Positions 1-64,000 of a DNA stretch of 64,000 bases are shown here, piece by piece. The stretch is from an uncultured bacterium (lineage in GTDB: Bacteria > Patescibacteriota > Minisyncoccia > Phycocordibacterales > PALSA-1337): NCBI GenBank assembly GCA_963848635.1, contig CAWKEA010000006.1, positions 4,419 to 68,418 on the forward strand, given 5' to 3'. The notes beneath the pieces are model-generated. The model ran no database searches. It saw only the letters and a program-made list of their open reading frames with translations, and was not told where the DNA came from. Each line of letters begins with the position of its first letter. Within the stretch, counting starts at the first letter, position 1. The position numbers and the translations under genes were made by a program.

Positions 1-117
1 CATGCCCGGACGCTTTCTGACCGGTTCGAGCCCCTCGAGGACCTGGATCGCATCAGCGCCATAGGTGTCTTTCTTTGCTGCTTTTTTTTCTTGCTTTTCT
101 TCTGTATCTTTGGCCAT
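1..117 (-). CDS. gyrB: DNA gyrase subunit B, N-terminal fragment (runs off the window start)
   Basis: The minus-strand translation from the ATG at 117 reads [39 protein letters not shown], matching the canonical GyrB N-terminus ([23 protein letters not shown]). Confidence 0.6.
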   Translation of the reverse strand, partial: [39 protein letters not shown]

Positions 118-129
118 ATTGTTGGGTAA

Positions 130-1350
130 AAATGAAAAAGCCAAATATAAAATAGGGCTTTTGACCCTTCTAGTATACCAGAAACCCGTTCAAAATGCAC
201 ACTTATGAATAACCCCACCCATCTTTGCACTTTTCTGATAATTGATTCACATAATACTCGGAAGAGGTCAGCACTTCAAGCGGCACCAATTTGTTCTTGA
301 AAGCACAGTGCACTCTTTTGGTGTTGTAGAAGGTCAAATATTCCTTCAACTTTTCATTAAATTTGGTAGTGTCATCAAAGAGTATGTTGACATTGTAATC
401 AACGAACTCTTCTTGGATGGTACCATTGAAGCTCTCACAGTGAGCATTCATCTTGGGAGTCTTCGGATATGTGTGGTAGTGAGTGATGTTGTTCTTTGTA
501 AGTAAGGCGTCAAGATGTAGCTTGAATTCTGATCCGTTGTCAGTCAGTACATTCTTGATTTCATACGGAAACATCTGCATGATCAGGTAGAAGAAATGAG
601 CAAACGTCTTTGAAGAATGTGACTTGGTAGCGATTGCGTAGGTAGTGCGTGAATATATGTCGATTGCAGTTAAAATGTACATCCTACGACCATTTCTCTG
701 TTTCTCAATGGTATCGAGTGCCAAAACGTGTCCGGGGTACGTTGGCACCAAGTCCTTGGGCTTTCTAAGCACTTTCTTGCGATTGGTTTTCTTGATCTTG
801 CCAAAGTGTGACACTTTCTGCGGGAATGTCCGGAGGCCACCCATGTCAGTGATTAGTCTTTCAATAGTTGATGGTTTTGGACACTTCTCAATTCCAAAAG
901 CATCACAGAAGTCCAGAAGCAACGGGTATAGCTTTTCTGCGCCGAGGTTTGGATGATCGACCCGTAACTTCCGAAGCTCCTCAAGTATGCGGAAATCCCA
1001 AGTTCTTTTTCTCTTCTTTTGAGGTGTTCTTTTGCCAGGATTCAAGGCTTCGACTTTGCCATTGCCTTCATCCAATTTCTTCTTCCAATTGAACAAAGTC
1101 CGTCTGGAAACCTTGAATGCGTCCATGGCTGAATCGAGCCCATACTTACCCCAATGTATTAATATTTTGTACCTTTCCTGCGCTTGTTTGGTGATCATAT
1201 GATGATACCTTACCGCGTAGTTCAAGACTGTGACAAATCCTTTAATTCCCCTGCGTTTTGATTGTATTCTCATGTTGCGCCCATGTAATTAATGAGTGCA
1301 ATATGTATCTGAGGTTAGTCAACTTAAAAAGTAGCGAATATGGCTTTATT
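130..1350 (-). mobile_element. IS481-family-like insertion sequence (boundaries approximate)
   Basis: Contains the rve-type transposase gene. Imperfect inverted repeats (AAAGCCAaATA...TTTTGAC near 136 versus the reverse complement of ~1318-1350) flank the ORF. Its position directly upstream of the gyrB start suggests an insertion. Confidence 0.4.
203..1273 (-). CDS. IS481-family transposase (DDE integrase core, rve domain)
   Basis: 356 aa with an N-terminal HTH-like region. The integrase catalytic core carries the LTDNGSEF motif and a downstream K/R-rich tail, typical of IS481/IS3-type DDE transposases. Confidence 0.8.
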   Translation of the reverse strand: MRIQSKRRGIKGFVTVLNYAVRYHHMITKQAQERYKILIHWGKYGLDSAMDAFKVSRRTLFNWKKKLDEGNGKVEALNPGKRTPQKKRKRTWDFRILEELRKLRVDHPNLGAEKLYPLLLDFCDAFGIEKCPKPSTIERLITDMGGLRTFPQKVSHFGKIKKTNRKKVLRKPKDLVPTYPGHVLALDTIEKQRNGRRMYILTAIDIYSRTTYAIATKSHSSKTFAHFFYLIMQMFPYEIKNVLTDNGSEFKLHLDALLTKNNITHYHTYPKTPKMNAHCESFNGTIQEEFVDYNVNILFDDTTKFNEKLKEYLTFYNTKRVHCAFKNKLVPLEVLTSSEYYVNQLSEKCKDGWGYS

Positions 1351-1478
1351 AAAAGGTCGAATTATCCCCATAAAAGGGATTGCTCCATGATAAGTTATCA
1401 ACAGCTGTCATAAGATCTTGTGAGATCAACTGCGGTTTTTCATTTGCAATTTGACAGGTATCTCTTTATAGTATTCAC

Positions 1479-2021
1479 ATGAAATCATCCGATAGATCAA
1501 AGGACGTATCCATTGTTCAAAATGGAGACCCAATCCTGTTTAAAAAAGCTGAGGAAGTGAGCCTGGGAGATATTGGCACGCAAAAGATAGGAAAGATCAT
1601 AGCCGATATGAAAGCCGCCGTGGATAGCCAAAAAGACGGAATTGCCATAGCCGCGCCCCAAATCGGCCAATCTTTACGCATCTTCGTCGTGTCGTGCAAC
1701 GTCATGAGAGAAGCAGATCCAAAGTTCAAAGCCACAGGAGATCATCTTGTTTTCATCAACCCCAAAATACTCAGACTGTCGAAAAAAATGCAAGACATCG
1801 AGGAGGGATGCCTTTCAGTCAGATGGAAATATGGAATGGTCAAAAGAGCTGAAAAAGCGACCATAAGCGCACTCGACGAGCATGGCAAGCCTTTCGAACG
1901 CGGAGCTTCCGGCATACTGGCGCAAGTCTTTCAGCATGAGACTGACCACCTCGAAGGCGCGCTTTTTATCGACAAAGCCCGCAACATCCGCGATCTGCCG
2001 CCGCAGGAGATCGGAAAATAA
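1479..2021 (+). CDS. def: peptide deformylase
   Basis: Three peptide-deformylase signature motifs are present: GIAIAAPQIG, EGCLS and HETDHLEG. Confidence 0.92.
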   Translation: MKSSDRSKDVSIVQNGDPILFKKAEEVSLGDIGTQKIGKIIADMKAAVDSQKDGIAIAAPQIGQSLRIFVVSCNVMREADPKFKATGDHLVFINPKILRLSKKMQDIEEGCLSVRWKYGMVKRAEKATISALDEHGKPFERGASGILAQVFQHETDHLEGALFIDKARNIRDLPPQEIGK

Positions 2022-2025
2022 AAAC

Positions 2026-2889
2026 ATGGTCCCTTTTACATTCTTCGGCAGTTCAGAGCTCTCGATATACGTTCTCGAGGCTCTCAAGGCAAAAGGATTT
2101 TTGCCGACAATCATAGTCACGACGCCGGACAGACCGCAGGGCCGCGGCTTGATTTTGACTCCGACACCCGTAAAAATATGGGGGCAGAAAAACGGCATAA
2201 GCGTTATCAGCCCGGCAAAGCTCGATGATTCCTTCGTCTCAGATTTACAGAAAACTAGCTGTGAATTAGGCATCGTCGCATCGTACGGAAAGATCATCCC
2301 GGAAAAAGTCTTGGAGATATGGTCAAAAAAGACTTTGAACGTGCACCCTTCCCTTCTCCCGAAATACCGTGGCGCTTCACCGATCCAATCAGCCATGCTC
2401 GCCGACGATAAAAGCACCGGTGTCACGATCATGAGGATGGACAAGGATATGGATCACGGGCCGATTGTCGCCGTAAAAAACGTCTATTTCAATGAATGGC
2501 CAACATATGAGAAAGTCGAGGAAAGCCTTGGCACGAGCGGCGGCGATCTTCTTGCCAACATCCTGCCGGATTGGATAGAAGGAAAGATACAAGAGATCGA
2601 ACAAGACCACTCCAAGGCTACTTTTACGAAGAAAATAACAAAAGAGGACGGTTTGATCGGCATAGATGACATCTTGACTGGAGCTCCCATCGAGCGATCG
2701 TATTCGGCTTTCCTCAAGATACAGGCCTATCATTCTTGGCCCGTGGCATACTTCTTTGCGGAAAGGAACAGCAAGGAGATCAGGGTCAAGATAACTTTGG
2801 CATCATGGACGGATAATAAGCTTGTCATCGAAAAAGTCACGCCTGAAGGCAGAAAAGAGATGTCGTACAATGACTTTTCAAGAAAATGA
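2026..2889 (+). CDS. fmt: methionyl-tRNA formyltransferase
   Basis: Starts at the ATG 4 nt after the def stop (MVPFTFFGSSEL...). The formyltransferase N-domain carries the HPSLLPKYRG motif; the def-fmt gene order is conserved. The track ORF 1882..2889 is an upstream in-frame extension overlapping def. Confidence 0.88.
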   Translation: MVPFTFFGSSELSIYVLEALKAKGFLPTIIVTTPDRPQGRGLILTPTPVKIWGQKNGISVISPAKLDDSFVSDLQKTSCELGIVASYGKIIPEKVLEIWSKKTLNVHPSLLPKYRGASPIQSAMLADDKSTGVTIMRMDKDMDHGPIVAVKNVYFNEWPTYEKVEESLGTSGGDLLANILPDWIEGKIQEIEQDHSKATFTKKITKEDGLIGIDDILTGAPIERSYSAFLKIQAYHSWPVAYFFAERNSKEIRVKITLASWTDNKLVIEKVTPEGRKEMSYNDFSRK

Positions 2890-3129
2890 TGCACGAGGTG
2901 CGAGAGAGGGCGTAAGCATCCCATAGACCTGCGCTCTATTTTTATCGCATCCAAGAATTCGAAACCAGATTGTCCCCGATGATCTGCGATTGCTGGACAA
3001 AATAATACAGACAAGTCCAGAAAGCCATGAGCGATATGAGCGCTATGCAAAGCATGCTATTGACTTTTTGTTTTAGAAAATGCCCTATCATGATGGAGTT
3101 GTCATCGATGATCAGCTGTTTCATTCGGC

Positions 3130-3513
3130 TTATTCAACCGAGCCGCTCTTCTTCCAAAGGCCTCGTATCATGTTTTTCACAGTTATTCCTCCCTCTCGGA
3201 TCCTGGAAATCCTCTTGCCCTTGTCAGAGGAAAGCCGACGGATGACTTCGTCGCGGACAGCATCGATAGCCGCATAGAGATCGGCTTGTTCGCTTCCTGC
3301 ATAGATATCTCGTTTGGCGGCCACGATATGCGCTTCAGCCCTAAAAACATCGCCTTTTTTATGGTGCATTGTCGATTTGCCGACTTCAAAGTCGCAGATA
3401 GCCGAGGGATCGTTTTCCAAAAAAGCCTCAACGGACTCAAGCCTCTTGTTTATGTATCCGCTGATCGAAGGGGTCAAGCTGATGTTGGTCGTCTTTATGC
3501 GTATATTCATAGG
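3130..3513 (-). CDS. hpf: ribosome hibernation-promoting factor (RaiA/HPF family)
   Basis: MNIRIKTTNISLTPSI...LESVEAFL...AEAHIVAAKRDIYA is a typical sigma-54 modulation / HPF fold sequence. The start is taken at the internal Met (MNIRIK). Confidence 0.8.
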   Translation of the reverse strand, partial: PMNIRIKTTNISLTPSISGYINKRLESVEAFLENDPSAICDFEVGKSTMHHKKGDVFRAEAHIVAAKRDIYAGSEQADLYAAIDAVRDEVIRRLSSDKGKRISRIREGGITVKNMIRGLWKKSGSVE

Positions 3514-3917
3514 ATGATATGTAGTTTGATGATGGATAATTGCCGAGCCCATTATACACTATCGCGAAGTCTATTCCTATACTACGTACGTATAGTAAAA
3601 AAGTTTTCAACAGACCAAGCTTGCGCAAGCATATAGAATGCGGGATATTTGAACAAGGCTTGGCTGAACATAAAAGTTGAGAACTGAAAGGAGGTGATCT
3701 CGGACATCTATCCAGACCAACTCCCCGTTGGTCTGGATTCGGTTGCTAGTATAAGACGTGCATCAACTTCAGCCAGGCCGACTCTTTCAAGCGACTGATA
3801 TCATCATATCGTCGCTTTTTTATTTCTTGCCTGGTCTGTTCGGCTTCCGCTCGGCTTCCGCTTCACATTTTATCCTATATTTGTTAGTATCTAATGGCTC
3901 TTCAGAAGAAGAGATAT

Positions 3918-3990
3918 TCCGCGATAGCTCAGTTGGTAGAGCGCCTCGCTGTTAACGAGGATGTCCCAGGTTCGAGCCCTGGTCGCGGAG
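3918..3990 (+). tRNA. tRNA-Asn (anticodon GTT)
   Basis: Cloverleaf read by hand: acceptor TCCGCGA/TCGCGGA, D-arm GCTC-AGTTGGTA-GAGC, anticodon stem CCTCG/CGAGG with loop CTGTTAA, T-arm CCAGG-TTCGAGC-CCTGG. CCA is not encoded. Confidence 0.85.
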
Positions 3991-4121
3991 CCGACGAAAA
4001 TAGCCCTAGGAAATATGGGGTTATTTTTATGTGTAGATAGGACGTTAGAACCTGTATACGAATAAAAGTTTATCCACCGATAAATAAATCTATAAAACAT
4101 TTATTTTGATATGATAAATCT

Positions 4122-5516
4122 GTGGTGAAAAACTTATCCTCAAGGTTCATTATAAGCGGGATAACTATAACTTTTCCGGGCATCGTGTTTGCGCAAACAA
4201 ATACCACCCTATCTAGCTTATCTCAATCGATGGTCGGCTATTTCAATATGGCCGTAGAAGTCATCATAGGTCTTGCTGTCATTGTTTTCATCTATAATAT
4301 CTATCGCTATTTCTTTTGGGATAGAGAAAGCAAAGAACGCGGCATGTATCTATTCTGGAGCATCATTGGCTTTGCTGTGATCGTATGCTTCTGGGGCTTG
4401 GTTAATCTCATTACGAACACCTTTAATTTTGACAATTCTGCCCCGACCAGCTTTGGTAATCTATTTGGCGGATCGTCTGGTACGCTTAGCGGCAATTCTT
4501 CTGGTTCATCGTTTTCTGGCACTAATTCCTCTGGTAGTGCAAATAGTATAAGTAATACGTTTGGTTCACCTGTTTCTAGCAATAATTCATCGGGTAGCAC
4601 GATGAGCAATCCATTCGGTTCATCAGTCTCTGGCAGTCAATCACAAAATGGTAGCGGGGGTTCTGGCAGTACTGGGAATACGACTAGTCAGACAAACGCC
4701 GCCAACCTCAGCCAACTTCAACAAAATTACCAGAATAATTGTATCAATAGTGCCGGACAGCCCATACAACTCCCTTCATGCACGTCTCTTCAAAACCAGA
4801 TTCAAACTGCACAAAATACAACAAATCAGACAAACGCCGCCAACCTCAGCCAACTTCAACAAAATTACCAGAATAATTGTATCAATAGTGCCGGACAGCC
4901 CATACAACTCCCTTCATGCACGTCTCTTCAAAACCAGATTCAAACTGCACAAAATACAACAAATCAGACAAACGCCGCCAACCTCAGCCAACTTCAACAA
5001 AATTACCAGAATAATTGTATCAATAGTGCCGGACAGCCCATACAACTCCCTTCATGCACGTCTCTTCAAAACCAGATTCAAACTGCACAAAATACAACAA
5101 ATCAGACAAACGCCGCTAACCTCAGCCAACTTCAGCAAAATTACCAGAATAATTGTATCGATAGTGCTGGACAGCCCATACAACTGCCTTCATGCACATC
5201 ACTTCAAAGCCAAATCCAAGCAGCTCAACAAAGCGTTGGTACTAACAGTACGGCGAATACCGCACAACAAAATGAGGACGTACAGGATTGTTTAGACGAA
5301 GGAGTAGATGCGGCTACTTGTCAGAGTGAGTATGGCACTGGCGACTCATCGACTGGAAACGCGGGAAATACGACGGATCAGCAGTCCACACAAAATTCAT
5401 CTGATAATTCAGGCTCCAGTTGCGATGCATATGGAAACTGCAATATTGATTCCCAGAGTCAGGGACAGGATAATACAGATTCTTATACCCAAGATAATAC
5501 AGACACAAGCCAATAG
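4122..5516 (+). CDS. membrane/secreted protein: signal peptide plus two-helix pilin-like N-domain, then a S/G/N/T/Q-rich tail with 4 tandem Cys-containing repeats
   Basis: The N-terminus has a signal peptide followed by two hydrophobic helices separated by DRESKERG. This resembles small T4SS-pilin-like (TrbC/VirB2-type) proteins (weak inference). The rest is low complexity with four 46-aa repeats (TNQTNAANLSQLQQNYQNNCINSAGQPIQLPSCTSLQNQIQTAQNT). Confidence 0.6.
   Translation: MVKNLSSRFIISGITITFPGIVFAQTNTTLSSLSQSMVGYFNMAVEVIIGLAVIVFIYNIYRYFFWDRESKERGMYLFWSIIGFAVIVCFWGLVNLITNTFNFDNSAPTSFGNLFGGSSGTLSGNSSGSSFSGTNSSGSANSISNTFGSPVSSNNSSGSTMSNPFGSSVSGSQSQNGSGGSGSTGNTTSQTNAANLSQLQQNYQNNCINSAGQPIQLPSCTSLQNQIQTAQNTTNQTNAANLSQLQQNYQNNCINSAGQPIQLPSCTSLQNQIQTAQNTTNQTNAANLSQLQQNYQNNCINSAGQPIQLPSCTSLQNQIQTAQNTTNQTNAANLSQLQQNYQNNCIDSAGQPIQLPSCTSLQSQIQAAQQSVGTNSTANTAQQNEDVQDCLDEGVDAATCQSEYGTGDSSTGNAGNTTDQQSTQNSSDNSGSSCDAYGNCNIDSQSQGQDNTDSYTQDNTDTSQ
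4689..5240 (+). repeat. tandem repeat, 138-bp unit x4 inside the CDS 4122..5516
   Basis: The unit start CAGACAAACGCCGCCAACCTCAGCC recurs at 4689, 4827, 4965 and 5103. The first three copies are near-identical at the nucleotide level; the fourth diverges. Confidence 0.9.
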
Positions 5517-5697
5517 CCTATTAAGACTAGCTTATTTTTCATGGTACTTTTTATCAAGTAGCTTTAGATGGTTGTACTATAAGCTGATATTTGTTAACAT
5601 ATTCTGCATGACGTACCACAGTGTACAGATCAATAAGGCAAAGAAAAACATCTCCTAACAGAGGGCGTCTTTTCTTTTACTTACATCTTGTATCAGC

Positions 5698-5735
5698 AAA
5701 ACACCCTCTGTCTGGGGGTGTTTTGTTTTGTGTGT
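5698..5735 (+). terminator. rho-independent terminator-like hairpin plus T-run
   Basis: AACACCCTCTGTCTGGGGGTGTT followed by TTGTTTTG. Confidence 0.5.
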
Positions 5736-5782
5736 ACAGAGATAGTTCGTTGAAAACTAAATAAAAAAAGCAAACTAAAAAC

Positions 5783-6676
5783 ATGAAAAACATATCACTA
5801 GCTGGTTCCATTGTTGCACTCGTTACCCCGTTTATTGGCGGAGGAATAGACTACGAGGCACTTGCAAAACTTATTGAGTTCCATATTGCTCGCGGGACAA
5901 AAGGCATCGTCGTATGTGGTACTACAGGCGAGTCTGCAACACTGTCACATGGCGAGCATGTGAAAATCATTTATCACGCAGTGCGAGTGTCCGCAGGAAG
6001 GATTCCGATTATTGCTGGCACAGGAAGCAATAGCACGGCGGAGGCTATTAGTTTAACAAAAGCCGCCAAAAAATATGGCGCAAATGGGGCCCTTCTTATT
6101 TCGCCGTATTACAATCGGCCAAGTCAGGAAGGTCTATATCAACACTATCGTGCAGTTTCTGAGTCAGTTGATCTACCACTCGTTTTGTATTCGATCAGGA
6201 GTCGGACGGGTGTCAATATTGAAGCTGAGACCGTGGCAAGACTCGCGCGACTCAAGAATATCATCGGTATTAAGGAGGCCTCGGGCGACCTTGCACAGAT
6301 GACGGAAATTATGGCGCTCACTGGTGGTATGTTTCAGCTCACTTCGGGTGACGATGCACTGACTTTGCCCGTGCTATCAATCGGTGGGGTCGGCGTCATT
6401 TCTGTCCTGGCTAATATCGTGCCGGAGGAGACACAGGCAGTCGTGGATGCATTTCAACAGAAAAAGAATCCCGTGGCAGCGGTACTTAACCGCAAACTCA
6501 TTCGACTAACAAAGGCTATGTTTATGGAGACAAATCCCGTGCCTGTAAAGACTGCTTTAGGCATGATGGGGATGATAGATCCTGAAGTTCGGCTTCCCCT
6601 CTGCCCGATGTCCGATGCAAACGCCACTAGACTTAGGCAAGAACTGCAGTCAGCTGGATTGATTAAAGTTCCTTGA
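5783..6676 (+). CDS. dapA: 4-hydroxy-tetrahydrodipicolinate synthase (DapA/NAL family)
   Basis: VVCGTTGES is present; the Schiff-base lysine lies in IGIKEASGD; YYNRPSQEGL is present. Length 297 aa. Confidence 0.85.
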   Translation: MKNISLAGSIVALVTPFIGGGIDYEALAKLIEFHIARGTKGIVVCGTTGESATLSHGEHVKIIYHAVRVSAGRIPIIAGTGSNSTAEAISLTKAAKKYGANGALLISPYYNRPSQEGLYQHYRAVSESVDLPLVLYSIRSRTGVNIEAETVARLARLKNIIGIKEASGDLAQMTEIMALTGGMFQLTSGDDALTLPVLSIGGVGVISVLANIVPEETQAVVDAFQQKKNPVAAVLNRKLIRLTKAMFMETNPVPVKTALGMMGMIDPEVRLPLCPMSDANATRLRQELQSAGLIKVP

Positions 6677-6696
6677 TCAGTGACAACTACCCAACC

Positions 6697-6730
6697 CAAC
6701 AACATAATCTGCTGTTGGGTTTTTATTTAC
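6697..6730 (+). terminator. rho-independent terminator-like hairpin
   Basis: CCCAACAACATAATCTGCTGTTGGG followed by TTTTTATTT. Confidence 0.5.
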
Positions 6731-6875
6731 CCAAACAAGTTCTTACCCCGTCCTAAGATTAGGATTGATAGAATACATTTTATAATGTATCTTTATATTG
6801 AACAACACCATCGGCTGTTCCGATAAATCGTTGTTTGAAAACATAAAACAAAAGCAAAGAAAGGATACCGGGCAT

Positions 6876-7553
6876 ATGCCTAAATCATCCGATACCCAGA
6901 CAGGTCCGTCGAGCGGCAGTGTGTTGTCGTTCATGGCGGAGTTAACCAAAAGTTTGTCACCCGTTCTCGGCAGAGCACCTACCGAAGACGTGCACGAGCT
7001 CAAAAAAAGCATCCATTTGATTCGCGATTACGTTGGGCGCCTTCTTGATAACGGTGTGCCGGGCCTGTCTACAGAAAAAATAGACGAGCTTTGTGCAGAG
7101 CCACTCGAAAGTCTCGGACTTTCCCGTCGCCCTTGTAACTCTGTTCTCAACCGTGGTGCTAAAACCATAGGTCAACTTGCTCGCATGACGTGGAGCGATC
7201 TTCTGAGCGTTCGCAACCTTGACGATATTTCTGCTCATGAGATTAGGACAAAGCTTAAAAAGCGCGGCCTTTCCCTTGGGCTTTCGCGGGGCGTTTGCGG
7301 CGCTGAGAAAAAGACTCTGAAAAAATTATTCCTGAATCAGAACCTGTGGCCAATATTCGCTTATTACGAAGTAGCAGAAGATTTCCTTAGGCAAGGAATA
7401 TCGACGGCTCAGGATTTTATTGACCAACCAAAAGTAACAGTCCTACAGCGTCTTGCCCAGGACTCCAGTCTTACGACTTCCTCAGCTGCTGATAGCTATG
7501 AAGCCATCGAGGCAAAGATCCAAAAGGGATTACTGGCAATCGACGCGATGTGA
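6876..7553 (+). CDS. stand-alone protein with RNA polymerase alpha-subunit C-terminal-domain (alphaCTD, HhH)-like region
   Basis: The segment LGLSRRPCNSVLNRGAKTIGQLARMTWSDLLSVRNLDDISAHEIRTKLKKRGLSLG closely matches the RpoA alphaCTD consensus (...LSVRSANCL...IGDL...L...NLGKKSLTEI...RGLSLG). A second, weaker HhH-like segment follows. The start is taken at the internal Met preceded by AGGA; the track ORF begins at 6798. Confidence 0.55.
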   Translation: MPKSSDTQTGPSSGSVLSFMAELTKSLSPVLGRAPTEDVHELKKSIHLIRDYVGRLLDNGVPGLSTEKIDELCAEPLESLGLSRRPCNSVLNRGAKTIGQLARMTWSDLLSVRNLDDISAHEIRTKLKKRGLSLGLSRGVCGAEKKTLKKLFLNQNLWPIFAYYEVAEDFLRQGISTAQDFIDQPKVTVLQRLAQDSSLTTSSAADSYEAIEAKIQKGLLAIDAM

Positions 7554-7568
7554 TGTGAAAGCAATCTC

Positions 7569-7603
7569 AAGCCACCCAAAGAAATGCGGGTGGTTTTTTT
7601 ATT
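7569..7603 (+). terminator. rho-independent terminator
   Basis: CCACCCAAAGAAATGCGGGTGG followed by TTTTTTTATTT. Confidence 0.6.
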
Positions 7604-7615
7604 TACTTAAATACT

Positions 7616-7644
7616 GGTTCTCACATCATTCAACATGCGGAAGC
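7616..7644 (+). repeat. intergenic repeat family A copy (GGTTCTAACGTCATTCAACATGCGGAGC-like)
   Basis: ggttctcacatcattcaacatgcggaagc. Confidence 0.6.
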
Positions 7645-8122
7645 ATCAATTCGCTAAAAAGTGTTTAAAATGTTACAGTCTTCAATGGAACGGATCTTCG
7701 CCAATTTCGCACAAACCTTGTGATGAAAGTAAACAAAGGGAGAATAAATACTGATAATACGGCTAATTATGGATATAACACCACAATGGTATAAACAACG
7801 ATGTGCCAAGATTCAGGCCAAATGTTTTGGATATCCAGATGAACGCTCACGAGGCAACATTTGTCATATCGGAGAATACATGGCTGTGAACCATTCGAGA
7901 CTCGATTCTGAAGTAAAAACTAAAGATTCTGGGTCAGTTTGTACAGATCCTCTGTCAAACAACTAACACGCTCATCTTAGGTGAGAAAATGAAAATCGGC
8001 TTGTGCATTATACATGCTCAAGGTTTGAGAAGAAATAAACTGCAAAATTAAAAATAATAGTTTATGAGCTCAAATTCATAACAGAAACCGCTGAGAAAAT
8101 TACATCGGCGGTTTTTCTATTA

Positions 8123-8165
8123 TTTGATACTTATATTTGATACTTATATTTGATACTTACGATAC
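8123..8165. repeat. short tandem repeat (13-bp unit TTTGATACTTATA, about 3 copies)
   Basis: tttgatacttatatttgatacttatatttgatacttac, seen directly in a 1.5-kb AT-rich non-coding stretch. Confidence 0.7.
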
Positions 8166-8229
8166 TAATGATATTATATTCTATCTTATTCCAATAGCTG
8201 TTTTTGATCCTAACTAACGTACAATTTTT

Positions 8230-8421
8230 TTATAATACTTTTTTACTTTGTAATAATCGGACGATAATCAAGACGACTCCTACTACGAGAAGAATATAAA
8301 TAAAACCACCAAGGGTGTATGAAGTGATTACTCCCAAGAGGCACAGAACGATGAGTATGATTGCTATTGTGATTAACATAAATGTGATTGATAGACGTTT
8401 ATTAGTTGTTGAGACAACCAT
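8230..8421 (-). CDS. small hydrophobic ORF (possible membrane peptide)
   Basis: 63 aa with two predicted TM segments; no other support. Confidence 0.2.
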   Translation of the reverse strand: MVVSTTNKRLSITFMLITIAIILIVLCLLGVITSYTLGGFIYILLVVGVVLIIVRLLQSKKVL

Positions 8422-8833
8422 GTCTTATTATAGATGTCGTAGCAAAGATAATTACATTACGTAAGCCGAATGACAATCCACATATCAAAAGATTCAACGG
8501 AACGCTTCAAGAAGAATGTATCGATCGTGATTCGAATAATGCGAAGCTATTGGCTAGAAAACGGAAAACCGGCTAGATAAGACTTGCAGGCCCTCTTTCA
8601 TTTAAAAGCCAGATTCATTCGCGTGGCTGCTCAATTTCAACCCCCTTATTTTCATCTCCTTTTATATCCTCAGAATCAATCTGCTCATCCTTATCCTTTG
8701 CAACGTAAAGCTGTGATTCGTTGAATATGCTGATTATATGCTTCATATATATTGTTGAATCAGTATTATGCATTTAATTCGACCTTTTTCTTAACCACAA
8801 TGCCGTTATACATCGAAAATCATTACCCGCTAC

Positions 8834-8862
8834 AGGTTCGAACTTTGTTCAACATGCGGAGC
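8834..8862 (+). repeat. intergenic repeat family A copy
   Basis: aggttcgaactttgttcaacatgcggagc. Confidence 0.6.
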
Positions 8863-9068
8863 TTGACTTGACAGATTATCTATATCGTTATGTAGTAAAA
8901 CAAAACCTGCTCACAATTTTTGTGTGCTGTTCTACACGCGGTAATTTTTTTGTGTTAAGTGTAGCATCACATATAATAAAAACTGTACGACACTAGAATC
9001 AATACGACTTATCTTTTTATTCTGTCATTGAGGGTCACATCAAATCATTAATTTGGTATACTTATGAT

Positions 9069-10745
9069 ATGGAGAAACCGCCAGTATTCTTGAAGGATTT
9101 TTCAAAAGAAACCGCTCAAAATGAGCGTGACGCATTGGCGCAGTCAATCAGAGAAAAACGCAGTCAACATTTTGAAGAGAAAAGTATCGAAGAGGAAGAA
9201 AAAATTAAGAAAGTTGAAAAAATAAAGGAGCTTTCAGCAGACATTGAGCGTTTATCTGGAACAGCGGTTGGTAAGGTTCTTAACTATTTTCAACTTCGTA
9301 AAGTGAAAGCGGAACTTGCAAATATCTACGAAGAAACTGATCCACATGCTTCAAGCAATGAAAAAATTGAGATGCGAGTTCCATCAGAATTTGAGGATGC
9401 TAAAAATATGGTCGAGCGATTTTATTCAGAACAGGTTAAACAATGGCAGGAAGCTGACTATACAAAGGAAGACATCGAAAAATACTTCACTGAAGAAAAT
9501 TTAGCTTCCTTATCAATCGAAGAATACGCCATTCTTCTTAAGCGTTTTCCTAATCAGACAGTTAGTCATGTTACTCGACAAGGAGTAAGAGATCATTTCA
9601 GTATGTGGGAACATTCGGCTGGCTTGGGAAGATATTGGAATGGATTTAAGAATATTACTGATCATGGAAAATTACAAAATGCTTTATCAATTGAAGTCAT
9701 AGATCAAGAGAAAGAGAAGAAAATTGCAGAGTTTCTCCAACTTGATCTTATTGATACCAAGGAGGAAGCGCTGAAAAATCTGGATGAATTTGCTGGCGAT
9801 CGCCTTGCTACTGCTGGAAAATTTGCTGACAGAAAATCAATTCATTTTGCAGCTGAAGAGGTCGCAGATGCATTTTACGGAGCAGAATCTGGAAATGAAA
9901 TATTTTTCATGTTTCCTGCAGCTTTTATTGCCTCACAATATCATTTTAAAGGTTCTTTGGATGGTAGAAGGGGCGATAAATATAATGATGTTTGGGTGTA
10001 TCAGAAAGAACAACAAGGAGTTAATATAAATGCCGGTATCGCCTTTATTCCTAATTCGGTTCAAGTTGACAGAAAAACAGGATCACGATATGAGATTAAC
10101 GATAAAGGAGAAGCCTCGGCCAATGAGGATTATACGAAAAAGATTACTGAATTAGTCCAGAATCCAGATTTTTTAAAATTATCCGATGAAGTTACTCCTA
10201 TTTTAGGAAAAATGAATGGCGACAGCTTAAGTCAGGCCGAAAAAGAAGCTCAAAAGAAAGTTGATGGATATAAGCAAAGACTGGCAAGTGAATTTGGTCT
10301 TATCGATCATAAACTTCAAAAAGCGGTCATGGATTATCATTTCCTAGTTTCCTTGCCTCGCACTATACAAGAAAATCGGCTTGGTGAAGAAGTAAAACAA
10401 TTATTGATCGATAATAGAATCTATTTTAAATTTACAGAGTCAGACCTCATATCCGCAAAAGAATATTGGGAGAATTACTTCAAAGAACATCCCGATAAGA
10501 TGCCGTCAAAAATTGTTTATTATGAGGGAAATGATCCAACAGAAGCACTCAACGAATGGAAACAGAAAAATGGTTTAAGAAAAGAAGTTAAGAATCCTAC
10601 GGATAAAACAGATATGCAATTCCCAGAGAATAGTACTGATTTTGGTCTCAGTTCAGGTAAAGTGCCAGAAGAAGTGGCGATTGAAAGTGACAGGTTTAAG
10701 ACCTTAGCCACTAAGGTTATTGATGATTATTATGCGAAAAAATAA
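9069..10745 (+). CDS. hypothetical protein (558 aa, K/E-rich, no recognised domain)
   Basis: Long intact ORF in an AT-rich accessory segment. No motif recognised. Confidence 0.6.
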   Translation: MEKPPVFLKDFSKETAQNERDALAQSIREKRSQHFEEKSIEEEEKIKKVEKIKELSADIERLSGTAVGKVLNYFQLRKVKAELANIYEETDPHASSNEKIEMRVPSEFEDAKNMVERFYSEQVKQWQEADYTKEDIEKYFTEENLASLSIEEYAILLKRFPNQTVSHVTRQGVRDHFSMWEHSAGLGRYWNGFKNITDHGKLQNALSIEVIDQEKEKKIAEFLQLDLIDTKEEALKNLDEFAGDRLATAGKFADRKSIHFAAEEVADAFYGAESGNEIFFMFPAAFIASQYHFKGSLDGRRGDKYNDVWVYQKEQQGVNINAGIAFIPNSVQVDRKTGSRYEINDKGEASANEDYTKKITELVQNPDFLKLSDEVTPILGKMNGDSLSQAEKEAQKKVDGYKQRLASEFGLIDHKLQKAVMDYHFLVSLPRTIQENRLGEEVKQLLIDNRIYFKFTESDLISAKEYWENYFKEHPDKMPSKIVYYEGNDPTEALNEWKQKNGLRKEVKNPTDKTDMQFPENSTDFGLSSGKVPEEVAIESDRFKTLATKVIDDYYAKK

Positions 10746-10911
10746 GCTTAACTATTAATTTTTAAGGTTTAAATACGTTCCCACTTTGTCCCAAGTGCGA
10801 TCCCTTTCTTGCTTGCTATGGTCGCTTGTGGCGTGAGTTTGGCCTGATAATCGTGATCTACTCCGAAGCCTATGAAAATCCTTGAAACGCTTGCTTTTAC
10901 CCCCTATGCGT

Positions 10912-10940
10912 AGGTTCTAACGTCATTCAACATACGGAGC
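10912..10940 (+). repeat. intergenic repeat family A copy, paired with an inverted partial copy at 10989..11002
   Basis: aggttctaacgtcattcaacatacggagc; about 48 nt later ggacgttagaacct gives a 13/14 inverted match to the first 14 nt. Confidence 0.6.
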
Positions 10941-11232
10941 ACTCGATTTTAACCTTGATTTATCTACGTATTTTTTTATACGTAAGCAGGACGTTAGAAC
11001 CTAAATAACGAGATCTAGTGCAACTATACTTGTTCATAGATGATAAAAATTGTTCGTGATATAATTCAGTCATAATATCTATGGATCCAGGAGCAATTTT
11101 TACACTAATATTTAATGGGATTGTAGTTTGTATATCAGCGTTCATTGTTTGTTTTATATGCGGCACAGTTCTTCTTGTTAAGTCAGGAAAAATTCAAGAA
11201 ATCACTCAAAAAGAAGATACCGATGGTTTGCT

Positions 11233-11841
11233 GTGTTTAGCTTCTTTTTGCCTTTCGTTCTACCTTTTATCCTAATATTTTCATATTACCAGTTTAAAAA
11301 CATCACTCGATCAAATTACACAAGTAATGTGAGTGTCCAAGAAGTAAGTAGTATACCAGCTGACATAAAGGTACCAAAATTACCTGAAGCTCAAATTAGC
11401 GATGAGCTTTGGAATAAGATTATTAAGCAGTCGAATGACATAGAAGCTGCTTTTACTCCTTATGAAGATGCACAAGGTAATATATATCTTATGGAAGAAG
11501 CAATGGGATCTCCGGGTTGGTTATGCAAAGTTTGGTATGTAGATAATGATAATCCTGAGTTAGTGAATGCAGAAACGAATAATGTCGGTTGTACTGGACT
11601 GTATACAGATAATAATGGTAACTGGTTTCTAGTTGATACTTTTGCTGGCGGTTATAAACTTGAAGGAGCTAAAGCTTTGTATATACCAAGCCTAAACCTA
11701 AATCTTAACGATCCCAACCTATATTTTGGAAATTTATCATATGATTCAAATACAGGCGTGTGGTATGCCACAACCGTAGACACGACAAATGCTCCTAGTG
11801 ACATATCACATTACTATAAAATTAATTTCGGGAATAATTAA
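11233..11841 (+). CDS. hypothetical protein with hydrophobic N-terminus
   Basis: 202-aa ORF with a GTG start. It overlaps the upstream 64-aa hydrophobic ORF 11081..11275 in another frame, so a frameshifted single gene is possible. Confidence 0.35.
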   Translation: MFSFFLPFVLPFILIFSYYQFKNITRSNYTSNVSVQEVSSIPADIKVPKLPEAQISDELWNKIIKQSNDIEAAFTPYEDAQGNIYLMEEAMGSPGWLCKVWYVDNDNPELVNAETNNVGCTGLYTDNNGNWFLVDTFAGGYKLEGAKALYIPSLNLNLNDPNLYFGNLSYDSNTGVWYATTVDTTNAPSDISHYYKINFGNN

Positions 11842-11866
11842 ATACCTGTGTTTACTTGTTAAACAC

Positions 11867-11895
11867 AGGTTCTAACGTCGTTCAACATGCGGAGC
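11867..11895 (+). repeat. intergenic repeat family A copy, immediately after a 9-bp-stem hairpin
   Basis: aggttctaacgtcgttcaacatgcggagc preceded by CCTGTGTTTacttgttAAACACAGG. Confidence 0.6.
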
Positions 11896-11973
11896 CATTA
11901 CAAAAGTCGCACAATGTCTTTTGTTGGCTATGGGTGTACAGGCTGTTGAGCTAGCTGATGAGATATGAAAATA

Positions 11974-13070
11974 GGCAACTAGAACTTAAGTTTTAATAAT
12001 TCTCGAGGAATATTTTGATATAATTTGCACATGAAAAAAAGAAACAAAAAAGACTCACAAATTGTGACCGTCATGAGATTCATATATTAATCAGAAAGGG
12101 ATATACTCAAAGTGAGATTGCTGACAGAATTGGAGTAACACAAGGTGCGATCTCATATGAAATCAATCAGAAGACAAGAGATGATCGTTTGTACGATTCA
12201 GAATACTCAAGACACGTCACATACGTTCGTAAGCATCACAAACGTACTCGTGGCAATACGATTGCAGAACACCCAGATCTTCGAAAGACAGTAACCGAAT
12301 ATCTAATGGACGACCAATCACCAGAACTGCTCTCTGGAAGGCTTAGAAAGCTTCATGCAGATATTCCATACGTATCAGGCAGAACGATCCGTAAATTCAT
12401 CAAAAGTCCATATGGAAGAAGAATCGAAGCAAAGAGAAACAAAATCCACAGAAGAAGAGGTAAAAGAAGGTTGAAATTTGAAATCACTAACAAACGTATG
12501 ATCGACAAAAGACCAAAGTATATCAAGGACAGAAAGAGAATCGGTGATACCGAGGGTGACTTCATTGCTTCAGGTAAAACTGGTCTGGGTATGCTTCTAG
12601 TTGTAACTGACAGAAAGAGTCGTGCACCATTCCTTGAGAAGATATGTCCTGTATCAATCAGGACGATGGAAAATGGTTTCAGAAGAATCAAAAGACGTTT
12701 TCCTGAGTTAAAAACAGTAACTCTCGACAATGATATCTTGTTCATCCACCACAAAGAGCTCGAGAGGAAATTCCATATCAAAATCTACTTCTGTCACAAG
12801 CACTCACCTTGGGAAAAACCACTAGTGGAGAACAGAAACAAACTGATTAGAAGATACATTCCTAAAGGATCTGACATTTCAAGATATACACGCTATTACA
12901 TTCAAAAATTGGAAGCAAAATTGCAGAGACGCATCATGAAATGTTTAGACTACAAATTACCCAAGGAAATACTCGAAGAACATCGTAAACGAAAAAAGAA
13001 GCCCTAATCGCTTCCTTTCTGTTAGATTTTCCTTCTTAGAAAAATATTAAAACGTGGGGTGTGGGTGCCA
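11974..13070 (+). mobile_element. IS30-family insertion sequence, copy 1 (1097 bp); identical to 48344..49440
   Basis: The 1097-bp segment is 100% identical to the second copy. Imperfect terminal inverted repeats GGCAACTAGAACTTAAGTTTTAATA and ...TATTAAAACGTGGGGTGTGGGTGCCA. The flanking sequence differs between the two copies. Confidence 0.85.
12031..13007 (+). CDS. IS30-family transposase (HTH_38 plus DDE); ATG followed by an A7 run, main frame is -1 relative to the ATG
   Basis: The in-frame region upstream of the tracked ORF encodes an IS30-type HTH (LTNCDRHEIHILIRKGYTQSEIADRIGVTQGAISYEINQ). DDE-region signatures: VVTDRKSR, TLDNDILF, HSPWEKPLVENRNKLIRRYIPKG. The only start is ATG at 12031, in the +1 frame followed by AAAAAAA. 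One extra A, or a -1 slip, gives a continuous 325-aa protein. Confidence 0.8.
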
Positions 13071-13175
13071 TAGCCCTTATTTTAAGGCCAAATCATATAA
13101 CTTGCTAAAAAGCAATAGATGATGTATTATTTGTCGCGGTAGTACAACGAAAACAACAAACAGAAAGGATAATAA

Positions 13176-14141
13176 ATGAAACTTGCACTCTCCGTTTTAA
13201 CAGGGACCATGATAATCATCCTCTGCGGATGTGATCAAGACAATGACCCAAATCAGGGTTCCAACGTGAACCCCTCTCCGACGTTACGGAATGACAGTAT
13301 CAATAAAGTAAGCGCCTCAGCGTCGGCCCCAAGGACAGAAAGCATCACTGGTCGTCTCGGACTTCCGGATGATTATTTTCCTACGGCAGTCGGTACACGC
13401 TGGGTCTATAACGTTTCGATTCCTGATATTACGAATAATTCGCCGCTCACGCATCGTATCACCGTATGGCCTCTCGGCAACCGTGGAATAGAACAAGAGA
13501 CGCGGGGACGCCTCTTTCTTTTCAAGAATCCCAAAGATGGCCGTACTCTGCTGACGATTTCAGTCGCCTACGCTACCAATCGTCAAGGGCCTCTTCAGTA
13601 TCCGGAAAGTTACGCGCTCAAGATTGAACGAGACGACTTCGAAATATTCGAACGGGGTACCAGTCTTCTTTTGGCTATCAGTAGAGCCGAAGGCTACGAA
13701 GCTGATCTGATCGGGTTATACGATCCGGAAGAAACATCGGGATCACCGAGAGCAGGCGGAGGGTGGTGCTTATACGGCGAAGAACCGGGATACTCCATAC
13801 GGATCCATTTTTTCACCACCAAGCCCGGAATATCCAAGGGTCTCGAAGGTGAGAATGATTCGACGCTCTTCATCGGTCCGGAGAAATATTCCGGTGTCCA
13901 ATGCCTACATTTCCGGCGTGTCGTAGATGCCGCAAAACATGATTCTAACAAAGATTCAAAGGATTATGGAAGTGGGATCTTAGACTCCGGCTTCAGCGAA
14001 GACATGTGGTTCGCCAAAGGGTACGGCTTGGCAAAATTAGTTCAGGTTGTGGACAATCAGGTCACCATGACATGGACACTTGCCGGCGCGCCGGACGTCG
14101 GCGATGCACATCCCGATCTCAAAAAACTCTGGGATAAATGA
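13176..14141 (+). CDS. putative lipoprotein (signal peptide plus Cys)
   Basis: MKLALSVLTGTMIIILCGCDQ has a lipobox-like sequence; no other domain recognised. Confidence 0.55.
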   Translation: MKLALSVLTGTMIIILCGCDQDNDPNQGSNVNPSPTLRNDSINKVSASASAPRTESITGRLGLPDDYFPTAVGTRWVYNVSIPDITNNSPLTHRITVWPLGNRGIEQETRGRLFLFKNPKDGRTLLTISVAYATNRQGPLQYPESYALKIERDDFEIFERGTSLLLAISRAEGYEADLIGLYDPEETSGSPRAGGGWCLYGEEPGYSIRIHFFTTKPGISKGLEGENDSTLFIGPEKYSGVQCLHFRRVVDAAKHDSNKDSKDYGSGILDSGFSEDMWFAKGYGLAKLVQVVDNQVTMTWTLAGAPDVGDAHPDLKKLWDK

Positions 14142-14352
14142 GTAAGATGATTATTCGATAGTAATATTGAAACTCAGCCCTGCATTCGTGCGAGGGCTTT
14201 TCATTTTATATCTCTGTCCTCCCCGTCGCCTTCATAAACAGCAACTGATTATAGAGTCCTGACATGTAAGCAGGTCATTCGGACCTAGAGATGATCCGGA
14301 AATAAAAACAGCGGAATCCGTAGACTCCGCTGTGATATTGTCCAAGAACCGC

Positions 14353-14700
14353 TCAAACTCCCAATTTCTGACGAAGGTCTGAAAATTCGAAAGGCTTGGC
14401 GAGAACGACTGCTCCCAGAGACTCAGCCTCACGAATTACCTCATTAGTTAGAGTGCCGCTCATGAGACAAAGACGAACAGTCCAGGAGGCGGAACTGATA
14501 TGCCTCAACACCTTGAGACCGCTGTCTGTTTCTTCCATCTGCAAGTCGGTGATAATCGCGCCGACATCAGGGTTAGTGTTAAAGACCTGAATAGCATGTT
14601 CGCCACTCTCCGCTTCAATTACTTGGTGATTCAGTCTCACCAGGTAAATGGCTAATGGTTTACGGAGGCTGGAATTGTCGTCGATAAGTATTATTTTCAT
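14353..14700 (-). CDS. single-domain response regulator (CheY-like receiver)
   Basis: MKIILIDDNSSLRKPL...ITDLQMEETDSGLKVLRHI carries the conserved Asp pocket pattern. Only 115 aa. Confidence 0.8.
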   Translation of the reverse strand: MKIILIDDNSSLRKPLAIYLVRLNHQVIEAESGEHAIQVFNTNPDVGAIITDLQMEETDSGLKVLRHISSASWTVRLCLMSGTLTNEVIREAESLGAVVLAKPFEFSDLRQKLGV

Positions 14701-14743
14701 TAATTTTCAGGGTTTATTGTAAAAAACAAGGTTTACTGGTTCC

Positions 14744-14772
14744 ATAATAGCATTTATATATATGTGTGTCAA
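14744..14772 (-). promoter_or_regulatory. sigma-70-type promoter for the response-regulator gene
   Basis: The minus strand reads TTGACA, a 17-bp spacer, then TATTAT. Confidence 0.4.
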
Positions 14773-14825
14773 TACCTCCGTAGGGGGGGGTACATTTACG
14801 GTCGGGCTCCGACAAATAGTTCATT

Positions 14826-14862
14826 ATAGGAAAAGACCGTCGGGCATGCGCGCGACGGTCTG
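14826..14862 (-). terminator. rho-independent terminator after the sigma factor gene
   Basis: Minus strand: GACCGTCGcgcgcatgccCGACGGTC followed by TTTTCCT. Confidence 0.5.
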
Positions 14863-14881
14863 TGTTGGAAAACTTTCAACT

Positions 14882-16153
14882 TCAACAAGCATTCTTCCTT
14901 GCTCCCTTTTTTCTTTTTGATGGCACTCGAAGGTACTTGCCAGTCATGAGCGTCTTGAGCTTGTGGAGAACTGCGGCCTCCAATTGGCGTATCCGCTCGC
15001 GAGTGATGCCGAATGATTTGCTGATTTGTTCGAGGGTCATGCCATCGCCGCCATCGTCAAGACCAAACCTTAGACGCACTATCTCGCGATCGCGCGACGG
15101 CAACTTCGAGACAAAATCGAGCATTCGGTCATGATCAGACCGAGCACTAGAATTTTCCGAAGGATCAGCCGCCCCTTCATCGAAGATAAAATCAGCAAGC
15201 GTGCCGTCGCTTTCATCTCCGACTGGGGAATCTAACTGAGCAGGTTTCATGATCGCCAACTTCATCAGCCCCACTTTTTCAGTCTCGATTCCAAGCTCTT
15301 CTGCGACCTCTTCGTCAGTCGGCCAACGTTCGAGCTCCTGTTGGAGCTTGGCAATCGCACGATTCATGCGAGTGATCTTATCGATCGCGTGCACTGGCAG
15401 ACGGATGTCTCGCGATTGATTCGCAATGGCAAGCTTTATGGTCTGCTGGATCCAGAATGTCGCATACGTGGAGAGCTTTGCTCCTCTTCCAGGTGCAAAT
15501 TTATCGATCGCCCTCATAAGACCGATGTTCCCTTCATTGATGAGGTCAAGGAGAGGCAGACCAAAGCTCTGATATCGTCGTGCGATTGTGACGACCAGAC
15601 GCAGATTCGCGCCGATCATCTGTTGACGTGCGGCTTCATCGCCGTTTTTGATCCGTCCGGCTAACTCGATCTCCTGTTCCGGTGTAATACGTGGAATCTG
15701 GCCAATATCCCGCAAATATTGACTTAGGGGATTTATATCGACTGACCGAACATAACTGGCGACCTCATCGATGCGCAAACTCGCGCATCCCAATGGTATG
15801 GCACCATTGGGTTTTGATTTTTTCACGGCGCCGTTCAGGCGAGCGCCATTGTCATGACTATGTGCGCCATTATGCTTGTTCAGAACGACAGGCCGAGGTT
15901 TTTCCGGCAGTATGCTTCCCTCACTTGTCAACCTAACCAATATGCCACGAGAGCCAAGAAAGCTGACAGCTCTGTCGATTGCATCGACGAGGCCGATGAA
16001 ATCGGACAAGACTTCCGTTCGCAAAAGCTGGCGGACCTGCCCTATGGTCATGGATCGCGCATTCTGTAAAACGGGCAGAGCTTCAGGCCTAAAGCCTAGC
16101 TCAACAACCCGTTGCTCGGTAATCGGCAGAGCGGCCGCATGATTTTCGTTCAT
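14882..16153 (-). CDS. RNA polymerase sigma factor, sigma-70 (RpoD/SigA-like) family
   Basis: Sigma-70 regions 2, 3 and 4 are all recognisable. Region 2 motifs: LRLVVTIARRY, DLINEGNIGLMRAIDKF, STYATFWIQQ. Region 4 helix-turn-helix: LEQISKSFGITRERIRQLE. Confidence 0.9.
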   Translation of the reverse strand: MNENHAAALPITEQRVVELGFRPEALPVLQNARSMTIGQVRQLLRTEVLSDFIGLVDAIDRAVSFLGSRGILVRLTSEGSILPEKPRPVVLNKHNGAHSHDNGARLNGAVKKSKPNGAIPLGCASLRIDEVASYVRSVDINPLSQYLRDIGQIPRITPEQEIELAGRIKNGDEAARQQMIGANLRLVVTIARRYQSFGLPLLDLINEGNIGLMRAIDKFAPGRGAKLSTYATFWIQQTIKLAIANQSRDIRLPVHAIDKITRMNRAIAKLQQELERWPTDEEVAEELGIETEKVGLMKLAIMKPAQLDSPVGDESDGTLADFIFDEGAADPSENSSARSDHDRMLDFVSKLPSRDREIVRLRFGLDDGGDGMTLEQISKSFGITRERIRQLEAAVLHKLKTLMTGKYLRVPSKRKKGARKNAC

Positions 16154-16337
16154 TCATTCCTCCAATATTTTGGGTTGTATTGTTCATGTGTCTGCCAGAA
16201 TACTCCATTATTTTGACATAAAAGTCAATGTCAACGAGATGACGTGCGCACATATGAGGGTTTTCTTCTCGAGTGAAAAAATGATCATACTCATGGCCAA
16301 AAAACAAATGAATCACTTCACCGCAAGCGGTAAGGAA

Positions 16338-16372
16338 TTCTATTGATTAAAAAAGCGCGGATGACGAGGCGT
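16338..16372 (-). terminator. rho-independent terminator after the ParB-like gene
   Basis: Minus strand: AGCGCGGAcgcctcgtcaTCCGCGCT followed by TTTTTT. Confidence 0.5.
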
Positions 16373-16395
16373 CCGCGCTGGTGTATGTAATCCAC

Positions 16396-17685
16396 TCATA
16401 ATGGCTTTTGGGCAGATTGTCCATTTTCATGGCTGACTCTGAGCAGTTTCCTCTTGAAGCCTTCAAGGGAAGCGAGGATGCCGTTCACCGATTGCACGGT
16501 CGAAGAACAAGCCGTCGCAGGATCCTTGCCGAGAAAGACTCGGATCTCATCCGCATTCAATGCTTCGAGAAAGACCATATCAGTCTCAGCAGTCCTCACT
16601 ATCCTCATGATGCGTGCCGCCTTGTCGCTCGGCTGTGCCTTTCTGCCCCGATGGGGAGACTTGGCGACATGGGGAGCGGCAAGCTCGATCACTTTGAACT
16701 GAACCAACCCAAGCGTGGGCTGTTTTCGAGCCTCTTCCCAGATATCCTTTTGAATATCCGGATCCGGTATCTTCGACAAAACACGAGCGACGCCGATACG
16801 CATCTGTTGCTTCTCGGGGATATTCCTGCGCAAAAGCAACCGAAGCGCCGGCGCCAGCTTCTGAAGCTGGAACGCCAAGCGTACCTGCGCTTCGCTCCTG
16901 CCGGTCGCTCGACAGATCTCCTGTATGGTCTTGCCAATAGCGAATGCCTTTGTGACGGCATTCGAGAATTCAAGCGGCGTATGATCGGCCCGTTGCAGAT
17001 TGGCGACGAATGACGCCCAGTATTGTTCGCCTTTGTTCTTGAAATACCGGACTTTCACGAACACCTGCTTTATCCCTGACAATTGTGCCGCACGGAACCG
17101 CCGTTCGCCGTCGACGAGCCTCCATTTCTTGCCGGGAACCCCTTCGAGCGGCGTGACGATCATATCCTGAAGCTGGCCTTCCTGATAAAGGCTTTCAGCC
17201 ATACTGGCACCGCTATCGAACTCTTCCCTCGGCTGACCATCGAATGGTTGGATCTCCGAAACGTCCACCCTGATGGTCTGGTTAGTCGATTGATCATCTG
17301 TGGTATCCTGCGGCAAAGCGCCGTTGCCATTCTTGTGAAATCCGCACAACTGCTCGGCGATGAACAATCGGATATGGAGATCGGCGATCTCGTCATGGAC
17401 AAACTGCGAGCTCGCTGATTCCCTGACTCGCCCAGTCGAGACTCTCGCCGCATTCGCACGCGCTATCATCCAACGATCTTGCCCTCCCTTTCTGCCGATG
17501 TTTCGTGCGATCCACTTGAAGGTCTTCAATATCTCGCCGTTCATTCCCTTGATCGTTCCTTGGATCGTCTGCCAATCATCGGTCGAAACAGAGAGATACG
17601 TTGCAGTAAATCCAGTCTTCGCGATTGCTTGCTCGCCATTCCACTCGTATGATTTGTTATTATCGCTCATGCTATGCCTTTCCAC
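16396..17685 (-). CDS. ParB-like nuclease/partition (ParB N-terminal domain) protein
   Basis: MIVTPLEGVPGKKWRLVDGERRFRAAQLSGIKQVFVKV matches the ParB/Srx N-domain GERRxRA signature. No parA is adjacent. Confidence 0.7.
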   Translation of the reverse strand: MERHSMSDNNKSYEWNGEQAIAKTGFTATYLSVSTDDWQTIQGTIKGMNGEILKTFKWIARNIGRKGGQDRWMIARANAARVSTGRVRESASSQFVHDEIADLHIRLFIAEQLCGFHKNGNGALPQDTTDDQSTNQTIRVDVSEIQPFDGQPREEFDSGASMAESLYQEGQLQDMIVTPLEGVPGKKWRLVDGERRFRAAQLSGIKQVFVKVRYFKNKGEQYWASFVANLQRADHTPLEFSNAVTKAFAIGKTIQEICRATGRSEAQVRLAFQLQKLAPALRLLLRRNIPEKQQMRIGVARVLSKIPDPDIQKDIWEEARKQPTLGLVQFKVIELAAPHVAKSPHRGRKAQPSDKAARIMRIVRTAETDMVFLEALNADEIRVFLGKDPATACSSTVQSVNGILASLEGFKRKLLRVSHENGQSAQKPL

Positions 17686-18130
17686 TATGTATTTTATTTA
17701 AAGAACCACTTTGTTTCAGAACACTCTAGCTACGATACTACTTTGAAAAATCATGTCAAGCAATTGGCATAAAAAGCGAACCAAGCCAGCTTGGCTGGCT
17801 GCTTGGCTGGCTTTACAATATACCAATGGAATATGTTACAATATCGCTTGGAGCACTTTCGGCTATGCAATACGTAACGTGCGTGACGTACATCAAGCTC
17901 CTTTAACATGCACTATCCAGACTTCTAGATCTGGCACAAAGCGTGGGTAGTTTGCCCATGCGGGATGCCGGGTTGTGGCATTTTGATTGAGCCCATTGCA
18001 GCTCACCGCGCCTCTGGAGAATCGGAAGTTGCCTACATGGAATGGAAGATCGTGGCTTCCGCTCGTGCTACCGCGAAGACGTCTCGTGGTGCACGCACCT
18101 CACCTGGTTGTCCGAAAGCAACCAGGCTTT

Positions 18131-18210
18131 TTTATTCCGTCTAGCGAGGAGCGGCGTGGCCGCTTGCGGACATGACGTCCGAGCGAAGACGGATCAAACG
18201 AGTAAATACT
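18131..18210 (+). repeat. GC-rich intergenic repeat family B, copy 1
   Basis: tttattccgtctagcgaggagcggcgtggccgcttgcggacatgacgtccgagcgaagacggatcaaacgagtaaat is about 80% identical to 29641..29714. Confidence 0.6.
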
Positions 18211-18291
18211 CCGCAACTTGTTGCGCGAAGTAGCGAAGCTTCCACTTCAATACCTCGTCAGCTCGCTACGAGGTAGTTTATTTAAACATAA

Positions 18292-18314
18292 ACGTCCTAA
18301 CGTCATTCAACAAT
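18292..18314 (+). repeat. intergenic repeat family A copy (variant), after a hairpin
   Basis: cgtcctaacgtcattcaacaatc preceded by TACCTCGTcagctcgctACGAGGTA. Confidence 0.5.
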
Positions 18315-18324
18315 CTTATTTCGT

Positions 18325-19452
18325 TCAAAAGATGCCCTTGATGAAGCTCCAGAAACTTTGCAAAGCCGAAGCGTTTGAAATAGCGGCAGTGTTAGCTGTA
18401 TTCGTGGTCGTGCTCTGTCCGACCTCTGGAGCGAGCTGTGTTGTGGTCGCGCTTGTAGTGCTTGCATTTATAGCGCTCGGGAAAAGCTGAATATTCGGAT
18501 TATTCTGATTCTGCCCTGCCTTATAGGCATTGATTATAGCGATATCAGACGGGCTTAAAGCAAAAGGCGTATCGCAAGCCAATTCGTTGATCTGTTTTGA
18601 TGTAGTGATATAGACATATCCTGACGGTAGGGTTGCACCCCATGGGCCCATAATGCCGGCAAGATATCTCTGTTGAAAAGCCCTAACAGCAGTATCGGTC
18701 ATTTGATCGAAAACTCCGGTAACATTGACGTCAATGCCTTGGCTATTTTTCAGGAACGCCTGTAACAAAGCGACTTGTTGGTTATCATTGTCCACGCCTA
18801 ATCGCATATATGAAGAGATGAGTGGACAGGCCAAGACATGAACCTCGGGAGCACTAGAGGTAGACGTCAAAGCGACAAGCGGAACTGAGCCGCCGCTCGA
18901 GTAAGAATTTCCACCATAGAATGAGCCACTACTCGACACTGAAGAGCTCACGCCGCCGTTGTCATTCGCAACGATCGGAGATGTTGTCGTACTCGTAGGT
19001 GTAGACGTGGCGGTCGTGACCGTTGTACTGCTCGTCTCATCGCCATTCGAACCTTGTGTCACAGGGACAATGATTCCTTCATCACCATTTGAGCCTTGCG
19101 TAGTCGGAATTATAGGAATCGCAGGATCTCCATTGTTTCCGTTGGAACCAGATAAAGAAGGAATGATCGAGCTTTCATCAGCATTAGTGCTTGTTGCAGG
19201 CGGTGTCGCAGAGACTATTGTGGACGAAGTTGTTGATCCTTCATCATCGTTTGAACCTACTGTGATTATGGTAGGAGAAACCGTCGCGGGAATCATACTC
19301 ACGTTATCATCGTCATTTGATCCCGAAAGAGAAGGGGTTGAGGAAGTCACGGCGACCTGTGCCATTGCCGGCACAAAGAAAAAGCTCGATAACCCAAAGA
19401 TGGCCGCAGTAAATACGAGCGACAGTATAGTTTTTTTGATCATCATAGTCAT
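18325..19452 (-). CDS. secreted Ser/Thr-rich protein with C-terminal peptidoglycan-binding-like domain
   Basis: Signal peptide MTMMIKKTILSLVFTAAIFGLSSFFFVPAMA, then a long S/T/G/N/D-rich linker. The C-terminal VALLQAFLKNSQGIDVNVTGVFDQMTDTAVRAFQQRY fits the PG_binding_1 pattern. Confidence 0.6.
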   Translation of the reverse strand: MTMMIKKTILSLVFTAAIFGLSSFFFVPAMAQVAVTSSTPSLSGSNDDDNVSMIPATVSPTIITVGSNDDEGSTTSSTIVSATPPATSTNADESSIIPSLSGSNGNNGDPAIPIIPTTQGSNGDEGIIVPVTQGSNGDETSSTTVTTATSTPTSTTTSPIVANDNGGVSSSVSSSGSFYGGNSYSSGGSVPLVALTSTSSAPEVHVLACPLISSYMRLGVDNDNQQVALLQAFLKNSQGIDVNVTGVFDQMTDTAVRAFQQRYLAGIMGPWGATLPSGYVYITTSKQINELACDTPFALSPSDIAIINAYKAGQNQNNPNIQLFPSAINASTTSATTTQLAPEVGQSTTTNTANTAAISNASALQSFWSFIKGIF

Positions 19453-19585
19453 TGTTAGTGTATCTAAGCCGTCTTCGGGGTGGAAGCATTACACGCTGAT
19501 GTAATGATACAGGCCTATATACGGCTTTACTTTTAGAAAAATGACTGAATGACTTGGTCATTGAAAAAAATAAATAGAACGAAAC

Positions 19586-20644
19586 ATGAAGACGAAAACA
19601 ATAAAAAGCAATGCGATCATCGCCTTTGTGGCAAGCTCGCTTTGTATCGCCGCCGACCGATCGACTGCGACTCCCCTGTCGCCATCACCGCTGATAAAAA
19701 CGCAATTCTTCATCCTGACGGCGGATGGATCGCCAAGCAATAGCGCATGCTTGCAGAACGCCATGTCTTTTATGGATAAAGGCGAAACGGTAGGTTACAT
19801 ATCAACGAACCTTGCAAACGACCCGACGGCATTGGATATGCCGCATGTCCTCCGAGGATGCCAGATAATATCTGGCCCTGCCGGTTTTGAGCTATGGGAT
19901 AGCACAAACAGCCCGACGGGAAACTTCACCAACAATAACGGCTCGCGCATCGGTTGGGGCGTGGACTGGCAGGATACGAATCAGTTCCTCGCTTCGAGCA
20001 TCTCCTTCCGTCTGTGGTCAACCGAACCCGCAAATACTCTCTACTATACAGGCAACCTGGCGACGAATACATTTGATGGGACGCCCCTCGTATTCTCATC
20101 GACGCTCCGGGGCGAGTTATGGAACACAGACGGAACGGTGACTTCATATCACAATGGCGAAACAACCGCCGATCATCCGATCAATAGGATCATCGGTCTC
20201 ATCCGCGAGAGCTATTATGCCACAAGCATGTCGACGGTCGCTTCGGACCTGAGCTATTTCAAGGACGAGATGAACTTCATGAACTATGCCTCGTTCACCA
20301 TGTACGATAGTGCCGGGAACGTCGTCGCAGGGGCAACGAATCAAATATCAAGCCTCGTGTATATCGATACCCCTGTACGGGACGCTTTCGGGGAATGGTA
20401 TGTGCAGATAGAAGGTCAAAGGCAGATGGGCTTTACCTACTACCTATTACAAACGCCTTCATTGAACGATCCCATCGTCTGGAATACCATAGCCGGCGGT
20501 TCGGAAGGCCTCTTCAGAGCTGGGGCCGACATGCCAGATTCGTTCTTCCGAGGCTTTGAGTCGAATGGGGTATCGCAGGCATTCTCGGCCAACATCGCCT
20601 CGTTCCCGCATCCAACCATTCGAGTCTCGAACAGGAATGAATAG
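19586..20644 (+). CDS. secreted hypothetical protein
   Basis: Has a signal peptide; no recognised domain. Confidence 0.6.
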   Translation: MKTKTIKSNAIIAFVASSLCIAADRSTATPLSPSPLIKTQFFILTADGSPSNSACLQNAMSFMDKGETVGYISTNLANDPTALDMPHVLRGCQIISGPAGFELWDSTNSPTGNFTNNNGSRIGWGVDWQDTNQFLASSISFRLWSTEPANTLYYTGNLATNTFDGTPLVFSSTLRGELWNTDGTVTSYHNGETTADHPINRIIGLIRESYYATSMSTVASDLSYFKDEMNFMNYASFTMYDSAGNVVAGATNQISSLVYIDTPVRDAFGEWYVQIEGQRQMGFTYYLLQTPSLNDPIVWNTIAGGSEGLFRAGADMPDSFFRGFESNGVSQAFSANIASFPHPTIRVSNRNE

Positions 20645-20671
20645 ACGAGCCCTGGATGAGCCCTCTTGGTC

Positions 20672-20708
20672 TACACAGCCCCTTCCGTTTGGTCGGGGCT
20701 TTTTTTTG
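20672..20708. terminator. bidirectional terminator between convergent genes
   Basis: AGCCCCTTCCGTTTGGTCGGGGCT followed by TTTTTTTT. Confidence 0.55.
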
Positions 20709-20715
20709 ATAAAAA

Positions 20716-22236
20716 TCAAAATTGCTTGTTCAAAATGGAAAGTAGTTTCGAATAGAGCAGAGAAAAGAATCCGTACTCCTTTTGCCAATCGCTGAGCGTG
20801 ATCTCTTTTGAGCGGGAAATATATCCCATAAACGTGCCGTCAAGCGACTGTGCGAGATCCGTATCGCTTGTACCAATGAGATTCTCGGCGTTCAAGGCTT
20901 CTGACCGATTGTCGATATTGGCAGAGCCGACGAGAGACCATATACCGTCTGCAACCATGAATTTCGTATGGATCATTGACGGCTGATATTCATATATTTT
21001 GACGCCAGAAGCGAGCAACTGCTCATAATCCAAATGCCACACAGCGCGCAGGATAGGCGCCACAGTATCAGCTCCAGGAGAAACGATGCGTACGTCCACT
21101 CCATCACGAGCTTTTTCTTCGAGAATCTGCAGGAGGTCTTTATCCGGAATTATATATGAGGCCGATATATACAGGCTCTTTTGAGCGGACAGACATGTGA
21201 GCAAAAACGCGTCCCGCACAGGCTCATAGTCTCCGGATGGTATGCTCGTTATGCTGACGAAAGGATGCCCTGACTGCGCCACGGAAAGCGGCGGGTAGAA
21301 AGCTGGTCCAGAAAGGACTTCTCCTGTCGTGTCATTCCAGATCTGGGCGAACGAATCTTGGAGGCTTTGGGCCATGGAGCCCTTGAATTCGAACATCATG
21401 TCTTCAAAAGTCGAGCCGGGAGCATTGCCGAACCATTCATCGGTTATGCCCATCCCGCCGCTAAAGCCTGTCGAGCCGTCTATGACCATCGAACGCATAT
21501 GATCGCGGCTGTCATACTGCAGAGGATTCATCAAGTCAAATGGATGATACTCAGCCACTTTTCCGCCGGCTGCTTCCAGATCTTTTATATATACTTTTGA
21601 TAGGCTGTGAGAGCCGAAAGCATCGAGCAAAAGACGCACCTGCACTCCCCTATGTGCCGCTCCAATGAGCGCCGCAAAGACTTGGTCGTTGAAGGTGCCG
21701 TCAGCCCACGGGAACGTAGTGAAATCTATCGACGATGAAGCGGCATTGAGGGTGTCGAGAAGGATCGGCAGAAAATCAGCGCCGCTTCCGATCGGTATCA
21801 CGGCGTCCCCTTGCCCGATTGAAGCATTGGCAAGCTCAGATAATGTACGCATGAATTGTCCGGATCCGGCAGGCGCGATATCATCCACAGTAAAGTCGTT
21901 ATGATCGTAGATGGGCAATATGACCACCGATACAAGAATGCCGATCAAAGCCGCGATGAAAACTCCCGCCATCAATCGTATCTTTGAAGAAAACCGCCTG
22001 GATTCTTCGCTGTTCAAGAGATAGCGAAAGACCTGTCGTGGGGTGCCGGAAATGATCCACGCAAGGATCAGCAGGAGGGGAACAGAAGCGATCTTCAATA
22101 ATATATTTATCCCATCCGTGCCATCGGTAAAGATGACTGCATATGCCATAAGGACGATGAGGTAGCACAAGGCAACAAACATGACGTTCAAGATTTTCAG
22201 AGCTCTACGCCATTTTTTTTCATTACAATTTATCAT
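20716..22236 (-). CDS. cls: cardiolipin synthase / phospholipase D-family protein
   Basis: N-terminal TM helices. Two HKD-type motifs: HMRSMVIDG...GGMGITDEW and HTKFMVADG...GSANIDNRS. Confidence 0.8.
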   Translation of the reverse strand: MINCNEKKWRRALKILNVMFVALCYLIVLMAYAVIFTDGTDGINILLKIASVPLLLILAWIISGTPRQVFRYLLNSEESRRFSSKIRLMAGVFIAALIGILVSVVILPIYDHNDFTVDDIAPAGSGQFMRTLSELANASIGQGDAVIPIGSGADFLPILLDTLNAASSSIDFTTFPWADGTFNDQVFAALIGAAHRGVQVRLLLDAFGSHSLSKVYIKDLEAAGGKVAEYHPFDLMNPLQYDSRDHMRSMVIDGSTGFSGGMGITDEWFGNAPGSTFEDMMFEFKGSMAQSLQDSFAQIWNDTTGEVLSGPAFYPPLSVAQSGHPFVSITSIPSGDYEPVRDAFLLTCLSAQKSLYISASYIIPDKDLLQILEEKARDGVDVRIVSPGADTVAPILRAVWHLDYEQLLASGVKIYEYQPSMIHTKFMVADGIWSLVGSANIDNRSEALNAENLIGTSDTDLAQSLDGTFMGYISRSKEITLSDWQKEYGFFSLLYSKLLSILNKQF

Positions 22237-22256
22237 CGTTGCATGTCTGGTAAGAT

Positions 22257-22844
22257 TTAAAGCGATGCATACACATAGACCGCCAATGCTATGAGCACCG
22301 CCTGGAAAGGCACGCCCACAAGCGGCTTGTCATTGAAATCTCTTTCAGAATGACACCAAACATGGAATCTCTGCAGAGACACCATTGGCTGGTGACGCCA
22401 TTTGAAATATACGAATTGAAGCGCATCGGGAAGAACCGCCCCAAAAGCACCGATGAGAGGCGCCCACAGGAGATGCGGGCCGTTCAGAGTAAAGAATAAT
22501 AGAACCAATAAGATTCCGCAGGACATATCACAGCCGATCTTGAGCAAATCTACGAAAAAATCCTTGTTTATAGCCATGGCATCATTCAAACGGTTGCTAT
22601 CATCCTTTTTATACGAAGAGAGAGAATAATCCCAATGGGGTATGGCATCAAGGACAAAGTGGCTTGCAAAAGCGAGCACAAATCCAACCAAAAGATGATC
22701 CGGCATACTGCTAGCCAATGCGGCACCGACGACTGCATGAGTAGTGAGGGTCATGTGAGCAAAATATCGATACAGCATATAGTAGCATATCATGCGCGCG
22801 TCTGCTCCTTGCCCGACATTTGCCCGATATTCTTGCTCGATCAA
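22257..22844 (-). CDS. membrane-bound metal-dependent hydrolase-like protein (YdjM/DUF457-like)
   Basis: His-rich hydrophobic protein (HAVVGAALA...DHLLVG...ASHFVLDAIPHW). The family assignment is from memory, so confidence is low. Confidence 0.4.
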   Translation of the reverse strand: MIEQEYRANVGQGADARMICYYMLYRYFAHMTLTTHAVVGAALASSMPDHLLVGFVLAFASHFVLDAIPHWDYSLSSYKKDDSNRLNDAMAINKDFFVDLLKIGCDMSCGILLVLLFFTLNGPHLLWAPLIGAFGAVLPDALQFVYFKWRHQPMVSLQRFHVWCHSERDFNDKPLVGVPFQAVLIALAVYVYASL

Positions 22845-22956
22845 TGTATGGCCAGACGATCAATATGTGACCAGACATCTCATAGTTATTTTCAAGGAGA
22901 TTTTTACTGCCGTAAGCAGGCTTTTATTTTCCCGTGAAAAGCGGTAGACTACAGCC

Positions 22957-23400
22957 ATGCATGAAAAAATAAAAAATGAGATCAAGGACGCCATGAGAGC
23001 CAGGGATTCCATACGGCTCGAGACCCTGCGCGGACTATCTGCCGCCTTTAATAGCGAGCTTCTCAAAAAGCCCGGTTCAAATTCCCTGTTGGACGAAGAA
23101 GTGATCGCCGTCATCCGTCGAGCCGTCAAACAAAGAAAAGATTCTATCGAACAATTCGAGAAAGGCGGACGCGCGGATCTGGCTGACAAGGAAAAGGCAG
23201 AGCTAGTCATTCTTGAGTCATATCTACCAAAATTGATGGGCAGAGAGGAAATCAAAAAATTCGTCCAATCAAAGATCTCCGGCGGCGCAGTGTTGGACAA
23301 GGCCAAGATCGGTCAGTTCACCGGCGTCATAATGAAAGATCTCAAGGGCAAAGCAGACGGAGCGGATGTGAAAGCTGTGATCGAATCGCTTCTCGGTTAG
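22957..23400 (+). CDS. yqeY: GatB/YqeY domain protein
   Basis: The full-length pattern IKDAMRARD...LRGLSAAF...AELVILESYLP...FTGVIMKDLKGKADGADVKAVIESLL is typical of YqeY. Confidence 0.9.
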   Translation: MHEKIKNEIKDAMRARDSIRLETLRGLSAAFNSELLKKPGSNSLLDEEVIAVIRRAVKQRKDSIEQFEKGGRADLADKEKAELVILESYLPKLMGREEIKKFVQSKISGGAVLDKAKIGQFTGVIMKDLKGKADGADVKAVIESLLG

Positions 23401-23734
23401 GTCCTTTTTCTTGGATCCTCCTTTGTGCTTATATAAAAAAGCACGGGATTGACTTTTTATTTAAAAGGTAGTATGATTGACTTAGCAGTACAACAAAAGG
23501 AAAGGAATACTATGGGAAATCAATGTGTAAGCCCTGACCTTGGAGCCTTGTTTTTCAAAGCACTCAAAGAGGCCCTTGAACGAGGTCCCGATAGTCACGT
23601 TTCTTTTCGGAGGGTAAGGCGGCAGTTCGTACAGTCCCAACAAAATAAACGCCGTGCGGATCATAACACGATCCAGATCGGCAGGCAGGTCTTACCGCCG
23701 CCTGATCGAGAATGATCCACAGTGTTAAAAACAG

Positions 23735-23765
23735 CGCCGACCAGTTGTCGGCGTTTTTTGTTTCA
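23735..23765 (+). terminator. rho-independent terminator
   Basis: CGCCGACcagttGTCGGCG followed by TTTTTTGTTT. It closes a ~280-nt plus-strand unit that starts at a TTGACT-N17-TATGAT promoter (23449..23478). Confidence 0.5.
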
Positions 23766-23799
23766 GCAGTCGAATCCCCTTTTTTATATTTTTGCCCTT

Positions 23800-24210
23800 C
23801 TATCTCTTCTTTTTTTGCCTATAGATATTCTTCGACTCACGGGTGATGGCCAGGATGCTGATGACGGCGATATACGAGGCGCTCACCTCGGCCGGCAGAC
23901 GATAGCTCTTGTTGATAAAAATCCCGCCGACAAAAAGAAAGACTATGAGCAGAGTCCATACGAGAGTGTAGAGCTCGCCCGGGTGCATCGAATCATGCAT
24001 GTTATTCCAGCGCCTGAACTCTTTTTCGGCGCTGAATACCCCAAGCGACGCGGCATAGATGGCCGCAAGCGCCAAAAGAACGTCGTTGGCGACAAGGGCA
24101 TTCGTAGTGTAGAAATCGTAGATGATGGCGACAAAAAAGACGAATGTCCAGACATTGGTCACCCATCTCCAGAATTTAAACGGCTTTAGCGATGTTTTGT
24201 TGCTATTCAT
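23800..24210 (-). CDS. hypothetical membrane protein (3-4 TM)
   Basis: Hydrophobic ORF between valS and yqeY. Confidence 0.5.
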   Translation of the reverse strand: MNSNKTSLKPFKFWRWVTNVWTFVFFVAIIYDFYTTNALVANDVLLALAAIYAASLGVFSAEKEFRRWNNMHDSMHPGELYTLVWTLLIVFLFVGGIFINKSYRLPAEVSASYIAVISILAITRESKNIYRQKKKR

Positions 24211-24221
24211 GATCTTTTTTG

Positions 24222-24242
24222 TGTCAAGATGTCATCTTGACA
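24222..24242. repeat. 21-bp perfect palindrome TGTCAAGATGTCATCTTGACA overlapping the valS stop codon
   Basis: Seen directly in the sequence. A second copy (19-bp core) lies at 26763..26781. Confidence 0.85.
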
Positions 24243-26595
24243 TGGGCCACTCCGACACCATAAGGAGCTGTCGCTTCCCTTTTGACGGCATATCCTTCCA
24301 AATCTCTTCGGTGATATACGGCATGAACGGGTGCAATGCTTTGAGCATAGTCTCAAGGATCAATAAGAGAAGCTGGACCCTCGATTCGCTGTGATCTTCC
24401 GCGCTTGTCGCGCCCAGCGCTTTTTTGCTGTCCTCCAATATCTTGTCGGCAAAAGAATGCCATACATAATGATAGAGCTTTTCCGAAACGAGATAGAATT
24501 TATATTCATCCATCTCTTTTGTGATTTCGGCAATGAGGTCGTCGAGTTCTTTTTTGAGCACGAGGTCAGCCGGCGACCATCTTTCAAAGTGCGGGTCAAA
24601 TTTGATCGGCTTGGCTTTTTGCTGATCCTTCCCTCTTTCACCATCAGCTGATGACAGAACGAAGCGCGCCACGTTCCACAGCTTGTTCGAAAACAGCTTG
24701 TACGCCTTTATCTTTTGCTCGTCGATTTTGCTGTCATTGCCTGGCCCGACACCGACGATGAGAGACATACGCACTGCGTCTGCGCCGTATTTCGCGATCA
24801 TGTCGAGAGGGTCAATGTTGTTGCCGAGCGACTTGCTTATCTTGCGATTTTTAGTGTCGCGAACGAGACCGTGCAGGTAGACAGTCTTGAACGGCACTTC
24901 ATTCAAAAGGTACGTGCTCATCAGGATCATACGCGCAACCCAAAAGAACAGGATATCGGAGCCTGTTTCGAGAATGGTCGTCGGATGAAATTCTCGATGC
25001 GCTTTGAACTCCTTTTCATCTGGCCAACCGAGCGTGGAGAACGTCCAGAGGCCCGAAGAGAACCATGTATCGAGAGTGTCGGGATCTTGGGTCCAGCCCT
25101 CGCCTTTTGGCGCTTCAAGTCCGACATAGATATCTTGTCCCAAACTTCGCGACCCGAGTGTCTCGCTCACACGAGATTTTCCTGCTGAAAAATCTCTCTG
25201 CTCCGCACCGTCGTGCTTCGCAAGGTTCGCTCGATCACTCGGGATCGCTACGCTTTCATTATTGATATTTTTGTACCAAACAGGAATCCTATGCCCATAC
25301 CAGATCTGGCGCGAGATGCACCATGGTCTGAGATTGTCTATCCAATTAAAGTAGACGCGGCTAAATCTGTCAGGAATTATTTCTATCGGTTTGCCGCCGT
25401 TGATTCCCTTTTCTACTGCTTCTTTCATAAGATTTTTCAAAGTGACATTGCGGCCATCGCGCTTGAATTCCTTGTCGACAGCGACGAACCACTGCAATTT
25501 TGGCAGAGGCTCGATGACGCCGCCAGTGCGCTGGGCGAGGCTGATGTTATGTTCGATGTCTTCTTCTTTTTCCAAGAGGCCTTCGCTCTTGAGCCACGCG
25601 ACGACTGCTTCGCGGGCCTCGGTGACTTTCTTGTCCTTTATTCCCTCTGCACCGACAGTCATACGAGCGAATTCATTTATGACCTGCTTCAACGGCAAGC
25701 CGTGCTTCTGCCCCATTTCCCAGTCGATCTGGCTATGAGCCGGTGTGACGCCGAGAGCGCCTGTGCCGAAATCCTTTTCGACCGCCGGATCTGCGATGAC
25801 TTTCAAATGGATCTTTTCGCCAGCAAAAACAGCGTCAAATTCCTTGCCGACGAATTTTTTGTAGCGCTCGTCGTCTGGATGCACAGCAATCGCCGTGTCG
25901 CCAAGCTTTGTCTCCGGACGCGTCGTCGAGATGGTTATCGGGATGTCTTTTGAATATGAAAAGGTATACAGCTTTGCCTTGCGTGTTTCGTACTCGATCT
26001 CATCGTCTGAAATGGTCGTCTGGCCTTTTGGGTCCCAATTGACGACGCGATAGCCGCGGTAGATGAGGCCATCGTCGTACATCTTCTTGAAAGCAGTGCG
26101 GACGGCGAGATTGCGCTTTTCGTCGAGGGTAAAGGCCTCGCGCGACCAGTCGATAGAAGCGCCCATCTTGCGCATCTGGGTGACGATGGTGTCGTGCGTC
26201 GTTTTGACATGCACATCGATGCGGCGGAGCATCTCCTCGCGACCAAGGTCGTGGCGCGACTTGCCCTCCTTTTTCTGGATGTCTTTTTCTACAACGGATT
26301 GCGTAGCGATGGCCGCATGATCAGTGCCTGGGATCCAGAGCGTTTTCTTGCCCTTCATGCGGGCATAACGGACCATGATGTCCTCGATGGCGAGCATGAG
26401 CGCCGAGCCCATGTGAAGGACGCCCGTCACATTCGGCGGTGGCAGGACGATGGAAAACGGCTCGCCGTTTTTGCCGCGGCCGGGCAGATCCGCCGGCAAT
26501 TTGTCAGGATCGAAATAGCCGCTCTTTTCCCAGATATCGTATATGCGTGACTCCGTCTCTACTGAGTTATACGGTTTGAGGAATTTTTCGTTCAT
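24232..26595 (-). CDS. valS: valyl-tRNA synthetase
   Basis: PPPNVTGVLHMGSAL is the HIGH-region variant typical of ValRS. KISKSLGN is the KMSKS motif. A class Ia editing domain is present. 787 aa, with no C-terminal coiled coil. Confidence 0.88.
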   Translation of the reverse strand: MNEKFLKPYNSVETESRIYDIWEKSGYFDPDKLPADLPGRGKNGEPFSIVLPPPNVTGVLHMGSALMLAIEDIMVRYARMKGKKTLWIPGTDHAAIATQSVVEKDIQKKEGKSRHDLGREEMLRRIDVHVKTTHDTIVTQMRKMGASIDWSREAFTLDEKRNLAVRTAFKKMYDDGLIYRGYRVVNWDPKGQTTISDDEIEYETRKAKLYTFSYSKDIPITISTTRPETKLGDTAIAVHPDDERYKKFVGKEFDAVFAGEKIHLKVIADPAVEKDFGTGALGVTPAHSQIDWEMGQKHGLPLKQVINEFARMTVGAEGIKDKKVTEAREAVVAWLKSEGLLEKEEDIEHNISLAQRTGGVIEPLPKLQWFVAVDKEFKRDGRNVTLKNLMKEAVEKGINGGKPIEIIPDRFSRVYFNWIDNLRPWCISRQIWYGHRIPVWYKNINNESVAIPSDRANLAKHDGAEQRDFSAGKSRVSETLGSRSLGQDIYVGLEAPKGEGWTQDPDTLDTWFSSGLWTFSTLGWPDEKEFKAHREFHPTTILETGSDILFFWVARMILMSTYLLNEVPFKTVYLHGLVRDTKNRKISKSLGNNIDPLDMIAKYGADAVRMSLIVGVGPGNDSKIDEQKIKAYKLFSNKLWNVARFVLSSADGERGKDQQKAKPIKFDPHFERWSPADLVLKKELDDLIAEITKEMDEYKFYLVSEKLYHYVWHSFADKILEDSKKALGATSAEDHSESRVQLLLLILETMLKALHPFMPYITEEIWKDMPSKGKRQLLMVSEWPMSR

Positions 26596-26762
26596 GCAGA
26601 AGATAGTAGCAGAAAATTGGCTTGATTTCCAATTTAAGGAAAAACAACCCGCACACTGACCATGTACGAGTTGTTGTAATGATTTTCCTTGGTGATCAAG
26701 GACGAGCGGAAGCTGGTGCCAGGACGCGATAAGCGGTTTTTACAAGAACACATCTTCCTTTG

Positions 26763-26781
26763 GTCAAGATGTCATCTTGAC
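26763..26781. repeat. 19-bp perfect palindrome GTCAAGATGTCATCTTGAC, 2 bp downstream of the ppdK stop
   Basis: Same core as the palindrome at 24222..24242. Confidence 0.85.
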
Positions 26782-26782
26782 A

Positions 26783-29555
26783 TTATTTCACGTCTTCCAA
26801 TGCCGCTTGTGCTGCTGCGAGGCGAGCGACTGGCACGCGGAACGGCGAACAAGAAACGTACGTGAGGCCGATCTTGTGGCAGAATTTCACGCTGGCTGGG
26901 TCGCCGCCGTGCTCGCCGCAGATGCCCATCTTGATTCCCGGCCGGGTTTTGTTTCCCTTTTCTGCTGCGATCTTCATGAGCTGGCCGACGCCGGTCTGGT
27001 CGATCGAGGCGAACGGATTGGCTTTGACTATCTCGTTCTCCTGATATGCGCCGATGAACGAACCCGAGTCGTCGCGGCTCATGCCAAGGCATGTCTGAGT
27101 GAGGTCGTTCGTGCCAAAGCTGAAGAATTGCGCCGTCTCTGCAATCTCGTCGGCCGTGAGGGCGCCGCGAGGGATCTCGATCATAGTGCCGACCATATAG
27201 TCGAGCTTGACCTTTTTCTCGGCCATGACCTCTTTTGCGACGCGATGAACGACTGCGACCTGCAAATCGAGCTCTTTCTTGAATCCGACAAGCGGAATCA
27301 TGACTTCTGGCTTGACCTTGATGCCCATTTTCTGGACCTCTGCTGCAGCTTCAAAGACTGCGCGAGCCTGCATCTCGGAGATCTCCGGATAGACGATGCC
27401 GAGGCGGCAGCCGCGGAAGCCGAGCATCGGATTGAATTCATGGAGCTCTTCGACGCGGGCTTGTATTTTCTCTACTGGCACTGACAATTTGTCGGCAAGG
27501 TCTTTCTGTGCGGCCTCTTCATGAGGAAGGAATTCGTGGAGCGGCGGATCGAGGAAGCGGATGGTGGCCGGAAAGCCGTTCGAGCTCCTTGAACATGCCG
27601 ACGAAGTCTGATTTCTGATATGGCAAGATCTTTGCGAGGGCTTTCTTGCGATCGTCGACATTGTCAGCGAGGATCATCTCGCGCATCGCATCGATGCGGT
27701 CTCCTTCAAAAAACATATGCTCGGTGCGAGTCAATCCGATGCCTGTCGCGCCGAACGCGAGGGCATTCGCAGTCTGTTCCGGCGTGTCGGCGTTCGTGCG
27801 GACCTGCAGTTTCGTTGCTTTTGCGCACCAGTCCATCAATGTCTTATACATTCTGTAAGTCTCGCTGTCTTTTGGATCGAGCGTCTTGTTGATAAGGACT
27901 TGGATGATCTCTGATGGAGCGGTCTTTATCTGGCCTGCGTACACATTGCCGACTGTGCCATTGATAGAGAGGAAATCGCCTTCCTTGAGCGTAATGCCGT
28001 CGACAGTCAATGTCTTCTTTTCATAGTCGATCTGGAGCGCGCTGACGCCGCAGACGCAGATCTTGCCCATCTGGCGAGCGACGAGCGCCGCGTGCGAGCT
28101 GACGCCGCCTTTTGCGGTGAGAATGCCTTCGGCTGCGATCATGCCGCGGAGGTCTTCTGGTGTCGTTTCAGCGCGGACGAGGATGACTTTTTCGCCTTTC
28201 TGTTCAGCTGCTACCGCCTTGTCTGCGTTGAAGTAAATTTTGCCGCATGCTGCGCCCGGTCCGGCTGGCAGGCCTTTGGCGATTATTTTTGCCGCCTTTT
28301 CGGCCTTGACATCGAATATAGGCGCGAGGAGCTGGTCGAGCTGATCGGCGGGATTGCGGCGGATCGCTGTCTTCCAATCGATGACTTTTTCCTTGACCAT
28401 ATCCATTGAAATTTTGAGAGCGGCCAGAGCAGTTCTCTTGCCATTTCTTGTCTGGAGCATGAATACCTTGCCCTCCTGGATGGTGAATTCAAAATCCTGC
28501 ACGTCCTTAAAATGTTTCTCGAGTTTTGCACGGATCTCATTCAATTCCTTGAATGCCTTTGGCATCTTGTTGACTAATTGCGCGACAGGCTCCGGAGTGC
28601 GAACGCCTGCGACGACATCTTCGCCTTGCGCATTGATCAAAAATTCTCCATAAAATTCTTTGACGCCATTTGCTGGGTTACGGGTGAATGCGACGCCTGA
28701 TCCTGAATTCTCGCCCGTGTTTCCGTAGACCATGGCCTGAACGTTGACCGCCGTTCCCCATTCTGTCGGGATGCCGTATTTGCGGCGATAGACGATGGCG
28801 CGATCGTTCATCCATGAGCCAAAGACTGCGCCGACCGAGCCCCAGAGCTGTTTCCATGGGTCCTGTGGGAATTCCTTGTTCGTGCGCTCCTTGATGAGAG
28901 CTTTGAATCGCTTGACCAACTCGCGCAGATCGTCGACGGTCATTTTCGTGTCCTCGATCTCAGCTTGATAGAGATCATGCTTGAGCTTGTGGATGATCAC
29001 TTCGAACGGCTCGTGGTCCTCATTGGCGCGCTTTTGCACTCCCATGACGACGTCGCCGTACATCTGGATGAAGCGACGGTAGCAGTCCCAGGCGAAGCGC
29101 TCGTTTTTGGTCGCATTAGCGAGAGCGATGACCGTCTTGTCGTTCAAACCGAGGTTCAAAATCGTGTCCATCATGCCCGGCATAGAATCGCGTGCGCCGG
29201 AACGGACTGAGACAAGGAGCGGCATGGCTTTTTCGTCGCCGAATTTGACGCCCATCACTTTCTCGATCGCAGAGATGCCTGTCTTTGCTTCGGCTTCGAG
29301 GCTCTTTGGATATGTTTTTTTATTCGCGTAAAAATAATTGCAGACTTCTGTCGTGACAGTAAAGCCAGGAGGAACCGGCAATCCGATGCGGCCCATTTCT
29401 GCGAGGTTCGCGCCCTTGCCCCCGAGGAGCGGCTTCATGCTTCCGTCGCCGTCTGCCTTCTTGTTGCCGAATTGATAAACGTACTTGACCTTCTTTGCCG
29501 ATTTTACCTTCTTCACTGACTTTGCCTTCTTTGCTGACTTTATTGATTTTGCCAT
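26783..29555 (-). pseudogene. ppdK: pyruvate, phosphate dikinase; interrupted by a single-nucleotide frameshift near 27575-27585 (pseudogene or sequence error)
   Basis: The N-terminal ORF (27519..29555) has the ATP-grasp and PEP-utilizer mobile domain with [16 protein letters not shown]. The C-terminal ORF (26783..27661) has the TIM-barrel [17 protein letters not shown]...NDLTQ. Removing one G in GAGCTCGAACGGC restores ...[17 protein letters not shown], colinear with PPDK consensus. Confidence 0.8.
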
Positions 29556-29640
29556 GTGGATAAAATTATATTAATAAAAAAAATAACGCGATGCCCGTTG
29601 TTCGGCACCAGGTGTTTATGAGCCGATTATACTACATATT

Positions 29641-29714
29641 TTTATTCCGACAAGCGAAAAGCGGCATGGGCGCTTGCGGACATGACGAACGAGCGCAGTC
29701 GGAAGAAAGTAAAC
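29641..29714 (+). repeat. GC-rich intergenic repeat family B, copy 2 (upstream of ppdK)
   Basis: tttattccgacaagcgaaaagcggcatgggcgcttgcggacatgacgaacgagcgcagtcggaagaaagtaaac. Confidence 0.6.
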
Positions 29715-29905
29715 TTTATTTTTAGCCTATTTTTACAATGTATATACATTGTAAAAAGCTCGCCTAGAGGACTACCTCGTGTCAGCGAACGGGGATGACT
29801 TATAAAAACAGATCATGGGAATCAGAAAATTTATGGAAATCAAAAAGGGCGCGCCGTCGAACAATACCAGTGCTGGCACGATCAAGACTGATTGCACCCA
29901 ATCGA

Positions 29906-30478
29906 TTATTTTTTCTTGCCCTTAGAGAATTTTTTGCCGGAGTATTTTTTGCTTTTGACCTGCGGCAGAATAGTATCGACGGAAGAGTCAACCTGTTTCA
30001 AGCTGGGGGCCGAGGCGCCTATGGTCTGCATGATGCTCTCGAGCTTGGCATTCATTGCCTCAAGCCTTTGTTTGATATCTATCAGAGTGCGATCCCCTTC
30101 TTGACTGAATTGAGGTTTGAATTCAGTCTTGAATTCAGTTTTGAATTCGGGCCTGCGCGAAGATGGGCGGTCAAAATCTCTCTTCGGAGCAAAATGGTCG
30201 TTCGATCCTTGCGGACCTTGCGAACCTTGCGGTGGCATATTCGAAGGGCCGCCGTTCTTTGCAAAACATTCCCTGCAGTAGACAGGTTTTTTCCCATTCG
30301 GACGAAAAGGCACCTCGCACGATTTGCCGCATGAAGCGCAGGTAGCTTGGAACATCTCGAGAGGGCGGCCAAAGCCTCTGCCACTCGGACGGCCAAAGCC
30401 CCTCCTATCGGAGGAACCGCCGAATCGATTGTTTTTGTTGAAGTCGTTCATGAGAAGATTGAGACGTGATGGTATCAT
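29906..30478 (-). CDS. zinc-ribbon protein with Gly/Arg-rich N-terminal region
   Basis: CASCGKSC...CRECF is a CxxC...CxxC ribbon. It is preceded by RGFGRPSGRGFGRP repeats. Confidence 0.55.
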   Translation of the reverse strand: MIPSRLNLLMNDFNKNNRFGGSSDRRGFGRPSGRGFGRPLEMFQATCASCGKSCEVPFRPNGKKPVYCRECFAKNGGPSNMPPQGSQGPQGSNDHFAPKRDFDRPSSRRPEFKTEFKTEFKPQFSQEGDRTLIDIKQRLEAMNAKLESIMQTIGASAPSLKQVDSSVDTILPQVKSKKYSGKKFSKGKKK

Positions 30479-30544
30479 CTATTGTCTGAAATAACAAGAA
30501 AAAAGACTGACCCCGTGGTCAGCCTTGTGATGTTCGACCGAATA

Positions 30545-32065
30545 TCAAGCCGCAACTACAGCCCGAGCTGTCGATGATTTCGGATTCGGTGCAGGATAGA
30601 ACTTGGCAAGCTTGAGGATAATCGCCGCCCGCGCTTCCCAGGTGGGATTCTTGACCGACCTAGCCAGACGAAGGATGTCTTTCAGCTCGCCGCAAACTTC
30701 GAGCATGCGCAGGACGACGTGCGTCTGAGCGTCACGCTTACTGCCATAACCATCGCTGAAGTGCGTAGCGAGTAGTTCGAACCCATCATTCGGTTCATGG
30801 ATGCACTCCAGAACCTTCTTGAAGCCGAGTACGCGCTGTTCATCCCGTTGCCTTCCGGCCGCACAATTCCAAACCTTGAGCGCATCCGAGAATGCAATGA
30901 CGAACGTGAGCATCTTCGCATAAGCGGCTGTCGAATGAGTGCGATCGAACAACCTGGTGACGGCAGTCCAGTCATCGCCACAGAGTGATAGCCAAATGTC
31001 ATGGGCTTCTCGTTCCTCTTCCGATTCATCCCGCACAAGGCCATAGAGTTGTTCGGCCATGTCGGGATTCGACGCTGTCTCCATCATTTTCCTCCAGCAC
31101 TTCCCTCGGGTTTCAAAGTCACTGGTGGATTGATACATCGCCATCGCTTCGGCAAATGTTTTCGGATCACCCGGCGTAAGCGCTTGATCGATTTTCTTTT
31201 GAAGCCTGTCACTGCTCTGTGGCAGACCCGCGACATCCCCGCGCATGGACTCGAGCTTATCGAGCCCGTTGGTTTTTTCAACCCTGCGGAGGACGATCAC
31301 GTCCAACACCGCATAGACGATATTCTTGTATTCGCCCCCGCACTGACTGCCCTGGTCACGGATGAATGCTCTCAGTTCTTTTTCATTGCGGTTTTTTGAT
31401 TTAAGAAACTTCCTGAAGGCCTCGTACCGGAGATCCTGCGGAATCTGGTCAAGAGCCTTGAAAGCCGCAGAAATGGCCATACGCTTGACCGACTTCAAGA
31501 AGCTGTCCATCAGCCGGGGCAACGCCCTCGACCGGATACTCTTCGTATCTTCATGACCGCCATGATGGGATGTTTTGCTTCCGTGCTGATACAGGTAGAC
31601 AAAGTCCTTGAGAACCTTGGCCAACGGAAACAATTGTTCGAGAATCGCCTCCGGACAACCACCGTAATACAAGTAACCGCGAGCCCTGCATCTTTCAACG
31701 ACGGCGGTGATGTCAGTGAACGTATTCCGGAATGACGCACACTTGATAATGGCCGCCAGGAGGAGATCGGGGTCTTCCAGTCCCTCGCCGGTAGGAATGC
31801 GATCGAAGGCCTTGTCTGCCGATGAGGCATCCTTGGCCGCCGCCACCTCCTCAGTTGAAAGCTCGATCCATTTTGCATGGGCGGCCTTCCAGAGCTTTGA
31901 GTGACGGCCTGCTTTCAAAGAGACTCTCTTCACGTTCTCGATCGAATCGAGAGGCAGAGTGCACACCTCGTACGCCTCTCTCGTGTACCAGAAACCTCCG
32001 CCGAGAGCGCTTTCCAATGCGCTGAAATCAACGGCTGGTACCGCTGGAGTTTTCTTATCATTCAT
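30545..32065 (-). CDS. hypothetical protein (506 aa)
   Basis: Intact GC-rich ORF; no motif recognised. Confidence 0.6.
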   Translation of the reverse strand: MNDKKTPAVPAVDFSALESALGGGFWYTREAYEVCTLPLDSIENVKRVSLKAGRHSKLWKAAHAKWIELSTEEVAAAKDASSADKAFDRIPTGEGLEDPDLLLAAIIKCASFRNTFTDITAVVERCRARGYLYYGGCPEAILEQLFPLAKVLKDFVYLYQHGSKTSHHGGHEDTKSIRSRALPRLMDSFLKSVKRMAISAAFKALDQIPQDLRYEAFRKFLKSKNRNEKELRAFIRDQGSQCGGEYKNIVYAVLDVIVLRRVEKTNGLDKLESMRGDVAGLPQSSDRLQKKIDQALTPGDPKTFAEAMAMYQSTSDFETRGKCWRKMMETASNPDMAEQLYGLVRDESEEEREAHDIWLSLCGDDWTAVTRLFDRTHSTAAYAKMLTFVIAFSDALKVWNCAAGRQRDEQRVLGFKKVLECIHEPNDGFELLATHFSDGYGSKRDAQTHVVLRMLEVCGELKDILRLARSVKNPTWEARAAIILKLAKFYPAPNPKSSTARAVVAA

Positions 32066-32162
32066 AGTCTTTCCTTATTCTTTTGTAGCCTGTCCTTCTG
32101 GGACAGACGGCTTTCTATCCTGAATCTACAATGCCTGTTATACAATGTCAAGCACTACTTCG

Positions 32163-33362
32163 GTAACTCCTCACAACTCTGAGCGGCGCTTGTGGATAAA
32201 TACCTAGATTTCACAAGGGTTTTTTGGTAAAATGAGGGTATAAATGAGAGGTCAATTAAGCAGAGAAAGTAGGCTAGAAATCAACGTCACGAGGCTCAAA
32301 AACAATGCCTTACGGTTTCGCTCCACCATCAAGGAACTGAAACAGGTAATCAAGGAAAAAGACAGAAAAATACTTGAATTGGAAGCAAAACTAGTAGACA
32401 AAGAGTCTCAAAGGAAGGAATTGCTCTCATATCTCTACAAGCCAGGCAAGAAAGATCATACATCAATACCCCGAGGCAAGAAACTTGGCGCTCCCGCATT
32501 CCATAGGCCGATTCCTCCGGAGAGCACTGTTACCAAGGAATATTCATATACCTTGAAACAATGCCCGATATGCAAAGAATCGGTTGGCAAGGTCGTTGAT
32601 ACGGTAATCAAGTATACGGAGGACATCGACCTAAAGCCGAGACCAATGGTTACCAAGCATACCATTACCAGACATTGGTGCTCTCATTGCGAGACGTATG
32701 TAAAAGATCCTAATGTTCCTACGATTACAAGGATCGGAAAAAATGCTCTTGGATACGTTCTCTACGCCAGATATCGATTACGCCTACCAATGGAAAGGAT
32801 CAAGGAAAGCTTGCTTGATCTCTACAACTTCAAAATCTCCGAGGGTGAAATCGTGGCCACGTTAAAGGATGCTGAAGCTCTTTTTGGCAAAGATTATGAG
32901 GCCATCAAGGTTATGATCCAAGAAGCAAAAGCCGTATACGCCGATGAAACAGGCTGGAGAATGGACGGCAAGAATTGGTGGTTGTGGGTCTTTGCAACAA
33001 CCAAGGGTACGCAGTATGTGATTGAAGATACAAGAGGTATTCGACTTCCTTTTAAAGAAAGAATACCCTGATCCACTCGTTGATCTTGTAAAAAACCGCA
33101 TGCAAAAACATCGACCTTTTCTCTTCACTTGCATTGACCATGACGATGTCCTGCCAGAGAACAACACAGCTGAACGTGCCATCAGACCGCAAGTTGTTAT
33201 GCGTAAAATCTTTGGAGGTTCTCGATCATTGGCTGGAGCTAAAGCCCATGAAGTCAATTCCTCCGTCCTCGAAACCCTGCGCAAACAGAATCCGGATACC
33301 AATTTCTTCGATGTCGTAATACCCTTGCTAGAGAAGCGCCGCTCAGAGTTGTGAGGAGTTAC
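32163..33362 (+). mobile_element. IS66-derived non-autonomous element with perfect 29-bp terminal inverted repeats
   Basis: IRL GTAACTCCTCACAACTCTGAGCGGCGCTT (32163..32191) is the exact reverse complement of 33334..33362. The element encloses a degraded IS66 tnpC. Confidence 0.75.
32244..33354 (+). pseudogene. IS66-family transposase (TnpC) remnant: frameshifted and internally deleted
   Basis: N-terminal coiled coil plus zinc finger CPICKE...CSHCE. Start of the DDE domain YADETGWRMDGKNWWLWVF. C-terminal NNTAERAIRPQVVMRKIFGGSRSLAGAKAHE. About 150 aa of the catalytic domain are missing between them. The remnant is split over two frames (32244..33071 and 33022..33354). No tnpA or tnpB. Confidence 0.7.
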
Positions 33363-33559
33363 ATTCGTCCAGGATGTAATTCTTCTAGGATGTATTACCT
33401 GATTTGTCGTTCATTTAGAATATTGGGGAACCGAAAGATGCGACCGATCCGATGGATGGTCGGGATGATAGTAGTGCAGTGGTAAAATGAAGGTGGGGAT
33501 CAAACTTGCCAGAATTAGTAAATTATTCCGCCGACTTTAACTAAATACATTATTGATGT

Positions 33560-34030
33560 ATGATGATTTTGATCGTTCTTCACAAATACACACCTATGAA
33601 TAGTAAAGACGAGTTCGCGAGACTCATAACACTCGCTTCAACCCCTGCGGGTTGGTCAGAGATCGAGGCTCCATTTTTCGATAGTGCCAACGAGGTTGGA
33701 TTCGCATTCGATCTTAACTCACGGAAATACGAGATTGGTAATCCTGGTGACAGCCATATCCAAGCAAAAACGGACCTGCTTCATCGTTTGCTTCACGAGA
33801 TGAGCGCCGCAGAATACGAGAAATCTGAAAAAATGCTTATACAAGGAAGGATGGTGAAATTACCAGGTTTCTCGTTTCCAATCCTTCTGTTGCTTTGCCT
33901 TAATGAAAAAAGTCTTGGGATCATTGAGCCACGAATCTTGGAAATGGGGATTGCCTTGCCAGTCGGGCTACTTTTCTTGAAGAATAACCCGAATCTAGTC
34001 CAGCACATCACATCGAGCACCGCGCTTTAA
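33560..34030 (+). CDS. hypothetical protein
   Basis: 156-aa ORF; no motif recognised. Confidence 0.4.
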   Translation: MMILIVLHKYTPMNSKDEFARLITLASTPAGWSEIEAPFFDSANEVGFAFDLNSRKYEIGNPGDSHIQAKTDLLHRLLHEMSAAEYEKSEKMLIQGRMVKLPGFSFPILLLLCLNEKSLGIIEPRILEMGIALPVGLLFLKNNPNLVQHITSSTAL

Positions 34031-34370
34031 CCAAATCCATTCACTACACAACACCTGCGATTACTTCAATGGTGTTTTTTATTCCTCTTATTTAACAACT
34101 CTGTCCGAGAACTCATATTTTACATAACCCTCCCCGGTAAGAATCAACAAAGCCTCGAACTCTTCGACAAAAGAAAAACCGCCCTAGTGAGCGGTTTTCT
34201 TAAATTTGTTACTTAACACAAGTTTGGTGACCCTAGTTGTCGACGGTTGGAAACAAATGATTAAGGAAATAACGACTTGGAGTAAGTTCAGAAACACAAG
34301 AGATGATAATGTACAATAAAAATTGACATATCTGCTAAATAATAATATATTAATAAAAATCAGTTCCTGG

Positions 34371-35443
34371 CACCTCAACCCCTCAATTTGAACGCTCAAT
34401 ATTTCGATTAAGACGCGCCGCTAGGCGCTGTTTTTGTCTCTTTTCTTTCTCGTATGCTTCATCCGGAGTGAGCGAATTCAATACTCCCATAAATCTCCTG
34501 TTCATCTTCTCCTCTAGCTTTTTGATGAATTCCCTGGAATATTTGGAGATGTCGGATCCTTTTGGAATATATCGCCGCAAACTTTTGTTCAGTTGCTCGA
34601 TTGAAGGCTTCTCCCAAGGGGAATGCTCGTGGCAGAAGTAGATCTTGATTGAGAGTACTTTCTCCAGTCTCTTGTGTTCCAGAAGAAGAAGGTCGTTGTC
34701 GAAAGTGATCGTTTGCATCTCCGGATATCGATTCTTCATGCGTACAAGTGCTCGCTCTACGTTTCTGACGGACACCGGCAAAATCTTTTCCAGGAGATTC
34801 TTTCTTACCTTCCTGTCTCGAAGCCCCAAGACCATTCCTTTTCCGGATTTCCCCGAGACTATGAAGTCTCCCTCGAAGTGACCTAATCCCCAACGCATGT
34901 TGATTTTCATGGGTCTTTTGTCGATCATGCGCTTGTCCTTCAAGCGTTTGCGGCTTCCTTTGCGTCTCTTTCTCTTTCCGAATATCTTCTTCCTGTGAGA
35001 TTCAATCTTTCTTCCGTACGGACTCCGGATATATCTTCTCACGGCCGAGCCGGAGACATACGGCAGGCCCTTCTCGACGTTCTTCAATCTTCTAGCGATT
35101 TCCTCCGGCTCCTGGTCGTCCATGAGATGATACTCGACGAACGCGCGGAGGTCCGGATTGGAGGCGATCTTCTTACCTTCCTTTCTCTTGGCTCTCATGC
35201 GTACGCGCGAGATGTGTCGAGCATATTCCGCGTCGTACTTCCTGCCTTTCCTGCGCTTCTGGAGTTCGTACCAGATACCGCTCTTGGGACGTTTGAAGGT
35301 CTTGGCTATGTCCGATATCGAATGACCTTTCTCTATGAGTATCTCGATGTCTCTGCGGTCCGCGCACGAAAATCGCGACCATTTTCTGTTTTTTTCATGT
35401 GCTAATCATACACGAATCGTTCAAATCTCAAAGACAAATCACC
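34371..35443 (-). mobile_element. IS30-family-like insertion sequence (diverged copy), inserted between the R promoter and the R-ORF start codon
   Basis: Present in R copy A and absent from the otherwise identical R copy B, which is the empty site. CCTGG is duplicated at the junctions. Imperfect terminal repeats contain ATTTGAACG. Confidence 0.8.
34383..35398 (-). CDS. IS30-family transposase (diverged), with the same ATG-A7/-1-frame architecture
   Basis: Same signatures as the other IS30 transposase (GDFIVSGKSG, TFDNDLLL, HSPWEKPSIEQLNKSLRRYIPKGSDIS), at roughly 45% identity by eye. The upstream in-frame HTH (DRRDIEILIEKGHSISDIAKTF) lies in the -1 frame relative to the ATG at 35398, which is followed by A7. 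Confidence 0.75.
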
Positions 35444-35451
35444 CCTGGGGA

Positions 35452-35784
35452 ATGAAAGGACCCCAATATATGGACCGTAAACAAAGAGAAAAGGAAATGC
35501 GTGAGATGTATCCGAAACAGTTCAACCATCCAGAAATAAGGCCGGGTGAAATCTGGCTGGGGGATCAGATCTTTGATTTGGCCATTGCACATCAAATGAT
35601 ATATTCGACAAATGGTTTGCCAAACACCAGGCTCGGGAATCCTTCGCTGAGGGAACGCGAGGGGTGCGGCGATTTCAAGTTTGACTATCGTCCCCTGTTT
35701 GCAGACCTGCAAGAAGTCCTGGCACTCGAAGAAAAGAGTGCTCAGGAAAAAAAGCAAGGACAAGAAATGCCTGGTTCAAGCTAG
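35452..35784 (+). CDS. hypothetical 110-aa protein encoded in repeat R (copy A)
   Basis: MKGPQYMDRKQREKEMREMYPKQFNHPEIRPGEIWLGDQIFDLAIAHQMIY...; identical to 40431..40763. Confidence 0.45.
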   Translation: MKGPQYMDRKQREKEMREMYPKQFNHPEIRPGEIWLGDQIFDLAIAHQMIYSTNGLPNTRLGNPSLREREGCGDFKFDYRPLFADLQEVLALEEKSAQEKKQGQEMPGSS

Positions 35785-36008
35785 AAGATCCACTCAGACA
35801 AAATTCAATATTTTCGACAGACATTGCTGTCTGTCGTTTTTTACCCATTTGTGACCCTATTTAAGGAAAATCTTGAATTTTTGAAGCTCTATCTGAACCA
35901 GGCTTTTTGACGGCGTAATCGCCTTGTGGACGTCGCTCTACAAATAATCTTTTTGGTTTACTCATATACTAGAAGCGTATCACCTAAAACAGATATTAAC
36001 AATGAAAA

Positions 36009-38285
36009 CTATTTTTCTTCTTTGGTTATCTCCTTCCAACTATCTTCAGCTATATCTAAATTTTTCTTAACTTGCTCATCTTTAGATTTTTTAAGGTTGG
36101 CAAGTCTCTTTCCTAATGGGTATTTTTCCAGATTTATCCACAACCATTTTCCCTTAACAGCATAATCAAGCCACTGAGCCTGTTGGATTGATTCGAGCTT
36201 TTCAATCTTGGCTATTAGGGCATCCATTAACTCATTCGCATAAGCCTGTGGTGGTGCAATTATTTGGAACGAGGCATCATTAATAATCTGCGGAAAATTA
36301 TCTACGAGTATTACCGTATGTTTTGGTAAAATTTTAGGCCAAACAATTTCAGGTGAGCCAAGCTTATTGGTTACAAGGAATTTGAGTGCTTGATTGAGAA
36401 TACTGAAATCCTGAGCCGCATCAATCTTTACAAGAATCCTCTCCTCAATATCGACTCTCTTCCATGGGGCATCTTTTTCATCTGACTTCAAAATGGCCCA
36501 TGAGGTAATCTCTTGATTCAGGGCACTGATTTCATCGAAGATTTTCGTTTTCAATAAATTATCTCCGTCTTTAACATAATTTTTGATGATTATATATCGA
36601 TTTTTTCTTGCCTCAACATTTGGATCTTGCACTAAGTTATCAATAAGTGATGTCTTAATAAGACCGATCTCTTCTTGGATTTTTTCTATCTTCAACTTGG
36701 AAAAACGATCGATCATTAAATTAAGGGCTTCAATTGAATTTCGCCCATAGTAATCCTTAAGCCAATTAGCAATAAAGTAACTCTTGAAGGACCCTGCATT
36801 TTCCATTTTGATTGAGTTGAATTGATCAAGATCAATCGATGAAAATTTTAGTTTAAAGAGACCAGAGACGGTATCATCATTAAAAGAATCTAACCACTGC
36901 CAAAAAATATTCAGGATCTCCATCTTGGGATTCGGTGCTATATTATTGAGAAAACTATAGTCAGTTGGGGCTAATTTTTCTGCAAAAATCTTATGAGTAG
37001 GAACTTCCGATGGAAGGTCAACCAAGGCCATTAACAATGTCTTTAGAAAGTTAACTTTTGTTGGTTCGGCTACAGAAGGTGCCAGTTGTGTTATAAAGCC
37101 TGTAACACCATCAGTTGCCCTTGTAGGTCCCATGGATGATAGATGAGCACGTACCTGGACGGGGTCTCCAGTTCTAATGGCTTCCATAAAGTCCTCGCTC
37201 GATGGTCCACGCTGATCACCAAAACTCGTATCTGCGGCGAGAGAAAGATAGGGTTGAAGATCGAGTACTTTAAGATTCGAACCATTATAGAAATGCGGCT
37301 CTTCATATATAAACCTTTTCAGAAAATTCTGTTGGCTAAAAGACAAATCAGCTTTATTTTTTTCAACTACTTCATTGATTTGCGACGTATCTTTTTTCTC
37401 TACAGCATACTCAAGAGTACGAAGAATCTCCGGATCAACTACTATCTTGTCAAAAAGGGGTGCGCATAATTCCTGGATCACAAGAATACGAACAACGAAT
37501 AGTGGATTCTTTAGCATTTCTTTGAAATATGCTGCTCTTTTTTGATCGGTGTCCTCGGACTTCTGTTTTACAATTTGAAATGTGAACAGTGTCGTATCTA
37601 TGAACCTAATTATTTGCCTAAAATTACTTTCAAAATATTTGCTCAGATAGTTTGAAAATTTTGTTTTCTGGGCATCGTCTGAAAAAAACTCTTGGAGAGC
37701 TTCCGTATGTTTACCGAATTCGCCAGTGATAAAAGCATCGATGTCTTTTTTGATTGGGAGAGGTAAACGCCAATAAACATTGAATATCTTTTTCAGAAAT
37801 CTCCTGCCCTCTTCTAATTGCTCTGGTAGAAGACTGTCAGGAAGTAAATCTCTTCCAAGATAACCTTCTAGAACTGTCTGATCGCCAGTTACCACAAAGG
37901 TGATTTCTTTTTTATCAAAAAAAGTCCTGAGATTATCTAGAACATCCCTTGCCATTCCCGGTGTTACTCGATCAAGATCATCAACAAAGATAATCACTTT
38001 TTTCTGTTTAGTGCGAAAATGATCCAGTCTCTTATTTAGAAGATCATCAAACCTGTCCATTGTAACAATCGCATGATCAGTCTTCTGCGTCACAGTAATA
38101 CTTTGAATCACAGCTAAAAAGATCGGGATAATCAAGGTCACAAAGAAAAATTTCCACTGTACTGAAAGATTGGTAACAAAATTAAATAGTGGGCCATAAG
38201 TAAAAATTAAACAAATAACCACTAAGAAAAAATACCAGCCAGGAGAATAACTCCCAGTTAAGGATATTTTTTGAGACATCGACAT
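36009..38285 (-). CDS. KAP-family P-loop NTPase, main body (TM helices plus Walker B DDLDR plus C-terminal region)
   Basis: N-terminal hydrophobic helices precede KKVIIFVDDLDRVTPGMARDVLDNLRTFF. This is the Walker B / DDLDR signature with the membrane insertion typical of KAP NTPases. The Walker A segment lies upstream in another frame (next feature). Confidence 0.6.
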   Translation of the reverse strand: MSMSQKISLTGSYSPGWYFFLVVICLIFTYGPLFNFVTNLSVQWKFFFVTLIIPIFLAVIQSITVTQKTDHAIVTMDRFDDLLNKRLDHFRTKQKKVIIFVDDLDRVTPGMARDVLDNLRTFFDKKEITFVVTGDQTVLEGYLGRDLLPDSLLPEQLEEGRRFLKKIFNVYWRLPLPIKKDIDAFITGEFGKHTEALQEFFSDDAQKTKFSNYLSKYFESNFRQIIRFIDTTLFTFQIVKQKSEDTDQKRAAYFKEMLKNPLFVVRILVIQELCAPLFDKIVVDPEILRTLEYAVEKKDTSQINEVVEKNKADLSFSQQNFLKRFIYEEPHFYNGSNLKVLDLQPYLSLAADTSFGDQRGPSSEDFMEAIRTGDPVQVRAHLSSMGPTRATDGVTGFITQLAPSVAEPTKVNFLKTLLMALVDLPSEVPTHKIFAEKLAPTDYSFLNNIAPNPKMEILNIFWQWLDSFNDDTVSGLFKLKFSSIDLDQFNSIKMENAGSFKSYFIANWLKDYYGRNSIEALNLMIDRFSKLKIEKIQEEIGLIKTSLIDNLVQDPNVEARKNRYIIIKNYVKDGDNLLKTKIFDEISALNQEITSWAILKSDEKDAPWKRVDIEERILVKIDAAQDFSILNQALKFLVTNKLGSPEIVWPKILPKHTVILVDNFPQIINDASFQIIAPPQAYANELMDALIAKIEKLESIQQAQWLDYAVKGKWLWINLEKYPLGKRLANLKKSKDEQVKKNLDIAEDSWKEITKEEK

Positions 38286-38529
38286 CTAATTTTTTTAGCT
38301 CATGCTGATTACTCAGACTATCTTCAATATTATCGCTATCAGTCTTACGATAGAGAATTCTTATGAAATTTCTTAAAAATGATATTCTATCTACAGAAAA
38401 TTTCCACGGGTTAATATCAAAAAATTCGAATGAAGGGTCAAGCTCCTTTAGATACTTCTTTAGATCATTTAGAAAATGGGTCTTGCCTTCACCCCATTTA
38501 CCAGATATGCCAAAAATAAATGAGCCATC
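38286..38529 (-). pseudogene. KAP NTPase N-terminal Walker A segment, out of frame with the main body
   Basis: The minus strand encodes ...FGISGKWGEGKTHFLNDLKKYLKEL..., a GxxGxGKT P-loop. ATG at 38529 is in the +1 frame relative to it; a T5 to T6 change would fuse them as MAHLFFGISGKWGEGKT. A second 1-nt shift separates it from the ORF starting at 38285. Confidence 0.5.
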
Positions 38530-38691
38530 TTCCTTTTGATGTCTTCAAGCTAAGGTCTTTCCGATCTCTTTTATAAATGGGGTTCGATTATCCACAGAAC
38601 ATAATTTAACCAAAAAAATTATGTTCTGTCTATCTTATCAACTAAAATATTTCTTACTTCCTAACCGAAGAAAGTACAGTCCCATATACGG

Positions 38692-39438
38692 TCATGATAC
38701 ACCAGAAATTTCTAAAGAGCTTATAATCCTCCCCTCCTTTTCATGATCTAGTTTATAAGGAATCGAATCCTCTTCAAAACCAAACATCCTATAAATCGGC
38801 TGTATTATTTCATAAGTGATCTTTCCAAGAGCGGCGCGGTCATCTTTGAATTGAGTTGTGTCAAAAGAGAGAGTAAACTCATTTTCGCCCCCTTTCCAAT
38901 ATGCTTTACGAGTATTAATTTTCATAGGTCTTATATCTCCATTGACTAAATAATGCTTATCTTTTTGTAACCCAGCAAAACCTACCAGACATTCGACTGT
39001 GGGCCCTGGATTCTTGATATCTTTTAGAACCCTATTGAAAGCTATGACTGTATTAAAAGTAAACTCGATAAGGGCAAGCGGGTGTATCCGTGATTGATTT
39101 GTCTCAGCCAAAGCCTCTCCGGCACCCCAACAGAGAAAGTTTGAGATGAGTGCTCCTTGGACGATCAGAGTGCCATTATCTTTCACCTGGATCCTCTTGA
39201 AGTTATTTTCCGACTCGATACCGTGCAGATTGATTTGATAGCCGCCAGGCATTTCAAGATCCCATCCATGATGACGCAAGCGAAACGCTTTCTCGAAATC
39301 AGACTTCAAGCTGCCTGGTTCGTTTGAGAATAGCGTCTTCACAATATTAGAGTTAGAGCCTTGAGCGGCTTTTACAGAAAAGACCATGTAATAGAATGGT
39401 TCTGGAAAGACTGTTCCTTTTAGAGGTAGCGTACTCAT
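38692..39438 (-). CDS. hypothetical protein (248 aa), middle gene of the putative defence-like operon
   Basis: Intact ORF; no motif recognised. Confidence 0.55.
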   Translation of the reverse strand: MSTLPLKGTVFPEPFYYMVFSVKAAQGSNSNIVKTLFSNEPGSLKSDFEKAFRLRHHGWDLEMPGGYQINLHGIESENNFKRIQVKDNGTLIVQGALISNFLCWGAGEALAETNQSRIHPLALIEFTFNTVIAFNRVLKDIKNPGPTVECLVGFAGLQKDKHYLVNGDIRPMKINTRKAYWKGGENEFTLSFDTTQFKDDRAALGKITYEIIQPIYRMFGFEEDSIPYKLDHEKEGRIISSLEISGVS

Positions 39439-39483
39439 AAATATTTTTTGTAGTCCTTTATGTTACCGAATCTATCATACTCT

Positions 39484-40095
39484 TCAAATATCTTTTTCGT
39501 AGACTGGCCTGTCTGCTCTGATCAGCACGTCCAACTTGCCGTCCATTGAAACAAGGTGACTTTCGTAGTGCTGGCCTCGCCGGAGAGTTTCGTGGATCTG
39601 CTCGATGTGTGTGGCAGTGCCATGCTCCCCCGTCCTTGAATAATAGGCGAGATAGTCCAAGTTGTCTCTGCTGAGTTTCACCAGATATGGTCTGTCTCCG
39701 AGATCTTGGGGTATTTCGATATACAGCACATCTTTGCCATCTAAAATGCCGTATCGAATGTCGAATCTGACCTTGGGGTATACGTGATTTTCCAGATGCT
39801 GAGTGATTGTTTGTAAGTTTATTTTTGCCTTGTCAACACCCACCACATGATCAATTATTTTGTGAGGGCTGTTAGGCGCAGGTGTCTCAGCAATGCCAAC
39901 TATGATAAAGCCACCTCGTCCGTTCGCAAAGGCGCTGACATCCTTGCATAGTTCCCTCTGCTCTTTTTCAGAGCCGAGATCGTATAGCCGCTCTTTTACA
40001 TCAAGAATGGCGTTCTCGAGCTTTCCTTTGACGACCGAAAAATCTCCGGACTTGAGCATTTTCTGAAGATCATTGTATGTGTAGGAGTGTTCCAT
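39484..40095 (-). CDS. AlbA_2 / Schlafen-like ATP-dependent DNA-binding domain protein
   Basis: The segment VVKGKLENAILDVKERLYDLGSEKEQRELCKDVSAFANGRGGFIIVGIAE matches the AlbA_2 pattern (E..K......AFaN..GG.i.iGv.d). Confidence 0.55.
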   Translation of the reverse strand: MEHSYTYNDLQKMLKSGDFSVVKGKLENAILDVKERLYDLGSEKEQRELCKDVSAFANGRGGFIIVGIAETPAPNSPHKIIDHVVGVDKAKINLQTITQHLENHVYPKVRFDIRYGILDGKDVLYIEIPQDLGDRPYLVKLSRDNLDYLAYYSRTGEHGTATHIEQIHETLRRGQHYESHLVSMDGKLDVLIRADRPVYEKDI

Positions 40096-40283
40096 AATTT
40101 CATTTTGGACACTATTTTACCACACTTTTTTGTCTTTTTAACCTAAAATTGGGCCGACACAGCCGATCTAGAAAACGGCTCTAAACCGTTGTTCCAGAAT
40201 CCTCAGTTCGAGACCCGGAAGGGTGCTCGATTACCGGGCAAAAAATTTGGCTTAAAATAAGGGCAACTGAGTCGGCCTTGAGT

Positions 40284-40864
40284 GTGACCCTAGTTGTCGA
40301 CGGTTGGAAACAAATGATTAAGGAAATAACGACTTGGAGTAAGTTCAGAAACACAAGAGATGATAATGTACAATAAAAATTGACATATCTGCTAAATAAT
40401 AATATATTAATAAAAATCAGTTCCTGGGGAATGAAAGGACCCCAATATATGGACCGTAAACAAAGAGAAAAGGAAATGCGTGAGATGTATCCGAAACAGT
40501 TCAACCATCCAGAAATAAGGCCGGGTGAAATCTGGCTGGGGGATCAGATCTTTGATTTGGCCATTGCACATCAAATGATATATTCGACAAATGGTTTGCC
40601 AAACACCAGGCTCGGGAATCCTTCGCTGAGGGAACGCGAGGGGTGCGGCGATTTCAAGTTTGACTATCGTCCCCTGTTTGCAGACCTGCAAGAAGTCCTG
40701 GCACTCGAAGAAAAGAGTGCTCAGGAAAAAAAGCAAGGACAAGAAATGCCTGGTTCAAGCTAGAAGATCCACTCAGACAAAATTCAATATTTTCGACAGA
40801 CATTGCTGTCTGTCGTTTTTTACCCATTTGTGACCCTATTTAAGGAAAATCTTGAATTTTTGAA
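40284..40864 (+). repeat. 581-bp direct repeat R, copy B (uninterrupted; empty site for the IS30-like insertion)
   Basis: Identical to copy A minus the IS. It begins TGTGACCCTAGTTGTCGACGGTTGGAAAC and contains the promoter at 40380..40408 (TTGACA-N17-TATATT). Confidence 0.85.
40431..40763 (+). CDS. hypothetical 110-aa protein encoded in repeat R (copy B)
   Basis: Identical to 35452..35784. ATG lies 23 nt after the -10 element. Confidence 0.45.
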   Translation: MKGPQYMDRKQREKEMREMYPKQFNHPEIRPGEIWLGDQIFDLAIAHQMIYSTNGLPNTRLGNPSLREREGCGDFKFDYRPLFADLQEVLALEEKSAQEKKQGQEMPGSS

Positions 40865-40926
40865 TGAAACATTTGGAAACGCAAAGCTAGAGTCTCAACA
40901 TCCTAGAAAGGATTAACAAGTTGGCA

Positions 40927-41475
40927 CTAATTCAAAACGACACGTAATTTCGGCCACTTTTTTAGCCAATTCTTACTTTTAACTCTAGTATAAAAAATCC
41001 CAAGGTTTTCTCTATGACTAGGACTAGGTCTGACTATCAAATTAACAAGGTCGCTAATTCCGTGTGGTGCAATTATTTTAGGCTCTCCGTCTACCAGGGT
41101 TACTGCCACACAAGTAGGTGTTTCTACCCACTCTGATAGTGCATCAGATGTATTTTTATATGGCATTTTTCTGCTATGCCACTTGTGGGTATATGATTGA
41201 TTCACGATTTCCCAACTTAATCCCAGTACACCTTTCATTTTGCCTGAAAGCTTCTTGTCAGATTCTTCTGTGTTTTTTTCATCAAAATAAACCAGATCAA
41301 TATCATTGGTGTCGGCTATTTCTCTTTTTATATTGTGAAGCTTGTCCCAGACTTTATTCCTTAAAAAACCTGCTCCGATCATCCAGTCTGGCAAGTTAAG
41401 CTTGTCTGCTTCATAAAGGACATTCATCATCCACCTGTCTTCTTTAATCATTAGAATCAAATCAATTTCATTCAT
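40927..41475 (-). CDS. nucleotidyltransferase-fold protein (NTP_transf_6/DUF925-like)
   Basis: MIGAGFLRNKVWDKLH...TNDIDLVYFD has a GxGxxRN...DIDLVYFD pattern characteristic of that minimal nucleotidyltransferase family. Confidence 0.5.
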   Translation of the reverse strand: MNEIDLILMIKEDRWMMNVLYEADKLNLPDWMIGAGFLRNKVWDKLHNIKREIADTNDIDLVYFDEKNTEESDKKLSGKMKGVLGLSWEIVNQSYTHKWHSRKMPYKNTSDALSEWVETPTCVAVTLVDGEPKIIAPHGISDLVNLIVRPSPSHRENLGIFYTRVKSKNWLKKWPKLRVVLN

Positions 41476-41548
41476 ATTTAAAGTATAACAGAATTCTGAA
41501 CACCAGTGAGGTATACTGAAAAAACAATATTGTTAGCCTGGAAAAACC

Positions 41549-41620
41549 TGTGACCCTAATTAGAGCTGATTGGAACTAGTTGATCAAGGAGATGATACTT
41601 TGGCAAGAGTTTAGGGCTCG
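41549..41620 (+). repeat. third copy (diverged, ~65%) of the R 5'-end motif TGTGACCCTA...GGAACTAGTTGAT...
   Basis: ctgtgaccctaattagagctgattggaactagttgatcaaggagatgatactttggcaag aligns with the first ~70 nt of R. Confidence 0.5.
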
Positions 41621-41624
41621 GTTG

Positions 41625-42140
41625 TTAAATAACTCTTATAATCCCATTATCCGCATCTACTTCAATTTGATCTCCTGTCGTAAGGATTTTAGAGGCAAAT
41701 TTAGTGCTTATTATGCAGGGCTTGTTCATCTCTCGAGCAACAATAGCCGCATGACATGTGATACCGCCTTCATCTGTGATAAACGCTATCGCATCAGAAA
41801 AATAGGCGGCTAATTCAGGACGTGTCATGGGGGTTACAAGAATATAATTTTTCTCATCGCCCAAGACTTTTTTCGCGCTCGGATAATCCTCCTCTGACAA
41901 AACAACAACTCGACCGGATGCTTTGCCTTTATGAGCGGTCTTACCCTTGATAAAGCCCAGTTTTCTAGCCTCCTCAATATTTTCTATTTCCCTATCCTGC
42001 TGGTGTAAAAAATCAGCAATCGGTCTAACTAAATCATCGGTCAAAATAGAAAGTTTGTTATCGATCAGGACAAAGGCTACGGGACGGTTTTTAATTGCAA
42101 ATTTAATAACCGATTGATTGCCTTTGAGCAACTCGACCAA
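41625..42140 (-). pseudogene. 3' fragment of a PEP-utilizing enzyme (mobile phosphohistidine domain only)
   Basis: GGITCHAAIVAREMNKPCI is the PEP-utilizers signature. The N-terminal ATP-grasp / PPDK_N part is absent. The fragment abuts the R-end-like motif. Confidence 0.6.
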
Positions 42141-42580
42141 TTCCCCAAAAGCGTATCAATCAGCTGGAACTCAATGAACGCCGAAAGAAGAAGATACGCG
42201 AAGACTTGGCCTATCTGAACGCCAATAGGCTCTCGCTCCTCAAAACGGGCGCGTATACGCCGGAAAAGCTCGTATCTGAGGAAACTAACCTCAACATCGA
42301 ACTCACTGTTCTGTGCGAAACGGAGATGACCTCCGATGCCTCTATGAGAGAGACAATCAAAGAAGTAGTAAAACTTTCCGAACTCATCAAAAACCTATTG
42401 CCTCATTACTCGTTTGCCAAACCTGAACAGAAAGACAGAATGATACGAATTATTTTTTCCGAACTTACCTTGTCCGAAAATACGTTGCAATATAAGTGTA
42501 AAAAAGGATTTGAAGCCCTTTCTAGTCGTTTCATTGCCTCTTGTGACCCAAGTGGTCAACGGTTGGAAACACATAGGTGA
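42128..42580 (+). CDS. hypothetical ORF (probable gene fragment; no ATG, TTG at 42206)
   Basis: The open frame begins right after a stop at 42125-42127. It runs through the fourth copy of the TGTGACCC motif (42542..42600), which supplies its C-terminus. Coiled-coil-like (LELNERRKKKIREDLAYLNANRL). Confidence 0.3.
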   Translation, partial: ATRPIPQKRINQLELNERRKKKIREDLAYLNANRLSLLKTGAYTPEKLVSEETNLNIELTVLCETEMTSDASMRETIKEVVKLSELIKNLLPHYSFAKPEQKDRMIRIIFSELTLSENTLQYKCKKGFEALSSRFIASCDPSGQRLETHR

Positions 42581-42600
42581 GGAGATAAGACATTTTCAGC
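42542..42600 (+). repeat. fourth copy (~75%) of the R 5'-end motif
   Basis: tgtgacccaagtggtcaacggttggaaacacataggtgaggagataagac. Confidence 0.5.
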
Positions 42601-42611
42601 TATTCATCACA

Positions 42612-42650
42612 TAGAAAAAGCTCTGCAAAACTTTCGAAATGCAGAGCCTT
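42612..42650 (+). terminator. hairpin terminator
   Basis: GCTCTGCAaaactttcgaaaTGCAGAGC followed by CTTCTTTG. Confidence 0.45.
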
Positions 42651-42871
42651 CTTTGAAGATACGATAGCGACTATAGGAGCGCGAAGCAATGCGAACGGGA
42701 GCGTAAGGCGCGCGGCAATACCCTGTAGAAGCGGACATGCTCGCGCTTCCATTGGTTATTAAGCACCACGGACATTATCCGCGACCGTGTACGGCTTGGC
42801 TCGCCACAAAATTATCATCACCATTTCTTGCTCAAACTCTGCTCAACAAATTTCTAATATTCATCAAAAAA

Positions 42872-42905
42872 AAGGGTACGATTTTACTCGTACCCTTGAG
42901 GGGAG
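42872..42905 (-). terminator. rho-independent terminator for the small minus-strand gene
   Basis: Minus strand: GGGTACGagtaaaatCGTACCC followed by TTTTTTTT. Confidence 0.55.
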
Positions 42906-42925
42906 CTTGGAGACTTTTGCCGCCC

Positions 42926-43108
42926 TTACTGATTTCGGCGAAAAAATCTCTTAATCCTGCCGATAAGGCGATCCAAGGCATCAGGATTTTCGGCTGCTTT
43001 CCGGCGTTGCTCTTGTTCTTGCTCAATCAAGGCGTTATATGCCTCGGGATGCCTCCGAGCCAAAGCACCTCTCTCATACTCTTGTTGATCTAAGGGGTGA
43101 GTAAACAT
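42926..43108 (-). CDS. small charged helical protein (60 aa)
   Basis: The ORF is followed by a strong terminator. It sits at the head of the aaRS-paralog cluster but is divergently oriented. Confidence 0.35.
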   Translation of the reverse strand: MFTHPLDQQEYERGALARRHPEAYNALIEQEQEQRRKAAENPDALDRLIGRIKRFFRRNQ

Positions 43109-43201
43109 ATCAATCCCTCCTTTCTGAAAAGAATCTTAACACACATTTGCCGAGTATCACAATAGATTTTATTTGATGTCATTTAGCAGTATAATGGTAT
43201 T

Positions 43202-44320
43202 ATGATCGACAAATTTTTTGAAGACGAATTAAAGCTTGCAACAGATGATGCGAATGTGTTTACTTCGCTCAATAGTCAACATATTCTTCGACCACCTTCA
43301 TACGATCCGAATAGATATATTGATGATTTGGTCAACAATAAATATTTTGCTGCCCTTACAATTTTAAGACACCACATTAAGCGCGCGAGTGACGAATATT
43401 GGTCAGGTGTCGGGGCAAAAAATATTGATTTGTTCATGATGACACCCAGCGCATCTTCCCCTATGGGGCCTGGATCTGATTCTGAAGTCATAACTATTCA
43501 ATTTGGAGATAACAAGACCAATCTTACCGACTCATCTCAATTCGGATTTGAGCCACTTATGTTTCATTTTGATAAAGTTTACTGCTACCTTCCATCAATG
43601 CGTGGAGAAAATCCGGATGCAAGACACCTCAATCAATTTTTTCATTGCGAAGCAGAAATTGTTGGTACTCTAGAAGTTTTACTACCAATCGTTGAGGGCT
43701 ATGTGCGCGCCCTTTCTCAAATACTGATTGCCCTCACACCAATAGTTAAGCTTATGAGTATTGACTTTGATAAGACAAATTCTACATTACAATCTATTAT
43801 TTCTTCAAATTCTTTTCAGAGAAAAACTTTTGATGAGGTGTATCCCTGGCTGCAACAAAATCCATCTTTTTACACGAAGAATGATTTTGGCAGAAATATC
43901 ACAAATTCCGGAGAGATAGCACTTGCGGAACATAATGGTGAAGGATTACCTATGTGGCTATGCTCTTATGACAGAGATATTGTGCCATTTTATCAAAAAC
44001 CAAATCCTGCTGATCCAAACATAGTTATTAACGCGGACTTATTATTTAATCCGATCGTTAAAGGAGGTTTTGGCGGCGAAATCGTTGGTTCTGGACAGCG
44101 TCAAAACATACCCGAGGAAATAGTTGAATCCATGGGTAGACAACAGGTTGGGATTGAGCCATACGAGTGGTACATAAACTTGCGCAAGTATCCACATTAC
44201 AAAATTACGTCAGGATTCGGACTTGGTATCGAGCGTTTTATAGCCTGGGCACTTGGATATCCAGATATTAAAGATGTAATTCATTATCCACGACTTAAAA
44301 ATATTAAAACATTACCTTAA
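43202..44320 (+). CDS. class II aminoacyl-tRNA synthetase catalytic-core paralog, AsnA/AsnRS-AspRS-like (no anticodon-binding domain)
   Basis: PSMRGENPDARHLNQFFHCEAEI is a class IIb motif 2 (compare AspRS [20 protein letters not shown]). ESMGRQQ...EPYEWYINLRKYPHYKITSGFGLGIERFIAWALG contains motif 3 GLGIER and parallels E. coli AsnA SSMGIRVD...GGGIGQSRL. 372 aa is catalytic-domain size. Confidence 0.7.
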   Translation: MIDKFFEDELKLATDDANVFTSLNSQHILRPPSYDPNRYIDDLVNNKYFAALTILRHHIKRASDEYWSGVGAKNIDLFMMTPSASSPMGPGSDSEVITIQFGDNKTNLTDSSQFGFEPLMFHFDKVYCYLPSMRGENPDARHLNQFFHCEAEIVGTLEVLLPIVEGYVRALSQILIALTPIVKLMSIDFDKTNSTLQSIISSNSFQRKTFDEVYPWLQQNPSFYTKNDFGRNITNSGEIALAEHNGEGLPMWLCSYDRDIVPFYQKPNPADPNIVINADLLFNPIVKGGFGGEIVGSGQRQNIPEEIVESMGRQQVGIEPYEWYINLRKYPHYKITSGFGLGIERFIAWALGYPDIKDVIHYPRLKNIKTLP

Positions 44321-44337
44321 TATGAAAAAAGAAATAT

Positions 44338-45167
44338 TTGACTCATTTTTTAATCCCTACTCAAAAAACGGTTGACGATGTCGCTACTGTGAGTGCGTTT
44401 TGGAGATTATCAGACGAGATTATTACAAAAATAATTCAACAGGAAATTGCACCGTACTGCACGAATGAATCGTTGATAATGGATGCTGGCGGAGGGACTG
44501 GTCGTTGGGCAGTAAAGTTAAGTAAATTCTTGAAAGGTAAAATTGTGGTCTTTGATCGTTCAAAGGATATGCTCGCCAAGGCGCGGGAAAATATCGAACA
44601 TGGAGGTGCTTCTGACCGAATCAATATTGTTGAGGGAGATTTAACAAACATTGAGCATTTCAAGAATGAAAGCGTTGATCATATTGTAAGTATCTACAGT
44701 CCCCTGAGTTTTATCTACGAACAAACAAAGGCAGCCCAAGAAATGCTTCGTATTTTGAAGCCGGGTGGTCGAATACTTATTATGAGTCATGGGCATTTCA
44801 ACGCAATAGCATCAAAAATAAACAACTACAAAGCTAGTTTGAAAGAGCTGAAAAATCTTTTGGATACACGAATGGTCAAATGGGCACCGCCATGTCCCCA
44901 GAACTAGTAACTCATTCTAAAGAATCCATTGAGAAACTATTTTCGGGTGTCGGCTTTCAAATTATCAAAACATACGGTGTTCCTGTGTTTGTTCAACCCG
45001 GAAACGAAGACTTTGATCCAAACAATAGAAAGAAGAGTGGGATAAGTGAATACATAGAGGATACTGATAATTTTGCATCAATACTCGAGCTCGAAATGAA
45101 GTATAACTCTTTAGACGCGGTTGCTAATCGCGGCATGAATATTTTTATGTTAGCCGAGAAGAAATAA
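44338..45167 (+). CDS. class I SAM-dependent methyltransferase, frameshifted in an A5 run (~44851-44855)
   Basis: Motif I MDAGGGTGRWAVKL; post-II ILKPGGRILIMSHG. The C-terminal part continues in the -1 frame (44880..45167); one extra A in GCTGAAAAATC joins the two. Confidence 0.7.
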
Positions 45168-45171
45168 TCCT

Positions 45172-46068
45172 ATGAAAATATCAACACTTACACAAAAATA
45201 TCCATGGCTTAAACATGAGAATTCCATAGAAGAATATTTACCACCGGAATACTATAAACAACTACTTCGCCAATATACATTTAATGGAGCTTCTGATCTT
45301 CAATTACTTGAAAATTTCCTAAAAAATAAAACAGCTTCAAATATCTTAGAACTTGGTTGTGGAAGTGGTAGAGCCTCAAACATTGCCGTCTCTCTTATCC
45401 CGCGAGCTGCATACACTTTTTCTGATTTAAGTGAACGCATGCTTGATACCGCGAAGAAACACTTACCTCCCAAATCATCTTTTGTTATAGCTGACGCTAT
45501 TGAATTTATGGAGAGGACAAATGAGCAATATGATTTAATATATACACTTTGGAGCTTCTCACATTCTACTCATCAACATATACATCGTCTGGGGATAGAA
45601 AATGCGAGACATTACATCTCTTCAGTAATTAAAAAATTCGTTAAGGAAAATATAAGACCCGGTGGCTCATTCTTCTTGATTCATTTTGATTCACTTTCTG
45701 ATGAGCAACGTATTCTTATGTCCCAGTGGAAACGTATATTTCCGGCATTTACAAACACCGAACAGCAGAGTCCTTCAAAACAAATTATCGATCATGTCCT
45801 GTTAGATCTCGATAACAATGATACGATAACTCTGTCTATTGATCATATGCATGGTGATCCTATTGTCTATGCAACAGAAAATGATATGCTGGAAACATTC
45901 ATGAATTTTCATTTAGAGACTTACTTTAATACCTCGCCTGCTGTTGCTGATATCGTAGAGGATATTAGGTCTCAGGCTGAAAGATATCGGAACATAGACG
46001 CTTCGTATGCAATCACTCCCGGATGCTATATGTATTCATTTATTAAAAATCAACAGACAAAGTTATGA
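45172..46068 (+). CDS. class I SAM-dependent methyltransferase
   Basis: ILELGCGSGRAS (motif I) and DLIYTLWSFSH. Confidence 0.75.
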   Translation: MKISTLTQKYPWLKHENSIEEYLPPEYYKQLLRQYTFNGASDLQLLENFLKNKTASNILELGCGSGRASNIAVSLIPRAAYTFSDLSERMLDTAKKHLPPKSSFVIADAIEFMERTNEQYDLIYTLWSFSHSTHQHIHRLGIENARHYISSVIKKFVKENIRPGGSFFLIHFDSLSDEQRILMSQWKRIFPAFTNTEQQSPSKQIIDHVLLDLDNNDTITLSIDHMHGDPIVYATENDMLETFMNFHLETYFNTSPAVADIVEDIRSQAERYRNIDASYAITPGCYMYSFIKNQQTKL

Positions 46069-47105
46069 AAAATATGGAGAAACTGAAAAAATTACAAAAA
46101 AGAGATAAAGTCGCGGTACTCTCACCGTCATTTGCAGCACCTGGACGATTTCCTCACGTATTTGAGCTTGGTTTGAATCGTATACGCAGAGTGTTTGAAT
46201 TGGAGCCAGTGGAATATCCCACGACGAGGAAATTAGGCGCCAGTGCTGAGGAGCGAACACGCGACCTTATAGCCGCCTTCGAGGATCCGGAAATAAAAGC
46301 GGTCATTGCTAGTATTGGTGGAGATGACCAAGTTACATACATATACAAAATGTCTCCAGATCCATTTGTAAATAATCCGAAACCATTCCTTGGATACAGC
46401 GATAATTCACATTTCTGTAATTTTCTATTTCAACATAACATTCCATCATATTATGGAGCATGCGTAATGACGCAGTTTGCAATGCAAAAAGAAATGGATA
46501 AATATACAACGGATCATATCCGCAACGCGCTATTTGATACGGGTGAACATGAAATCTTACCTTCATCAGAATACAATGAGGTAGGTCTCGATTGGAGCGA
46601 TTCTTCACTTCTTACTACCCGACGCATCTATGAACCAAATACCGGATGGGTATGGGATACACCATCTGATGGAGAAGGTATTTTATGGGGTGGTTGTCTC
46701 GAATCAATTGATGACATGCTCCGAAACAACGTCCCAATTCCTAATCTTGATGAATTCGGGAACATCATCCTTTTATTCGAGACATCAGAAGAAGTGCCAT
46801 CGCATGGGTATGTGCAACGAGTTATCCGATCTCTAGGTGAACGAGGAATTTTGCAGAAAATTCGAGGTGTGCTTGTTGGTCGACCAAAAGCCTGGGAATT
46901 TGATAAACCATTCACCAAAGAAGAACGAACAGCGTATGTGAAGAGTCAACAAGAAGTCATCCTTGAAGCAGTGAGATTGTATAACAAAAACATACCAATC
47001 GTACAAAACATGAATTTTGGTCATACCGACCCACAGATACCGATGCCATATGGAGGGAGAGCAAGAATCGACTCAAATAATAAGAAAGTATTTGTCTGTT
47101 TTTAG
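46065..47105 (+). CDS. peptidase S66 family LD-carboxypeptidase (LdcA/MccF-like)
   Basis: VAVLSPSFA...AVIASIGGDD...GYSDNSHF (nucleophile Ser in GYSD) and the overall 346-aa size fit S66. Overlaps the upstream methyltransferase gene by 4 nt. Confidence 0.8.
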   Translation: MKNMEKLKKLQKRDKVAVLSPSFAAPGRFPHVFELGLNRIRRVFELEPVEYPTTRKLGASAEERTRDLIAAFEDPEIKAVIASIGGDDQVTYIYKMSPDPFVNNPKPFLGYSDNSHFCNFLFQHNIPSYYGACVMTQFAMQKEMDKYTTDHIRNALFDTGEHEILPSSEYNEVGLDWSDSSLLTTRRIYEPNTGWVWDTPSDGEGILWGGCLESIDDMLRNNVPIPNLDEFGNIILLFETSEEVPSHGYVQRVIRSLGERGILQKIRGVLVGRPKAWEFDKPFTKEERTAYVKSQQEVILEAVRLYNKNIPIVQNMNFGHTDPQIPMPYGGRARIDSNNKKVFVCF

Positions 47106-47107
47106 AA

Positions 47108-47140
47108 AAAAAGGCCGGAGGATTTTCAAATCCTCCGGCC
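47108..47140. terminator. bidirectional hairpin terminator between convergent genes
   Basis: AAAAAGGCCGGAGGATTTtcaAATCCTCCGGCCTC. Confidence 0.6.
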
Positions 47141-48298
47141 TCAGCAATCACTGTCGTGGAATAGTTTTTGCATTAGTTCCGAACCTATTCCAGAGGTAAC
47201 CATCGCTTCACGCCTATTGCCAAGCAGTTTTGCGGTCCAATCGACAGCACCACCATCCGCAACCTGAACCACATCACCTTTTTTATTTGTGGCAAAGATA
47301 TGGAAGCATAGGTGCGGATAATAACCCAGGCCCGCTTTTCTATTGAAGTCAAAGCAAAATCGGACTCCCGAGTTAGCAGTGCGAAGCGGCTCTATGATTC
47401 CTTTCTCGATGTGTGAAAAGTACTTGACTCGATTAATGAGACCGTTATTCTCGAACATTGCTTGATTCAGCTCACTCGCGCCTTCAACCTCTTTTGGAAA
47501 TTGCACCTGGTACTTCGTAAACAGATCGAAGTCGTCGTTGAGAGAATTTCGCAAGATATCTTCGCGAGGAAGTTTAATCCCGTCTATCAACTGATCAAGG
47601 AACTGCATATCGGAAATCTTGACAGTTATATTAGACGATCCGTATCCCTCTCTTTGCAGAACGAAGATCGCGTTTAACAACATTGCAATGTGTTTCTGTA
47701 ACGTAGGAATTGCAAACCCACCATCGGTAGACGTGTTTGGTCCACCAGAGCAAAGTGCGAAGAGGTTAAAATGTTGCATATACCCCTTACTCTTGTCGAA
47801 CGGCTGCAATCGCAGAACACGACCTGATGTGCTGATGTGTACAGCACTGTCATCTTTTAGAGCAATGCTTCGTTTTCTCCTCAACGCGCATTCGAGCGCG
47901 AGCTGGCTTGTTAAATCACTCACAACCTCCAATCCTCGTATCGAGGAAAGAGTGTTGTTTTGACTAATCATGCTCAGTATTGCGTTGAGTCCAAAAGGCG
48001 CGACAGGAGAAGTTTGGACGGCTTCAAATGTCGAACTTACAGCCTCGTGGCATTTGAGAGCAAACCTGTAGAGATTAGCTTGGGCAATCTGGCTAATCCC
48101 GAGGAACTCTTGCTTTCTTTCATACTCCTGCAGTAGCTCTGTGGGCTTTCTGGCTTTCGCCCGATTTTTGAACACATGCACCAAAACAGGTTGAAGACGA
48201 CGCATTGGTGCTATTGACAGAATCTCAAGGAGGTTGGGAATGCCAAGCTCCTCGGAGATGCTTCGTAGCATTTTTTCTTCCGAACTCTCGGGTTTCAT
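47141..48298 (-). CDS. HisRS/HisZ-like class II aaRS catalytic-core paralog
   Basis: SGRVLRLQPFDKSKGYMQHFNLF parallels HisRS motif 2 (FRYERPQKGRYRQFHQFG). DGGAVDWTAKLLGNRREAMVTSGIGSELM parallels the GGRYDGL...PAVGFAMGLERL region. 385 aa, about the size of HisZ; no anticodon-binding domain. Confidence 0.5.
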   Translation of the reverse strand: MKPESSEEKMLRSISEELGIPNLLEILSIAPMRRLQPVLVHVFKNRAKARKPTELLQEYERKQEFLGISQIAQANLYRFALKCHEAVSSTFEAVQTSPVAPFGLNAILSMISQNNTLSSIRGLEVVSDLTSQLALECALRRKRSIALKDDSAVHISTSGRVLRLQPFDKSKGYMQHFNLFALCSGGPNTSTDGGFAIPTLQKHIAMLLNAIFVLQREGYGSSNITVKISDMQFLDQLIDGIKLPREDILRNSLNDDFDLFTKYQVQFPKEVEGASELNQAMFENNGLINRVKYFSHIEKGIIEPLRTANSGVRFCFDFNRKAGLGYYPHLCFHIFATNKKGDVVQVADGGAVDWTAKLLGNRREAMVTSGIGSELMQKLFHDSDC

Positions 48299-48343
48299 TT
48301 TGACCTCCTATTTGTTTTGTTAAGGAACGGCTTCAAGACCACC

Positions 48344-49440
48344 GGCAACTAGAACTTAAGTTTTAATAATTCTCGAGGAATATTTTGATATAATTTGCAC
48401 ATGAAAAAAAGAAACAAAAAAGACTCACAAATTGTGACCGTCATGAGATTCATATATTAATCAGAAAGGGATATACTCAAAGTGAGATTGCTGACAGAAT
48501 TGGAGTAACACAAGGTGCGATCTCATATGAAATCAATCAGAAGACAAGAGATGATCGTTTGTACGATTCAGAATACTCAAGACACGTCACATACGTTCGT
48601 AAGCATCACAAACGTACTCGTGGCAATACGATTGCAGAACACCCAGATCTTCGAAAGACAGTAACCGAATATCTAATGGACGACCAATCACCAGAACTGC
48701 TCTCTGGAAGGCTTAGAAAGCTTCATGCAGATATTCCATACGTATCAGGCAGAACGATCCGTAAATTCATCAAAAGTCCATATGGAAGAAGAATCGAAGC
48801 AAAGAGAAACAAAATCCACAGAAGAAGAGGTAAAAGAAGGTTGAAATTTGAAATCACTAACAAACGTATGATCGACAAAAGACCAAAGTATATCAAGGAC
48901 AGAAAGAGAATCGGTGATACCGAGGGTGACTTCATTGCTTCAGGTAAAACTGGTCTGGGTATGCTTCTAGTTGTAACTGACAGAAAGAGTCGTGCACCAT
49001 TCCTTGAGAAGATATGTCCTGTATCAATCAGGACGATGGAAAATGGTTTCAGAAGAATCAAAAGACGTTTTCCTGAGTTAAAAACAGTAACTCTCGACAA
49101 TGATATCTTGTTCATCCACCACAAAGAGCTCGAGAGGAAATTCCATATCAAAATCTACTTCTGTCACAAGCACTCACCTTGGGAAAAACCACTAGTGGAG
49201 AACAGAAACAAACTGATTAGAAGATACATTCCTAAAGGATCTGACATTTCAAGATATACACGCTATTACATTCAAAAATTGGAAGCAAAATTGCAGAGAC
49301 GCATCATGAAATGTTTAGACTACAAATTACCCAAGGAAATACTCGAAGAACATCGTAAACGAAAAAAGAAGCCCTAATCGCTTCCTTTCTGTTAGATTTT
49401 CCTTCTTAGAAAAATATTAAAACGTGGGGTGTGGGTGCCA
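48344..49440 (+). mobile_element. IS30-family insertion sequence, copy 2 (identical to 11974..13070)
   Basis: 100% identical over 1097 bp with different flanks. Same orientation as copy 1. Confidence 0.85.
48401..49377 (+). CDS. IS30-family transposase (copy 2; same ATG-A7 architecture)
   Basis: Identical to 12031..13007. Confidence 0.8.
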
Positions 49441-49498
49441 CCTTGAAACTGAGTATATCTATAGCACAAATACATCTTTTTGTACAGAGTCAGATGGG

Positions 49499-50343
49499 GG
49501 GTAATATATACCAGTTGTCCCATATAAATTACAATATGGACACCATGTACACATACAACCAAATACCAAGCGAAGCACAGATCCGTAAATACATCCGTCG
49601 CATCTTGTTCGGAAAGAACGTCTTCTGCCCGAAATGCAGGTCGAGACGGATAAATGTCCAAGGAGGCAGGTACCGGTGCAAGGATTGCAGGACTCGGTTC
49701 ACCCTCTTGTCACACACATGGCTCTCGAACTTGAAGCTACCGCTCCAGACGTGGTGGATGGTGCTCTGGAGCTGGTCATGTGCAGTACCGGTAAAACAAA
49801 CGTGCGCACTTACAGGACTCTCAACGGTCTCGGTGTACAAGTGGTTTGATACCTTCCGGGGACATCTGCCGGAAGAATCCCATATTTTGGAGCGTATAGT
49901 GCAGCTAGACGAGGCATACTTCAAGAACATGACTCTGATCATGGCCAAGCAAAAAGGCACCAGGAATCTGGCCTACGACGTCATCATGGGCACAGCCGTG
50001 CAAAAGCATCATGCCGGATATTTCTTGTTCAGGAAGGTGAAACCCGGTTCCAAGCTCTGGACTGATGGCGCTGCGATTTACAAGAAAATCGACAAGTGGT
50101 GGCCCGTCAAGCATTCAAGGGACATCCACAAGAAATTCGAGTTCGCGCATACCTCGGAGATCGAGGGAGTGTTCGGAAACTACCGTACTTTCGCAAGAAG
50201 AATGTATCACCACCATCAATCGAAAAATCTGGAGAAATATGTGAGGGAATTTTGCTTCAGATTTTCCTCACCAGAATTATTCAAAAACCCTTTGTTTTAC
50301 TTAACAAAATCATTAAAGCTTGGGACAACTTGTTAATATTACC
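49499..50343 (+). mobile_element. IS1595-family-like insertion sequence with 23-bp inverted repeats and 9-bp target-site duplication
   Basis: IRL GGTAATATATACCAGTTGTCCCA (49500..49522) pairs with IRR TGGGACAACTTGTTAATATTACC (50321..50343). The flanking direct repeat TCAGATGGG occurs at 49490..49498 and 50344..50352. Confidence 0.8.
49536..50336 (+). CDS. IS1595-family transposase (N-terminal zinc ribbon plus DDE)
   Basis: CPKCRSRRINVQGGRYRCKDCRTRFT is a zinc ribbon, followed by a DDE_Tnp_IS1595-like core (QLDEAYF...). The start is taken at Met after the IRL; the track ORF starts at 49431. Confidence 0.7.
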   Translation: MDTMYTYNQIPSEAQIRKYIRRILFGKNVFCPKCRSRRINVQGGRYRCKDCRTRFTLLSHTWLSNLKLPLQTWWMVLWSWSCAVPVKQTCALTGLSTVSVYKWFDTFRGHLPEESHILERIVQLDEAYFKNMTLIMAKQKGTRNLAYDVIMGTAVQKHHAGYFLFRKVKPGSKLWTDGAAIYKKIDKWWPVKHSRDIHKKFEFAHTSEIEGVFGNYRTFARRMYHHHQSKNLEKYVREFCFRFSSPELFKNPLFYLTKSLKLGTTC

Positions 50344-50527
50344 TCAGATGGGTACTCTACTAAACATGGAAAATGGAAAAGTTTTGAAACCAAGCCTGAA
50401 ACTCGTCTCCGTTTCCAAAATTTGATCTTTAAAGAAAATCTAGAATTTTTAAATGAAACATTTGGAAACGCAAAACTAACGCCTATTTACAAGCTATATC
50501 AATCATACTTGACCGATAAATCCCAAT

Positions 50528-50602
50528 TGGTGACCTTACCGGGAGTCGAACCCGGATTACAGCCTTGAGAAGGCCGTGTCCTAACCATTAGACGATAAGG
50601 CC
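50528..50602 (-). tRNA. tRNA-Glu (anticodon CTC), CCA encoded
   Basis: Minus strand: GGCCTTA acceptor, D-arm GTCT-AATGGTTA-GGAC, anticodon stem CGGCC/GGCTG with loop TTCTCAA, T-arm CCGGG-TTCGACT-CCCGG, then TAAGGTC-A-CCA. Its 3' end faces the AT-rich island. Confidence 0.8.
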
Positions 50603-50706
50603 GAAAATACAGTCAAAATGCAAAATTCAAAACGCAAAACTCGAAGCCGTTAAAATGTACCACATTTTTATAAAATCACAAAAACTTTGAGTTTTGCATT
50701 TTAAGT

Positions 50707-52047
50707 TTAAGGTTTTTCCAGCCACTCCTTCTCCTGACGGACGAGAAGCTCGCCAGCATGGGAAGGATCGGCCATGAGTGCCTTGGTCACGCGCTCGAGG
50801 CGCGGAGACTGGGAGCCTTTGATCAGAATCGCGTCGCCAGTTTTGACCATCGTCTTCAATTTTAGAGCGGCAGCATTCGAATCGTCAAACGAGAGGATGG
50901 AGGCTTCGCTCATGCCCGCCTCGATCGCCCCGTCACGTATCCCCTTTGCCCTTTGGCCTACTGTGACGAGAAGATCGCCACGCGCAGGATCGAGCGATTT
51001 TGCGACGAGCGCGCCGGCCTTGTGATGCTGTTCTGTCGAATATTTGCCGAGCTCCATCATATCGCCGAGCACGGCGACCTTCCTCTGCGCGCCTTCGACG
51101 TCCGCGAGAGCGGCGAGCGCGACGGCGAGGGCTGTCGGCGATGAGTTATACGTGTCGTCGATGATAGTCGAATCGTCCATGCCGTCGATCAAATTCATGC
51201 GGCCGCGCGGAGGCTTGAAGGCATTGATGAACTCCGCTATTTTACGGAGCGCGTCGCCTTGATTGAGTCCGACGGCTGCCGCCGCGAGGATCGGATAGAC
51301 ATGCTGGATGCCGAGGACGCCGTAAAGGGAGATCGGCACGCTGTCGCCGGCGTATTCAAGATTGAACGAGATGCCGATCGGTTTCTTGCGGGCGCTTTCC
51401 GCTGAATAGAGCAACGCGGGCGAAGAGCCTCTCACAAGCGCGTCCGACGAGGTCCCGTATGTCATCGCTTTTCGACCCTCAAATCTTTGATTCTTGAGCT
51501 TGTCGTCATCGGCATACAAGATGACGGTTCCGCCGTTCCTTACCCCTTTTGCCAAAAAAATCTTCTCGCGGAGCACGGCTTCGGGCAAACCGAAGAATTC
51601 GACATGCACCGGCACATCGCCCACTTTGGTGATGACGGCGACGTCAGGATGGAGCCATTTGACCAGATTCTCGATGTCGCCCGGATGATCAGCGCCGACT
51701 TCAAGGACAAGGATGTCAGGATAGTCGTTCCGGGTGAAGACAAGCTCGAGCCCGCGCATCATATTCGACAGCCAGCCGAGCGGGTCTTTCCAGGCATTCC
51801 CGACGCCGAGGATCGTGAGCGGCACGCCGATCTCGCTGTTAAAGCTCTTTTCGCTCTTGCGCACATGCTTGATCATCTCTCGGCCGGGCAGGTCGGCCGA
51901 GGCGAGGACGGCGTAAATAGCGTCCTTAGTGGAAGTTTTGCCAACCGAGCCAGTCACGGCGATGATTCGCGGCTTGTATTTCCTGATGACGAGGCGCGAC
52001 TCGATCATGAGAATATAAATAAGGGTTTTTTTGAAGAGTGAAAGCAT
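50707..52047 (-). CDS. murF: UDP-N-acetylmuramoyl-tripeptide--D-alanyl-D-alanine ligase
   Basis: Mur-ligase P-loop IIAVTGSVGKTSTK and Mur ligase middle and C-terminal domains. Sits in the dcw cluster after ftsI. Confidence 0.85.
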   Translation of the reverse strand: MLSLFKKTLIYILMIESRLVIRKYKPRIIAVTGSVGKTSTKDAIYAVLASADLPGREMIKHVRKSEKSFNSEIGVPLTILGVGNAWKDPLGWLSNMMRGLELVFTRNDYPDILVLEVGADHPGDIENLVKWLHPDVAVITKVGDVPVHVEFFGLPEAVLREKIFLAKGVRNGGTVILYADDDKLKNQRFEGRKAMTYGTSSDALVRGSSPALLYSAESARKKPIGISFNLEYAGDSVPISLYGVLGIQHVYPILAAAAVGLNQGDALRKIAEFINAFKPPRGRMNLIDGMDDSTIIDDTYNSSPTALAVALAALADVEGAQRKVAVLGDMMELGKYSTEQHHKAGALVAKSLDPARGDLLVTVGQRAKGIRDGAIEAGMSEASILSFDDSNAAALKLKTMVKTGDAILIKGSQSPRLERVTKALMADPSHAGELLVRQEKEWLEKP

Positions 52048-52131
52048 GGGATTAAATGCATAAGCATCGGTCTATGACTATTGATCCTGAATTTAAGTTT
52101 TGCATTTTGACTTTTGAATTTTGAATTATTT

Positions 52132-53850
52132 TTACCTATCCGGCGGTATGTCGTAATAACTGATAAGATAGCTAGCAATCTGAGCGAAAGGATCAGTCAG
52201 GGTCTCCGAGGCATATTGGACGTTCTTTGGATACACTTGATAAAGGAAGACGAGGAAGCGCGGATTATGCGCCGGGAAATAGCCAAAGAACGAATGCAGA
52301 TACCTGTCAGGATAATACCCCCCTCCGGCTGGATCCGCAATCTGGGCGGTTCCGGTCTTTGCCGCTATCGAATAGCCAGGTTTCGACATGTCAGAACGAG
52401 CCGGTGCCATGACCTTATCGACGACATTGATGAGCATGTTCGTTACGATGGATGCGGTAGTCGAGGAGAAGACACGCTGGCCTGGAGGAGGATCGATCGT
52501 TTTATAGCCGCCGACGTCATAGTCGATCTCGCTCGCTATATGAGGAGTAACCAGATACCCGCCGTTAGCGATCGACGAGAGGGCGCGAACGATCTCCATC
52601 GGAGTGACAGCGATGCCCTGTCCAAAGGCCGCTGTAGCATAATTGACATCGCGGCCGCCTTCTATGTTCCTTACGAGGCCTGACTGCTCGCTCGGCTGGT
52701 CTATTCCTGTCGTAGATCCGAGACCATAGCTCAAAAAATATCTTTGCATGGTGCTTGACCCCATTGTGAGGGCGAGGAACGTCGCGCCGACGTTGAGAGA
52801 TTGGCTAAGGATCTGTTGCATTGGGATGACTCCGCGAGCGACGAGGTCATAATTGCAGATGCGCTTGGTGTCGACCACGACGCAACCAGTGTCTTTGTAG
52901 GTGGTTGAAGCCGTTACCGCACCGGAATCGATAGCCGCGGACATGGTCATAGGCTTCATGATAGAGCCCATCTCGTAGACGCTTTGGGTCAAGGGGTTCG
53001 CGAACAAGGAGACATCGCTGACGCTGGCGCGATCATTCGGATCATAGCTTGGCAGAGAATCCATCGCATATATGGCGCCGGTCTTTGGGTTTATAATAAC
53101 GCCGCCGATCTGGTCCGACTGCCATTGTTTTTTCGTGTCAGCGAGGACTTGGTCGAGATACGCCTCGACAGAAGGCTCGATCGAGGTGACCACGTCGCCT
53201 TCGAGGCTCTGACCGGAAAGAACCGTGCTCTTTATGTCTGAAAAAAGCTCAGCAAAGAAATTGACGTTCGCATCGTCGTCATTTCTGGTCAGCGTCTCGT
53301 CATAATATTTTTCCAGGCCGTATTGGCCCGTCAATTGCGAGCTCGTAGCGTAACCGACAATGCCGACCGTTTCTGCGCCAAGGGAACCTGTCGAGTAATA
53401 TCTCCAGGCATCCTTTGCTACGATCACGCCGGGAATATCGAGAGCAGATATCTTTTCGCCAGCATCGACAGACAGCTCATCGGCGACGTTTACATAGGGG
53501 ACGCTTTTCTTTGCTGAAGAATCTATGAACTTGGTTTCATCGATAGGCGCGATCGCATCTATTTTTTTGAAAGCAGACGCGGCATCGGTCAGTTTTTCCG
53601 GATCGATGGCCAAGGAAAATCCTTGCTGTATCGTCGCGGCCGCGACGCGCACCCCATCCTTGGTGGTGAAATAGATCGTACCACGGTCAAAGAGGCCGCC
53701 TTGCGGGCTTATATACTGCTGGTTCGCACGCTCCTTGTAGTAGTCGTTTTGGACTATCTGCAACCAATACAGCCGACCGATGATGAGGAGGCCTGCCGCG
53801 ATGACGAATGCCAGGACGATCCTAATGCGCAGTTGTGCCTTGTCCCGCAT
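52132..53850 (-). CDS. ftsI: peptidoglycan D,D-transpeptidase (PBP2/FtsI-type class B penicillin-binding protein)
   Basis: N-terminal TM anchor and dimerisation domain. Transpeptidase motifs are present: SIMK (the SxxK motif), SLN (the SxN motif) and KTGTA (the KTG motif). Confidence 0.88.
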   Translation of the reverse strand: MRDKAQLRIRIVLAFVIAAGLLIIGRLYWLQIVQNDYYKERANQQYISPQGGLFDRGTIYFTTKDGVRVAAATIQQGFSLAIDPEKLTDAASAFKKIDAIAPIDETKFIDSSAKKSVPYVNVADELSVDAGEKISALDIPGVIVAKDAWRYYSTGSLGAETVGIVGYATSSQLTGQYGLEKYYDETLTRNDDDANVNFFAELFSDIKSTVLSGQSLEGDVVTSIEPSVEAYLDQVLADTKKQWQSDQIGGVIINPKTGAIYAMDSLPSYDPNDRASVSDVSLFANPLTQSVYEMGSIMKPMTMSAAIDSGAVTASTTYKDTGCVVVDTKRICNYDLVARGVIPMQQILSQSLNVGATFLALTMGSSTMQRYFLSYGLGSTTGIDQPSEQSGLVRNIEGGRDVNYATAAFGQGIAVTPMEIVRALSSIANGGYLVTPHIASEIDYDVGGYKTIDPPPGQRVFSSTTASIVTNMLINVVDKVMAPARSDMSKPGYSIAAKTGTAQIADPAGGGYYPDRYLHSFFGYFPAHNPRFLVFLYQVYPKNVQYASETLTDPFAQIASYLISYYDIPPDR

Positions 53851-53855
53851 CGATT

Positions 53856-54215
53856 TTAAAAGGCGCTCGAAGGGATATCCGGAACGTTCATGGATAGTGC
53901 GGAATCAGCGCTTGCGGGCGCAGGCACTGTGATGAAAACAGAGACGGGGGCCTCGACAAAGCCATCGGCCAAAGCAGAATCGAGAGTGACGCCTCGGCTC
54001 AAGGCGACATATTGGACGGACAAGTCGCTGACCGTCTGGCTTTCGTGCGCCAAAACCGACTGTAGCCCTGAGAGGCTTGCAGTATTGGAAATCGTCTTCT
54101 CTATGAAAAAACCATAACAGATGGCAAAAAAGACAGCGACGGCGCACATGCCGAAGACCACGCGCTCGCGCACTTTCATTATGTATTCAAAATTGTTCAC
54201 AAGTATTTCGGTCAT
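53856..54215 (-). CDS. ftsL: cell-division protein FtsL-like (small bitopic membrane protein)
   Basis: 119 aa with a single TM helix, located between rsmH and ftsI as in dcw clusters. Confidence 0.5.
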   Translation of the reverse strand: MTEILVNNFEYIMKVRERVVFGMCAVAVFFAICYGFFIEKTISNTASLSGLQSVLAHESQTVSDLSVQYVALSRGVTLDSALADGFVEAPVSVFITVPAPASADSALSMNVPDIPSSAF

Positions 54216-54271
54216 GGTTATTGTAGAAATTAGACAATAGGATCAAAAAATGAAGTCGATGAGCTTGTCTT

Positions 54272-55264
54272 TCATATTTTTTCTATTATTCTCAGTTTCG
54301 CGCTTCTCGACCTTGGATTTTCGCTGATCTCCTGGGGCGAAGCGGTTATTGGTTTTTTAGTAATGATGATCCCCTCTCTTTCAATTTTTCCTTCTTTTCC
54401 CCTTTCCTTCTTTCCTTTTTCCTTGAAAAATTCCTTCACGATCCTGTCCTCGAGGCTGTGAAAAGAGATGACCGCCAGCCTTCCGTTTGTATCGAGCGCA
54501 TCCCATGCTTTGGCCAGACCTTCTCTCAAAGCCGCGAGCTCGTCGTTCACTGCGATGCGCAGAGCCTGGAACGTTCTCGTCGCTGGATGTATCTTCCCGT
54601 GACGATACGGAGCGGGTACATTCGCCTTTATCGCCTCGGCAAGCTCGCCAGAGGTCTCGATCGTCTTTTTGTGGCGATAATCGACGATAGCCTTGGCGAT
54701 CCTCCGAGCGTATCGCTCCTCGCCGTAGGCATAGATGACATTGGCTATGTCTTCTTCCTTCCAGCTATTGACGATAGTCGAAGCGGTAAAGGGGTGCTGT
54801 GCCGGATCGCCGAACGTCATAAGCAAGGGCTCGTCTTTTTGAAAGGAGAAGCCGCGGCCGGAAGACTCGAGCTCGTCGGATGACAGGCCAAGGTCGAGAA
54901 GGATGCGATCTGCTTTGGCGATGCCATGCTGTGCCATTGCTTTGTCAAGATTTCTGAAATCCTCGTTTTCAAGAAATACTTTTTCAGCTTTTCCTTTCAA
55001 AGCCTCTTCTGCTCGAATGATCGCTTGCGGATCTCGATCGAGGCCGATGATGGTCAGATTGCCATCCATCGCTGTGGCGATTGCCAAGGCATGTCCCGCT
55101 CCGCCGAGCGTGCCGTCGAGATAAACGAACGATCTATCAATGGCTTCTCGAACTGTCGAAAGTTCTACATCTCTCGAAGCCCCCAACAAGATGTCGACAA
55201 CCTCATGTAAAAGAACTGCTTTATGGATGCTTTTTCCGCTGGCGTTTCCGTCGTTCATCGGCAT
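54272..55264 (-). CDS. rsmH: 16S rRNA (cytosine1402-N4)-methyltransferase
   Basis: DGTLGGAGHA SAM-binding signature. Position directly after mraZ. Confidence 0.9.
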   Translation of the reverse strand: MPMNDGNASGKSIHKAVLLHEVVDILLGASRDVELSTVREAIDRSFVYLDGTLGGAGHALAIATAMDGNLTIIGLDRDPQAIIRAEEALKGKAEKVFLENEDFRNLDKAMAQHGIAKADRILLDLGLSSDELESSGRGFSFQKDEPLLMTFGDPAQHPFTASTIVNSWKEEDIANVIYAYGEERYARRIAKAIVDYRHKKTIETSGELAEAIKANVPAPYRHGKIHPATRTFQALRIAVNDELAALREGLAKAWDALDTNGRLAVISFHSLEDRIVKEFFKEKGKKERGKEGKIEREGIIITKKPITASPQEISENPRSRSAKLRIIEKI

Positions 55265-55267
55265 GGC

Positions 55268-55702
55268 TTATATCATGCCGACGGACGAGAGCTTTTCGGC
55301 GACAGCCTCGGCGTTCTTGGCGGCATTGTCGCGATAGCTCTGCCACAAGGCCTCATCCCAGATCTCGACTCTGTCGCGCACACCGATCACGACGACTTTC
55401 GACGCGAGCTTGCCCCATTCGCGCAGATGCTCCGATAAGAGCATGCGACCAGCTCCATCGACTGGAACTTCCGTCGCGCCGCCCAAAAGGTAGCGGTTCA
55501 AACTGCGCCTGTCGGCCGAGAGCACCGATGAATCGGACAGACTCGCCGAGAGCTTATCCCAGGCTTTCGCCGTAAAGACGAAAAGACAGGAGTCGAGTCC
55601 CGGCGTGACGACGACGTTCTTCCCCATCTCCTTTCGGAATTTTGCCGGAAGCGAGAGGCGATTCTTGTCGTCTATAGTATGCCGATATTCGCCGATGAGC
55701 AT
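55268..55702 (-). CDS. mraZ: transcriptional regulator MraZ
   Basis: MLIGEYRHTIDDKNRLSLPAKFR...; duplicated DxxxR motif; 144 aa. Confidence 0.9.
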   Translation of the reverse strand: MLIGEYRHTIDDKNRLSLPAKFRKEMGKNVVVTPGLDSCLFVFTAKAWDKLSASLSDSSVLSADRRSLNRYLLGGATEVPVDGAGRMLLSEHLREWGKLASKVVVIGVRDRVEIWDEALWQSYRDNAAKNAEAVAEKLSSVGMI

Positions 55703-55927
55703 TGGTGGAAGCGGGATAAAATCGTCAGAAAAAATATAAGAACTTACTCGATTCTTTCAACTTTTTTCTATACCACTTTATCCCACCTAATGGGTATAAT
55801 ACACCACTTCGGTTTAACATAAAAATATCAAGTGGTGGATAACTTGTGGACAACCCTTGATGGTAAGCCATCAAGGAGCAGTGGTCGCATGACCGCAACC
55901 CGCGAAGCGGAGCGGTCCCTCGCATGG

Positions 55928-55966
55928 AGATAATAAAAAACCGATAGTTAGGATCGGTATTTTTTG
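55928..55966 (-). terminator. rho-independent terminator after the LysRS gene
   Basis: Minus strand: ACCGATCctaactATCGGT followed by TTTTTTTATT. Confidence 0.55.
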
Positions 55967-56010
55967 GGAAAGACTTTCGAAAAAGCCATTCTGACGGTAT
56001 GCAGAAAAAA

Positions 56011-57591
56011 TCAACCTGCGACTTCGGCAAGGCGTTGTTCGATGAATTTTTTATCGAGGACGCTGAAAAACCATCCGGCCTTTGGTCCGCTTCCCTTGCC
56101 AAGAAACGAGATATACAGCCCTTCGAAGAAATCTTTCGGCTCGATAGGCATTGCTTTGCGTATCTCGTGGAGCTTGGTGTGCAGTTCCTGGCCATCAAGC
56201 GTTTTTTGAGATCTCACATATTCAAGGATCTTGCCAAGAGCCTCTTTTTGTAGCGCTGAAAGATTCCTTGCGGCTGACGGCAGGTCTTCTTTGAGATCGA
56301 ATTTGTAATCTTCCGGCGCGTATTTCTCGAGCCAATAGCTGGCATATCTTTTCCTCAGATCTATCTCAGTCTTGTCATCAGACGTCAATTCCGATCCTTT
56401 TTCTTTTGCAACCTCCTTTTGGATATCGATATGCGGCATCTGCACGAGATATGCTATCTGTGAAAACCGAGGCAAGAAGCGCTCATTCATCAGATTTTGT
56501 ATCGCTGGAAAATGTATGCTCTCGAAAAGAGCGGCCGTATCGCCGCCAGCATTCGCGAAATAATCTCTTGCCAACGTATCGTATGCATCATACAAAATAG
56601 GAACGGTGTCGCCGTCAGGGACAAAATCTATGACGCGCTGGGGGACTTTTTGAAGCATGAGAAGCCGAAGGATATGAGGAGGCAGTAGATCAGCCATATC
56701 TCTGGAATATGATCCGGCGCCTTTTGACGACGACATCTTCTTTCCGGCTATGTTGAAGAACTCATACGGGATATTGAAAGGCGGCTCGACGCCGAAGATC
56801 TCGCGGGCGATCGCGTTCGAAACGTCGCGCGATCCGCCCTTGGTCGAATGGTCTTTGCCGGCGCCTTCGACATCGATGCCGAATATCTTGAATTTGGCGG
56901 CCCATTCTAATTTCCACGGCAATTTCGCATTGCCGCCAAAAGGCGAAACCGACCCCGCGTGCCCGCAACCGCTTGTCCATTCGATGTCGTTGCATGTATA
57001 GCTCGCCTTGTTTCCATCAAAAGCTATTATCTTGGTCGTGCTCACCTTGCCGCATTTCTCGCAGATGACTTGGACGGGGATCCAATCTTCCGCGCGATCC
57101 GAACCGGAAACCCTTTTATATATCTTTCTGATAGCAGGAGCGTTCAAAAGCGCGAGGCGGATGCATTCGTCATAGGCTCCCGATCTGTACACATCGCTTG
57201 ACCGATAGAATTCAGGATCGAAACCCATCTCTCGTATGACGCCGATGAACTCTTCGGCATAGTACTCGGCAAAGTTTTTCGCTTTCCCGTCGGGAGAGGG
57301 AACGGTGCAGAGCGGCTTGCCGAGATGATTCAAATATGTCTCTTTGTCGAGATACACCGCGATCCCATCCATAGGATCAAAATCGTTGATCTCAAAGAGA
57401 TATTTCGCCGCTATCCCCTGTTTTTTCAGCAATTCATACACCGCACCATGGATTGCCACGCCGCGAAGCGAACCGACATGGACACGGCCCGAAAGAGTCT
57501 TCTCATCTCGGATAATGAGAGGCTTTTGTGCTTTTATCTTATCGGGATACGTTTCTCGTATCCGCTCTGTGAGATCAAGTGCCCAGAACAT
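56011..57591 (-). CDS. lysyl-tRNA synthetase, class I (LysK type)
   Basis: HVGSLRG is the HIGH-region variant. KMSSSKG is the class I LysRS form of KMSKS. 526 aa, about the size of archaeal-type LysRS. Confidence 0.72.
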   Translation of the reverse strand: MFWALDLTERIRETYPDKIKAQKPLIIRDEKTLSGRVHVGSLRGVAIHGAVYELLKKQGIAAKYLFEINDFDPMDGIAVYLDKETYLNHLGKPLCTVPSPDGKAKNFAEYYAEEFIGVIREMGFDPEFYRSSDVYRSGAYDECIRLALLNAPAIRKIYKRVSGSDRAEDWIPVQVICEKCGKVSTTKIIAFDGNKASYTCNDIEWTSGCGHAGSVSPFGGNAKLPWKLEWAAKFKIFGIDVEGAGKDHSTKGGSRDVSNAIAREIFGVEPPFNIPYEFFNIAGKKMSSSKGAGSYSRDMADLLPPHILRLLMLQKVPQRVIDFVPDGDTVPILYDAYDTLARDYFANAGGDTAALFESIHFPAIQNLMNERFLPRFSQIAYLVQMPHIDIQKEVAKEKGSELTSDDKTEIDLRKRYASYWLEKYAPEDYKFDLKEDLPSAARNLSALQKEALGKILEYVRSQKTLDGQELHTKLHEIRKAMPIEPKDFFEGLYISFLGKGSGPKAGWFFSVLDKKFIEQRLAEVAG

Positions 57592-57594
57592 GGA

Positions 57595-58062
57595 TTATTT
57601 GATCTCCGTGATCTTGTACTCTGTCATGCCTTTTGGCGTCTTTACCTTGACTGAATCGCCGACGTTCTTGCCGACAAGAGCAGAGCCGAGCGGAGACAGG
57701 TTCGAGAGCTTGCCGCTCGCCGAATCCGCTTCTTCGGAGCTTACGATCGAATAAGTGCGATTCTCAGTCTCGCCTGTGCGCACGATAGTGACCTCGGAAC
57801 CGATCGATACGGTGCCGCTGTGATTGCCTTCGATGATCGAGGCGTCCTTCATGATGTTCTCGAGATGGCGGATGCGGTCCTCGACTTCGGCCTGCCGTTC
57901 GCGAGCCTCGTGGTATTCGGCGTTCTCCGAAAGGTCGCCGAGCTTTTTTGCATATTCGAGATTTTCGGCCACTTCTTTGCGGCGTTCGATGCGCAGATAA
58001 TCAAGCTCTTTTGCAAGCGTATCGTACTTTTCCCGCGTGAGATATTGTTTTTCCATGGGCAT
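57595..58062 (-). CDS. greA: transcription elongation factor GreA
   Basis: N-terminal coiled coil (LTREKYDTLAKELDYL...) with acidic tip residues; C-terminal FKBP-like domain. Confidence 0.9.
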   Translation of the reverse strand: MPMEKQYLTREKYDTLAKELDYLRIERRKEVAENLEYAKKLGDLSENAEYHEARERQAEVEDRIRHLENIMKDASIIEGNHSGTVSIGSEVTIVRTGETENRTYSIVSSEEADSASGKLSNLSPLGSALVGKNVGDSVKVKTPKGMTEYKITEIK

Positions 58063-58156
58063 TAGTCGCGTTTGCTCGCCTTGTTGGATACTAGTATATG
58101 CCTTCTATAAAATAATGTAAAGGGGAAAACATATGGGATTTGCTCCGCTCATCCTG

Positions 58157-58239
58157 TGCGCCGGGCTGGACTCGAACCAGCGATGCCTAAAAGGCCGGGG
58201 ATTTACAGTCCCCTGGAATAGCCGCTATCCGACCGGCGC
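58157..58239 (-). tRNA. tRNA-Tyr (anticodon GTA), type II with long variable arm
   Basis: Minus strand: GCGCCGG acceptor, anticodon stem GGGGA/TCCCC with loop CTGTAAA, variable hairpin GCC-TTTTA-GGC, T-arm GCTGG-TTCGAGT-CCAGC, then CCGGCGC-A. CCA not encoded. Confidence 0.72.
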
Positions 58240-58470
58240 GTTTTCAAAGACTTCAACAGTCTAATATTTTTTCTATTATTAAGCAATCGCGTAGTGCGGA
58301 TACAATCGCTTTGCTCAATACTATTCACAGAACCCGCTTTCGAGCGGGTTTCTTTTTCAGCGTATAAAAAAGTCGGCAAGATTCTTGCCGACTTTTTTAC
58401 AGAGGCAGAAAGGAGTGCGGGTCGGTGCGTGATCCAAAGCGCGAGCCTTGAGGATAAATCGGCGGCGATA

Positions 58471-61167
58471 CTATTGCACCAGCTCCGCCTGATTGATGAT
58501 GATAGGGCTCTCCCCTTTTTTCTTTTTTGAAGCAGTGATGGCGATCTCGCTGTCCTTTATCGAGACAGTGACTGTGCCGCCCTTGGTGATGCCTTGTGAG
58601 ATCATGAGAGACGCGACTGGAGTCAGGATCTTGTTCTGAATGAGCCGCTTCAACGGGCGCGCGCCGTACTGCGGATTATAGCCCTCCTTTGCGAGATATG
58701 CCGAGACATCCGGATTCACGACAAGATTGATGTCTTTTGTGCGCAAACGGTCGACGACTGCCTGGACCTGTATATTGACGATCTTTTCTATGGCTTCTTT
58801 TGAAAGGATGTCAAAGAGGATGATGTCGTCGACGCGATTGAGGAATTCCGGACGGAAATAATCGCGGAGGCTCTCCATGACCTTGCCTTTGACCTCTGTA
58901 TAGCTGGCTTTGTCAATTTCATCGGCTGATTTTTCTCCTGACGCGGCATTGAAGCCCATATGCTCCATGCGTTGGATGTATTGTGCGCCGATGTTCGATG
59001 TCATGATGATGACGGCGTTGCGGAAATTGACCGTGCGGCCTTTGGAATCCGTCAGACGGCCATTGTCGAGGACTTGGAGAAGGATATTGAAGACCTCCGG
59101 ATGGGCTTTCTCGATCTCGTCGAACAAGATGACCGAGTAAGGTCGATGGCGTACGAGTTCCGTCAATCCCCCGCCTTCGTCATGGCCGACATAGCCAGGA
59201 GGCGCGCCGATGAGCCGCGAAACTGAATGCTTTTCCATGAATTCGGACATATCGACGCGAATGAGGGCCTTGTCGTCGTTGAAAAGGAATTCAGCGAGTG
59301 CTTTGGTCAATTCGGTCTTGCCGACGCCCGTCGGACCGAGGAATATGAAGGAACCGATCGGCCGGGCAGGATCAGCGATGCCTGCGCGCGAGCGCTTCAC
59401 CGTATCGGAGATCTTCTGCACCGCCTCGTCCTGGCCGACGATGCGCTTCTTGAGCTCTTCTTCTATGCGATTCAATTTAGCCGCCTCTTCTTCGAGCATG
59501 CGATTGACGGGTATGCCAGTCCAGCGCGAGACGACGCCGGCGATGTCCGATTCAGTGATCTCTTCTTTTAGAATGCGTCGCGACGTCTGCAGTTTTTTGA
59601 GGCGCTTCATTTTCGCGTCGAGCTCTTTTTCGAGCGCCGGGATGGTGCCATAGCGGATCTCGGCGGCCTTTGAAAGATCGGCTCGAGCTTCGGCGGATTC
59701 AGCTTCGATTCGGCGAGCTTCCAAGTCTTTCTTGATCCTCTTTATATCGACGATGGTCTCCTTTTCGTTCTTCCATTTGAGCTCGAGCTCGGATGTGCCT
59801 TCGGTCAGATCAGCGATCTCTTTTTCGATCTTTTCGGTCCGGACCTTGGCCTCCTTGTTCGTCTCTTTTTTCAAGGCCTCCTTTTCGATCTGCAAGCGCA
59901 TTATCTTCCGACGAGTCTCCTCCAACTGCGGCGGCATATTTTCGAGAGAGATCTTCAAGGAAGAAGCCGCTTCGTCGATAAGGTCGACGACTTTGTCAGG
60001 CAAGAAGCGGTCCGCGATGTAGCGGCTGGCGAGGTCGACTGCCGCGACGATGGCATCATCGGTGATCCGCACGCCGTGGTAGAGCTCGTATTTTTCCTTG
60101 AGCCCGCGCAAGATAGCGATGGCATCATCGCGCGACGGCTCGGAAACGGAAACCGGCTGGAAACGGCGGGTGAGGGCCGGGTCGCGCTCGATGTATTTCT
60201 GATATTCCTTTATCGTTGTCGCTCCAATAGCGCGTAATTCTCCGCGAGCGAGGGCAGGTTTGAGCATATTCGAAGCATCCATGGAGCCTTCGGCGGCGCC
60301 TGCGCCGACCAACGTGTGTATCTCGTCTATGAAAAGTATGATCTTGCCTTCGGCGCGTTCGACTTCCTTCAAAATATTCTTGAGCCGCTCCTCGAATTCG
60401 CCGCGGTATTTCGTGCCAGCGATGAGCGACCCGAGGTCGAGAGAGACGAGCTCCTTGTCTTTGAGCGATTCGGGCACGTCGCCCTGTGCCATGCGCAGAG
60501 CGAGGCCTTCGACGATGGCAGTCTTGCCGACGCCCGCCTCGCCGATCAAAATCGGATTGTTTTTAGTGCGGCGTGACAAAATTTGCACGACGCGCATGAT
60601 CTCGTTGTCGCGGCCGATGACAGGGTCGAGCTTGTTGTCTTTTGCGAGCTTTGTGAGAGAGCGCGTATAGCGTGCGAGAGTGCGGAAGCGCTTGGGCTTG
60701 TCGTCGCCGCCGGCGATCGGATTCGCCCGTATGTCCGACAATGCGCCAAGCACGAGCTCGCGGTCTATTTTGAAGCGGGCCAAGACGTCCTTTGCCGGGC
60801 TCTGAACGTCAAAGACGCCGAGAAAGAGATGCTCGGTCGAAATGAATTCATCCTTGAGAGCGGCGGCTTCCTTGCCGGCATGCTCGAGTATCGACGCCAG
60901 CTCCGGCGTCAGATATATCTGATATGAAGGGGCAAGGACGGCACTGCCGTCGGGCGCCTCGATATGCTCGAGGATGATGTCAGTCAGCATCATCGTGTCG
61001 ACCTCCAATTTATCGAGTATGGATGCGACCATGCTCTCCTCCTGAAGGATCAAGGCGCACAAAAGGTGCACGGGATTGACGTGATTCTGGCCGCGCTCAA
61101 TGGCAAGCTCGTGCGCCCTGCGGAGGGCCTCTTTTGCTTTTGTGGTGAAATTTTTGAGCGGAGGCAT
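58471..61167 (-). CDS. clpB: ATP-dependent chaperone ClpB
   Basis: Clp N-domain, then two AAA+ modules. AAA+ module 1 P-loop: [18 protein letters not shown]+ module 2 P-loop: [15 protein letters not shown]. The long coiled-coil M-domain lies between them. Confidence 0.95.
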
Positions 61168-61289
61168 ATGTTGTTTACGATTTTACCGCAAAAAAGTTGC
61201 GTGGTCAATGTGATGGAAAATGTGATGGAAAATCAAGGCAAAAATACCTCTTTAAAATTGTGACCTCAAGTTTAGATCCCGCCAATTCT

Positions 61290-62117
61290 TTATTTTGGAA
61301 TAGCCGCTTTTACCGGCGCGATCAGATAGAATTCGCTGTCTGAAGCCGAAGACAAGGACGACGTGCGCAAACCGATGAGACTGCCGGAGATATCAAAAAG
61401 AGGACTGCCGAATGAGATTTTTGAGGGATCGATGGTCGTCGAAACGGTCGAGGGAGTAGAAGAAGCGCCAGGCCCGATGATCTCGCTGACTACGCCGACG
61501 CCGAGAGCGGCCGCGTTCGATCCTCCCAGAGAAGAGACCGTCTCCCCGAGCTTGGGGAAGATCCCGATGGAAGCGGCGATAAAGGATGTCGAGGAAGCTT
61601 GACCTGCTGGCATCAATGGATCGAGAAAGACGAGATCGCCGTTCACTTGCGACTCGACCGGAGCGGCCCGATACGATCCACCGTCAGGATATGTCACGGC
61701 TATGTCGCTCAATCCGGTGGTGACCGATTTGTCAGTCATCACTGTGCCGCGATCATTGACTACGACGCCGAGACCGGAAATGGAGCCCGGGTCAGTCGAA
61801 CCATATTCACCGATCTTTACCGTGCTTTTGCTGATGGTGCTTATGGCTGAGGCTAAAGAATCAACGGGAGAGACGCTCTGTCCCACGTCAGCTACGCCGC
61901 TCGAAGGCAAAGCGCCCGCGACAGTATCCTCGATGATGCGTTCGACGGTATTCGTCGTGCCAGCCGGAGCCTGATTGATGAGAGACACGGTGACGATGCC
62001 AGTCGCGATCGAAGTGACGAATGAGACGAGTAGAGTCAAAAGGACGATCTGTTGTTTCGTGAGATGCTCCATACAGACATAATAAACGTTTACCGCAGGA
62101 AAATCAATTTTATACAC
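61290..62117 (-). CDS. secreted/membrane-anchored protein with degenerate trypsin-like (S1C/HtrA-like) fold
   Basis: Signal anchor, then SISGLGVVVNDRGTVMTDKSV...DLVFLD...FGSPLFDISGSLIGL. This resembles the HtrA GSGF...LTNNHV...DLALL...GNSGGPL layout, but the His and Ser positions are not conserved. Weak inference. Confidence 0.4.
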   Translation of the reverse strand: MYKIDFPAVNVYYVCMEHLTKQQIVLLTLLVSFVTSIATGIVTVSLINQAPAGTTNTVERIIEDTVAGALPSSGVADVGQSVSPVDSLASAISTISKSTVKIGEYGSTDPGSISGLGVVVNDRGTVMTDKSVTTGLSDIAVTYPDGGSYRAAPVESQVNGDLVFLDPLMPAGQASSTSFIAASIGIFPKLGETVSSLGGSNAAALGVGVVSEIIGPGASSTPSTVSTTIDPSKISFGSPLFDISGSLIGLRTSSLSSASDSEFYLIAPVKAAIPK

Positions 62118-62142
62118 ATGTACGAGATGTCATCTCGTACAT

Positions 62143-62901
62143 TCATTTCTTGCTATTCTTCCATTCGTCTATCTTTGCGCGATCGCCAGAAAGCAAGATC
62201 TTCGGTACGCGATATTTTTTGCCTTTATATTCAAAGATTTCTGGACGCGTATAGACATCCGAGCTGGCGACGCGTCTTTCTTCTAGAGAATTGATGTCGC
62301 CAAGAACGCCGGGGATCCTGCGCGAAACTGAATCGATGACGAGCATGGCTGGCAATTCCCCGCCGGTCAGAACGAAAGGGCCGACGGATACCTCTTCCAT
62401 CTTGAAAGCCTTTTTGACCCGCGCGTCGATGCCTTCATAGCGGCCGCAGACGAGGATGATGTCGGAATATCCGTTGCCTATTTTTTCGGCGTAGACGTTT
62501 GTGAATTGCTTTCCCGAAGGAGAGAAAAAAATGATCTTTGCCGGCGTCTTTGTCCCTGGGGCAGACCTTTTCGGCTCCTTCCTCCGAAACTCGCAAACAA
62601 AGGTTTCCTGCGGGCCACGACGCCGTTTTGATTCTTGCATCGCCTTCTCTATCGCTTTTATAACCGGCAATGCCTCTATCACCATTCCTGGGCCGCCGCC
62701 GTACGGACGATCATCAACACGCCGTTCCGCATACGTCATCGAGCTCGGCTTCTTCTTGCCCTCTTTTGAGACGGCGAAATCGCGCGGATTATAGAATCGC
62801 ACACGGATCTTCTTGTCCTCTATGGCGCGCTTCAAGATCGACTCTCCGAGATAGGAGTCGAAAGCGTTCGGGAAAAGCGTGATGATGTGAAAAGTTGTCA
62901 T
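62143..62901 (-). CDS. trmD: tRNA (guanine37-N1)-methyltransferase
   Basis: The start is taken at MTTFHIITLFPNAF. Carries GGGPGMV and YSDIILVCGRYEGIDARV. About 30-aa basic insertion after the GGGPGM motif. The track ORF extends upstream without support. Confidence 0.88.
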   Translation of the reverse strand: MTTFHIITLFPNAFDSYLGESILKRAIEDKKIRVRFYNPRDFAVSKEGKKKPSSMTYAERRVDDRPYGGGPGMVIEALPVIKAIEKAMQESKRRRGPQETFVCEFRRKEPKRSAPGTKTPAKIIFFSPSGKQFTNVYAEKIGNGYSDIILVCGRYEGIDARVKKAFKMEEVSVGPFVLTGGELPAMLVIDSVSRRIPGVLGDINSLEERRVASSDVYTRPEIFEYKGKKYRVPKILLSGDRAKIDEWKNSKK

Positions 62902-63138
62902 TGACTTTTTTGTATATCTGTTATAGCATTTTTTCAGATAAACATCAACAATCGATTGGAACAATTGCCGATGCCTGAGTTCGGATATGTTCTGCCCATG
63001 TAAAACCTTCCATTGTTTCAGAAATTTTATAATAAGCAAGCAGAAAATTGATACCAGCAAAAGAGACCCCAACGAGGGTTGATGTACAAAATTCAGCTTG
63101 CGCGACCTTTCAAAAAGGCCGCGCGGTTTTTTGTATAA

Positions 63139-63230
63139 GGTAGCACCTTGTCTGCAAGGTAGCGCCTTGTGCATATCGACGAGGTAGCACCTTGTTTGTA
63201 TATGTTTGCATATCGGCAAGATAGCACCTT
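63139..63230. repeat. four direct copies of GGTAGCACCTTG (63139, 63158, 63183, 63219) in the khpA-trmD gap
   Basis: ggtagcaccttg / ggtagcgccttg / ggtagcaccttg / gatagcaccttg with 7-, 13- and 24-bp spacers (about 19/25/36 bp start-to-start). TGCATATCG also recurs twice. Confidence 0.8.
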
Positions 63231-63267
63231 GCACCCGGCTGGCGGTCAGTGTTCTCATGTCTCAAGA

Positions 63268-63294
63268 CTTGATATCGCAAATTGCGATATCAAG
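63268..63294. promoter_or_regulatory. 27-bp perfect palindrome CTTGATATCGCAA-A-TTGCGATATCAAG (operator-like)
   Basis: Seen directly, 26 bp downstream of the direct-repeat array. Confidence 0.6.
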
Positions 63295-63419
63295 TTCAAA
63301 AGAGTTAGTCTTGCCGATAGAACGGCACGCAACAAAAAACCGACGTATCGCCGGCTTTTGTTTTTTCCTTGGCCTTTTCTCATGTATCGAGATGCAATCT
63401 CGAGATCCGATCACGAACT

Positions 63420-63752
63420 CTAAATCCGGAGATCTGCCATCGCTTCATCGACGGTCTTCGATGCTCTCTCGACGCGGGGCGTTTCGGCGCCTTGATCGCG
63501 CAGGCCGCCTTCAGGCTCGTTGATTTTTAAATTGACGCGGGAGTTATTTTTCATGCCGACGGTCCGCAAAAGCGTTCTGATGGCCTTGGCGGTATTACCG
63601 TCGCGGCCGATGACTTTGCCCATATCTGCCGCACCGACAGAAAGGGTCATAAGGACGCCCATCTCATCGACGGTACGGACTGCCTTCACTTGGTCAGGAT
63701 TGTCGACGAGAGCTTTGACTACGTATTCCAAAAATTCTTGGTCTTTTTGCAT
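63420..63752 (-). CDS. khpA: KH-domain RNA-binding protein KhpA (YlqC family)
   Basis: MQKDQEFLEYVVKALVDNPDQVKAVRTVDEMGVLMTLSVGAADMGKVIGRDGNTAKAIRTLLR closely matches the KhpA consensus. The start is taken at the internal Met. Confidence 0.85.
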   Translation of the reverse strand: MQKDQEFLEYVVKALVDNPDQVKAVRTVDEMGVLMTLSVGAADMGKVIGRDGNTAKAIRTLLRTVGMKNNSRVNLKINEPEGGLRDQGAETPRVERASKTVDEAMADLRI

Positions 63753-63941
63753 GTGCTTTCTTTCATTAATTCTGGTAAAGAGTACTTTCTTCCGTCTTTG
63801 CTCGTACGCCATGTCCGCAAGCGGCAACGCCGCTACTCGCAAGCCGGAATAAATCGAACGGGGATCGTCTTGGATTATATCGTAAAGAAAAAAAGCGGTC
63901 AATCCGCTCTCTGTGGAGATATGCGGAAACAAAAGCCAGAT

Positions 63942-64000
63942 TATGAGGCGACGGCGACAGGCTCGGCTTTTGCTTCAGCCTTTGGCTCTTCTTTCGGCTC
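63942..64000 (-). CDS. C-terminal end of an upstream gene (possibly ribosomal protein S16 with A/E/K-rich tail), partial
   Basis: The minus strand reads ...EPKEEPKAEAKAEPVAVAS*. rpsP normally precedes khpA; only about 19 codons are visible. Confidence 0.3.

Follow-up and report, generated by a model that had tools for sequence, protein, structure and literature searches.

An IS30-family insertion sequence (IS) of 1075 bp, here called IS-A, has very probably entered one of two identical copies of a cassette-like unit, R, at the triplet CCT, with a 3-bp target-site duplication (TSD) and with a transposase start that lies out of frame, as it does throughout its clade, and that would be read by way of slippage. 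The landing of an IS30 element in one of two identical cassettes is an ordinary event; the clade with the out-of-frame start is the unexpected part. The occupied and the empty site both lie in the window, meaning the whole stretch of 64,000 nucleotides that was analysed, and consist of the following elements.

34227-34368, plus strand: left arm of R copy A, with the 5' junction motif, a conserved 63-nt leader region, the promoter and the first nucleotides of the predicted transcript; 100% identical to 40284-40425
34366-34368, plus strand: target triplet CCT closing the left arm of copy A
34369-35443, minus strand: IS-A, 1075 bp, termini GG...CC, absent from copy B
35444-35885, plus strand: right arm of R copy A, with the second CCT (35444-35446), the ORF, the terminator and the 3' short motif; 100% identical to 40423-40864
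40284-40864, plus strand: R copy B, the unbroken empty site, with promoter 40380-40408, target CCT 40423-40425, ORF 40431-40763 and terminator 40794-40815

The first-pass annotation had described copies A and B as the same apart from a 1073-bp insert flanked on both sides by CCTGG and had proposed a pairwise comparison, which was run and agrees. By exact extension, the left segments of R match at 144/144 positions (34227-34370 = 40284-40427) and the right segments at 442/442 (35444-35885 = 40423-40864), the arms of copy A being identical to copy B at 581/581 positions. The two segments overlap in copy B by the 5 bp CCTGG (40423-40427), and copy A holds 1073 extra bp relative to copy B, with CCTGG on either side. 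Since the identity ends at once on all four sides, immediately beyond which the flanks are distinct, R is a 581-bp unit standing in two differing contexts. The observation of a filled and an empty site for an IS30-like element, held in paralogous copies of R, is thus confirmed by the exact identity of both arms together with the family match given below, and the claim of a recent transposition agrees with the 581/581 identity. Because the copies are identical, R would have been duplicated first and IS-A inserted afterwards, both events being recent. The GC content of IS-A is 47.7%, compared to 40.6% for R.

The genes and signals that define the element, and a second related element in the window, T2, are located as follows.

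34383-35398, minus strand: transposase gene of IS-A, with its ATG at 35398-35396, an A7 run at 35395-35389, a 339-codon frame at 35402-34386 and the stop at 34385-34383
35405-35410, minus strand: TATGAT, a -10-like hexamer set exactly 6 nt before the transposase ATG, with TANNNT at this spacing in most of the unique relatives
11974-13069, plus strand: T2, a second IS30-family element, copy 1, 1096 bp, TSD ATA, with an ATG-A7 out-of-frame start as in IS-A
48344-49439, plus strand: T2 copy 2, identical to copy 1, TSD ACC

The IS30-like identity initially assigned to the insert holds, as its transposase matches NF033563 (the NCBIfam equivalog transpos_IS30) over profile positions 1-264 of 267 with 168.8 bits, the cutoff being 80, and contains the Pfam domain HTH_38 at residues 7-49. 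The DDE triad consists of D176, D232 and E266, with spacings of 56 and 34, and is invariant in a three-way alignment; in the IS30 family these spacings are about 55-60 and 33-34 residues. Judged by the profile match, the HTH and DDE domains, the element size and the 3-bp TSD, IS-A is a member of the IS30 family. Classical IS30 elements have one uninterrupted ORF. Such a single uninterrupted transposase ORF is found neither in IS-A nor across its clade, which argues for a variant within the IS30 family and not for exclusion from it; IS-A belongs to an uncharacterised IS30 clade. The transposases of T2 and IS-A share 49% identity.

In IS-A, the ATG is followed directly by the A7 run and the transposase frame is -1 relative to this ATG (the ATG being +1 relative to the 339-codon frame), with no in-frame ATG, GTG or TTG upstream of the HTH in the transposase frame, a feature absent from the first-pass annotation. 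One added A in the run would give a protein beginning MKKNRKWSRF... The start codon is out of frame in 80/80 metagenomic relatives, as well as in T2 and in L001 (one genome MAG). Among these relatives, 76 (46-89% amino acid identity) carry A5-A9 directly after the ATG, never in frame, and the start of the remaining four is likewise out of frame, with the run displaced. An A5-A9 run, mostly A6-A7, is present in 83/83 elements, so that the marks of programmed transcriptional realignment, namely a slippery homopolymer at the frame junction and the lack of in-frame homologues, extend to the complete set. The offset is -1 in about three quarters of the relatives and +1 in about one quarter. The transposase frame is open for 325-338 codons and conserved immediately past the run; the ATG frame encodes a non-conserved peptide with a median of 16 aa. 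A TANNNT hexamer was located exactly 6 nt upstream of the ATG in 58/66 unique relatives, and a Shine-Dalgarno-like motif upstream of the start in only three of the 66. With a conserved -10 box at this distance and no Shine-Dalgarno motif, the transposase mRNA is predicted to be leaderless, beginning AUG-A(n).

From these features we infer that the transposase is recoded by slippage on the A run. RNA polymerase would slip on the run (A7 to A8 in IS-A) in a minority of transcripts, full-length transposase would be produced only from the slipped transcripts, and this dependence would keep transposition rare. The occurrence of -1 as well as +1 offsets fits a gain or loss of A's through slippage better than a frameshift in one direction. 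Productive slippage during elongation is documented for A8-A9 runs, and the A7 of IS-A is shorter (PMC1088944). We found no description of an out-of-frame or slippage-dependent start for IS30, which goes unmentioned in PMC1088944, PMC3711429 and PMC5009743. Recoding could also be real and yet take place on the ribosome, as a programmed -1/+1 frameshift on AAA-AAA-A within the first codons, or in the DNA, as replication slippage with ON/OFF phase variation, a reading that we consider rather unlikely. A-rich heptamers are classical -1 sites, such as A6C in IS1 and A6G in IS3 (PMC3711429, PMC4066793), and poly-A tracts are slippery for DNA polymerase too (PMC3711429). However, different members with similar runs would require either -1 or +1 from the ribosome, and the 0-frame phasing ATG AAA AAA ACA differs from the canonical X_XXY_YYZ. 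Phase variation is opposed by the finding that 0/83 elements are in frame and that run length is equal in 21/21 near-identical copy pairs.

A further alternative, to which we assign a low probability, is an assembly artefact or another topology, in which the R copies reflect variation between strains or a wrongly joined repeat, such as a chromosome L-R-Z plus a separate circular or amplified X-R unit, with the IS in one subpopulation. R, at 581 bp, exceeds the short-read length. A Logan short-read assembly of run ERR10755936, independent of the window assembly, was used for comparison; its contigs break at each R border, which leaves the linkage L-R(A)-X-R(B)-Z putative, and Logan contig L098 departs from the window at three positions in 1.6 kb, pointing to strain heterogeneity or errors. 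Against such an arrangement stand the distinct flanks at all four R borders and the contig ends themselves. Contig L013 (= window 34341-35430, 100% identity) carries the junction between the left arm of R and IS-A, including the A7 run, and ends exactly k-1 = 30 nt into the left arm and, at its other end, 13 nt short of the right end of IS-A. Contig L012 (= 40835-44363), also 100% identical to the window, ends exactly 30 nt into the right end of R. These ends show the pattern expected of assembly-graph branching at the borders of the R repeat, on the IS side and on the Z side, as if the filled junction, the empty junction and two right contexts all exist in the reads. The filled and the empty site coexist even under the alternative topology.

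Several other genes of the window are disrupted, including PPDK, KAP and an IS66 remnant, and some of these disruptions may reflect assembly error or strain mixing. KAP, a minus-strand gene, is convergent with the R-ORF; in this window it carries a nonsense codon and a 1-nt insertion and is a pseudogene. The outward orientation toward the KAP operon that was first noted for the IS does not stand, as the minus-strand transposase gene (35398 to 34383) leads away from both the R-ORF and KAP.

The limits of IS-A were set by comparison with 14 related elements, and its ends are formed by two terminal repeats.

34369-34394, minus strand: IRR, the terminal repeat on the 3' side of the transposase, GGCACCTCAACCCCTCAATTTGAACG, conserved in relatives
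35418-35443, minus strand: IRL, the terminal repeat on the 5' side of the transposase, GGTGATTTGTCTTTGAGATTTGAACG on the minus strand

By homology with the relatives, the left limit comes to lie at 34369, a shift of 2 nt. Without exception, the 12 closer relatives, which have 65-86% nucleotide identity to IS-A, close with ...G(C/T)GCC and open with (G/T)G, and in L014 and L015, both 1075 bp long, the homology stops precisely at 34369 and 35443. IRL and IRR are weak repeats, matching in register at 13/26 positions, among them the terminal GG and a subterminal 9-mer, ATTTGAACG (positions 18-26); this asymmetry of the ends is kept across the relatives. The T2 copies have GG...CC ends, and the termini of L001 lie 17 nt beyond the conserved 9-mer. 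Duplications of 3 bp flank five other related insertions (ATA and ACC for T2, AAC for L001, TAT for L018 and AAA for L028). Flanking duplications are absent from seven or eight metagenomic relatives, which may represent chimeric assemblies over a multicopy IS or recombination between copies. The target duplication of IS-A is therefore most likely CCT, the extra GG being the IS terminus, which would match the next two target bases by chance.

The original annotation had read a 1073-bp element (34371-35443) with the 5-bp target duplication CCTGG. The sequence by itself allows this, since CCTGG flanks the insert on either side and occurs a single time in copy B, and a single insertion fits CCT+GG and CCTGG alike, the choice of 3 bp depending on homology. 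Nevertheless, the 5-bp version is very improbable: the two extra terminal bases are retained in all close relatives (...GGTGCC) and aligned within the 1075 bp of L014 and L015, the 9-mer occupies positions 18-26 at both ends when the GG is included, and six insertions of the clade, counting IS-A, have 3-bp duplications. Members of the IS30 family duplicate 2-3 bp of target, measure about 1.0-1.25 kb and have terminal inverted repeats of about 20-30 bp. It is scarcely credible that IS-A is a dead copy, a fossil insertion whose transposase was killed by a 1-nt deletion from A8 to A7, as its ORF without an in-frame start and the further broken genes in the window (PPDK, KAP and the IS66 remnant) might imply, because the same arrangement recurs in all 80 relatives from many metagenomes, in T2 and in L001, random decay would not strike one site in every case and yet spare an open frame of about 335 codons, the identical R arms make the insertion recent, and T2, with the same 'defect', is present as two identical copies with differing 3-bp TSDs. 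Comparison of the sequences shows the apparently frameshifted start of IS-A to be the normal state of the clade and not a sign of decay.

The signals of R copy A on either side of the insertion, and one inside IS-A, are as follows.

34323-34351, plus strand: R promoter TTGACA-17-TATATT, with 11/12 consensus positions
34415-34428, plus strand: terminator-like hairpin GCGCCGCTAGGCGC then TGTTTTTGTC, inside IS-A, a pattern match only
35452-35784, plus strand: R-ORF, 110 aa
35815-35836, plus strand: R intrinsic terminator

The promoter was recovered as first annotated, and the R-ORF of copy A is indeed cut off from it, the insert sitting between the two. The CCT at which IS-A integrated has the -10 box 15 nt before it and the first ATG of the R-ORF 5 nt after it, a position predicted to lie about 8-10 nt downstream of the R transcription start, among the first ~10 nt to be transcribed. 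The copy A promoter now faces into IS-A, antisense to the transposase 3' end, and its transcripts would meet the hairpin about 50 nt inside the element. As no outward promoter facing the R-ORF was found at the KAP-proximal end of IS-A, the copy A ORF is probably silent, with that of copy B probably still expressed.

R is composed of a junction motif, a strong promoter, an orphan ORF of 104/110 aa and a terminator, the shorter ORF arising if translation begins instead at 35470, which AAAGGA precedes by 9 nt. In the databases the R-ORF matches only three proteins, one identical and two at 69% identity, and none of the Pfam, NCBIfam and PADLOC searches gave a match. Differences are distributed 25/14/38 over codon positions 1/2/3, with enrichment at the third, and the terminator of the L095 homologue shows a compensatory stem change. 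We take the R-ORF to be a real gene, but an orphan. The junction motif is found at the following positions.

40283-40329, plus strand: 47-nt junction motif, TGTGACCCTAGTTGTCGACGGTTGGAAAC..., with more copies at 34226-34272, 41549-41595 and 42542-42588
35850-35859 and 40829-40838: 10-nt short form of the junction motif

The R homologue spans exactly motif to motif in L094-L097, and in a related lineage the unit is situated among other neighbour genes, always from junction motif to junction motif. R thus behaves as a discrete cassette-like unit bounded by the TGTGACCC motif. It is located in a low-GC, IS-rich island (32-50.5 kb) that abuts the 3' end of tRNA-Glu and has defence-like and toxin-like neighbours. 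The palindrome of the junction motif is only 5-6 bp, and the motif has no Rfam match. It resembles the 3' end of tRNA-Glu only marginally, at 11/12 and 13/16 positions, scores equalled or exceeded by 11/500 and 20/500 shuffles, respectively.

When compared to integron cassettes and tRNA-linked island arrays, R is likewise a small single-ORF unit running motif to motif in a low-GC island by tRNA-Glu. In contrast to integron cassettes, it has its own promoter and lacks an attC-like imperfect palindrome, the cassettes here stand in mixed orientations, and a scan of ORFs across 29.9-52 kb turned up no integrase or recombinase domain; an integron cassette array, with an attC-type imperfect inverted repeat at each cassette end and an intI integrase with attI close by, is not supported. 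With IS30 of E. coli and ISfinder members of the family such as ISApl1 and ISSba10, IS-A shares a size of ~1.0-1.2 kb, a single transposase with an N-terminal HTH and a C-terminal DDE domain at spacings of 56 and 34, a score well above the cutoff of the family HMM, a 3-bp target duplication and, putatively, terminal inverted repeats of ~26 bp. It differs in its ~30% amino acid identity to the characterised members found on plasmids, in inverted repeats that match at only 13/26 positions, and in a transposase without an in-frame start, for which recoding would be required at the A run right after the ATG.

The IS elements of Deinococcus, Nostoc and Roseiflexus (IS630-type) that slip on A8-A9 runs (Baranov et al. 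2005, PMC1088944) share with the IS-A clade a conserved A homopolymer at the frame junction, the lack of in-frame homologues and the proposed effect, a low level of active transposase. In those elements the run joins orfA and orfB, two substantial ORFs, in mid-gene, whereas the IS-A clade has no orfA, its runs are shorter (mostly A6-A7) and start from codon 2 of a probably leaderless mRNA, and +1 and -1 offsets occur within one clade. Reiterative transcription in initially transcribed regions, known from pyrBI and codBA and from a genome-wide study (PMC12709180), likewise involves a polymerase slip on a homopolymer within the first ~10 nt, on a short RNA-DNA hybrid. The known cases control promoter escape or add 5' nucleotides, whereas in IS-A the slip would fall downstream of the AUG and change the reading frame.

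The 581-bp cassette-like repeat R occurs twice in the window, and its two copies were compared by exact base-by-base extension. In copy A, positions 34227-34370 (144 nt) were identical to 40284-40427 and positions 35444-35885 (442 nt) to 40423-40864, as direct reading and a repeat finder also showed, with identity ending sharply at each of the four outer borders, beyond which the contexts are unrelated. The two segments overlap in copy B by CCTGG (40423-40427), so the surplus in copy A is 1073 bases with CCTGG on either side; an identity over 581 bases cannot be due to chance. The first-pass annotation, which had recognized a filled and an empty R copy, is thus confirmed, as are the promoter-like site and the 110-aa ORF (R-ORF) that it described; its main interpretation, that an IS30-like element (IS-A) landed in one of two R copies, was right once the ends, duplication, and orientation of the element were corrected.

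Features of the interrupted R copy and its surroundings (window coordinates)
34323-34351: promoter-like site of R, TTGACA-17-TATATT, matching 11/12 consensus positions
34415-34428: terminator-like hairpin with T tract inside IS-A, in the path of R-promoter transcripts
35402-34386, minus strand: transposase open frame of IS-A, 339 codons, stop codon at 34385-34383
35452-35784: R-ORF of copy A; neighbours ORF156, SLFN/AlbA_2, and KAP, with a Mur-ligase gene beyond tRNA-Glu
36009-38285, minus strand: KAP gene, convergent with the R-ORF
11974-13069 and 48344-49439: T2, the second IS30-type element, two identical 1096-bp copies with target duplications ATA and ACC, respectively

The exact limits of IS-A were obtained from related elements. 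The T2 copies read ...ATA/GGCAAC...GGGTGCC/ATA... and ...ACC/GGCAAC...GGGTGCC/ACC..., that is, GG...CC termini and 3-bp duplications; the related element L001 has an AAC duplication, and its termini lie 17 nt beyond a conserved 9-mer; and all 12 closer relatives (65-86% nucleotide identity to IS-A) start with (G/T)G and finish with ...G(C/T)GCC. Two metagenomic relatives, L014 and L015, measure 1075 bp, and their homology to IS-A stops exactly at 35443 and 34369, while duplications of TAT and AAA were found in two others (L018 and L028). These homologous ends place IS-A at 34369-35443, with a predicted length of 1075 bp and a CCT duplication, in place of the 34371-35443 (1073 bp) and the 5-bp CCTGG duplication originally annotated. 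The GG of CCTGG is the IS-A terminus, by coincidence equal to the next two target bases. Once these two bases are counted in, the ends align in register (GGTGATTTGTCTTTGAGATTTGAACG versus GGCACCTCAACCCCTCAATTTGAACG; 13/26 matches), with the conserved 9-mer at positions 18-26 of both. Members of the IS30 family generate 2-3-bp target duplications, and CCT fits. Several metagenomic relatives showed no flanking duplication, which may stem from chimeric assembly over multicopy elements or from recombination between copies. A comparison of six sites by eye gave no convincing target-site consensus, and a TTCC-N3-GGAA palindrome at the IS-A target site sits off-centre. The chief use of the R pair is as a clean natural comparison of one site before and after insertion, by which the exact ends and the target of IS-A are fixed.

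Regarding the assembly, an independent short-read contig from the Logan collection (L013, run ERR10755936) matched window 34341-35430 with 100% identity, spanning the R-left/IS junction and ending exactly 30 nt (k-1) inside R-left, and a second Logan contig of the same run (L012) corresponded to 40835-44363, ending exactly 30 nt into the right end of R. Such ends are expected if the assembly graph branches at these R borders, with reads representing the filled junction, the empty junction, and two right-hand contexts. L013 halts 13 nt before the right end of IS-A (window 35430-35443) and not 30 nt into R-right, which could reflect a branch, a variant, or a drop in coverage; a hairpin lies at this junction (35439-35455). 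The R copies are direct repeats on either side of the KAP-orf248-SLFN segment (X), and short-read contigs also allow an alternative to the assembled order L-R(A)-X-R(B)-Z, namely L-R-Z together with an X-R unit that is circular or amplified. The stretch 40839-40889, from the R tail into the right flank of copy B, is 92% identical to 50428-50478, a stretch 50-100 nt away from the tRNA-Glu 3' end; by this likeness, the right junction of copy B looks ancestral and the right border of copy A (35885/35886) would be the new joint.

IS-A integrated 15 nt downstream of the -10 hexamer of R, among the first ten or so transcribed nucleotides, and the first ATG of the R-ORF lies 5 nt downstream of the integration point. 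This upholds the claim that the R-ORF is uncoupled from its promoter in copy A. The transposase reads from 35398 to 34383, away from both the R-ORF and the KAP gene, so the earlier description of an element facing outward to the KAP operon was not supported. In copy A, the R promoter would read antisense into the 3' end of the transposase gene, where the terminator-like hairpin lies, and a promoter pattern search found no outward promoter-like site facing the R-ORF from IS-A; on this basis, the R-ORF is predicted to be silent in copy A and unaffected in copy B. With one copy cut off from its promoter and the other intact, the effect on the R-ORF can be judged against an internal control. As an event, the insertion is ordinary, an IS in one of two paralogues being normal genome flux, and the IS-A clade is the more useful result.

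IS-A is a member of the IS30 family: its transposase scored 168.8 bits against NCBIfam NF033563 (IS30 family transposase; cutoff 80), bears an N-terminal HTH_38 domain, and has a DDE triad (D176, D232, E266; spacing 56 and 34) that was invariant in an alignment with two relatives. The T2 transposase is 49% identical; the two T2 copies sit in low-GC islands, close to tRNA-Asn and tRNA-Glu, respectively. The nearest relatives in the genome-collection scan were at most 44% identical and came from Patescibacteria MAGs, and characterised plasmid-borne IS30-family transposases (ISApl1 and others) showed only about 30% identity. A metagenome scan with the IS-A transposase yielded 80 loci with 46-89% identity. 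The clade is mostly found in uncultivated groundwater and sediment bacteria, including Patescibacteria.

No in-frame ATG, GTG, or TTG was found upstream of the HTH in the transposase frame of IS-A. Its sole start candidate is the ATG at 35398-35396, which is followed by an A7 run (35395-35389) and stands at +1 relative to the transposase frame; one added A would yield MKKNRKWSRF... The same arrangement is present in T2 (GCACATGAAAAAAAG, ATG-A7) and in L001 (ATGAAAAAAAC). In 76 of the 80 metagenomic loci, A5-A9 comes immediately after an ATG that is never in frame, and in the remaining four the start is also out of frame, with an A5-A7 run in between and a stop in the transposase frame just upstream. 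The combination of a short A run with an out-of-frame start codon is thus common to 83/83 elements of the clade, the shift needed being -1 in about three quarters of the loci and +1 in about one quarter. Across the 66 unique start regions, conservation is about 91% for each of T at -12, A at -11, and T at -7; 58 place a -10-like TANNNT hexamer exactly 6 nt before the ATG, and any Shine-Dalgarno-like motif is limited to three, features typical of leaderless mRNAs. In IS-A, the stretch from the hexamer through the A run occupies 35389-35410. For the ATG-frame peptide, the median length is 16 aa (range 4-156), with no conservation past MKK, and the transposase frame is open for 325-338 codons and conserved from immediately after the A run. 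This conservation pattern is directly observed. The more distant relatives L002-L011 carry an in-frame ATG, most with a -10-like hexamer 5-8 nt upstream.

From this pattern we infer a transcription start, slippage, and RNA polymerase rather than the ribosome as the agent. Transposase mRNA would be leaderless, starting at the AUG, and RNA polymerase would slip on the A run of the initially transcribed region so that the transcript gains or loses an A; a minority of transcripts would then be in frame and active transposase would come from slipped transcripts only. We offer this scheme, a clade with an obligatory out-of-frame start and a leaderless AUG-A(6-9) mRNA whose transposase is made only via RNA polymerase slippage, as a tentative reading with somewhat less than an even chance of being correct. 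Ribosomal frameshifting is a serious alternative. Phase variation of the A run at the DNA level is less likely, as not one copy is in frame; run length was equal in 21/21 pairs of near-identical copies from different contigs. A homopolymer sequencing error and decay of the IS-A start were both rejected, the former because the same A7 run is confirmed in L013 and the arrangement is clade-wide, the latter because T2, L001, and all 80 metagenomic loci share it. Should polymerase slippage be correct, it would represent a throttle on transposition not described for IS30. Annotation pipelines would also systematically call such transposases truncated or pseudogenes, and, if the mechanism is confirmed, many transposases annotated as 'broken' in uncultivated bacterial genomes would be corrected; for IS-A, the gene caller returned a 271-aa protein lacking the HTH.

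The R-ORF had only three protein matches in the databases, one identical (on an NCBI/ENA contig of 84.8 kb) and two at 69% identity. Differences from a 69% homologue fall 25/14/38 on codon positions 1/2/3, and the R terminator stem shows a compensatory change in the homologue's locus; the gene and terminator are therefore real. Searches of Pfam, NCBIfam, and PADLOC gave the R-ORF no family or defence-system assignment, and its AlphaFold model was unusable for structural assignment (mean pLDDT 48.8). In two lineages, gene modules are set apart, and the R cassette is delimited, by a conserved junction motif, TGTGACCC(T/A)AG...GGTTGGAAAC.

Start positions of the junction motif
34226, 40283, 41549, 42542: 47-nt form
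35850, 40829: 10-nt form

The left border of R coincides with a motif start, and in a related lineage (contigs L094-L097) an R-homologous unit, aligning to window 40282-40836 with 74% identity, extends exactly from one TGTGACCC... motif to the next between wholly different neighbours (a Pyr_redox_2 gene; an HTH_17/Fic pair); R thus behaves like a discrete cassette. The stretch after the motif could encode a short peptide, (M/V/L)IKE(I/M)..W, with a start codon varying among ATG, GTG, and TTG. The motif had no match in viral contigs and was rejected as an integron attC, with no attC-like structure and no integrase found; its similarity to the tRNA-Glu 3' end is marginal, and a degenerate copy of that end (an att remnant) is kept only as a lead.

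R is located in a low-GC island (approximately 32-50.5 kb) adjoining tRNA-Glu, which contains an IS66 remnant, T2, an IS1595-type transposase, KAP, SLFN/AlbA_2, NTP_transf_6, and PEP-utiliser genes, and a further cluster at 43202-47105 encoding a class-II aaRS-like protein (tRNA-synt_2), two SAM methyltransferases, and an MccF-like S66 LD-carboxypeptidase, reminiscent of loci for the production of, or immunity to, peptide-nucleotide antibiotics. The gene search of the island found no integrase, and R with its junction motif points to a tRNA-linked, defence-like island that is organised in cassettes but has no recognisable integrase. Rfam returned only tRNAs above threshold in the island and the whole window; a sub-threshold Leu-leader match at 34171-34291 was dismissed as a terminator hairpin. 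The IS66-family remnant (32163-33362) retains about 1.2 kb with perfect 29-nt terminal inverted repeats, its transposase being split and internally deleted (NF033517 positions 9-192 and 305-374), and the IS1595-family (ISXO2-like) transposase ORF (49431-50336) is directly beside T2 copy 2, about 190 nt from tRNA-Glu. The Walker-A N-terminus of the KAP-family NTPase gene is in a different reading frame in the window, cut off by a stop codon. The gene is intact in a third Logan contig (L098, ERR10755936), from which the window differs at three positions in 1.6 kb. Its disruption in the window (36009-38690, minus strand) consists of a GGA-to-TGA nonsense change, one missense change, and a 1-nt insertion outside homopolymers, which points to strain heterogeneity or assembly error.

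Elsewhere in the window, a second low-GC island by tRNA-Asn carries a different junction motif, ACAGGTTCGAAC...CATGCGGAGC, at 7613, 8832, 10910, and 11865 (31 nt) and, as 35-nt copies, at 4024 and 10973; this distinct array suggests that cassette-like arrays beside tRNA genes may be a general feature of the host genome. A tandem array at 4539-5366 (138-bp period, about six units, the central ones 94-99% identical) lies inside ORF 4122-5516. A GC-rich repeat of about 70-80 nt is present in three copies, two direct and one inverted (18129-18198, 29639-29718, 63776-63853); it is 95% conserved in a related JGI contig (L095, 6649-6806) and matched no Rfam family. The pyruvate phosphate dikinase gene (26783-29555, minus strand) is split into ORFs of 678 and 292 aa by a frameshift near 27600 at GAGCTCGAACGG, which is not a homopolymer, and is either a pseudogene or an assembly error.

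Among known systems, IS elements that fuse orfA to orfB at A8-A9 runs are established cases of transcriptional slippage (PMC1088944), and IS30 is mentioned neither in that work nor in the GeneTack survey (PMC3711429) or the 2016 recoding review (PMC5009743). The searchable literature yielded no paper on IS30 with transcriptional slippage or programmed frameshifting and nothing relevant on IS30 and leaderless transcripts, and no title or abstract linked IS30 to poly-A recoding, which is not proof of novelty. According to a 2025 genome-wide study of reiterative initiation, productive slippage yields no frameshifts affecting translation (PMC12709180); the scheme proposed for IS-A, if true, would be initiation-proximal slippage that changes the reading frame, contrary to that statement. 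Confirmation of the mechanism would extend obligatory recoding to the IS30 family and offer a small, testable system in which slippage alters the reading frame in the first ten nucleotides of a transcript. IS-A shares with the IS30 family its transposase, size, and duplication length, and probably the general structure of its ends (13/26 matches), but lacks the family's uninterrupted ORF, and what it adds is a clade-wide out-of-frame, probably leaderless transposase start, together with the cassette-like R.

What the first reader, a model, noticed from the sequence alone, without database searches (positions are those of the whole stretch)
34227..42600. Recurrent TGTGACCC...GGTTGGAAAC junction motif marks cassette boundaries and truncated genes
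A roughly 60-70-nt sequence (TGTGACCCTAGTTGTCGACGGTTGGAAACAAATGATTAAGGAAATAACGACTTGGAG) starts both R copies. It recurs in diverged form, always on the plus strand, at 41549 and 42542. A shorter TGTGACCCT occurs again near each R end (35851, 40830). The 41549 copy abuts a 3' fragment of a PEP-utilizing enzyme gene. The 42542 copy supplies the last codons of an ORF with no proper start. So six sites partition 34.2-42.6 kb into cassette-like units. The pattern looks like the conserved end of an uncharacterised mobile or recombination element: it begins 5'-TG as many DDE transposon ends do, and no inverted partner was found. An attC-like site of a cassette array is another possibility. It does not match any end sequence I can name.
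Basis: seen in the sequence. Interest (0 to 1): 0.55.

Follow-up and report, generated by a model that had tools for sequence, protein, structure and literature searches.

The report
Decayed integration-site scars beside tRNA-Glu
The repeated TGTGACCC motif is the end of a tRNA-Glu gene copied each time a small mobile element inserted there, so it marks the joints of a decayed pile-up of such elements in a candidate-phyla-radiation bacterium: a familiar kind of genomic island, with an unusual recombinase.

Summary
Four same-strand copies of a roughly 55-nt motif (34226, 40283, 41549, 42542) and two short TGTGACCCT copies (35850, 40829) far exceed chance.

The core GTGACCC(T)A is the reverse complement of the 3' acceptor end of tRNA-Glu. 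An intact tRNA-Glu(CTC) lies at 50528-50602 on the minus strand, at the edge of a low-GC island (about 32-50.5 kb).

The startless ORF ending in the 42542 copy is the last ~140 residues of a large serine recombinase (LSR). Full-length relatives (~575-590 aa) occur mainly in Patescibacteria. They sit at the right end of 6-10 kb elements with primase genes, and they read antisense into tRNA-Glu, always in the same register. The opposite end of those elements carries GTGACC plus an arm. Joined to the recombinase, that arm restores an in-frame C-terminal tail in 4 of 4 cases.

I therefore read the window's motifs as att-type junctions, meaning element left ends, in a decayed and IS-riddled tandem array. 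They are not DDE transposon ends or attC sites.

The main caveat is that the window's arm shows no detectable similarity to the relatives' arm. Calling it a serine-recombinase site rests on position, a sharp left boundary, and one outside copy.

I rate it a new member of a known kind, of moderate interest.

The parts
34226..34282 (+). Motif copy A: core GGTGACCCTA plus arm. It is the leftmost junction of the array and the start of R copy 1.
34227..35885 (+). R copy 1 (581 bp of R plus the insertion). It contains a promoter-like site, an orphan 104-aa ORF and a terminator.
   Evidence: the ORF has no homologues
34371..35443 (-). IS30-family insertion sequence interrupting R copy 1, flanked by a CCTGG duplication (34366-34370 and 35444-35448).
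   Evidence: NCBIfam NF033563, E 2e-46
35833..35859 (+). R1-end site. About 17 nt resemble the recombinase 3' end (P-arm-like, 76% to 42525-42549), followed by core TGTGACCCTA.
   Evidence: (D7)
35886..40282 (-). Unit X between the R copies. It carries a KAP-family NTPase (36009-38285, N-terminus disrupted), a 248-aa unknown ORF (38692-39438) and a Schlafen/AlbA_2 protein (39484-40095).
40283..40339 (+). Motif copy B, identical to A except for its first base.
40284..40864 (+). R copy 2, uninterrupted. It has a promoter-like TTGACA-17-TATATT at 40380-40408, the orphan ORF at 40449-40763, and a terminator at 40794-40815.
40812..40889 (+). R2-end site: P-arm-like sequence, core TGTGACCCTA (40829-40838), then the 51-nt Q repeat (40839-40889).
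40927..41475 (-). Nucleotidyltransferase gene (NTP_transf_6), the only gene in the 720-bp unit.
41549..41615 (+). Motif copy C, a diverged variant. The same variant occurs after ftsI in a related organism (L022/L023).
41625..42140 (-). 3' fragment of a PEP-utilizing enzyme gene.
42149..42580 (+). Remnant of a large serine recombinase gene, covering residues ~430-567 of ~580. Its last codons lie in motif copy D.
42542..42600 (+). Motif copy D: recombinase 3' end (P arm), then core, then arm. This is an attP-like or tandem-junction arrangement.
42601..50527 (.). The last low-GC unit, about 8 kb. It holds an AsnA/AsnRS-like gene, two methyltransferases, an LdcA-like gene, a 385-aa unknown ORF, an IS30-family IS (48344-49440), an IS1595-family IS (49500-50343), and a Q repeat copy (50428-50478).
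50528..50602 (-). Intact tRNA-Glu(CTC). Its 3' end reads GGTGACCTTA on the + strand. It is the presumed integration target that anchors the island, followed by murF, ftsI and the mraZ cluster.

Best explanation
The motif is an attachment-site junction. It has a short core (GTGACC, extended to GTGACCCTA) copied from the 3' acceptor end of tRNA-Glu, followed by the conserved left-end arm of an integrated element.

The region from about 34.2 kb (possibly 32 kb) to the tRNA-Glu(CTC) gene at 50.5 kb is a genomic island. It was built by repeated integration of small elements at that tRNA, then worn down by deletion, IS insertion and local rearrangement.

The elements of this lineage are moved by a large serine recombinase. 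Its gene sits at the right end of the element and reads across the attachment site.
- In the integrated state the gene ends inside the antisense tRNA.
- In the excised or tandem-junction state it ends in the arm carried by the element's left end.

Copy D (42542) is such a junction: recombinase remnant, core, arm. Copies A, B and C are left ends whose upstream partners are unrelated sequence. R, bounded by a motif on the left and a P-arm-like sequence plus core on the right, is a gene-poor derivative present twice at 100% identity. It is comparable to a cis-mobilizable element.

Shown:
- the identity of the core with the tRNA end;
- the recombinase remnant;
- the element architecture in relatives;
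- the island's composition and synteny break.

Inferred:
- that the window's particular arm is a recombinase-binding P' arm;
- that the array grew by site-specific accretion;
- that R was mobilized recently.
For: 1. Core equals tRNA end. In L002 the recombinase 3' end reads ...TGTGACCCTACGGGGAGTCGAACCCC, and ARAGORN calls tRNA-Glu(CTC) on the opposite strand starting at that GTGACC.

2. Recombinase next to tRNA-Glu. In 11 of 17 genome loci holding a relative, a minus-strand tRNA-Glu (CTC or TTC) begins 11 nt after the conserved ...SRF. One further locus has tRNA-Ala.

3. Recombinase identity. The ORF at 42149-42580 matches residues 430-567 of ~580-aa proteins (tblastn). A full-length relative carries Resolvase (PF00239) and Recombinase (PF07508) domains.

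4. Two tail classes. C-termini of homologues diverge exactly after ...CDP, which is TGTGACCC. One class continues (G)WLSEL plus about 20 aa. The other is antisense-tRNA translation such as TGNRTPI....

5. Left ends carry the tail. Left ends of the relatives' elements carry GTGACC plus the WLSEL-coding arm. Joining right-end and left-end arms at GTGACC restores an in-frame tail in 4 of 4 elements of 6.4-10.1 kb.

6. Arrays and remnants recur. L008 and L010 have a recombinase-remnant/core/arm junction upstream of a complete element. L004 has two arms 1.7 kb apart. L003, L004 and L018 keep only 3' recombinase fragments.

7. Island signals in the window.
   - GC is 34-46% across 32-51 kb, against 47-58% in the flanks.
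   - Synteny with L002 and L010 starts at the tRNA-Glu, murF, ftsI cluster.

8. Boundary behaviour. The left edge is sharp at GTGACCC with unrelated left flanks, and similarity fades over about 55-75 nt to the right.

9. Outside copy. A variant identical to copy C over its first 27 nt, with similarity fading by about 70 nt, lies in L022/L023 with different flanks on both sides.

10. Precedents.
   - Dehalococcoides has tandem islands bounded by repeats of the 3' end of ssrA and moved by a serine recombinase (PMC3146451).
   - Tycheposon islands contain partial tRNAs and fragmented integrases (10.1101/2020.12.28.424599).
Against: - The window's arm shows no significant similarity to the relatives' WLSEL-coding arm. 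A profile of the relatives' arms does not hit any motif copy, and shuffle z-scores are below 2. It is also not similar to the tRNA-Glu body. Calling it a P' arm therefore rests on position only.
- The shared core is short: 6 nt across all loci, and 9-10 nt within the window.
- Only copy D has a recombinase-type left arm. The left flanks of B and C are unrelated to it, which simple tandem accretion does not predict.
- The junction next to the tRNA (50510-50535) has no recombinase arm.
- The window's own tRNA reads GTGACCTTA, not GTGACCCTA.
- No intact recombinase of this family lies in the 64 kb.
- In L022/L023 the motif follows ftsI, with no tRNA within 3.6 kb.
- Serine integrases are not known to recombine attP with attR, so the way the arrays form is unexplained.
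- A dyad-symmetry scan gave no clear centre.
Confidence: 0.68

Rival explanations
1. The motif is a free-standing short repeat of about 55-70 nt. It could be a miniature non-autonomous element, a protein-binding or regulatory module, or a short coding segment. On this view it only happens to begin with a sequence resembling the tRNA-Glu end and is unrelated to serine-recombinase integration.
For: - The conserved module is short, and both its flanks differ between copies and between the window and L022/L023.
- The arm is not similar to the relatives' arm.
- Read in the second frame, the copies give a partly conserved peptide, VTL(V/I)xxxW(K/N)Q(M/I)IKE (my reading).
- In L022/L023 no tRNA is nearby.
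Against: - Every copy lies on one strand inside a single tRNA-anchored low-GC island.
- One copy is fused in register to the recombinase 3' end at the exact position where relatives switch tails.
- The right boundary is gradual rather than discrete.
- There are no terminal repeats or target duplications.
- Only one locus outside this genome was found in the metagenome scan.
- No RNA structure or Rfam match was found.
- The second-frame ORF has stops in copy C.
Confidence: 0.12
2. The copies are leftovers of ordinary local duplications, through homologous recombination or replication slippage in an IS-rich region, with no site-specific recombination involved.
For: - R is duplicated at 100% identity, and the identity runs 26 nt past the right-hand core. 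That fits homologous recombination better than precise site-specific insertion.
- The region holds four IS elements or IS remnants.
Against: - Copies C and D share only the motif with A/B, and their divergence (70-81%) is far older than the R duplication.
- All left boundaries fall at the same base.
- The core equals the integration target of the recombinase family whose remnant abuts copy D.
- The same variant exists in another organism.
Confidence: 0.12
3. The sites are attC-like sites of an integron-type cassette array, or the ends of a DDE transposon.
For: The units are short, each is bounded by a same-strand repeat, and the motif starts with TG.
Against: - None of the island ORFs scanned with Pfam matched a tyrosine recombinase.
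- The predicted fold is negligible, with no attC-type imperfect palindrome.
- Genes in the units are mostly on the opposite strand, and some are fragments.
- No inverted copy of the motif exists, and no target duplications flank it.
- The IS elements present have their own, different ends.
Confidence: 0.03

Closest known systems
Dehalococcoides ssrA-specific genomic islands (ssrA-GIs; McMurdie et al. 2011, PMC3146451)
   Same: - Multiple tandem islands lie downstream of a small stable-RNA gene.
- Each is bounded by a same-orientation direct repeat of that gene's 3' end, with extra conserved sequence beside the repeat.
- The integrase is a roughly 540-aa serine recombinase.
- Many islands lack the integration module and were proposed to be cis-mobilizable or fixed remnants.
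   Different: - The target here is tRNA-Glu, not tmRNA.
- The repeat is 6-10 nt rather than 20 bp.
- The recombinase gene sits at the target-proximal end and overlaps the target gene antisense. In Dehalococcoides it sits in a six-gene module at the far end.
- No second small serine recombinase was seen.
- The host is a Patescibacteria (CPR) bacterium.
Tycheposons and tRNA-adjacent islands of Prochlorococcus (10.1101/2020.12.28.424599)
   Same: - Small integrative elements carry primase, helicase or polymerase genes plus a site-specific integrase.
- Successive integrations at one tRNA push older elements inwards.
- Partial tRNA copies and fragmented integrases are scattered through the island.
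   Different: - Most tycheposons use tyrosine recombinases, and their repeats are longer partial tRNAs.
- Here the enzyme is a large serine recombinase, and only the last few bases of the tRNA are repeated.
ICE/CIME accretion in streptococci (Pavlovic et al. 2004, as cited in PMC3146451 and PMC5704250)
   Same: - Tandem arrays have internal att sites.
- Some units lack recombination genes but keep att sites at both ends. R looks like such a unit.
   Different: - Those systems use tyrosine integrases and conjugative elements.
- Mobility of R is not shown here.
Myxophage Mx8 integrase (attP inside int; PMC6070905) and SSV-type archaeal integrases
   Same: The attachment site lies inside the integrase coding sequence, so integration gives the integrase gene a new 3' end and a different C-terminus. 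SSV-type integrases are recalled from memory and were not checked in a paper here.
   Different: - Those are tyrosine recombinases.
- In the relatives found here only the last 25-30 residues of a serine recombinase are exchanged, for about 17 residues of antisense tRNA.
- The functional consequence is untested.

Membership tests
Large serine recombinase (serine integrase) element | The recombinase has an N-terminal resolvase catalytic domain plus a recombinase domain and a long C-terminal region. | tested here: met
   Relative L006:6449-8173 has PF00239 and PF07508. Relatives are ~575-590 aa. The window's own copy keeps only residues ~430-567, so it is a dead remnant.
Large serine recombinase (serine integrase) element | The integrated element is flanked by hybrid sites (attL, attR) that share a short core with the target. 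Joining them reconstitutes attP. | tested here: met
   Met in relatives. GTGACC occurs at both ends of the elements in L006, L008, L010 and L011, and the join restores an in-frame recombinase tail in 4 of 4. In the window it is met only by analogy, for copy D.
Large serine recombinase (serine integrase) element | att sites of 40-50 bp with imperfect dyad symmetry around a central dinucleotide. | tested here: inconclusive
   The symmetry scan of seven attP-like sites and of copy D gave no clear centre.
Large serine recombinase (serine integrase) element | The window's motif arm is homologous to the family's P' arm. | tested here: not met
   An nhmmer profile of 10 canonical arms does not hit any motif copy. 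Shuffle z-scores are below 2.
Large serine recombinase (serine integrase) element | Recombination activity on these sites. | not testable with these tools
   This needs in vitro or in vivo assays, or read-level junction data.
tRNA-anchored tandem genomic island (accretion array) | An intact tRNA gene at one edge of the island. | tested here: met
   tRNA-Glu(CTC) at 50528-50602, Rfam 61.3 bits.
tRNA-anchored tandem genomic island (accretion array) | Same-orientation direct repeats of the tRNA 3' end partition the island. | tested here: met
   Six cores of GTGACCC(T/A)A lie on the + strand. They equal the reverse complement of the tRNA-Glu 3' end as seen in L002, L012 and L016. The repeat is short, and the resident tRNA reads GTGACCTTA.
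tRNA-anchored tandem genomic island (accretion array) | Compositional and synteny break relative to the host backbone. | tested here: met
   GC profile. Synteny with L002 and L010 covers only the tRNA, murF, ftsI side. The left edge could not be fixed.
tRNA-anchored tandem genomic island (accretion array) | Presence/absence of units among strains. | not testable with these tools
   Only this assembly and one 3.5-kb contig carry the sequence. Look-ups of flanking proteins found nothing.
Integron attC cassette array | An integron integrase and attC sites with a foldable imperfect palindrome. | tested here: not met
   No tyrosine recombinase in the ORFs scanned. The consensus fold is -3.0 or -0.45 kcal/mol.
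DDE transposon / insertion sequence end | Terminal inverted repeats and target-site duplication around a transposase gene. | tested here: not met
   All motif copies are on one strand, with no inverted partner. The IS30, IS1595 and IS66 elements in the region have their own ends.

The most novel reading that the evidence does not exclude
Patescibacteria carry a previously undescribed lineage of small replicative integrative elements. Their large serine recombinase gene spans its own attachment site and overlaps tRNA-Glu antisense. Integration would then swap the enzyme's last 25-30 residues (the WLSEL tail) for about 17 residues read from the tRNA, acting as a built-in switch between integration-competent and resident forms. 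In the window, the diverged motif arm and the two 100%-identical copies of R would be functional sites of a sub-lineage that is still mobilized in trans. R would be a cis-mobilizable mini-element, not dead scars.
Probability: 0.2. Interest if true: 0.6.

Novelty: new member of a known kind. Interest (0 to 1): 0.4.

Why it matters
Mobile elements of candidate-phyla-radiation bacteria are poorly charted, and none of the recombinase's relatives appear in the viral contig collection searched. This result explains an otherwise puzzling repeat. It defines the tRNA-Glu locus as a hot spot for gene gain in these small genomes. The cargo here includes a KAP/QatA-like NTPase, a Schlafen-type protein, a nucleotidyltransferase, an AsnA-like enzyme and methyltransferases.

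It also points to a family of serine recombinases with a defined, conserved natural target (the tRNA-Glu 3' end) and an attachment site inside their own gene. If the tail swap regulates activity, it would be the serine-recombinase counterpart of the Mx8 intP/intX switch. It would also supply new site-specific integrases with a known target.

Tried and rejected
- **Arm versus the relatives' arm.** I tested whether the motif arm is homologous to the relatives' WLSEL-coding arm. The nhmmer profile gave no hit at any motif copy, and anchored global alignments with shuffles gave z below 2.
- **Arm as a decayed tRNA-Glu 3' half.** Shuffle z-scores were below 1.
- **Dyad-symmetry scan for the crossover centre.** It was uninformative.
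- **RNA element.** The consensus folds are negligible on both strands. Rfam gave nothing relevant at gathering or E-value thresholds.
- **R's 104-aa ORF.** It has no homologue in 5.8 billion proteins apart from itself, nor in the related loci.
- **Viral contig collection.** No relatives of the recombinase were found.
- **Alignment A1.** It was too diverse for the locus search, so I trimmed it to A2.
- **Extending L022.** Using its neighbouring ORF yielded only a 3.6-kb contig. More distant homologues of that ORF sit in ordinary host contexts without the motif.
- **Strain comparison.** Exact-protein look-ups of two flanking ORFs found nothing.
- **The minus-strand TGTGACCCT at 9031.** It has no arm and no related context, so I treat it as chance.
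- **The TGG before copy A.** I first read it as an encoded CCA marking a host-side arm. I dropped this because a recombinase-side arm in L021 also reads TGGTGACC.
Full report
**1. Checking the observation**

The motif is present as described.
- The 29-mer from the start of R matches at 34226 (first base G instead of T), 40283 and 42542. All are on the + strand, with none expected in shuffles.
- The repeat finder adds 41549 at 70% identity over 47 nt.
- Exact TGTGACCCT occurs five times against 0.18 expected: 35850, 40283, 40829 and 41549 on the + strand, plus 9031 on the minus strand. The 9031 hit has no arm and no related context, so I treat it as chance.

R is a true repeat. R copy 2 spans 40284-40864 (581 bp). 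R copy 1 spans 34227-35885 and is identical except for a 1073-bp insertion at 34371-35443 flanked by a CCTGG duplication. The insertion encodes an IS30-family transposase (NF033563, E 2e-46).

**2. What the ORF at copy D is**

The startless ORF that ends in the 42542 copy translates to ...KRINQLELNERRKKKIREDLAYL...SRFIASCDPSGQRLETHR*.
- A search of 5.8 billion proteins found 27 relatives. Two are named site-specific DNA recombinase by their source, and one has a precomputed Recombinase domain (PF07508).
- A genome scan with a trimmed alignment gave 17 loci. Most are from Patescibacteria: Adlerbacteria, Minisyncoccia, Saccharibacteria and Staskawiczbacteria.
- In those loci the gene is about 575-590 aa. 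One relative scanned against Pfam (L006) has Resolvase and Recombinase domains.
- The family is therefore a large serine recombinase. The window retains only residues ~430-567, and no other copy lies in the 64 kb.

**3. What the core is**

The homologues' C-termini diverge exactly after ...CDP, which is encoded by TGTGACCC. One class continues (G)WLSEL followed by about 20 residues. The other continues TGNRTPI..., GSRTP... or similar, which is what an antisense tRNA T-arm encodes.

The DNA confirms this.
- In L002 the gene ends ...TGTGACCCTACGGGGAGTCGAACCCC..., and ARAGORN places tRNA-Glu(CTC) on the opposite strand beginning at that GTGACC.
- In 11 of the 17 genome loci a minus-strand tRNA-Glu (CTC or TTC) begins 11 nt after the conserved SRF. 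One locus has tRNA-Ala.

GTGACCC(T)A is therefore the reverse complement of the acceptor 3' end of tRNA-Glu.

The window has its own tRNA-Glu(CTC) at 50528-50602 on the minus strand. It is followed by murF, ftsI and the mraZ cluster. This is the same host context as in L002 and L010, where a complete element with its recombinase abuts the tRNA.

**4. Architecture of the elements in relatives**

- The recombinase gene is the last gene of a 6.4-10.1 kb element. These elements carry a Prim-Pol/PriCT primase (L008) or a DnaG-type zinc ribbon plus an AAA_25 helicase-like gene (L002).
- The opposite (left) end carries GTGACC followed by TGGCTTTCCGAACT..., which is the WLSEL-coding arm.
- Joining the right-end arm to the left-end arm at GTGACC restores an in-frame tail of about 30 residues in all four testable elements: L006, L008, L010 and L011.
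- The attachment site of the free element therefore lies inside the recombinase gene, and integration exchanges the protein's tail.
- Arrays and debris are common. L008 and L010 have a short recombinase remnant plus core plus arm upstream of a complete element. L004 has two arms 1.7 kb apart. L003, L004 and L018 keep only 3' recombinase fragments, truncated at different residues between about 425 and 460.
- No relatives were found in the viral contig collection.

**5. Reading the window in that light**

GC content is 34-46% from 32 to 51 kb, against 47-58% on either side. Within this island the cores lie at 34227, 35851, 40284, 40830, 41550 and 42543. The tRNA's own core is at 50530. The intervals between them are 1624, 4433, 546, 720, 993 and about 7990 bp.

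- **Copy D** has the recombinase 3' end on its left and the arm on its right. This is the arrangement seen at tandem junctions in L008 and L010.
- **Copies A, B and C** have the arm on the right and unrelated sequence on the left.
- **The short sites at the ends of R** are preceded by about 17 nt that resemble the recombinase 3' end (76%, family D7). R therefore has a left-end arm and a trace of a right-end arm with very little between: a promoter-like TTGACA-17-TATATT, an orphan 104-aa ORF and a terminator.

The boundary behaviour fits an element end. Every copy starts at the same base, and similarity to the right fades over about 55-75 nt.

A metagenome scan with a degenerate pattern found one outside locus (L022, and the same sequence in L023). 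There a copy-C-type motif directly follows ftsI of a related organism and supplies its stop codon. Both flanks are unrelated to the window's.

**6. Cautions**

- The arm of the window's motif is not detectably related to the canonical WLSEL arm or to the tRNA body. That it is a recombinase-binding arm is an inference from position.
- The core is short.
- The left flanks of B and C are not recombinase-like, which plain tandem accretion does not predict.
- The junction at the resident tRNA has no recombinase arm. The resident tRNA reads GTGACCTTA rather than GTGACCCTA, so the repeated cores came from the incoming elements or from an earlier tRNA allele.
- Two IS elements sit just left of the tRNA and may have removed the last recombinase gene: IS30-family at 48344-49440 and IS1595-family at 49500-50343.
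- The identity between the R copies runs 26 nt beyond the right-hand core. The R-X-R structure is therefore explained as well by homologous (Campbell-type) recombination of a circle carrying R plus X as by site-specific insertion.
- Serine integrases are not known to use attR as a target. Tandem junctions may instead arise from homologous recombination within the shared recombinase gene, or from integration of multimers. I could not test this.
- No RNA structure or Rfam family accounts for the motif.

**7. Comparison with what is known**

- The closest described system is the Dehalococcoides set of ssrA genomic islands. These are tandem islands bounded by a direct repeat of the 3' end of ssrA, with further conserved bases beside it. 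They have a ~540-aa serine recombinase, and many islands lack integration genes and were suggested to be cis-mobilizable or fixed (PMC3146451).
- Prochlorococcus tycheposon islands show the same accumulation of partial tRNAs and fragmented integrases next to a tRNA (10.1101/2020.12.28.424599).
- An attachment site inside the integrase gene, giving a new 3' end on integration, is known for the tyrosine integrase of myxophage Mx8 (PMC6070905).
- I found no paper describing serine-recombinase elements at tRNA-Glu or in Patescibacteria. That is only absence from the searched library.

**8. Verdict**

The finding is real and is explained. The motifs are attachment-site junctions of a decayed tandem array of integrative elements anchored at tRNA-Glu.

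In the window the system is dead or nearly so: a recombinase remnant, gene fragments and four IS elements or remnants. The kind is known, so the window's feature is a new member of it. The moderately novel part lies in the relatives: a serine recombinase that spans its own attachment site and overlaps tRNA-Glu. That deserves a dedicated survey.

Noticed in passing
window 11974-13070 and 48344-49440; also 34371-35443: An IS30-family insertion sequence is present in two 100%-identical 1097-bp copies, one inside the island and one in a second low-GC stretch. A third copy, 59% identical, interrupts R copy 1.
   Followed up: partly
window 49500-50343: An IS1595-family element with 23-nt terminal inverted repeats and a TCAGATGG(G) target duplication lies 185 nt from the tRNA-Glu 3' end.
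   Followed up: partly
window 32163-33362: A 1.2-kb IS66-family remnant has perfect 29-nt terminal inverted repeats and a split, shortened transposase. It sits at the GC drop that may mark the island's left edge.
   Followed up: no
window 40839-40889 and 50428-50478; first 26 nt also at 35860-35885: A 51-nt repeat (Q, 92% identical) follows the core at the end of R copy 2 and recurs 49 nt from the tRNA-Glu 3' end without a core. It contains TTTGGAAAC, reminiscent of the motif's GGTTGGAAAC. Its meaning is unexplained.
   Followed up: partly
window 8000-13000: A second low-GC stretch (34-38%) holds a 558-aa ORF (9069-10745) with no Pfam or PADLOC match, plus the IS30-family copy. It may be another island.
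   Followed up: no
window 36009-38540 (minus strand): A KAP-family P-loop NTPase gives weak matches to QatA, PifA and PDC-S20 defence models. Its N-terminal P-loop part seems cut off by a frameshift. It sits beside a Schlafen/AlbA_2 protein and a 248-aa unknown ORF. This looks like degraded defence-type cargo.
   Followed up: partly
window 43202-44320: A 372-aa class II aminoacyl-tRNA-synthetase-core protein resembles AsnA or the AsnRS catalytic domain, well below the family cut-offs. It is carried inside the island next to two methyltransferases and an LdcA-like peptidase.
   Followed up: no
L022 (minus strand) 1059 / L023 1677: In a related organism the motif's TGA is the stop codon of ftsI. 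That protein runs 14 residues past the point where the window's ftsI protein ends. The motif's orientation relative to ftsI is opposite to that in the window.
   Followed up: partly
window 42374-42390 and 42456-42518: TTTCCGAACT, the DNA that encodes the tail's LSEL in relatives, also occurs twice inside the recombinase remnant, encoding KLSEL and IFSEL. The exchangeable tail therefore repeats an internal (L/F)SEL motif.
   Followed up: no
L003, L004, L008, L018 and window 42149: Across unrelated loci the recombinase survives as a 3' fragment, starting between residues ~425 and ~460 or shorter, next to the att core. This suggests the core-proximal end is preferentially retained.
   Followed up: partly
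L015 (Acidobacteriota MAG) and L019 (Formivibrio MAG): Full-length relatives with the WLSEL tail and no adjacent tRNA occur on contigs binned to non-Patescibacteria genomes. These could be free elements, mis-binned contigs, or a wider host range.
   Followed up: no

Follow-up and report, generated by a model that had tools for sequence, protein, structure and literature searches.

A conserved Schlafen/AlbA_2 gene pair beside a disrupted KAP NTPase gene: probably two defence-type modules in one repeat-bounded bacterial segment

Results

Organization of the segment

A 4.4-kb segment at 35886-40283 of the window, the whole 64-kb stretch of DNA analysed here, from an uncultured bacterium, carries genes for a Schlafen/AlbA_2 protein, a 248-aa partner and a KAP-family NTPase. 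We favour, with some reserve, the reading that these are two independent defence-type modules lying side by side and not one three-gene system. Module 1 (38692-40095) would be a Schlafen system split over two genes, an RNase effector and its sensor/regulator, and module 2 (36009 to about 38613) would be a stand-alone membrane-anchored KAP NTPase, inactivated in this assembly by a stop codon and a frameshift. The AlbA_2 / unknown / KAP triad suggested by the preliminary description was sought in 16 related loci and did not recur: the 12 informative pair loci all lack a KAP gene, and all 4 KAP loci lack the pair. Lack of conservation elsewhere, which that description had held would count against its proposal, thus applies to the triad and not to the pair. 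Its view of the segment as defence-type is upheld, since relatives of each module adjoin restriction-modification or other defence genes and experiments support anti-phage activity in both families (PMC13056530, PMC13552941). We infer a defence role on these grounds; both modules are probably anti-phage.

The segment lies exactly between 100% identical R sequence that ends at 35885 and starts again at 40284, and holds the three co-oriented minus-strand genes described earlier. The features of the segment and its surroundings are:

39484-40095, minus strand: Schlafen/AlbA_2 protein, 203 aa, putative RNase effector (PF04326, E=1e-15)
38692-39438, minus strand: partner protein, 248 aa, putative sensor/regulator of the Schlafen effector, from a family without annotation
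36009 to about 38613, minus strand: KAP-family P-loop NTPase gene (PF07693, E=3.8e-29, 102 bits), disrupted in the assembly
38594-38629: inverted repeat (perfect, stem of 14 bp), separating the partner and KAP genes and overlapping the candidate KAP starts
40839-40889, plus strand: 51-bp stretch with 92% identity to 50428-50478, a site some 50 bp away from tRNA-Glu
50528-50602, minus strand: tRNA-Glu

The intergenic gaps are 45 bp between the AlbA_2 and partner genes and about 80-95 bp between the partner and KAP genes. The palindrome at 38594-38629 marks the break between the two modules, and a promoter-like site also stands between the KAP gene and the pair. The setting is an island, low in GC, IS-rich and beside tRNA-Glu, of which the 51-bp stretch and its second occurrence form a possible old boundary. 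As the earlier mention of a recombination-prone layout implied, recombination between the direct R copies could delete the segment.

The KAP NTPase gene and its lesions

The PF07693 search confirmed the KAP assignment, and the Walker A motif (GISGKWGEGKT), the Walker B motif (VDDLDR) and the TM insertion were all found. The candidate starts are GTG at 38595 or TTG at 38613, which give a protein of 861-868 aa after repair of both lesions, with a C-terminal region of about 520 aa without known domain. Between Walker A and B are two hydrophobic segments (approximately residues 114-138 and 147-169); as membrane helices they are a hydropathy estimate only (19-residue Kyte-Doolittle means above 2). 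A total of 186 homologues were found, with a full length of about 850 aa and named ones mostly from Patescibacteria, and the repaired protein aligns to the ~850-aa homologues over 99-100% of its length. Its PADLOC matches are PifA (1.3e-16) and, weak to moderate over the NTPase core, PDC-S20 (7e-14) and QatA (3e-12). The relatives often follow type I restriction genes, with hsdR directly before them in two of three independent contexts; these come from four loci, two of which (L017 and L018) represent one stretch present in two assemblies.

The gene had been described as split by two single-nucleotide frame changes. We find instead one in-frame TGA and one extra T:

38545-38547, minus strand: in-frame TGA in the KAP gene, 13 codons before Walker A; GGA (Gly) in contig L005
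38227-38232, minus strand: T6 run in the KAP gene, T5 in L005; +1 frameshift inside the first membrane segment

Contig L005, from public run ERR10755936, is 99.8% identical and reads through both lesion sites. Phase variation, also raised earlier, is unlikely because the run is only T6 and the stop codon remains. It is plausible, if on the doubtful side, that the gene is intact in the organism and that the TGA and the frameshift are assembly consensus errors. The GGA and T5 of L005 would fit this, the more so as the same run gives a second contig that matches 3.5 kb of the window with 100% identity. One of the lesions alters the length of a homopolymer, as long-read errors typically do, and the perfect 0.6-1.1-kb repeats resolved within the contig suggest a long-read assembly. 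Against it, two of the three differences are substitutions, and about 30 kb of flanking housekeeping genes with long unbroken ORFs indicate a low general indel rate. In addition, the ends of L005 do not fall in repeats, as could be the case with co-existing variants. Our preferred reading keeps the gene as inactivated in this assembly.

The Schlafen/AlbA_2 effector

The 203-aa protein had been proposed to be AlbA_2-like, and this was corroborated by profile, motif and fold. It scores 58.7 bits with PF04326 (SLFN_AlbA_2) versus a Pfam gathering cut-off of 25.3, and harbors an Ex4(E/D)xK catalytic-type motif, E27-x4-D32-x-K34 (ENAILDVK). Among 15 split and fused relatives, E27 and K34 do not vary and position 32 is either D or E, and the motif falls within the first 80 residues in 37 of 41 fused-size relatives. 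Using an AlphaFold model (pLDDT 84), a Foldseek search against the PDB returned Schlafen/AlbA_2 proteins as all of the top 18 matches (SLFN5, 11, 12, 13 and 14, and bacterial AlbA_2), with E-values of 1e-5 to 2e-3, probabilities of 0.97-1.00 and modest TM-scores (0.31-0.43 on the query).

Bacterial Schlafens that carry a fused sensor domain protect against phage through tRNA cleavage, and 97% of the catalogued prokaryotic proteins (pSlfn) are fusions (PMC13056530). The 203-aa protein stops after its nuclease domain, and the equivalent of the second pSlfn domain is the next gene. By analogy it is most likely a tRNA-cleaving RNase effector, with tRNA as the presumed target.

The 248-aa partner protein

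The partner has no match in Pfam, PADLOC, NCBIfam, PHROGs or PDB sequences, and the AlbA_2 protein likewise matches no PADLOC model. A word-index search of 5.8 billion proteins recovered 10 close homologues, and a profile search found 380 family representatives. A structure search with the predicted model (pLDDT 89.7) gave no significant fold match; TATA-binding proteins recur among the weak ones (E at least 0.03, TM at most 0.28), and a TBP-like fold is listed among pSlfn fusion partners (PMC13056530).

Proteins of ~460 aa also contain the partner domain, as their C-terminal half; at the N-terminus, 36 of the 40 members of set A5 have a Schlafen domain and 2 a TIR domain. Outside this set, protein P0068 combines it with a PLD-like N-terminus that is below the Pfam cut-off. 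This swapping of effectors on a constant partner domain fits a sensor role for that domain, and the 248-aa protein would thus be a sensor or regulatory subunit of the Schlafen effector. One partner-domain protein carries HTH_17 at its N-terminus.

Conservation and role of the pair

The AlbA_2 gene is directly upstream of the partner gene in all 12 loci with readable upstream DNA (L001, L002, L004, L007-L014 and L021), often with a 4-bp overlap; L003 contributes only a truncated AlbA_2 fragment at a contig edge. Named hosts include Patescibacteria and Gaiellaceae, and the two proteins diverge in parallel across the loci. The pair is bracketed by type III Mod and Res genes in L002 and flanked by a type II restriction enzyme and Ppl in L012; L001, L013 and L014 show no recognised defence neighbours. 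The constant adjacency, the fusions and the TIR and PLD partners therefore lead us to read the pair as a split Schlafen effector with its sensor/regulator. By analogy with RorSlfn5, the partner would hold the RNase inactive until a phage cue, and the released RNase would then cut tRNA, shut down translation and lower phage yield.

The pair could instead be a toxin-antitoxin or addiction module, in which a Schlafen RNase toxin and a constitutive 248-aa inhibitor stabilise the island rather than sense phage. We consider this rather unlikely. The tight two-gene operon, in which stop and start codons overlap, would suit it, as would the location of the pair on mobile or island DNA beside serine recombinases and the HicA and Fic modules of the related R locus L020. 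Stable Schlafen fusions are however common (36 of 40 fused-size relatives scanned), which labile-antitoxin designs do not usually show; the partner exceeds the effector in size and is encoded downstream of it, and it also occurs in fusions with TIR and PLD effectors, in the manner of the sensor domains of defence proteins.

A housekeeping or regulatory role outside defence, for example in RNA processing or nucleic-acid binding, appears improbable to us. The pair would then have its parallel in the many AlbA_2 proteins that bear an HTH or histidine-kinase-like fusion domain, and about 30% of prokaryotic Schlafens are not defence-associated (PMC13056530); the three loci without defence neighbours and the HTH_17 protein point the same way. 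Such a role sits poorly with a family this sporadic and rare (the 10 close homologues above), with a low-GC island location, with restriction-modification genes and Ppl among the neighbours, and with the TIR and PLD fusions and the retained catalytic motif.

Repeat R, the IS30 insertion and the junction motif

The segment had been described as bracketed by two 581-bp direct repeats. Their 100% identity holds; only the right copy is contiguous, the left one being split by an IS30-family element:

40284-40864, plus strand: repeat R, right copy, contiguous 581 bp, with promoter-like site (40380-40408), 110-aa ORF (40431-40763) and terminator hairpin (40794-40815)
34227-34370, plus strand: repeat R, left copy, first 144 bp, 100% identical to 40284-40427
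35444-35885, plus strand: repeat R, left copy, last 442 bp, 100% identical to 40423-40864
34371-35443, minus strand: IS30-family insertion, about 1.07 kb; transposase at 34383-35198 (NF033563, E=2.3e-46)
41549-41612, plus strand: junction motif D3, about 50-65 nt, starting TGTGACCC[T/A]A, which separates single-gene units
34226-34290, 40283-40347 and 42542-42606: further copies of the junction motif; short forms at 35851 and 40830

The insertion has a 5-bp CCTGG target duplication and parts the R promoter from the R ORF in the left copy. A single homologue of the 110-aa ORF product was found. R is a small self-contained promoter-ORF-terminator unit, bounded by the repeated junction motif and recently duplicated; the right copy has the full motif at its left end and the short one at 40830. 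Contig L019, which comes from the same public run as L005 and matches over 3.5 kb with 100% identity, terminates 30 bp into R. A graph with k=31 would branch at this point if two different sequences follow R on the right, which argues that the repeat is real. The composite-transposon layout suggested earlier does not stand, as R has no transposase or terminal inverted repeats and the only IS lies inside one copy. The R ends are not related by any inverted repeat of at least 30 nt.

For the origin of the R duplication, which we infer, one speculative account is that the junction motif (TGTGACCC[T/A]A and about 40 nt) marks an undescribed cassette-exchange platform, with neither an integron-type hairpin nor a recognisable integrase close by, that moves small gene units, including R and the defence segment, between genomes, the duplication being the footprint of one site-specific event. 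This is raised because the left edge of the duplication is exactly the left edge of the motif and because two copies of the motif flank an R homologue (74% identical) in the unrelated contig L020, with different neighbours. We give it little credence. The motif has no conserved hairpin (consensus folding energy about 0 on both strands), and there is no integrase in the 64-kb window and no recombinase domain among the scanned ORFs. Integron cassette arrays share with this region a short one-orientation junction motif between single-gene units, the duplication of one unit (R), and the occurrence of a homologous unit flanked by these motifs in a second genome. An integron array was rejected, as the window has no attC-type hairpin and no IntI integrase and its gene orientations are mixed.

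One system or two modules

Because the three genes are co-oriented and close, the pair may be co-transcribed with the KAP gene in this window and may cross-talk functionally with its protein. That all three form a single system, with KAP as a membrane sensor or motor working with the Schlafen pair, is very improbable: their close spacing inside one repeat-bounded segment and the use of KAP NTPases as subunits of multi-gene systems such as QatABCD (with a weak QatA match here) speak for it, but it is largely refuted by the non-co-occurrence above, the KAP relatives are full-length and stand-alone in other contexts, the palindrome and promoter-like site separate KAP from the pair, and the pair is intact while the KAP gene is broken.

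Comparison with known systems

Both modules of our preferred reading belong to defence families described in 2025-26, and they thus constitute a useful variant and not a new type of system.

The studied pSlfn (RorSlfn5, EcoSlfn7; PMC13056530) and the CRISPR-associated Schlafen 'Cash' (PMC13462974) share with the 203-aa protein the Schlafen nuclease domain, the Ex4(E/D)xK motif and the Schlafen fold. As here, their nuclease is tied to a second, variable domain thought to sense infection, in a defence-island-type setting. Unlike in the fused pSlfn that make up 97% of the catalogue, the second domain is here a separate protein encoded downstream. Nor is the partner an Ig-like, DUF262, histidine-kinase or Csx15 domain of the studied pSlfn and Cash examples.

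For KAP, QatABCD and PDC-S20 are similar only in the NTPase core. QatABCD was rejected since QatB, QatC and QatD are absent beside the KAP gene, where neither adjacent protein has a PADLOC match. With PifA of the F plasmid, the match is confined to some 70 residues surrounding the P-loop. Single-gene membrane KAP defence has been validated, and in Enterococcus the Walker B motif and the C-terminal region are needed (PMC13552941). EF_KAP and its relatives (PMC13552941) and PifA share with our protein Walker A and B, membrane helices in the NTPase domain and a long C-terminus without known domain, and are, as here, stand-alone genes on mobile or defence DNA. In contrast to both, the gene here is disrupted in the assembly, and the C-terminal region is specific to the ~850-aa, mostly patescibacterial family.

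Organization of the segment and of repeat R

Self-comparison of the window bore out that the segment lies exactly between two copies of the direct repeat R, which is duplicated at 100% identity. The left copy consists of two pieces, and the 1.07 kb between them encodes an IS30-family transposase (NF033563, E=2e-46) bordered by a 5-bp CCTGG duplication, so this copy is R with a later insertion sequence. The three minus-strand ORFs previously described in the segment were found as well.

Features of the segment, of R and of the adjacent DNA.
34227-34370 and 35444-35885: left copy of R, in two pieces
35886-40283: segment under study
36009 to ~38613, minus strand: KAP NTPase gene (its 3' 758 codons form the ORF)
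38692-39438, minus strand: partner gene (unknown protein, 248 aa)
39484-40095, minus strand: AlbA_2/Schlafen gene (203 aa)
40284-40864: right copy of R (581 bp)
40380-40408: promoter of R, near-consensus TTGACA-17-TATATT
40431-40763: ORF of R (110 aa)
40794-40815: terminator of R (9-bp stem)
34226-34290, 40283-40347, 41549-41612 and 42542-42606: junction motif
35851 and 40830: short forms of the junction motif
40927-41475: nucleotidyltransferase gene
41625-42140: PEP-utilising-domain protein gene
42206-42580: 124-aa ORF
50528-50602, minus strand: tRNA-Glu

The preliminary description saw a composite-transposon-like or recombination-prone layout in the flanking repeats. The repeats are not transposon arms; R is a small complete transcription unit composed of a promoter, a 110-aa ORF and a terminator, and is not an insertion sequence. 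A junction motif of ~50-65 nt, starting with TGTGACCC[T/A]A, is located at the start of R, and a short form of it 35 bp before the end. The motif is on the same strand at every copy; the window holds its starting sequence six times in all, each time on the plus strand between 34227 and 42543, and its core GTGACCC has one further copy, on the reverse strand at 9032. The remaining copies set the nucleotidyltransferase gene and the PEP-utilising-domain protein gene apart from their neighbours. The junction motif separates small gene units in the island.

The R ORF has a single homologue in the whole protein collection. The sole homologue of R that was found is on contig L020, which comes from another sample; it shares 74% identity over 567 bp and lies between two full junction motifs (2438-2500 and 2972-3034). 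Its gene neighbours are different ones, an oxidoreductase and, on the opposite side, HTH-Fic. Together with the coincidence of the left edges of the R duplication and of the motif, this suggests that R can move or be exchanged as a unit and was duplicated recently. The R ORF and the 124-aa ORF had no tblastn match in the fetched loci, those with serine recombinases included, and the 124-aa ORF had none in plasmids, PHROGs, NCBIfam or Pfam. No recombinase was found in the window, and exact-pattern scans of viral contigs and JGI metagenomes did not detect the junction motif.

Three readings of the motif were considered and rejected. Where it closes the 124-aa ORF it reads CDPS..RLET..*, which would fit a gene family with a shared coding 3' end, but in the other copies stop codons occur 4-6 codons further upstream, and the terminal stop is missing from two. 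Its start resembles the reverse complement of the tRNA-Glu 3' end, but there is no T-arm and no tRNA match even at a permissive threshold, which argues against a tRNA 3'-end relic. A structured RNA or attC-like hairpin is dismissed, as neither strand gives a consensus structure.

Homologous recombination between the direct repeats (144 and 442 bp, split by the insertion sequence) would allow loss of the 4.4-kb segment. Contig L019, from public run ERR10755936, matches window positions 40835-44363 with zero mismatches, and this run therefore contains the window strain or a very close one. The end of L019 falls 30 bp into R, the point at which a k=31 graph would split, and this is independent evidence for two different right-hand neighbours of R in the reads.

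The AlbA_2 and partner genes form a conserved pair

The AlbA_2 assignment was confirmed by PF04326 (E=1e-15). The protein carries the sequence ENAILDVK, which fits Ex4(E/D)xK, the catalytic motif defined for Schlafen RNases (PMC13056530), and this motif is kept in all aligned relatives. The top 18 PDB matches of its AlphaFold model (pLDDT 84) are all Schlafen or AlbA_2 structures. Bacterial Schlafens were established as anti-phage tRNases only in 2025-26 (PMC13056530).

An AlbA_2 gene is located directly upstream of the partner gene in all fetched loci with readable upstream DNA (L001, L002, L004, L007-L011, L012, L013 and L014), and L003 has only a truncated AlbA_2 fragment, at the contig edge. 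The AlbA_2 stop and the partner start often overlap by 4 bp. Judged by sequence identity to the AlbA_2 and partner proteins of the window (47/53% in L001, 40/40% in L008, 31/36% in L012 and 29/25% in L014), the two proteins diverge in step. Even for P0015, a distant stand-alone partner, the protein encoded next upstream fits the AlbA_2 profile (99.8% probability) and has the sequence ENNIFEAK.

The third gene differs between these loci. Type III Mod and Res genes flank the pair in L002 (PADLOC, 6e-155 and 4e-95). In L012 the pair has a type II restriction enzyme upstream and Ppl downstream, and large serine recombinases are present in L006-L009; small unknown ORFs, or nothing recognisable, are seen as well. 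No KAP gene was found in any pair locus examined, and no pair in the KAP loci L015-L018, so the triad proposed earlier is not a conserved unit. The defence interpretation itself remains reasonable but has to be re-drawn as two unrelated modules, one of them broken, rather than one triad system.

In L002 (3369-8489), and also in L003 and L004, the pair is inserted between mod and res of a type III restriction-modification system, on one strand and with gaps of a few bases, a layout that suggests co-transcription of the two defences.

An unannotated family of partner proteins found with several effectors

The partner has no match in Pfam, PADLOC, NCBIfam, PHROGs or PDB sequences. A word-indexed search of 5.8 billion proteins returned only 10 homologues, and searching 1.84 billion cluster representatives (50% clustering) with a profile revealed a family of 380 members at E<=1e-3. 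No relatives of the pair were found in viral contigs.

The predicted structure of the partner (pLDDT 89.7, pTM 0.90) comprises two halves, in each of which a β-sheet packs against a long helix. In the first half, the order of secondary structures would fit a TBP-like fold. A Foldseek search with this model gave no significant match, either in the PDB or among viral models, and TATA-binding proteins recur among its weak, non-significant matches. TBP-like domains are listed among the fusion partners of Schlafens, at 1.5% of the family (PMC13056530). This is no more than a hint at a TBP-like fold.

Among the best 150 of the 380 family members, 86 are stand-alone partners of 190-270 aa and 41 have a fused size (421-500 aa, partner domain C-terminal); the partner thus works with Schlafen mostly in trans. 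SLFN_AlbA_2 occupies the N-terminus in 36 of the 40 long members scanned (alignment A5), and two others carry TIR. P0068, a long member scanned separately, gives a sub-threshold PLD-like match. Each window protein aligns over its whole length with one half of the fused proteins, and the pair is therefore a split form of a Schlafen-plus-partner protein. That the partner domain also joins two other classic defence effectors, TIR and PLD-like, is expected of a sensor or regulatory module rather than of an enzyme-specific accessory. In another member, P0141, the domain is fused to HTH_17.

To our knowledge, every characterised bacterial Schlafen is a fusion to its own sensor. The new content here is the split architecture and the large unannotated partner family to which the locus points, combining with several effectors. 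If the partner is a phage sensor, it would be portable and independent of effector type, and the two-protein version would ease the experimental separation of sensing from RNA cleavage.

The KAP NTPase gene is broken in this assembly

The KAP assignment held, with a match to PF07693 (E=3.8e-29). PADLOC matches to PifA (1.3e-16), PDC-S20 and QatA cover only parts of the NTPase core. Two segments between its Walker A and Walker B motifs are strongly hydrophobic, and the ~520 C-terminal residues have no domain match. The family is well populated, its named members being mostly from Patescibacteria.

A six-frame view of 38100-38700 places the KAP N-terminus, including Walker A, in another frame. 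Contig L005, assembled independently from run ERR10755936, covers window positions 39517-37885 at 99.8% identity, with three differing positions.

Differences between the window and L005 in the KAP gene (window versus L005).
38547: T versus G, TGA stop versus GGA Gly
38227-38232: T6 versus T5
38588: A versus G, Asn versus Ser

Reverting the TGA and the T6 gives an 861-868-aa protein that aligns over 99-100% of its length to ~850-aa homologues. As the reverted gene reads end to end, the lesions are one nonsense codon (38547) and one frameshift (T6), not the two frameshifts proposed earlier. Phase variation, one of the options named earlier, is unlikely: T6 is short for it, and the stop codon would stay anyway. 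We lean towards real variants rather than consensus errors, since two of the three differences are substitutions and a high indel rate is not apparent across ~30 kb of neighbouring housekeeping genes. In the allele assembled here the KAP gene is non-functional, and the broken window allele and the L005 allele, intact at both sites, make a natural pair.

KAP relatives directly follow type I hsdR in two of three independent contexts, L017 and L018 being one stretch in two assemblies and counted as one. These relatives (50-57% identity; L016, 467-8556; L017 and L018, 1-8538) are from Patescibacteria assemblies and on the same strand as hsdR; the recurrent association may be functional. A perfect inverted repeat (38594-38629, 14-bp stem, 8-nt loop) between the partner and KAP genes overlaps both candidate KAP starts and could be an operator or a translation-occluding structure.

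Proposed mechanisms

A defence role for the families of both modules was published in 2025-26 (PMC13056530, PMC13552941). The pair's conserved motif, fold, pairing, fusions and gene context are shown here; we infer trigger, target and phenotype of both modules by analogy. As in the bacterial Schlafen RorSlfn5 (PMC13056530), the partner would keep the RNase silent until it binds a phage-derived cue; the RNase would then cut the anticodon arm of tRNA, translation would stop and the phage burst would fall. The KAP protein may be a membrane-anchored NTPase whose ATPase motif controls a C-terminal effector region, as in the Enterococcus protein EF_KAP (PMC13552941), and its family would enlarge the recently validated group of single-gene KAP defences. 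These findings extend current ideas and overturn none.

Island setting and neighbouring DNA

The segment is part of a low-GC stretch (37-44% versus ~50% outside) from ~32000 to 50400, which contains IS66-like, IS30 and IS1595 elements and ends near tRNA-Glu. A 51-bp direct repeat with 92% identity is found at 40839-40889, overlapping the right end of R, and at 50428-50478, ~50 bp from the tRNA-Glu 3' end. With ~9.5 kb of low-GC DNA between them, the copies resemble attachment-site remnants of an island that has lost its integrase.

The left edge of the island is marked by the 1.2-kb IS66-like element (32163-33362), which has perfect 29-bp terminal inverted repeats and a transposase frame split into overlapping ORFs (32244-33071 and 33022-33354). 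A second IS30-family element, with a 272-aa transposase, is present as two 100% identical 1097-bp copies (11974-13070 and 48344-49440) and shares only ~75% similarity, along a short stretch, with the IS30 splitting R.

One of five clustered genes at 43202-48298 is for a class II synthetase paralogue of the AsnRS/AsnA type, whose 372-aa product scores far below the equivalog cut-offs; the rest specify two SAM methyltransferases, an S66 LD-carboxypeptidase and a 385-aa protein with weak resemblance to HisRS. The S66 peptidase family includes microcin C immunity enzymes, and these genes may represent a small cluster for a peptide-nucleotide antibiotic or for immunity.

The ORF at 4122-5516 has a weak match to T4SS_pilin (26.4 bits versus a cut-off of 26.6), a family common in Patescibacteria, and holds ~4 tandem 138-bp repeats of 90-97% identity (4677-5219). 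The pilin match hints weakly at a Patescibacteria host, as does the taxonomy of the nearest KAP and pair relatives. A repeat of ~63 nt occurs on both strands of the higher-GC part of the window (18131-18193, 29639-29703 and 63791-63853) and also at 1-30 of L020, a shared sequence which suggests that L020 is from a related organism.
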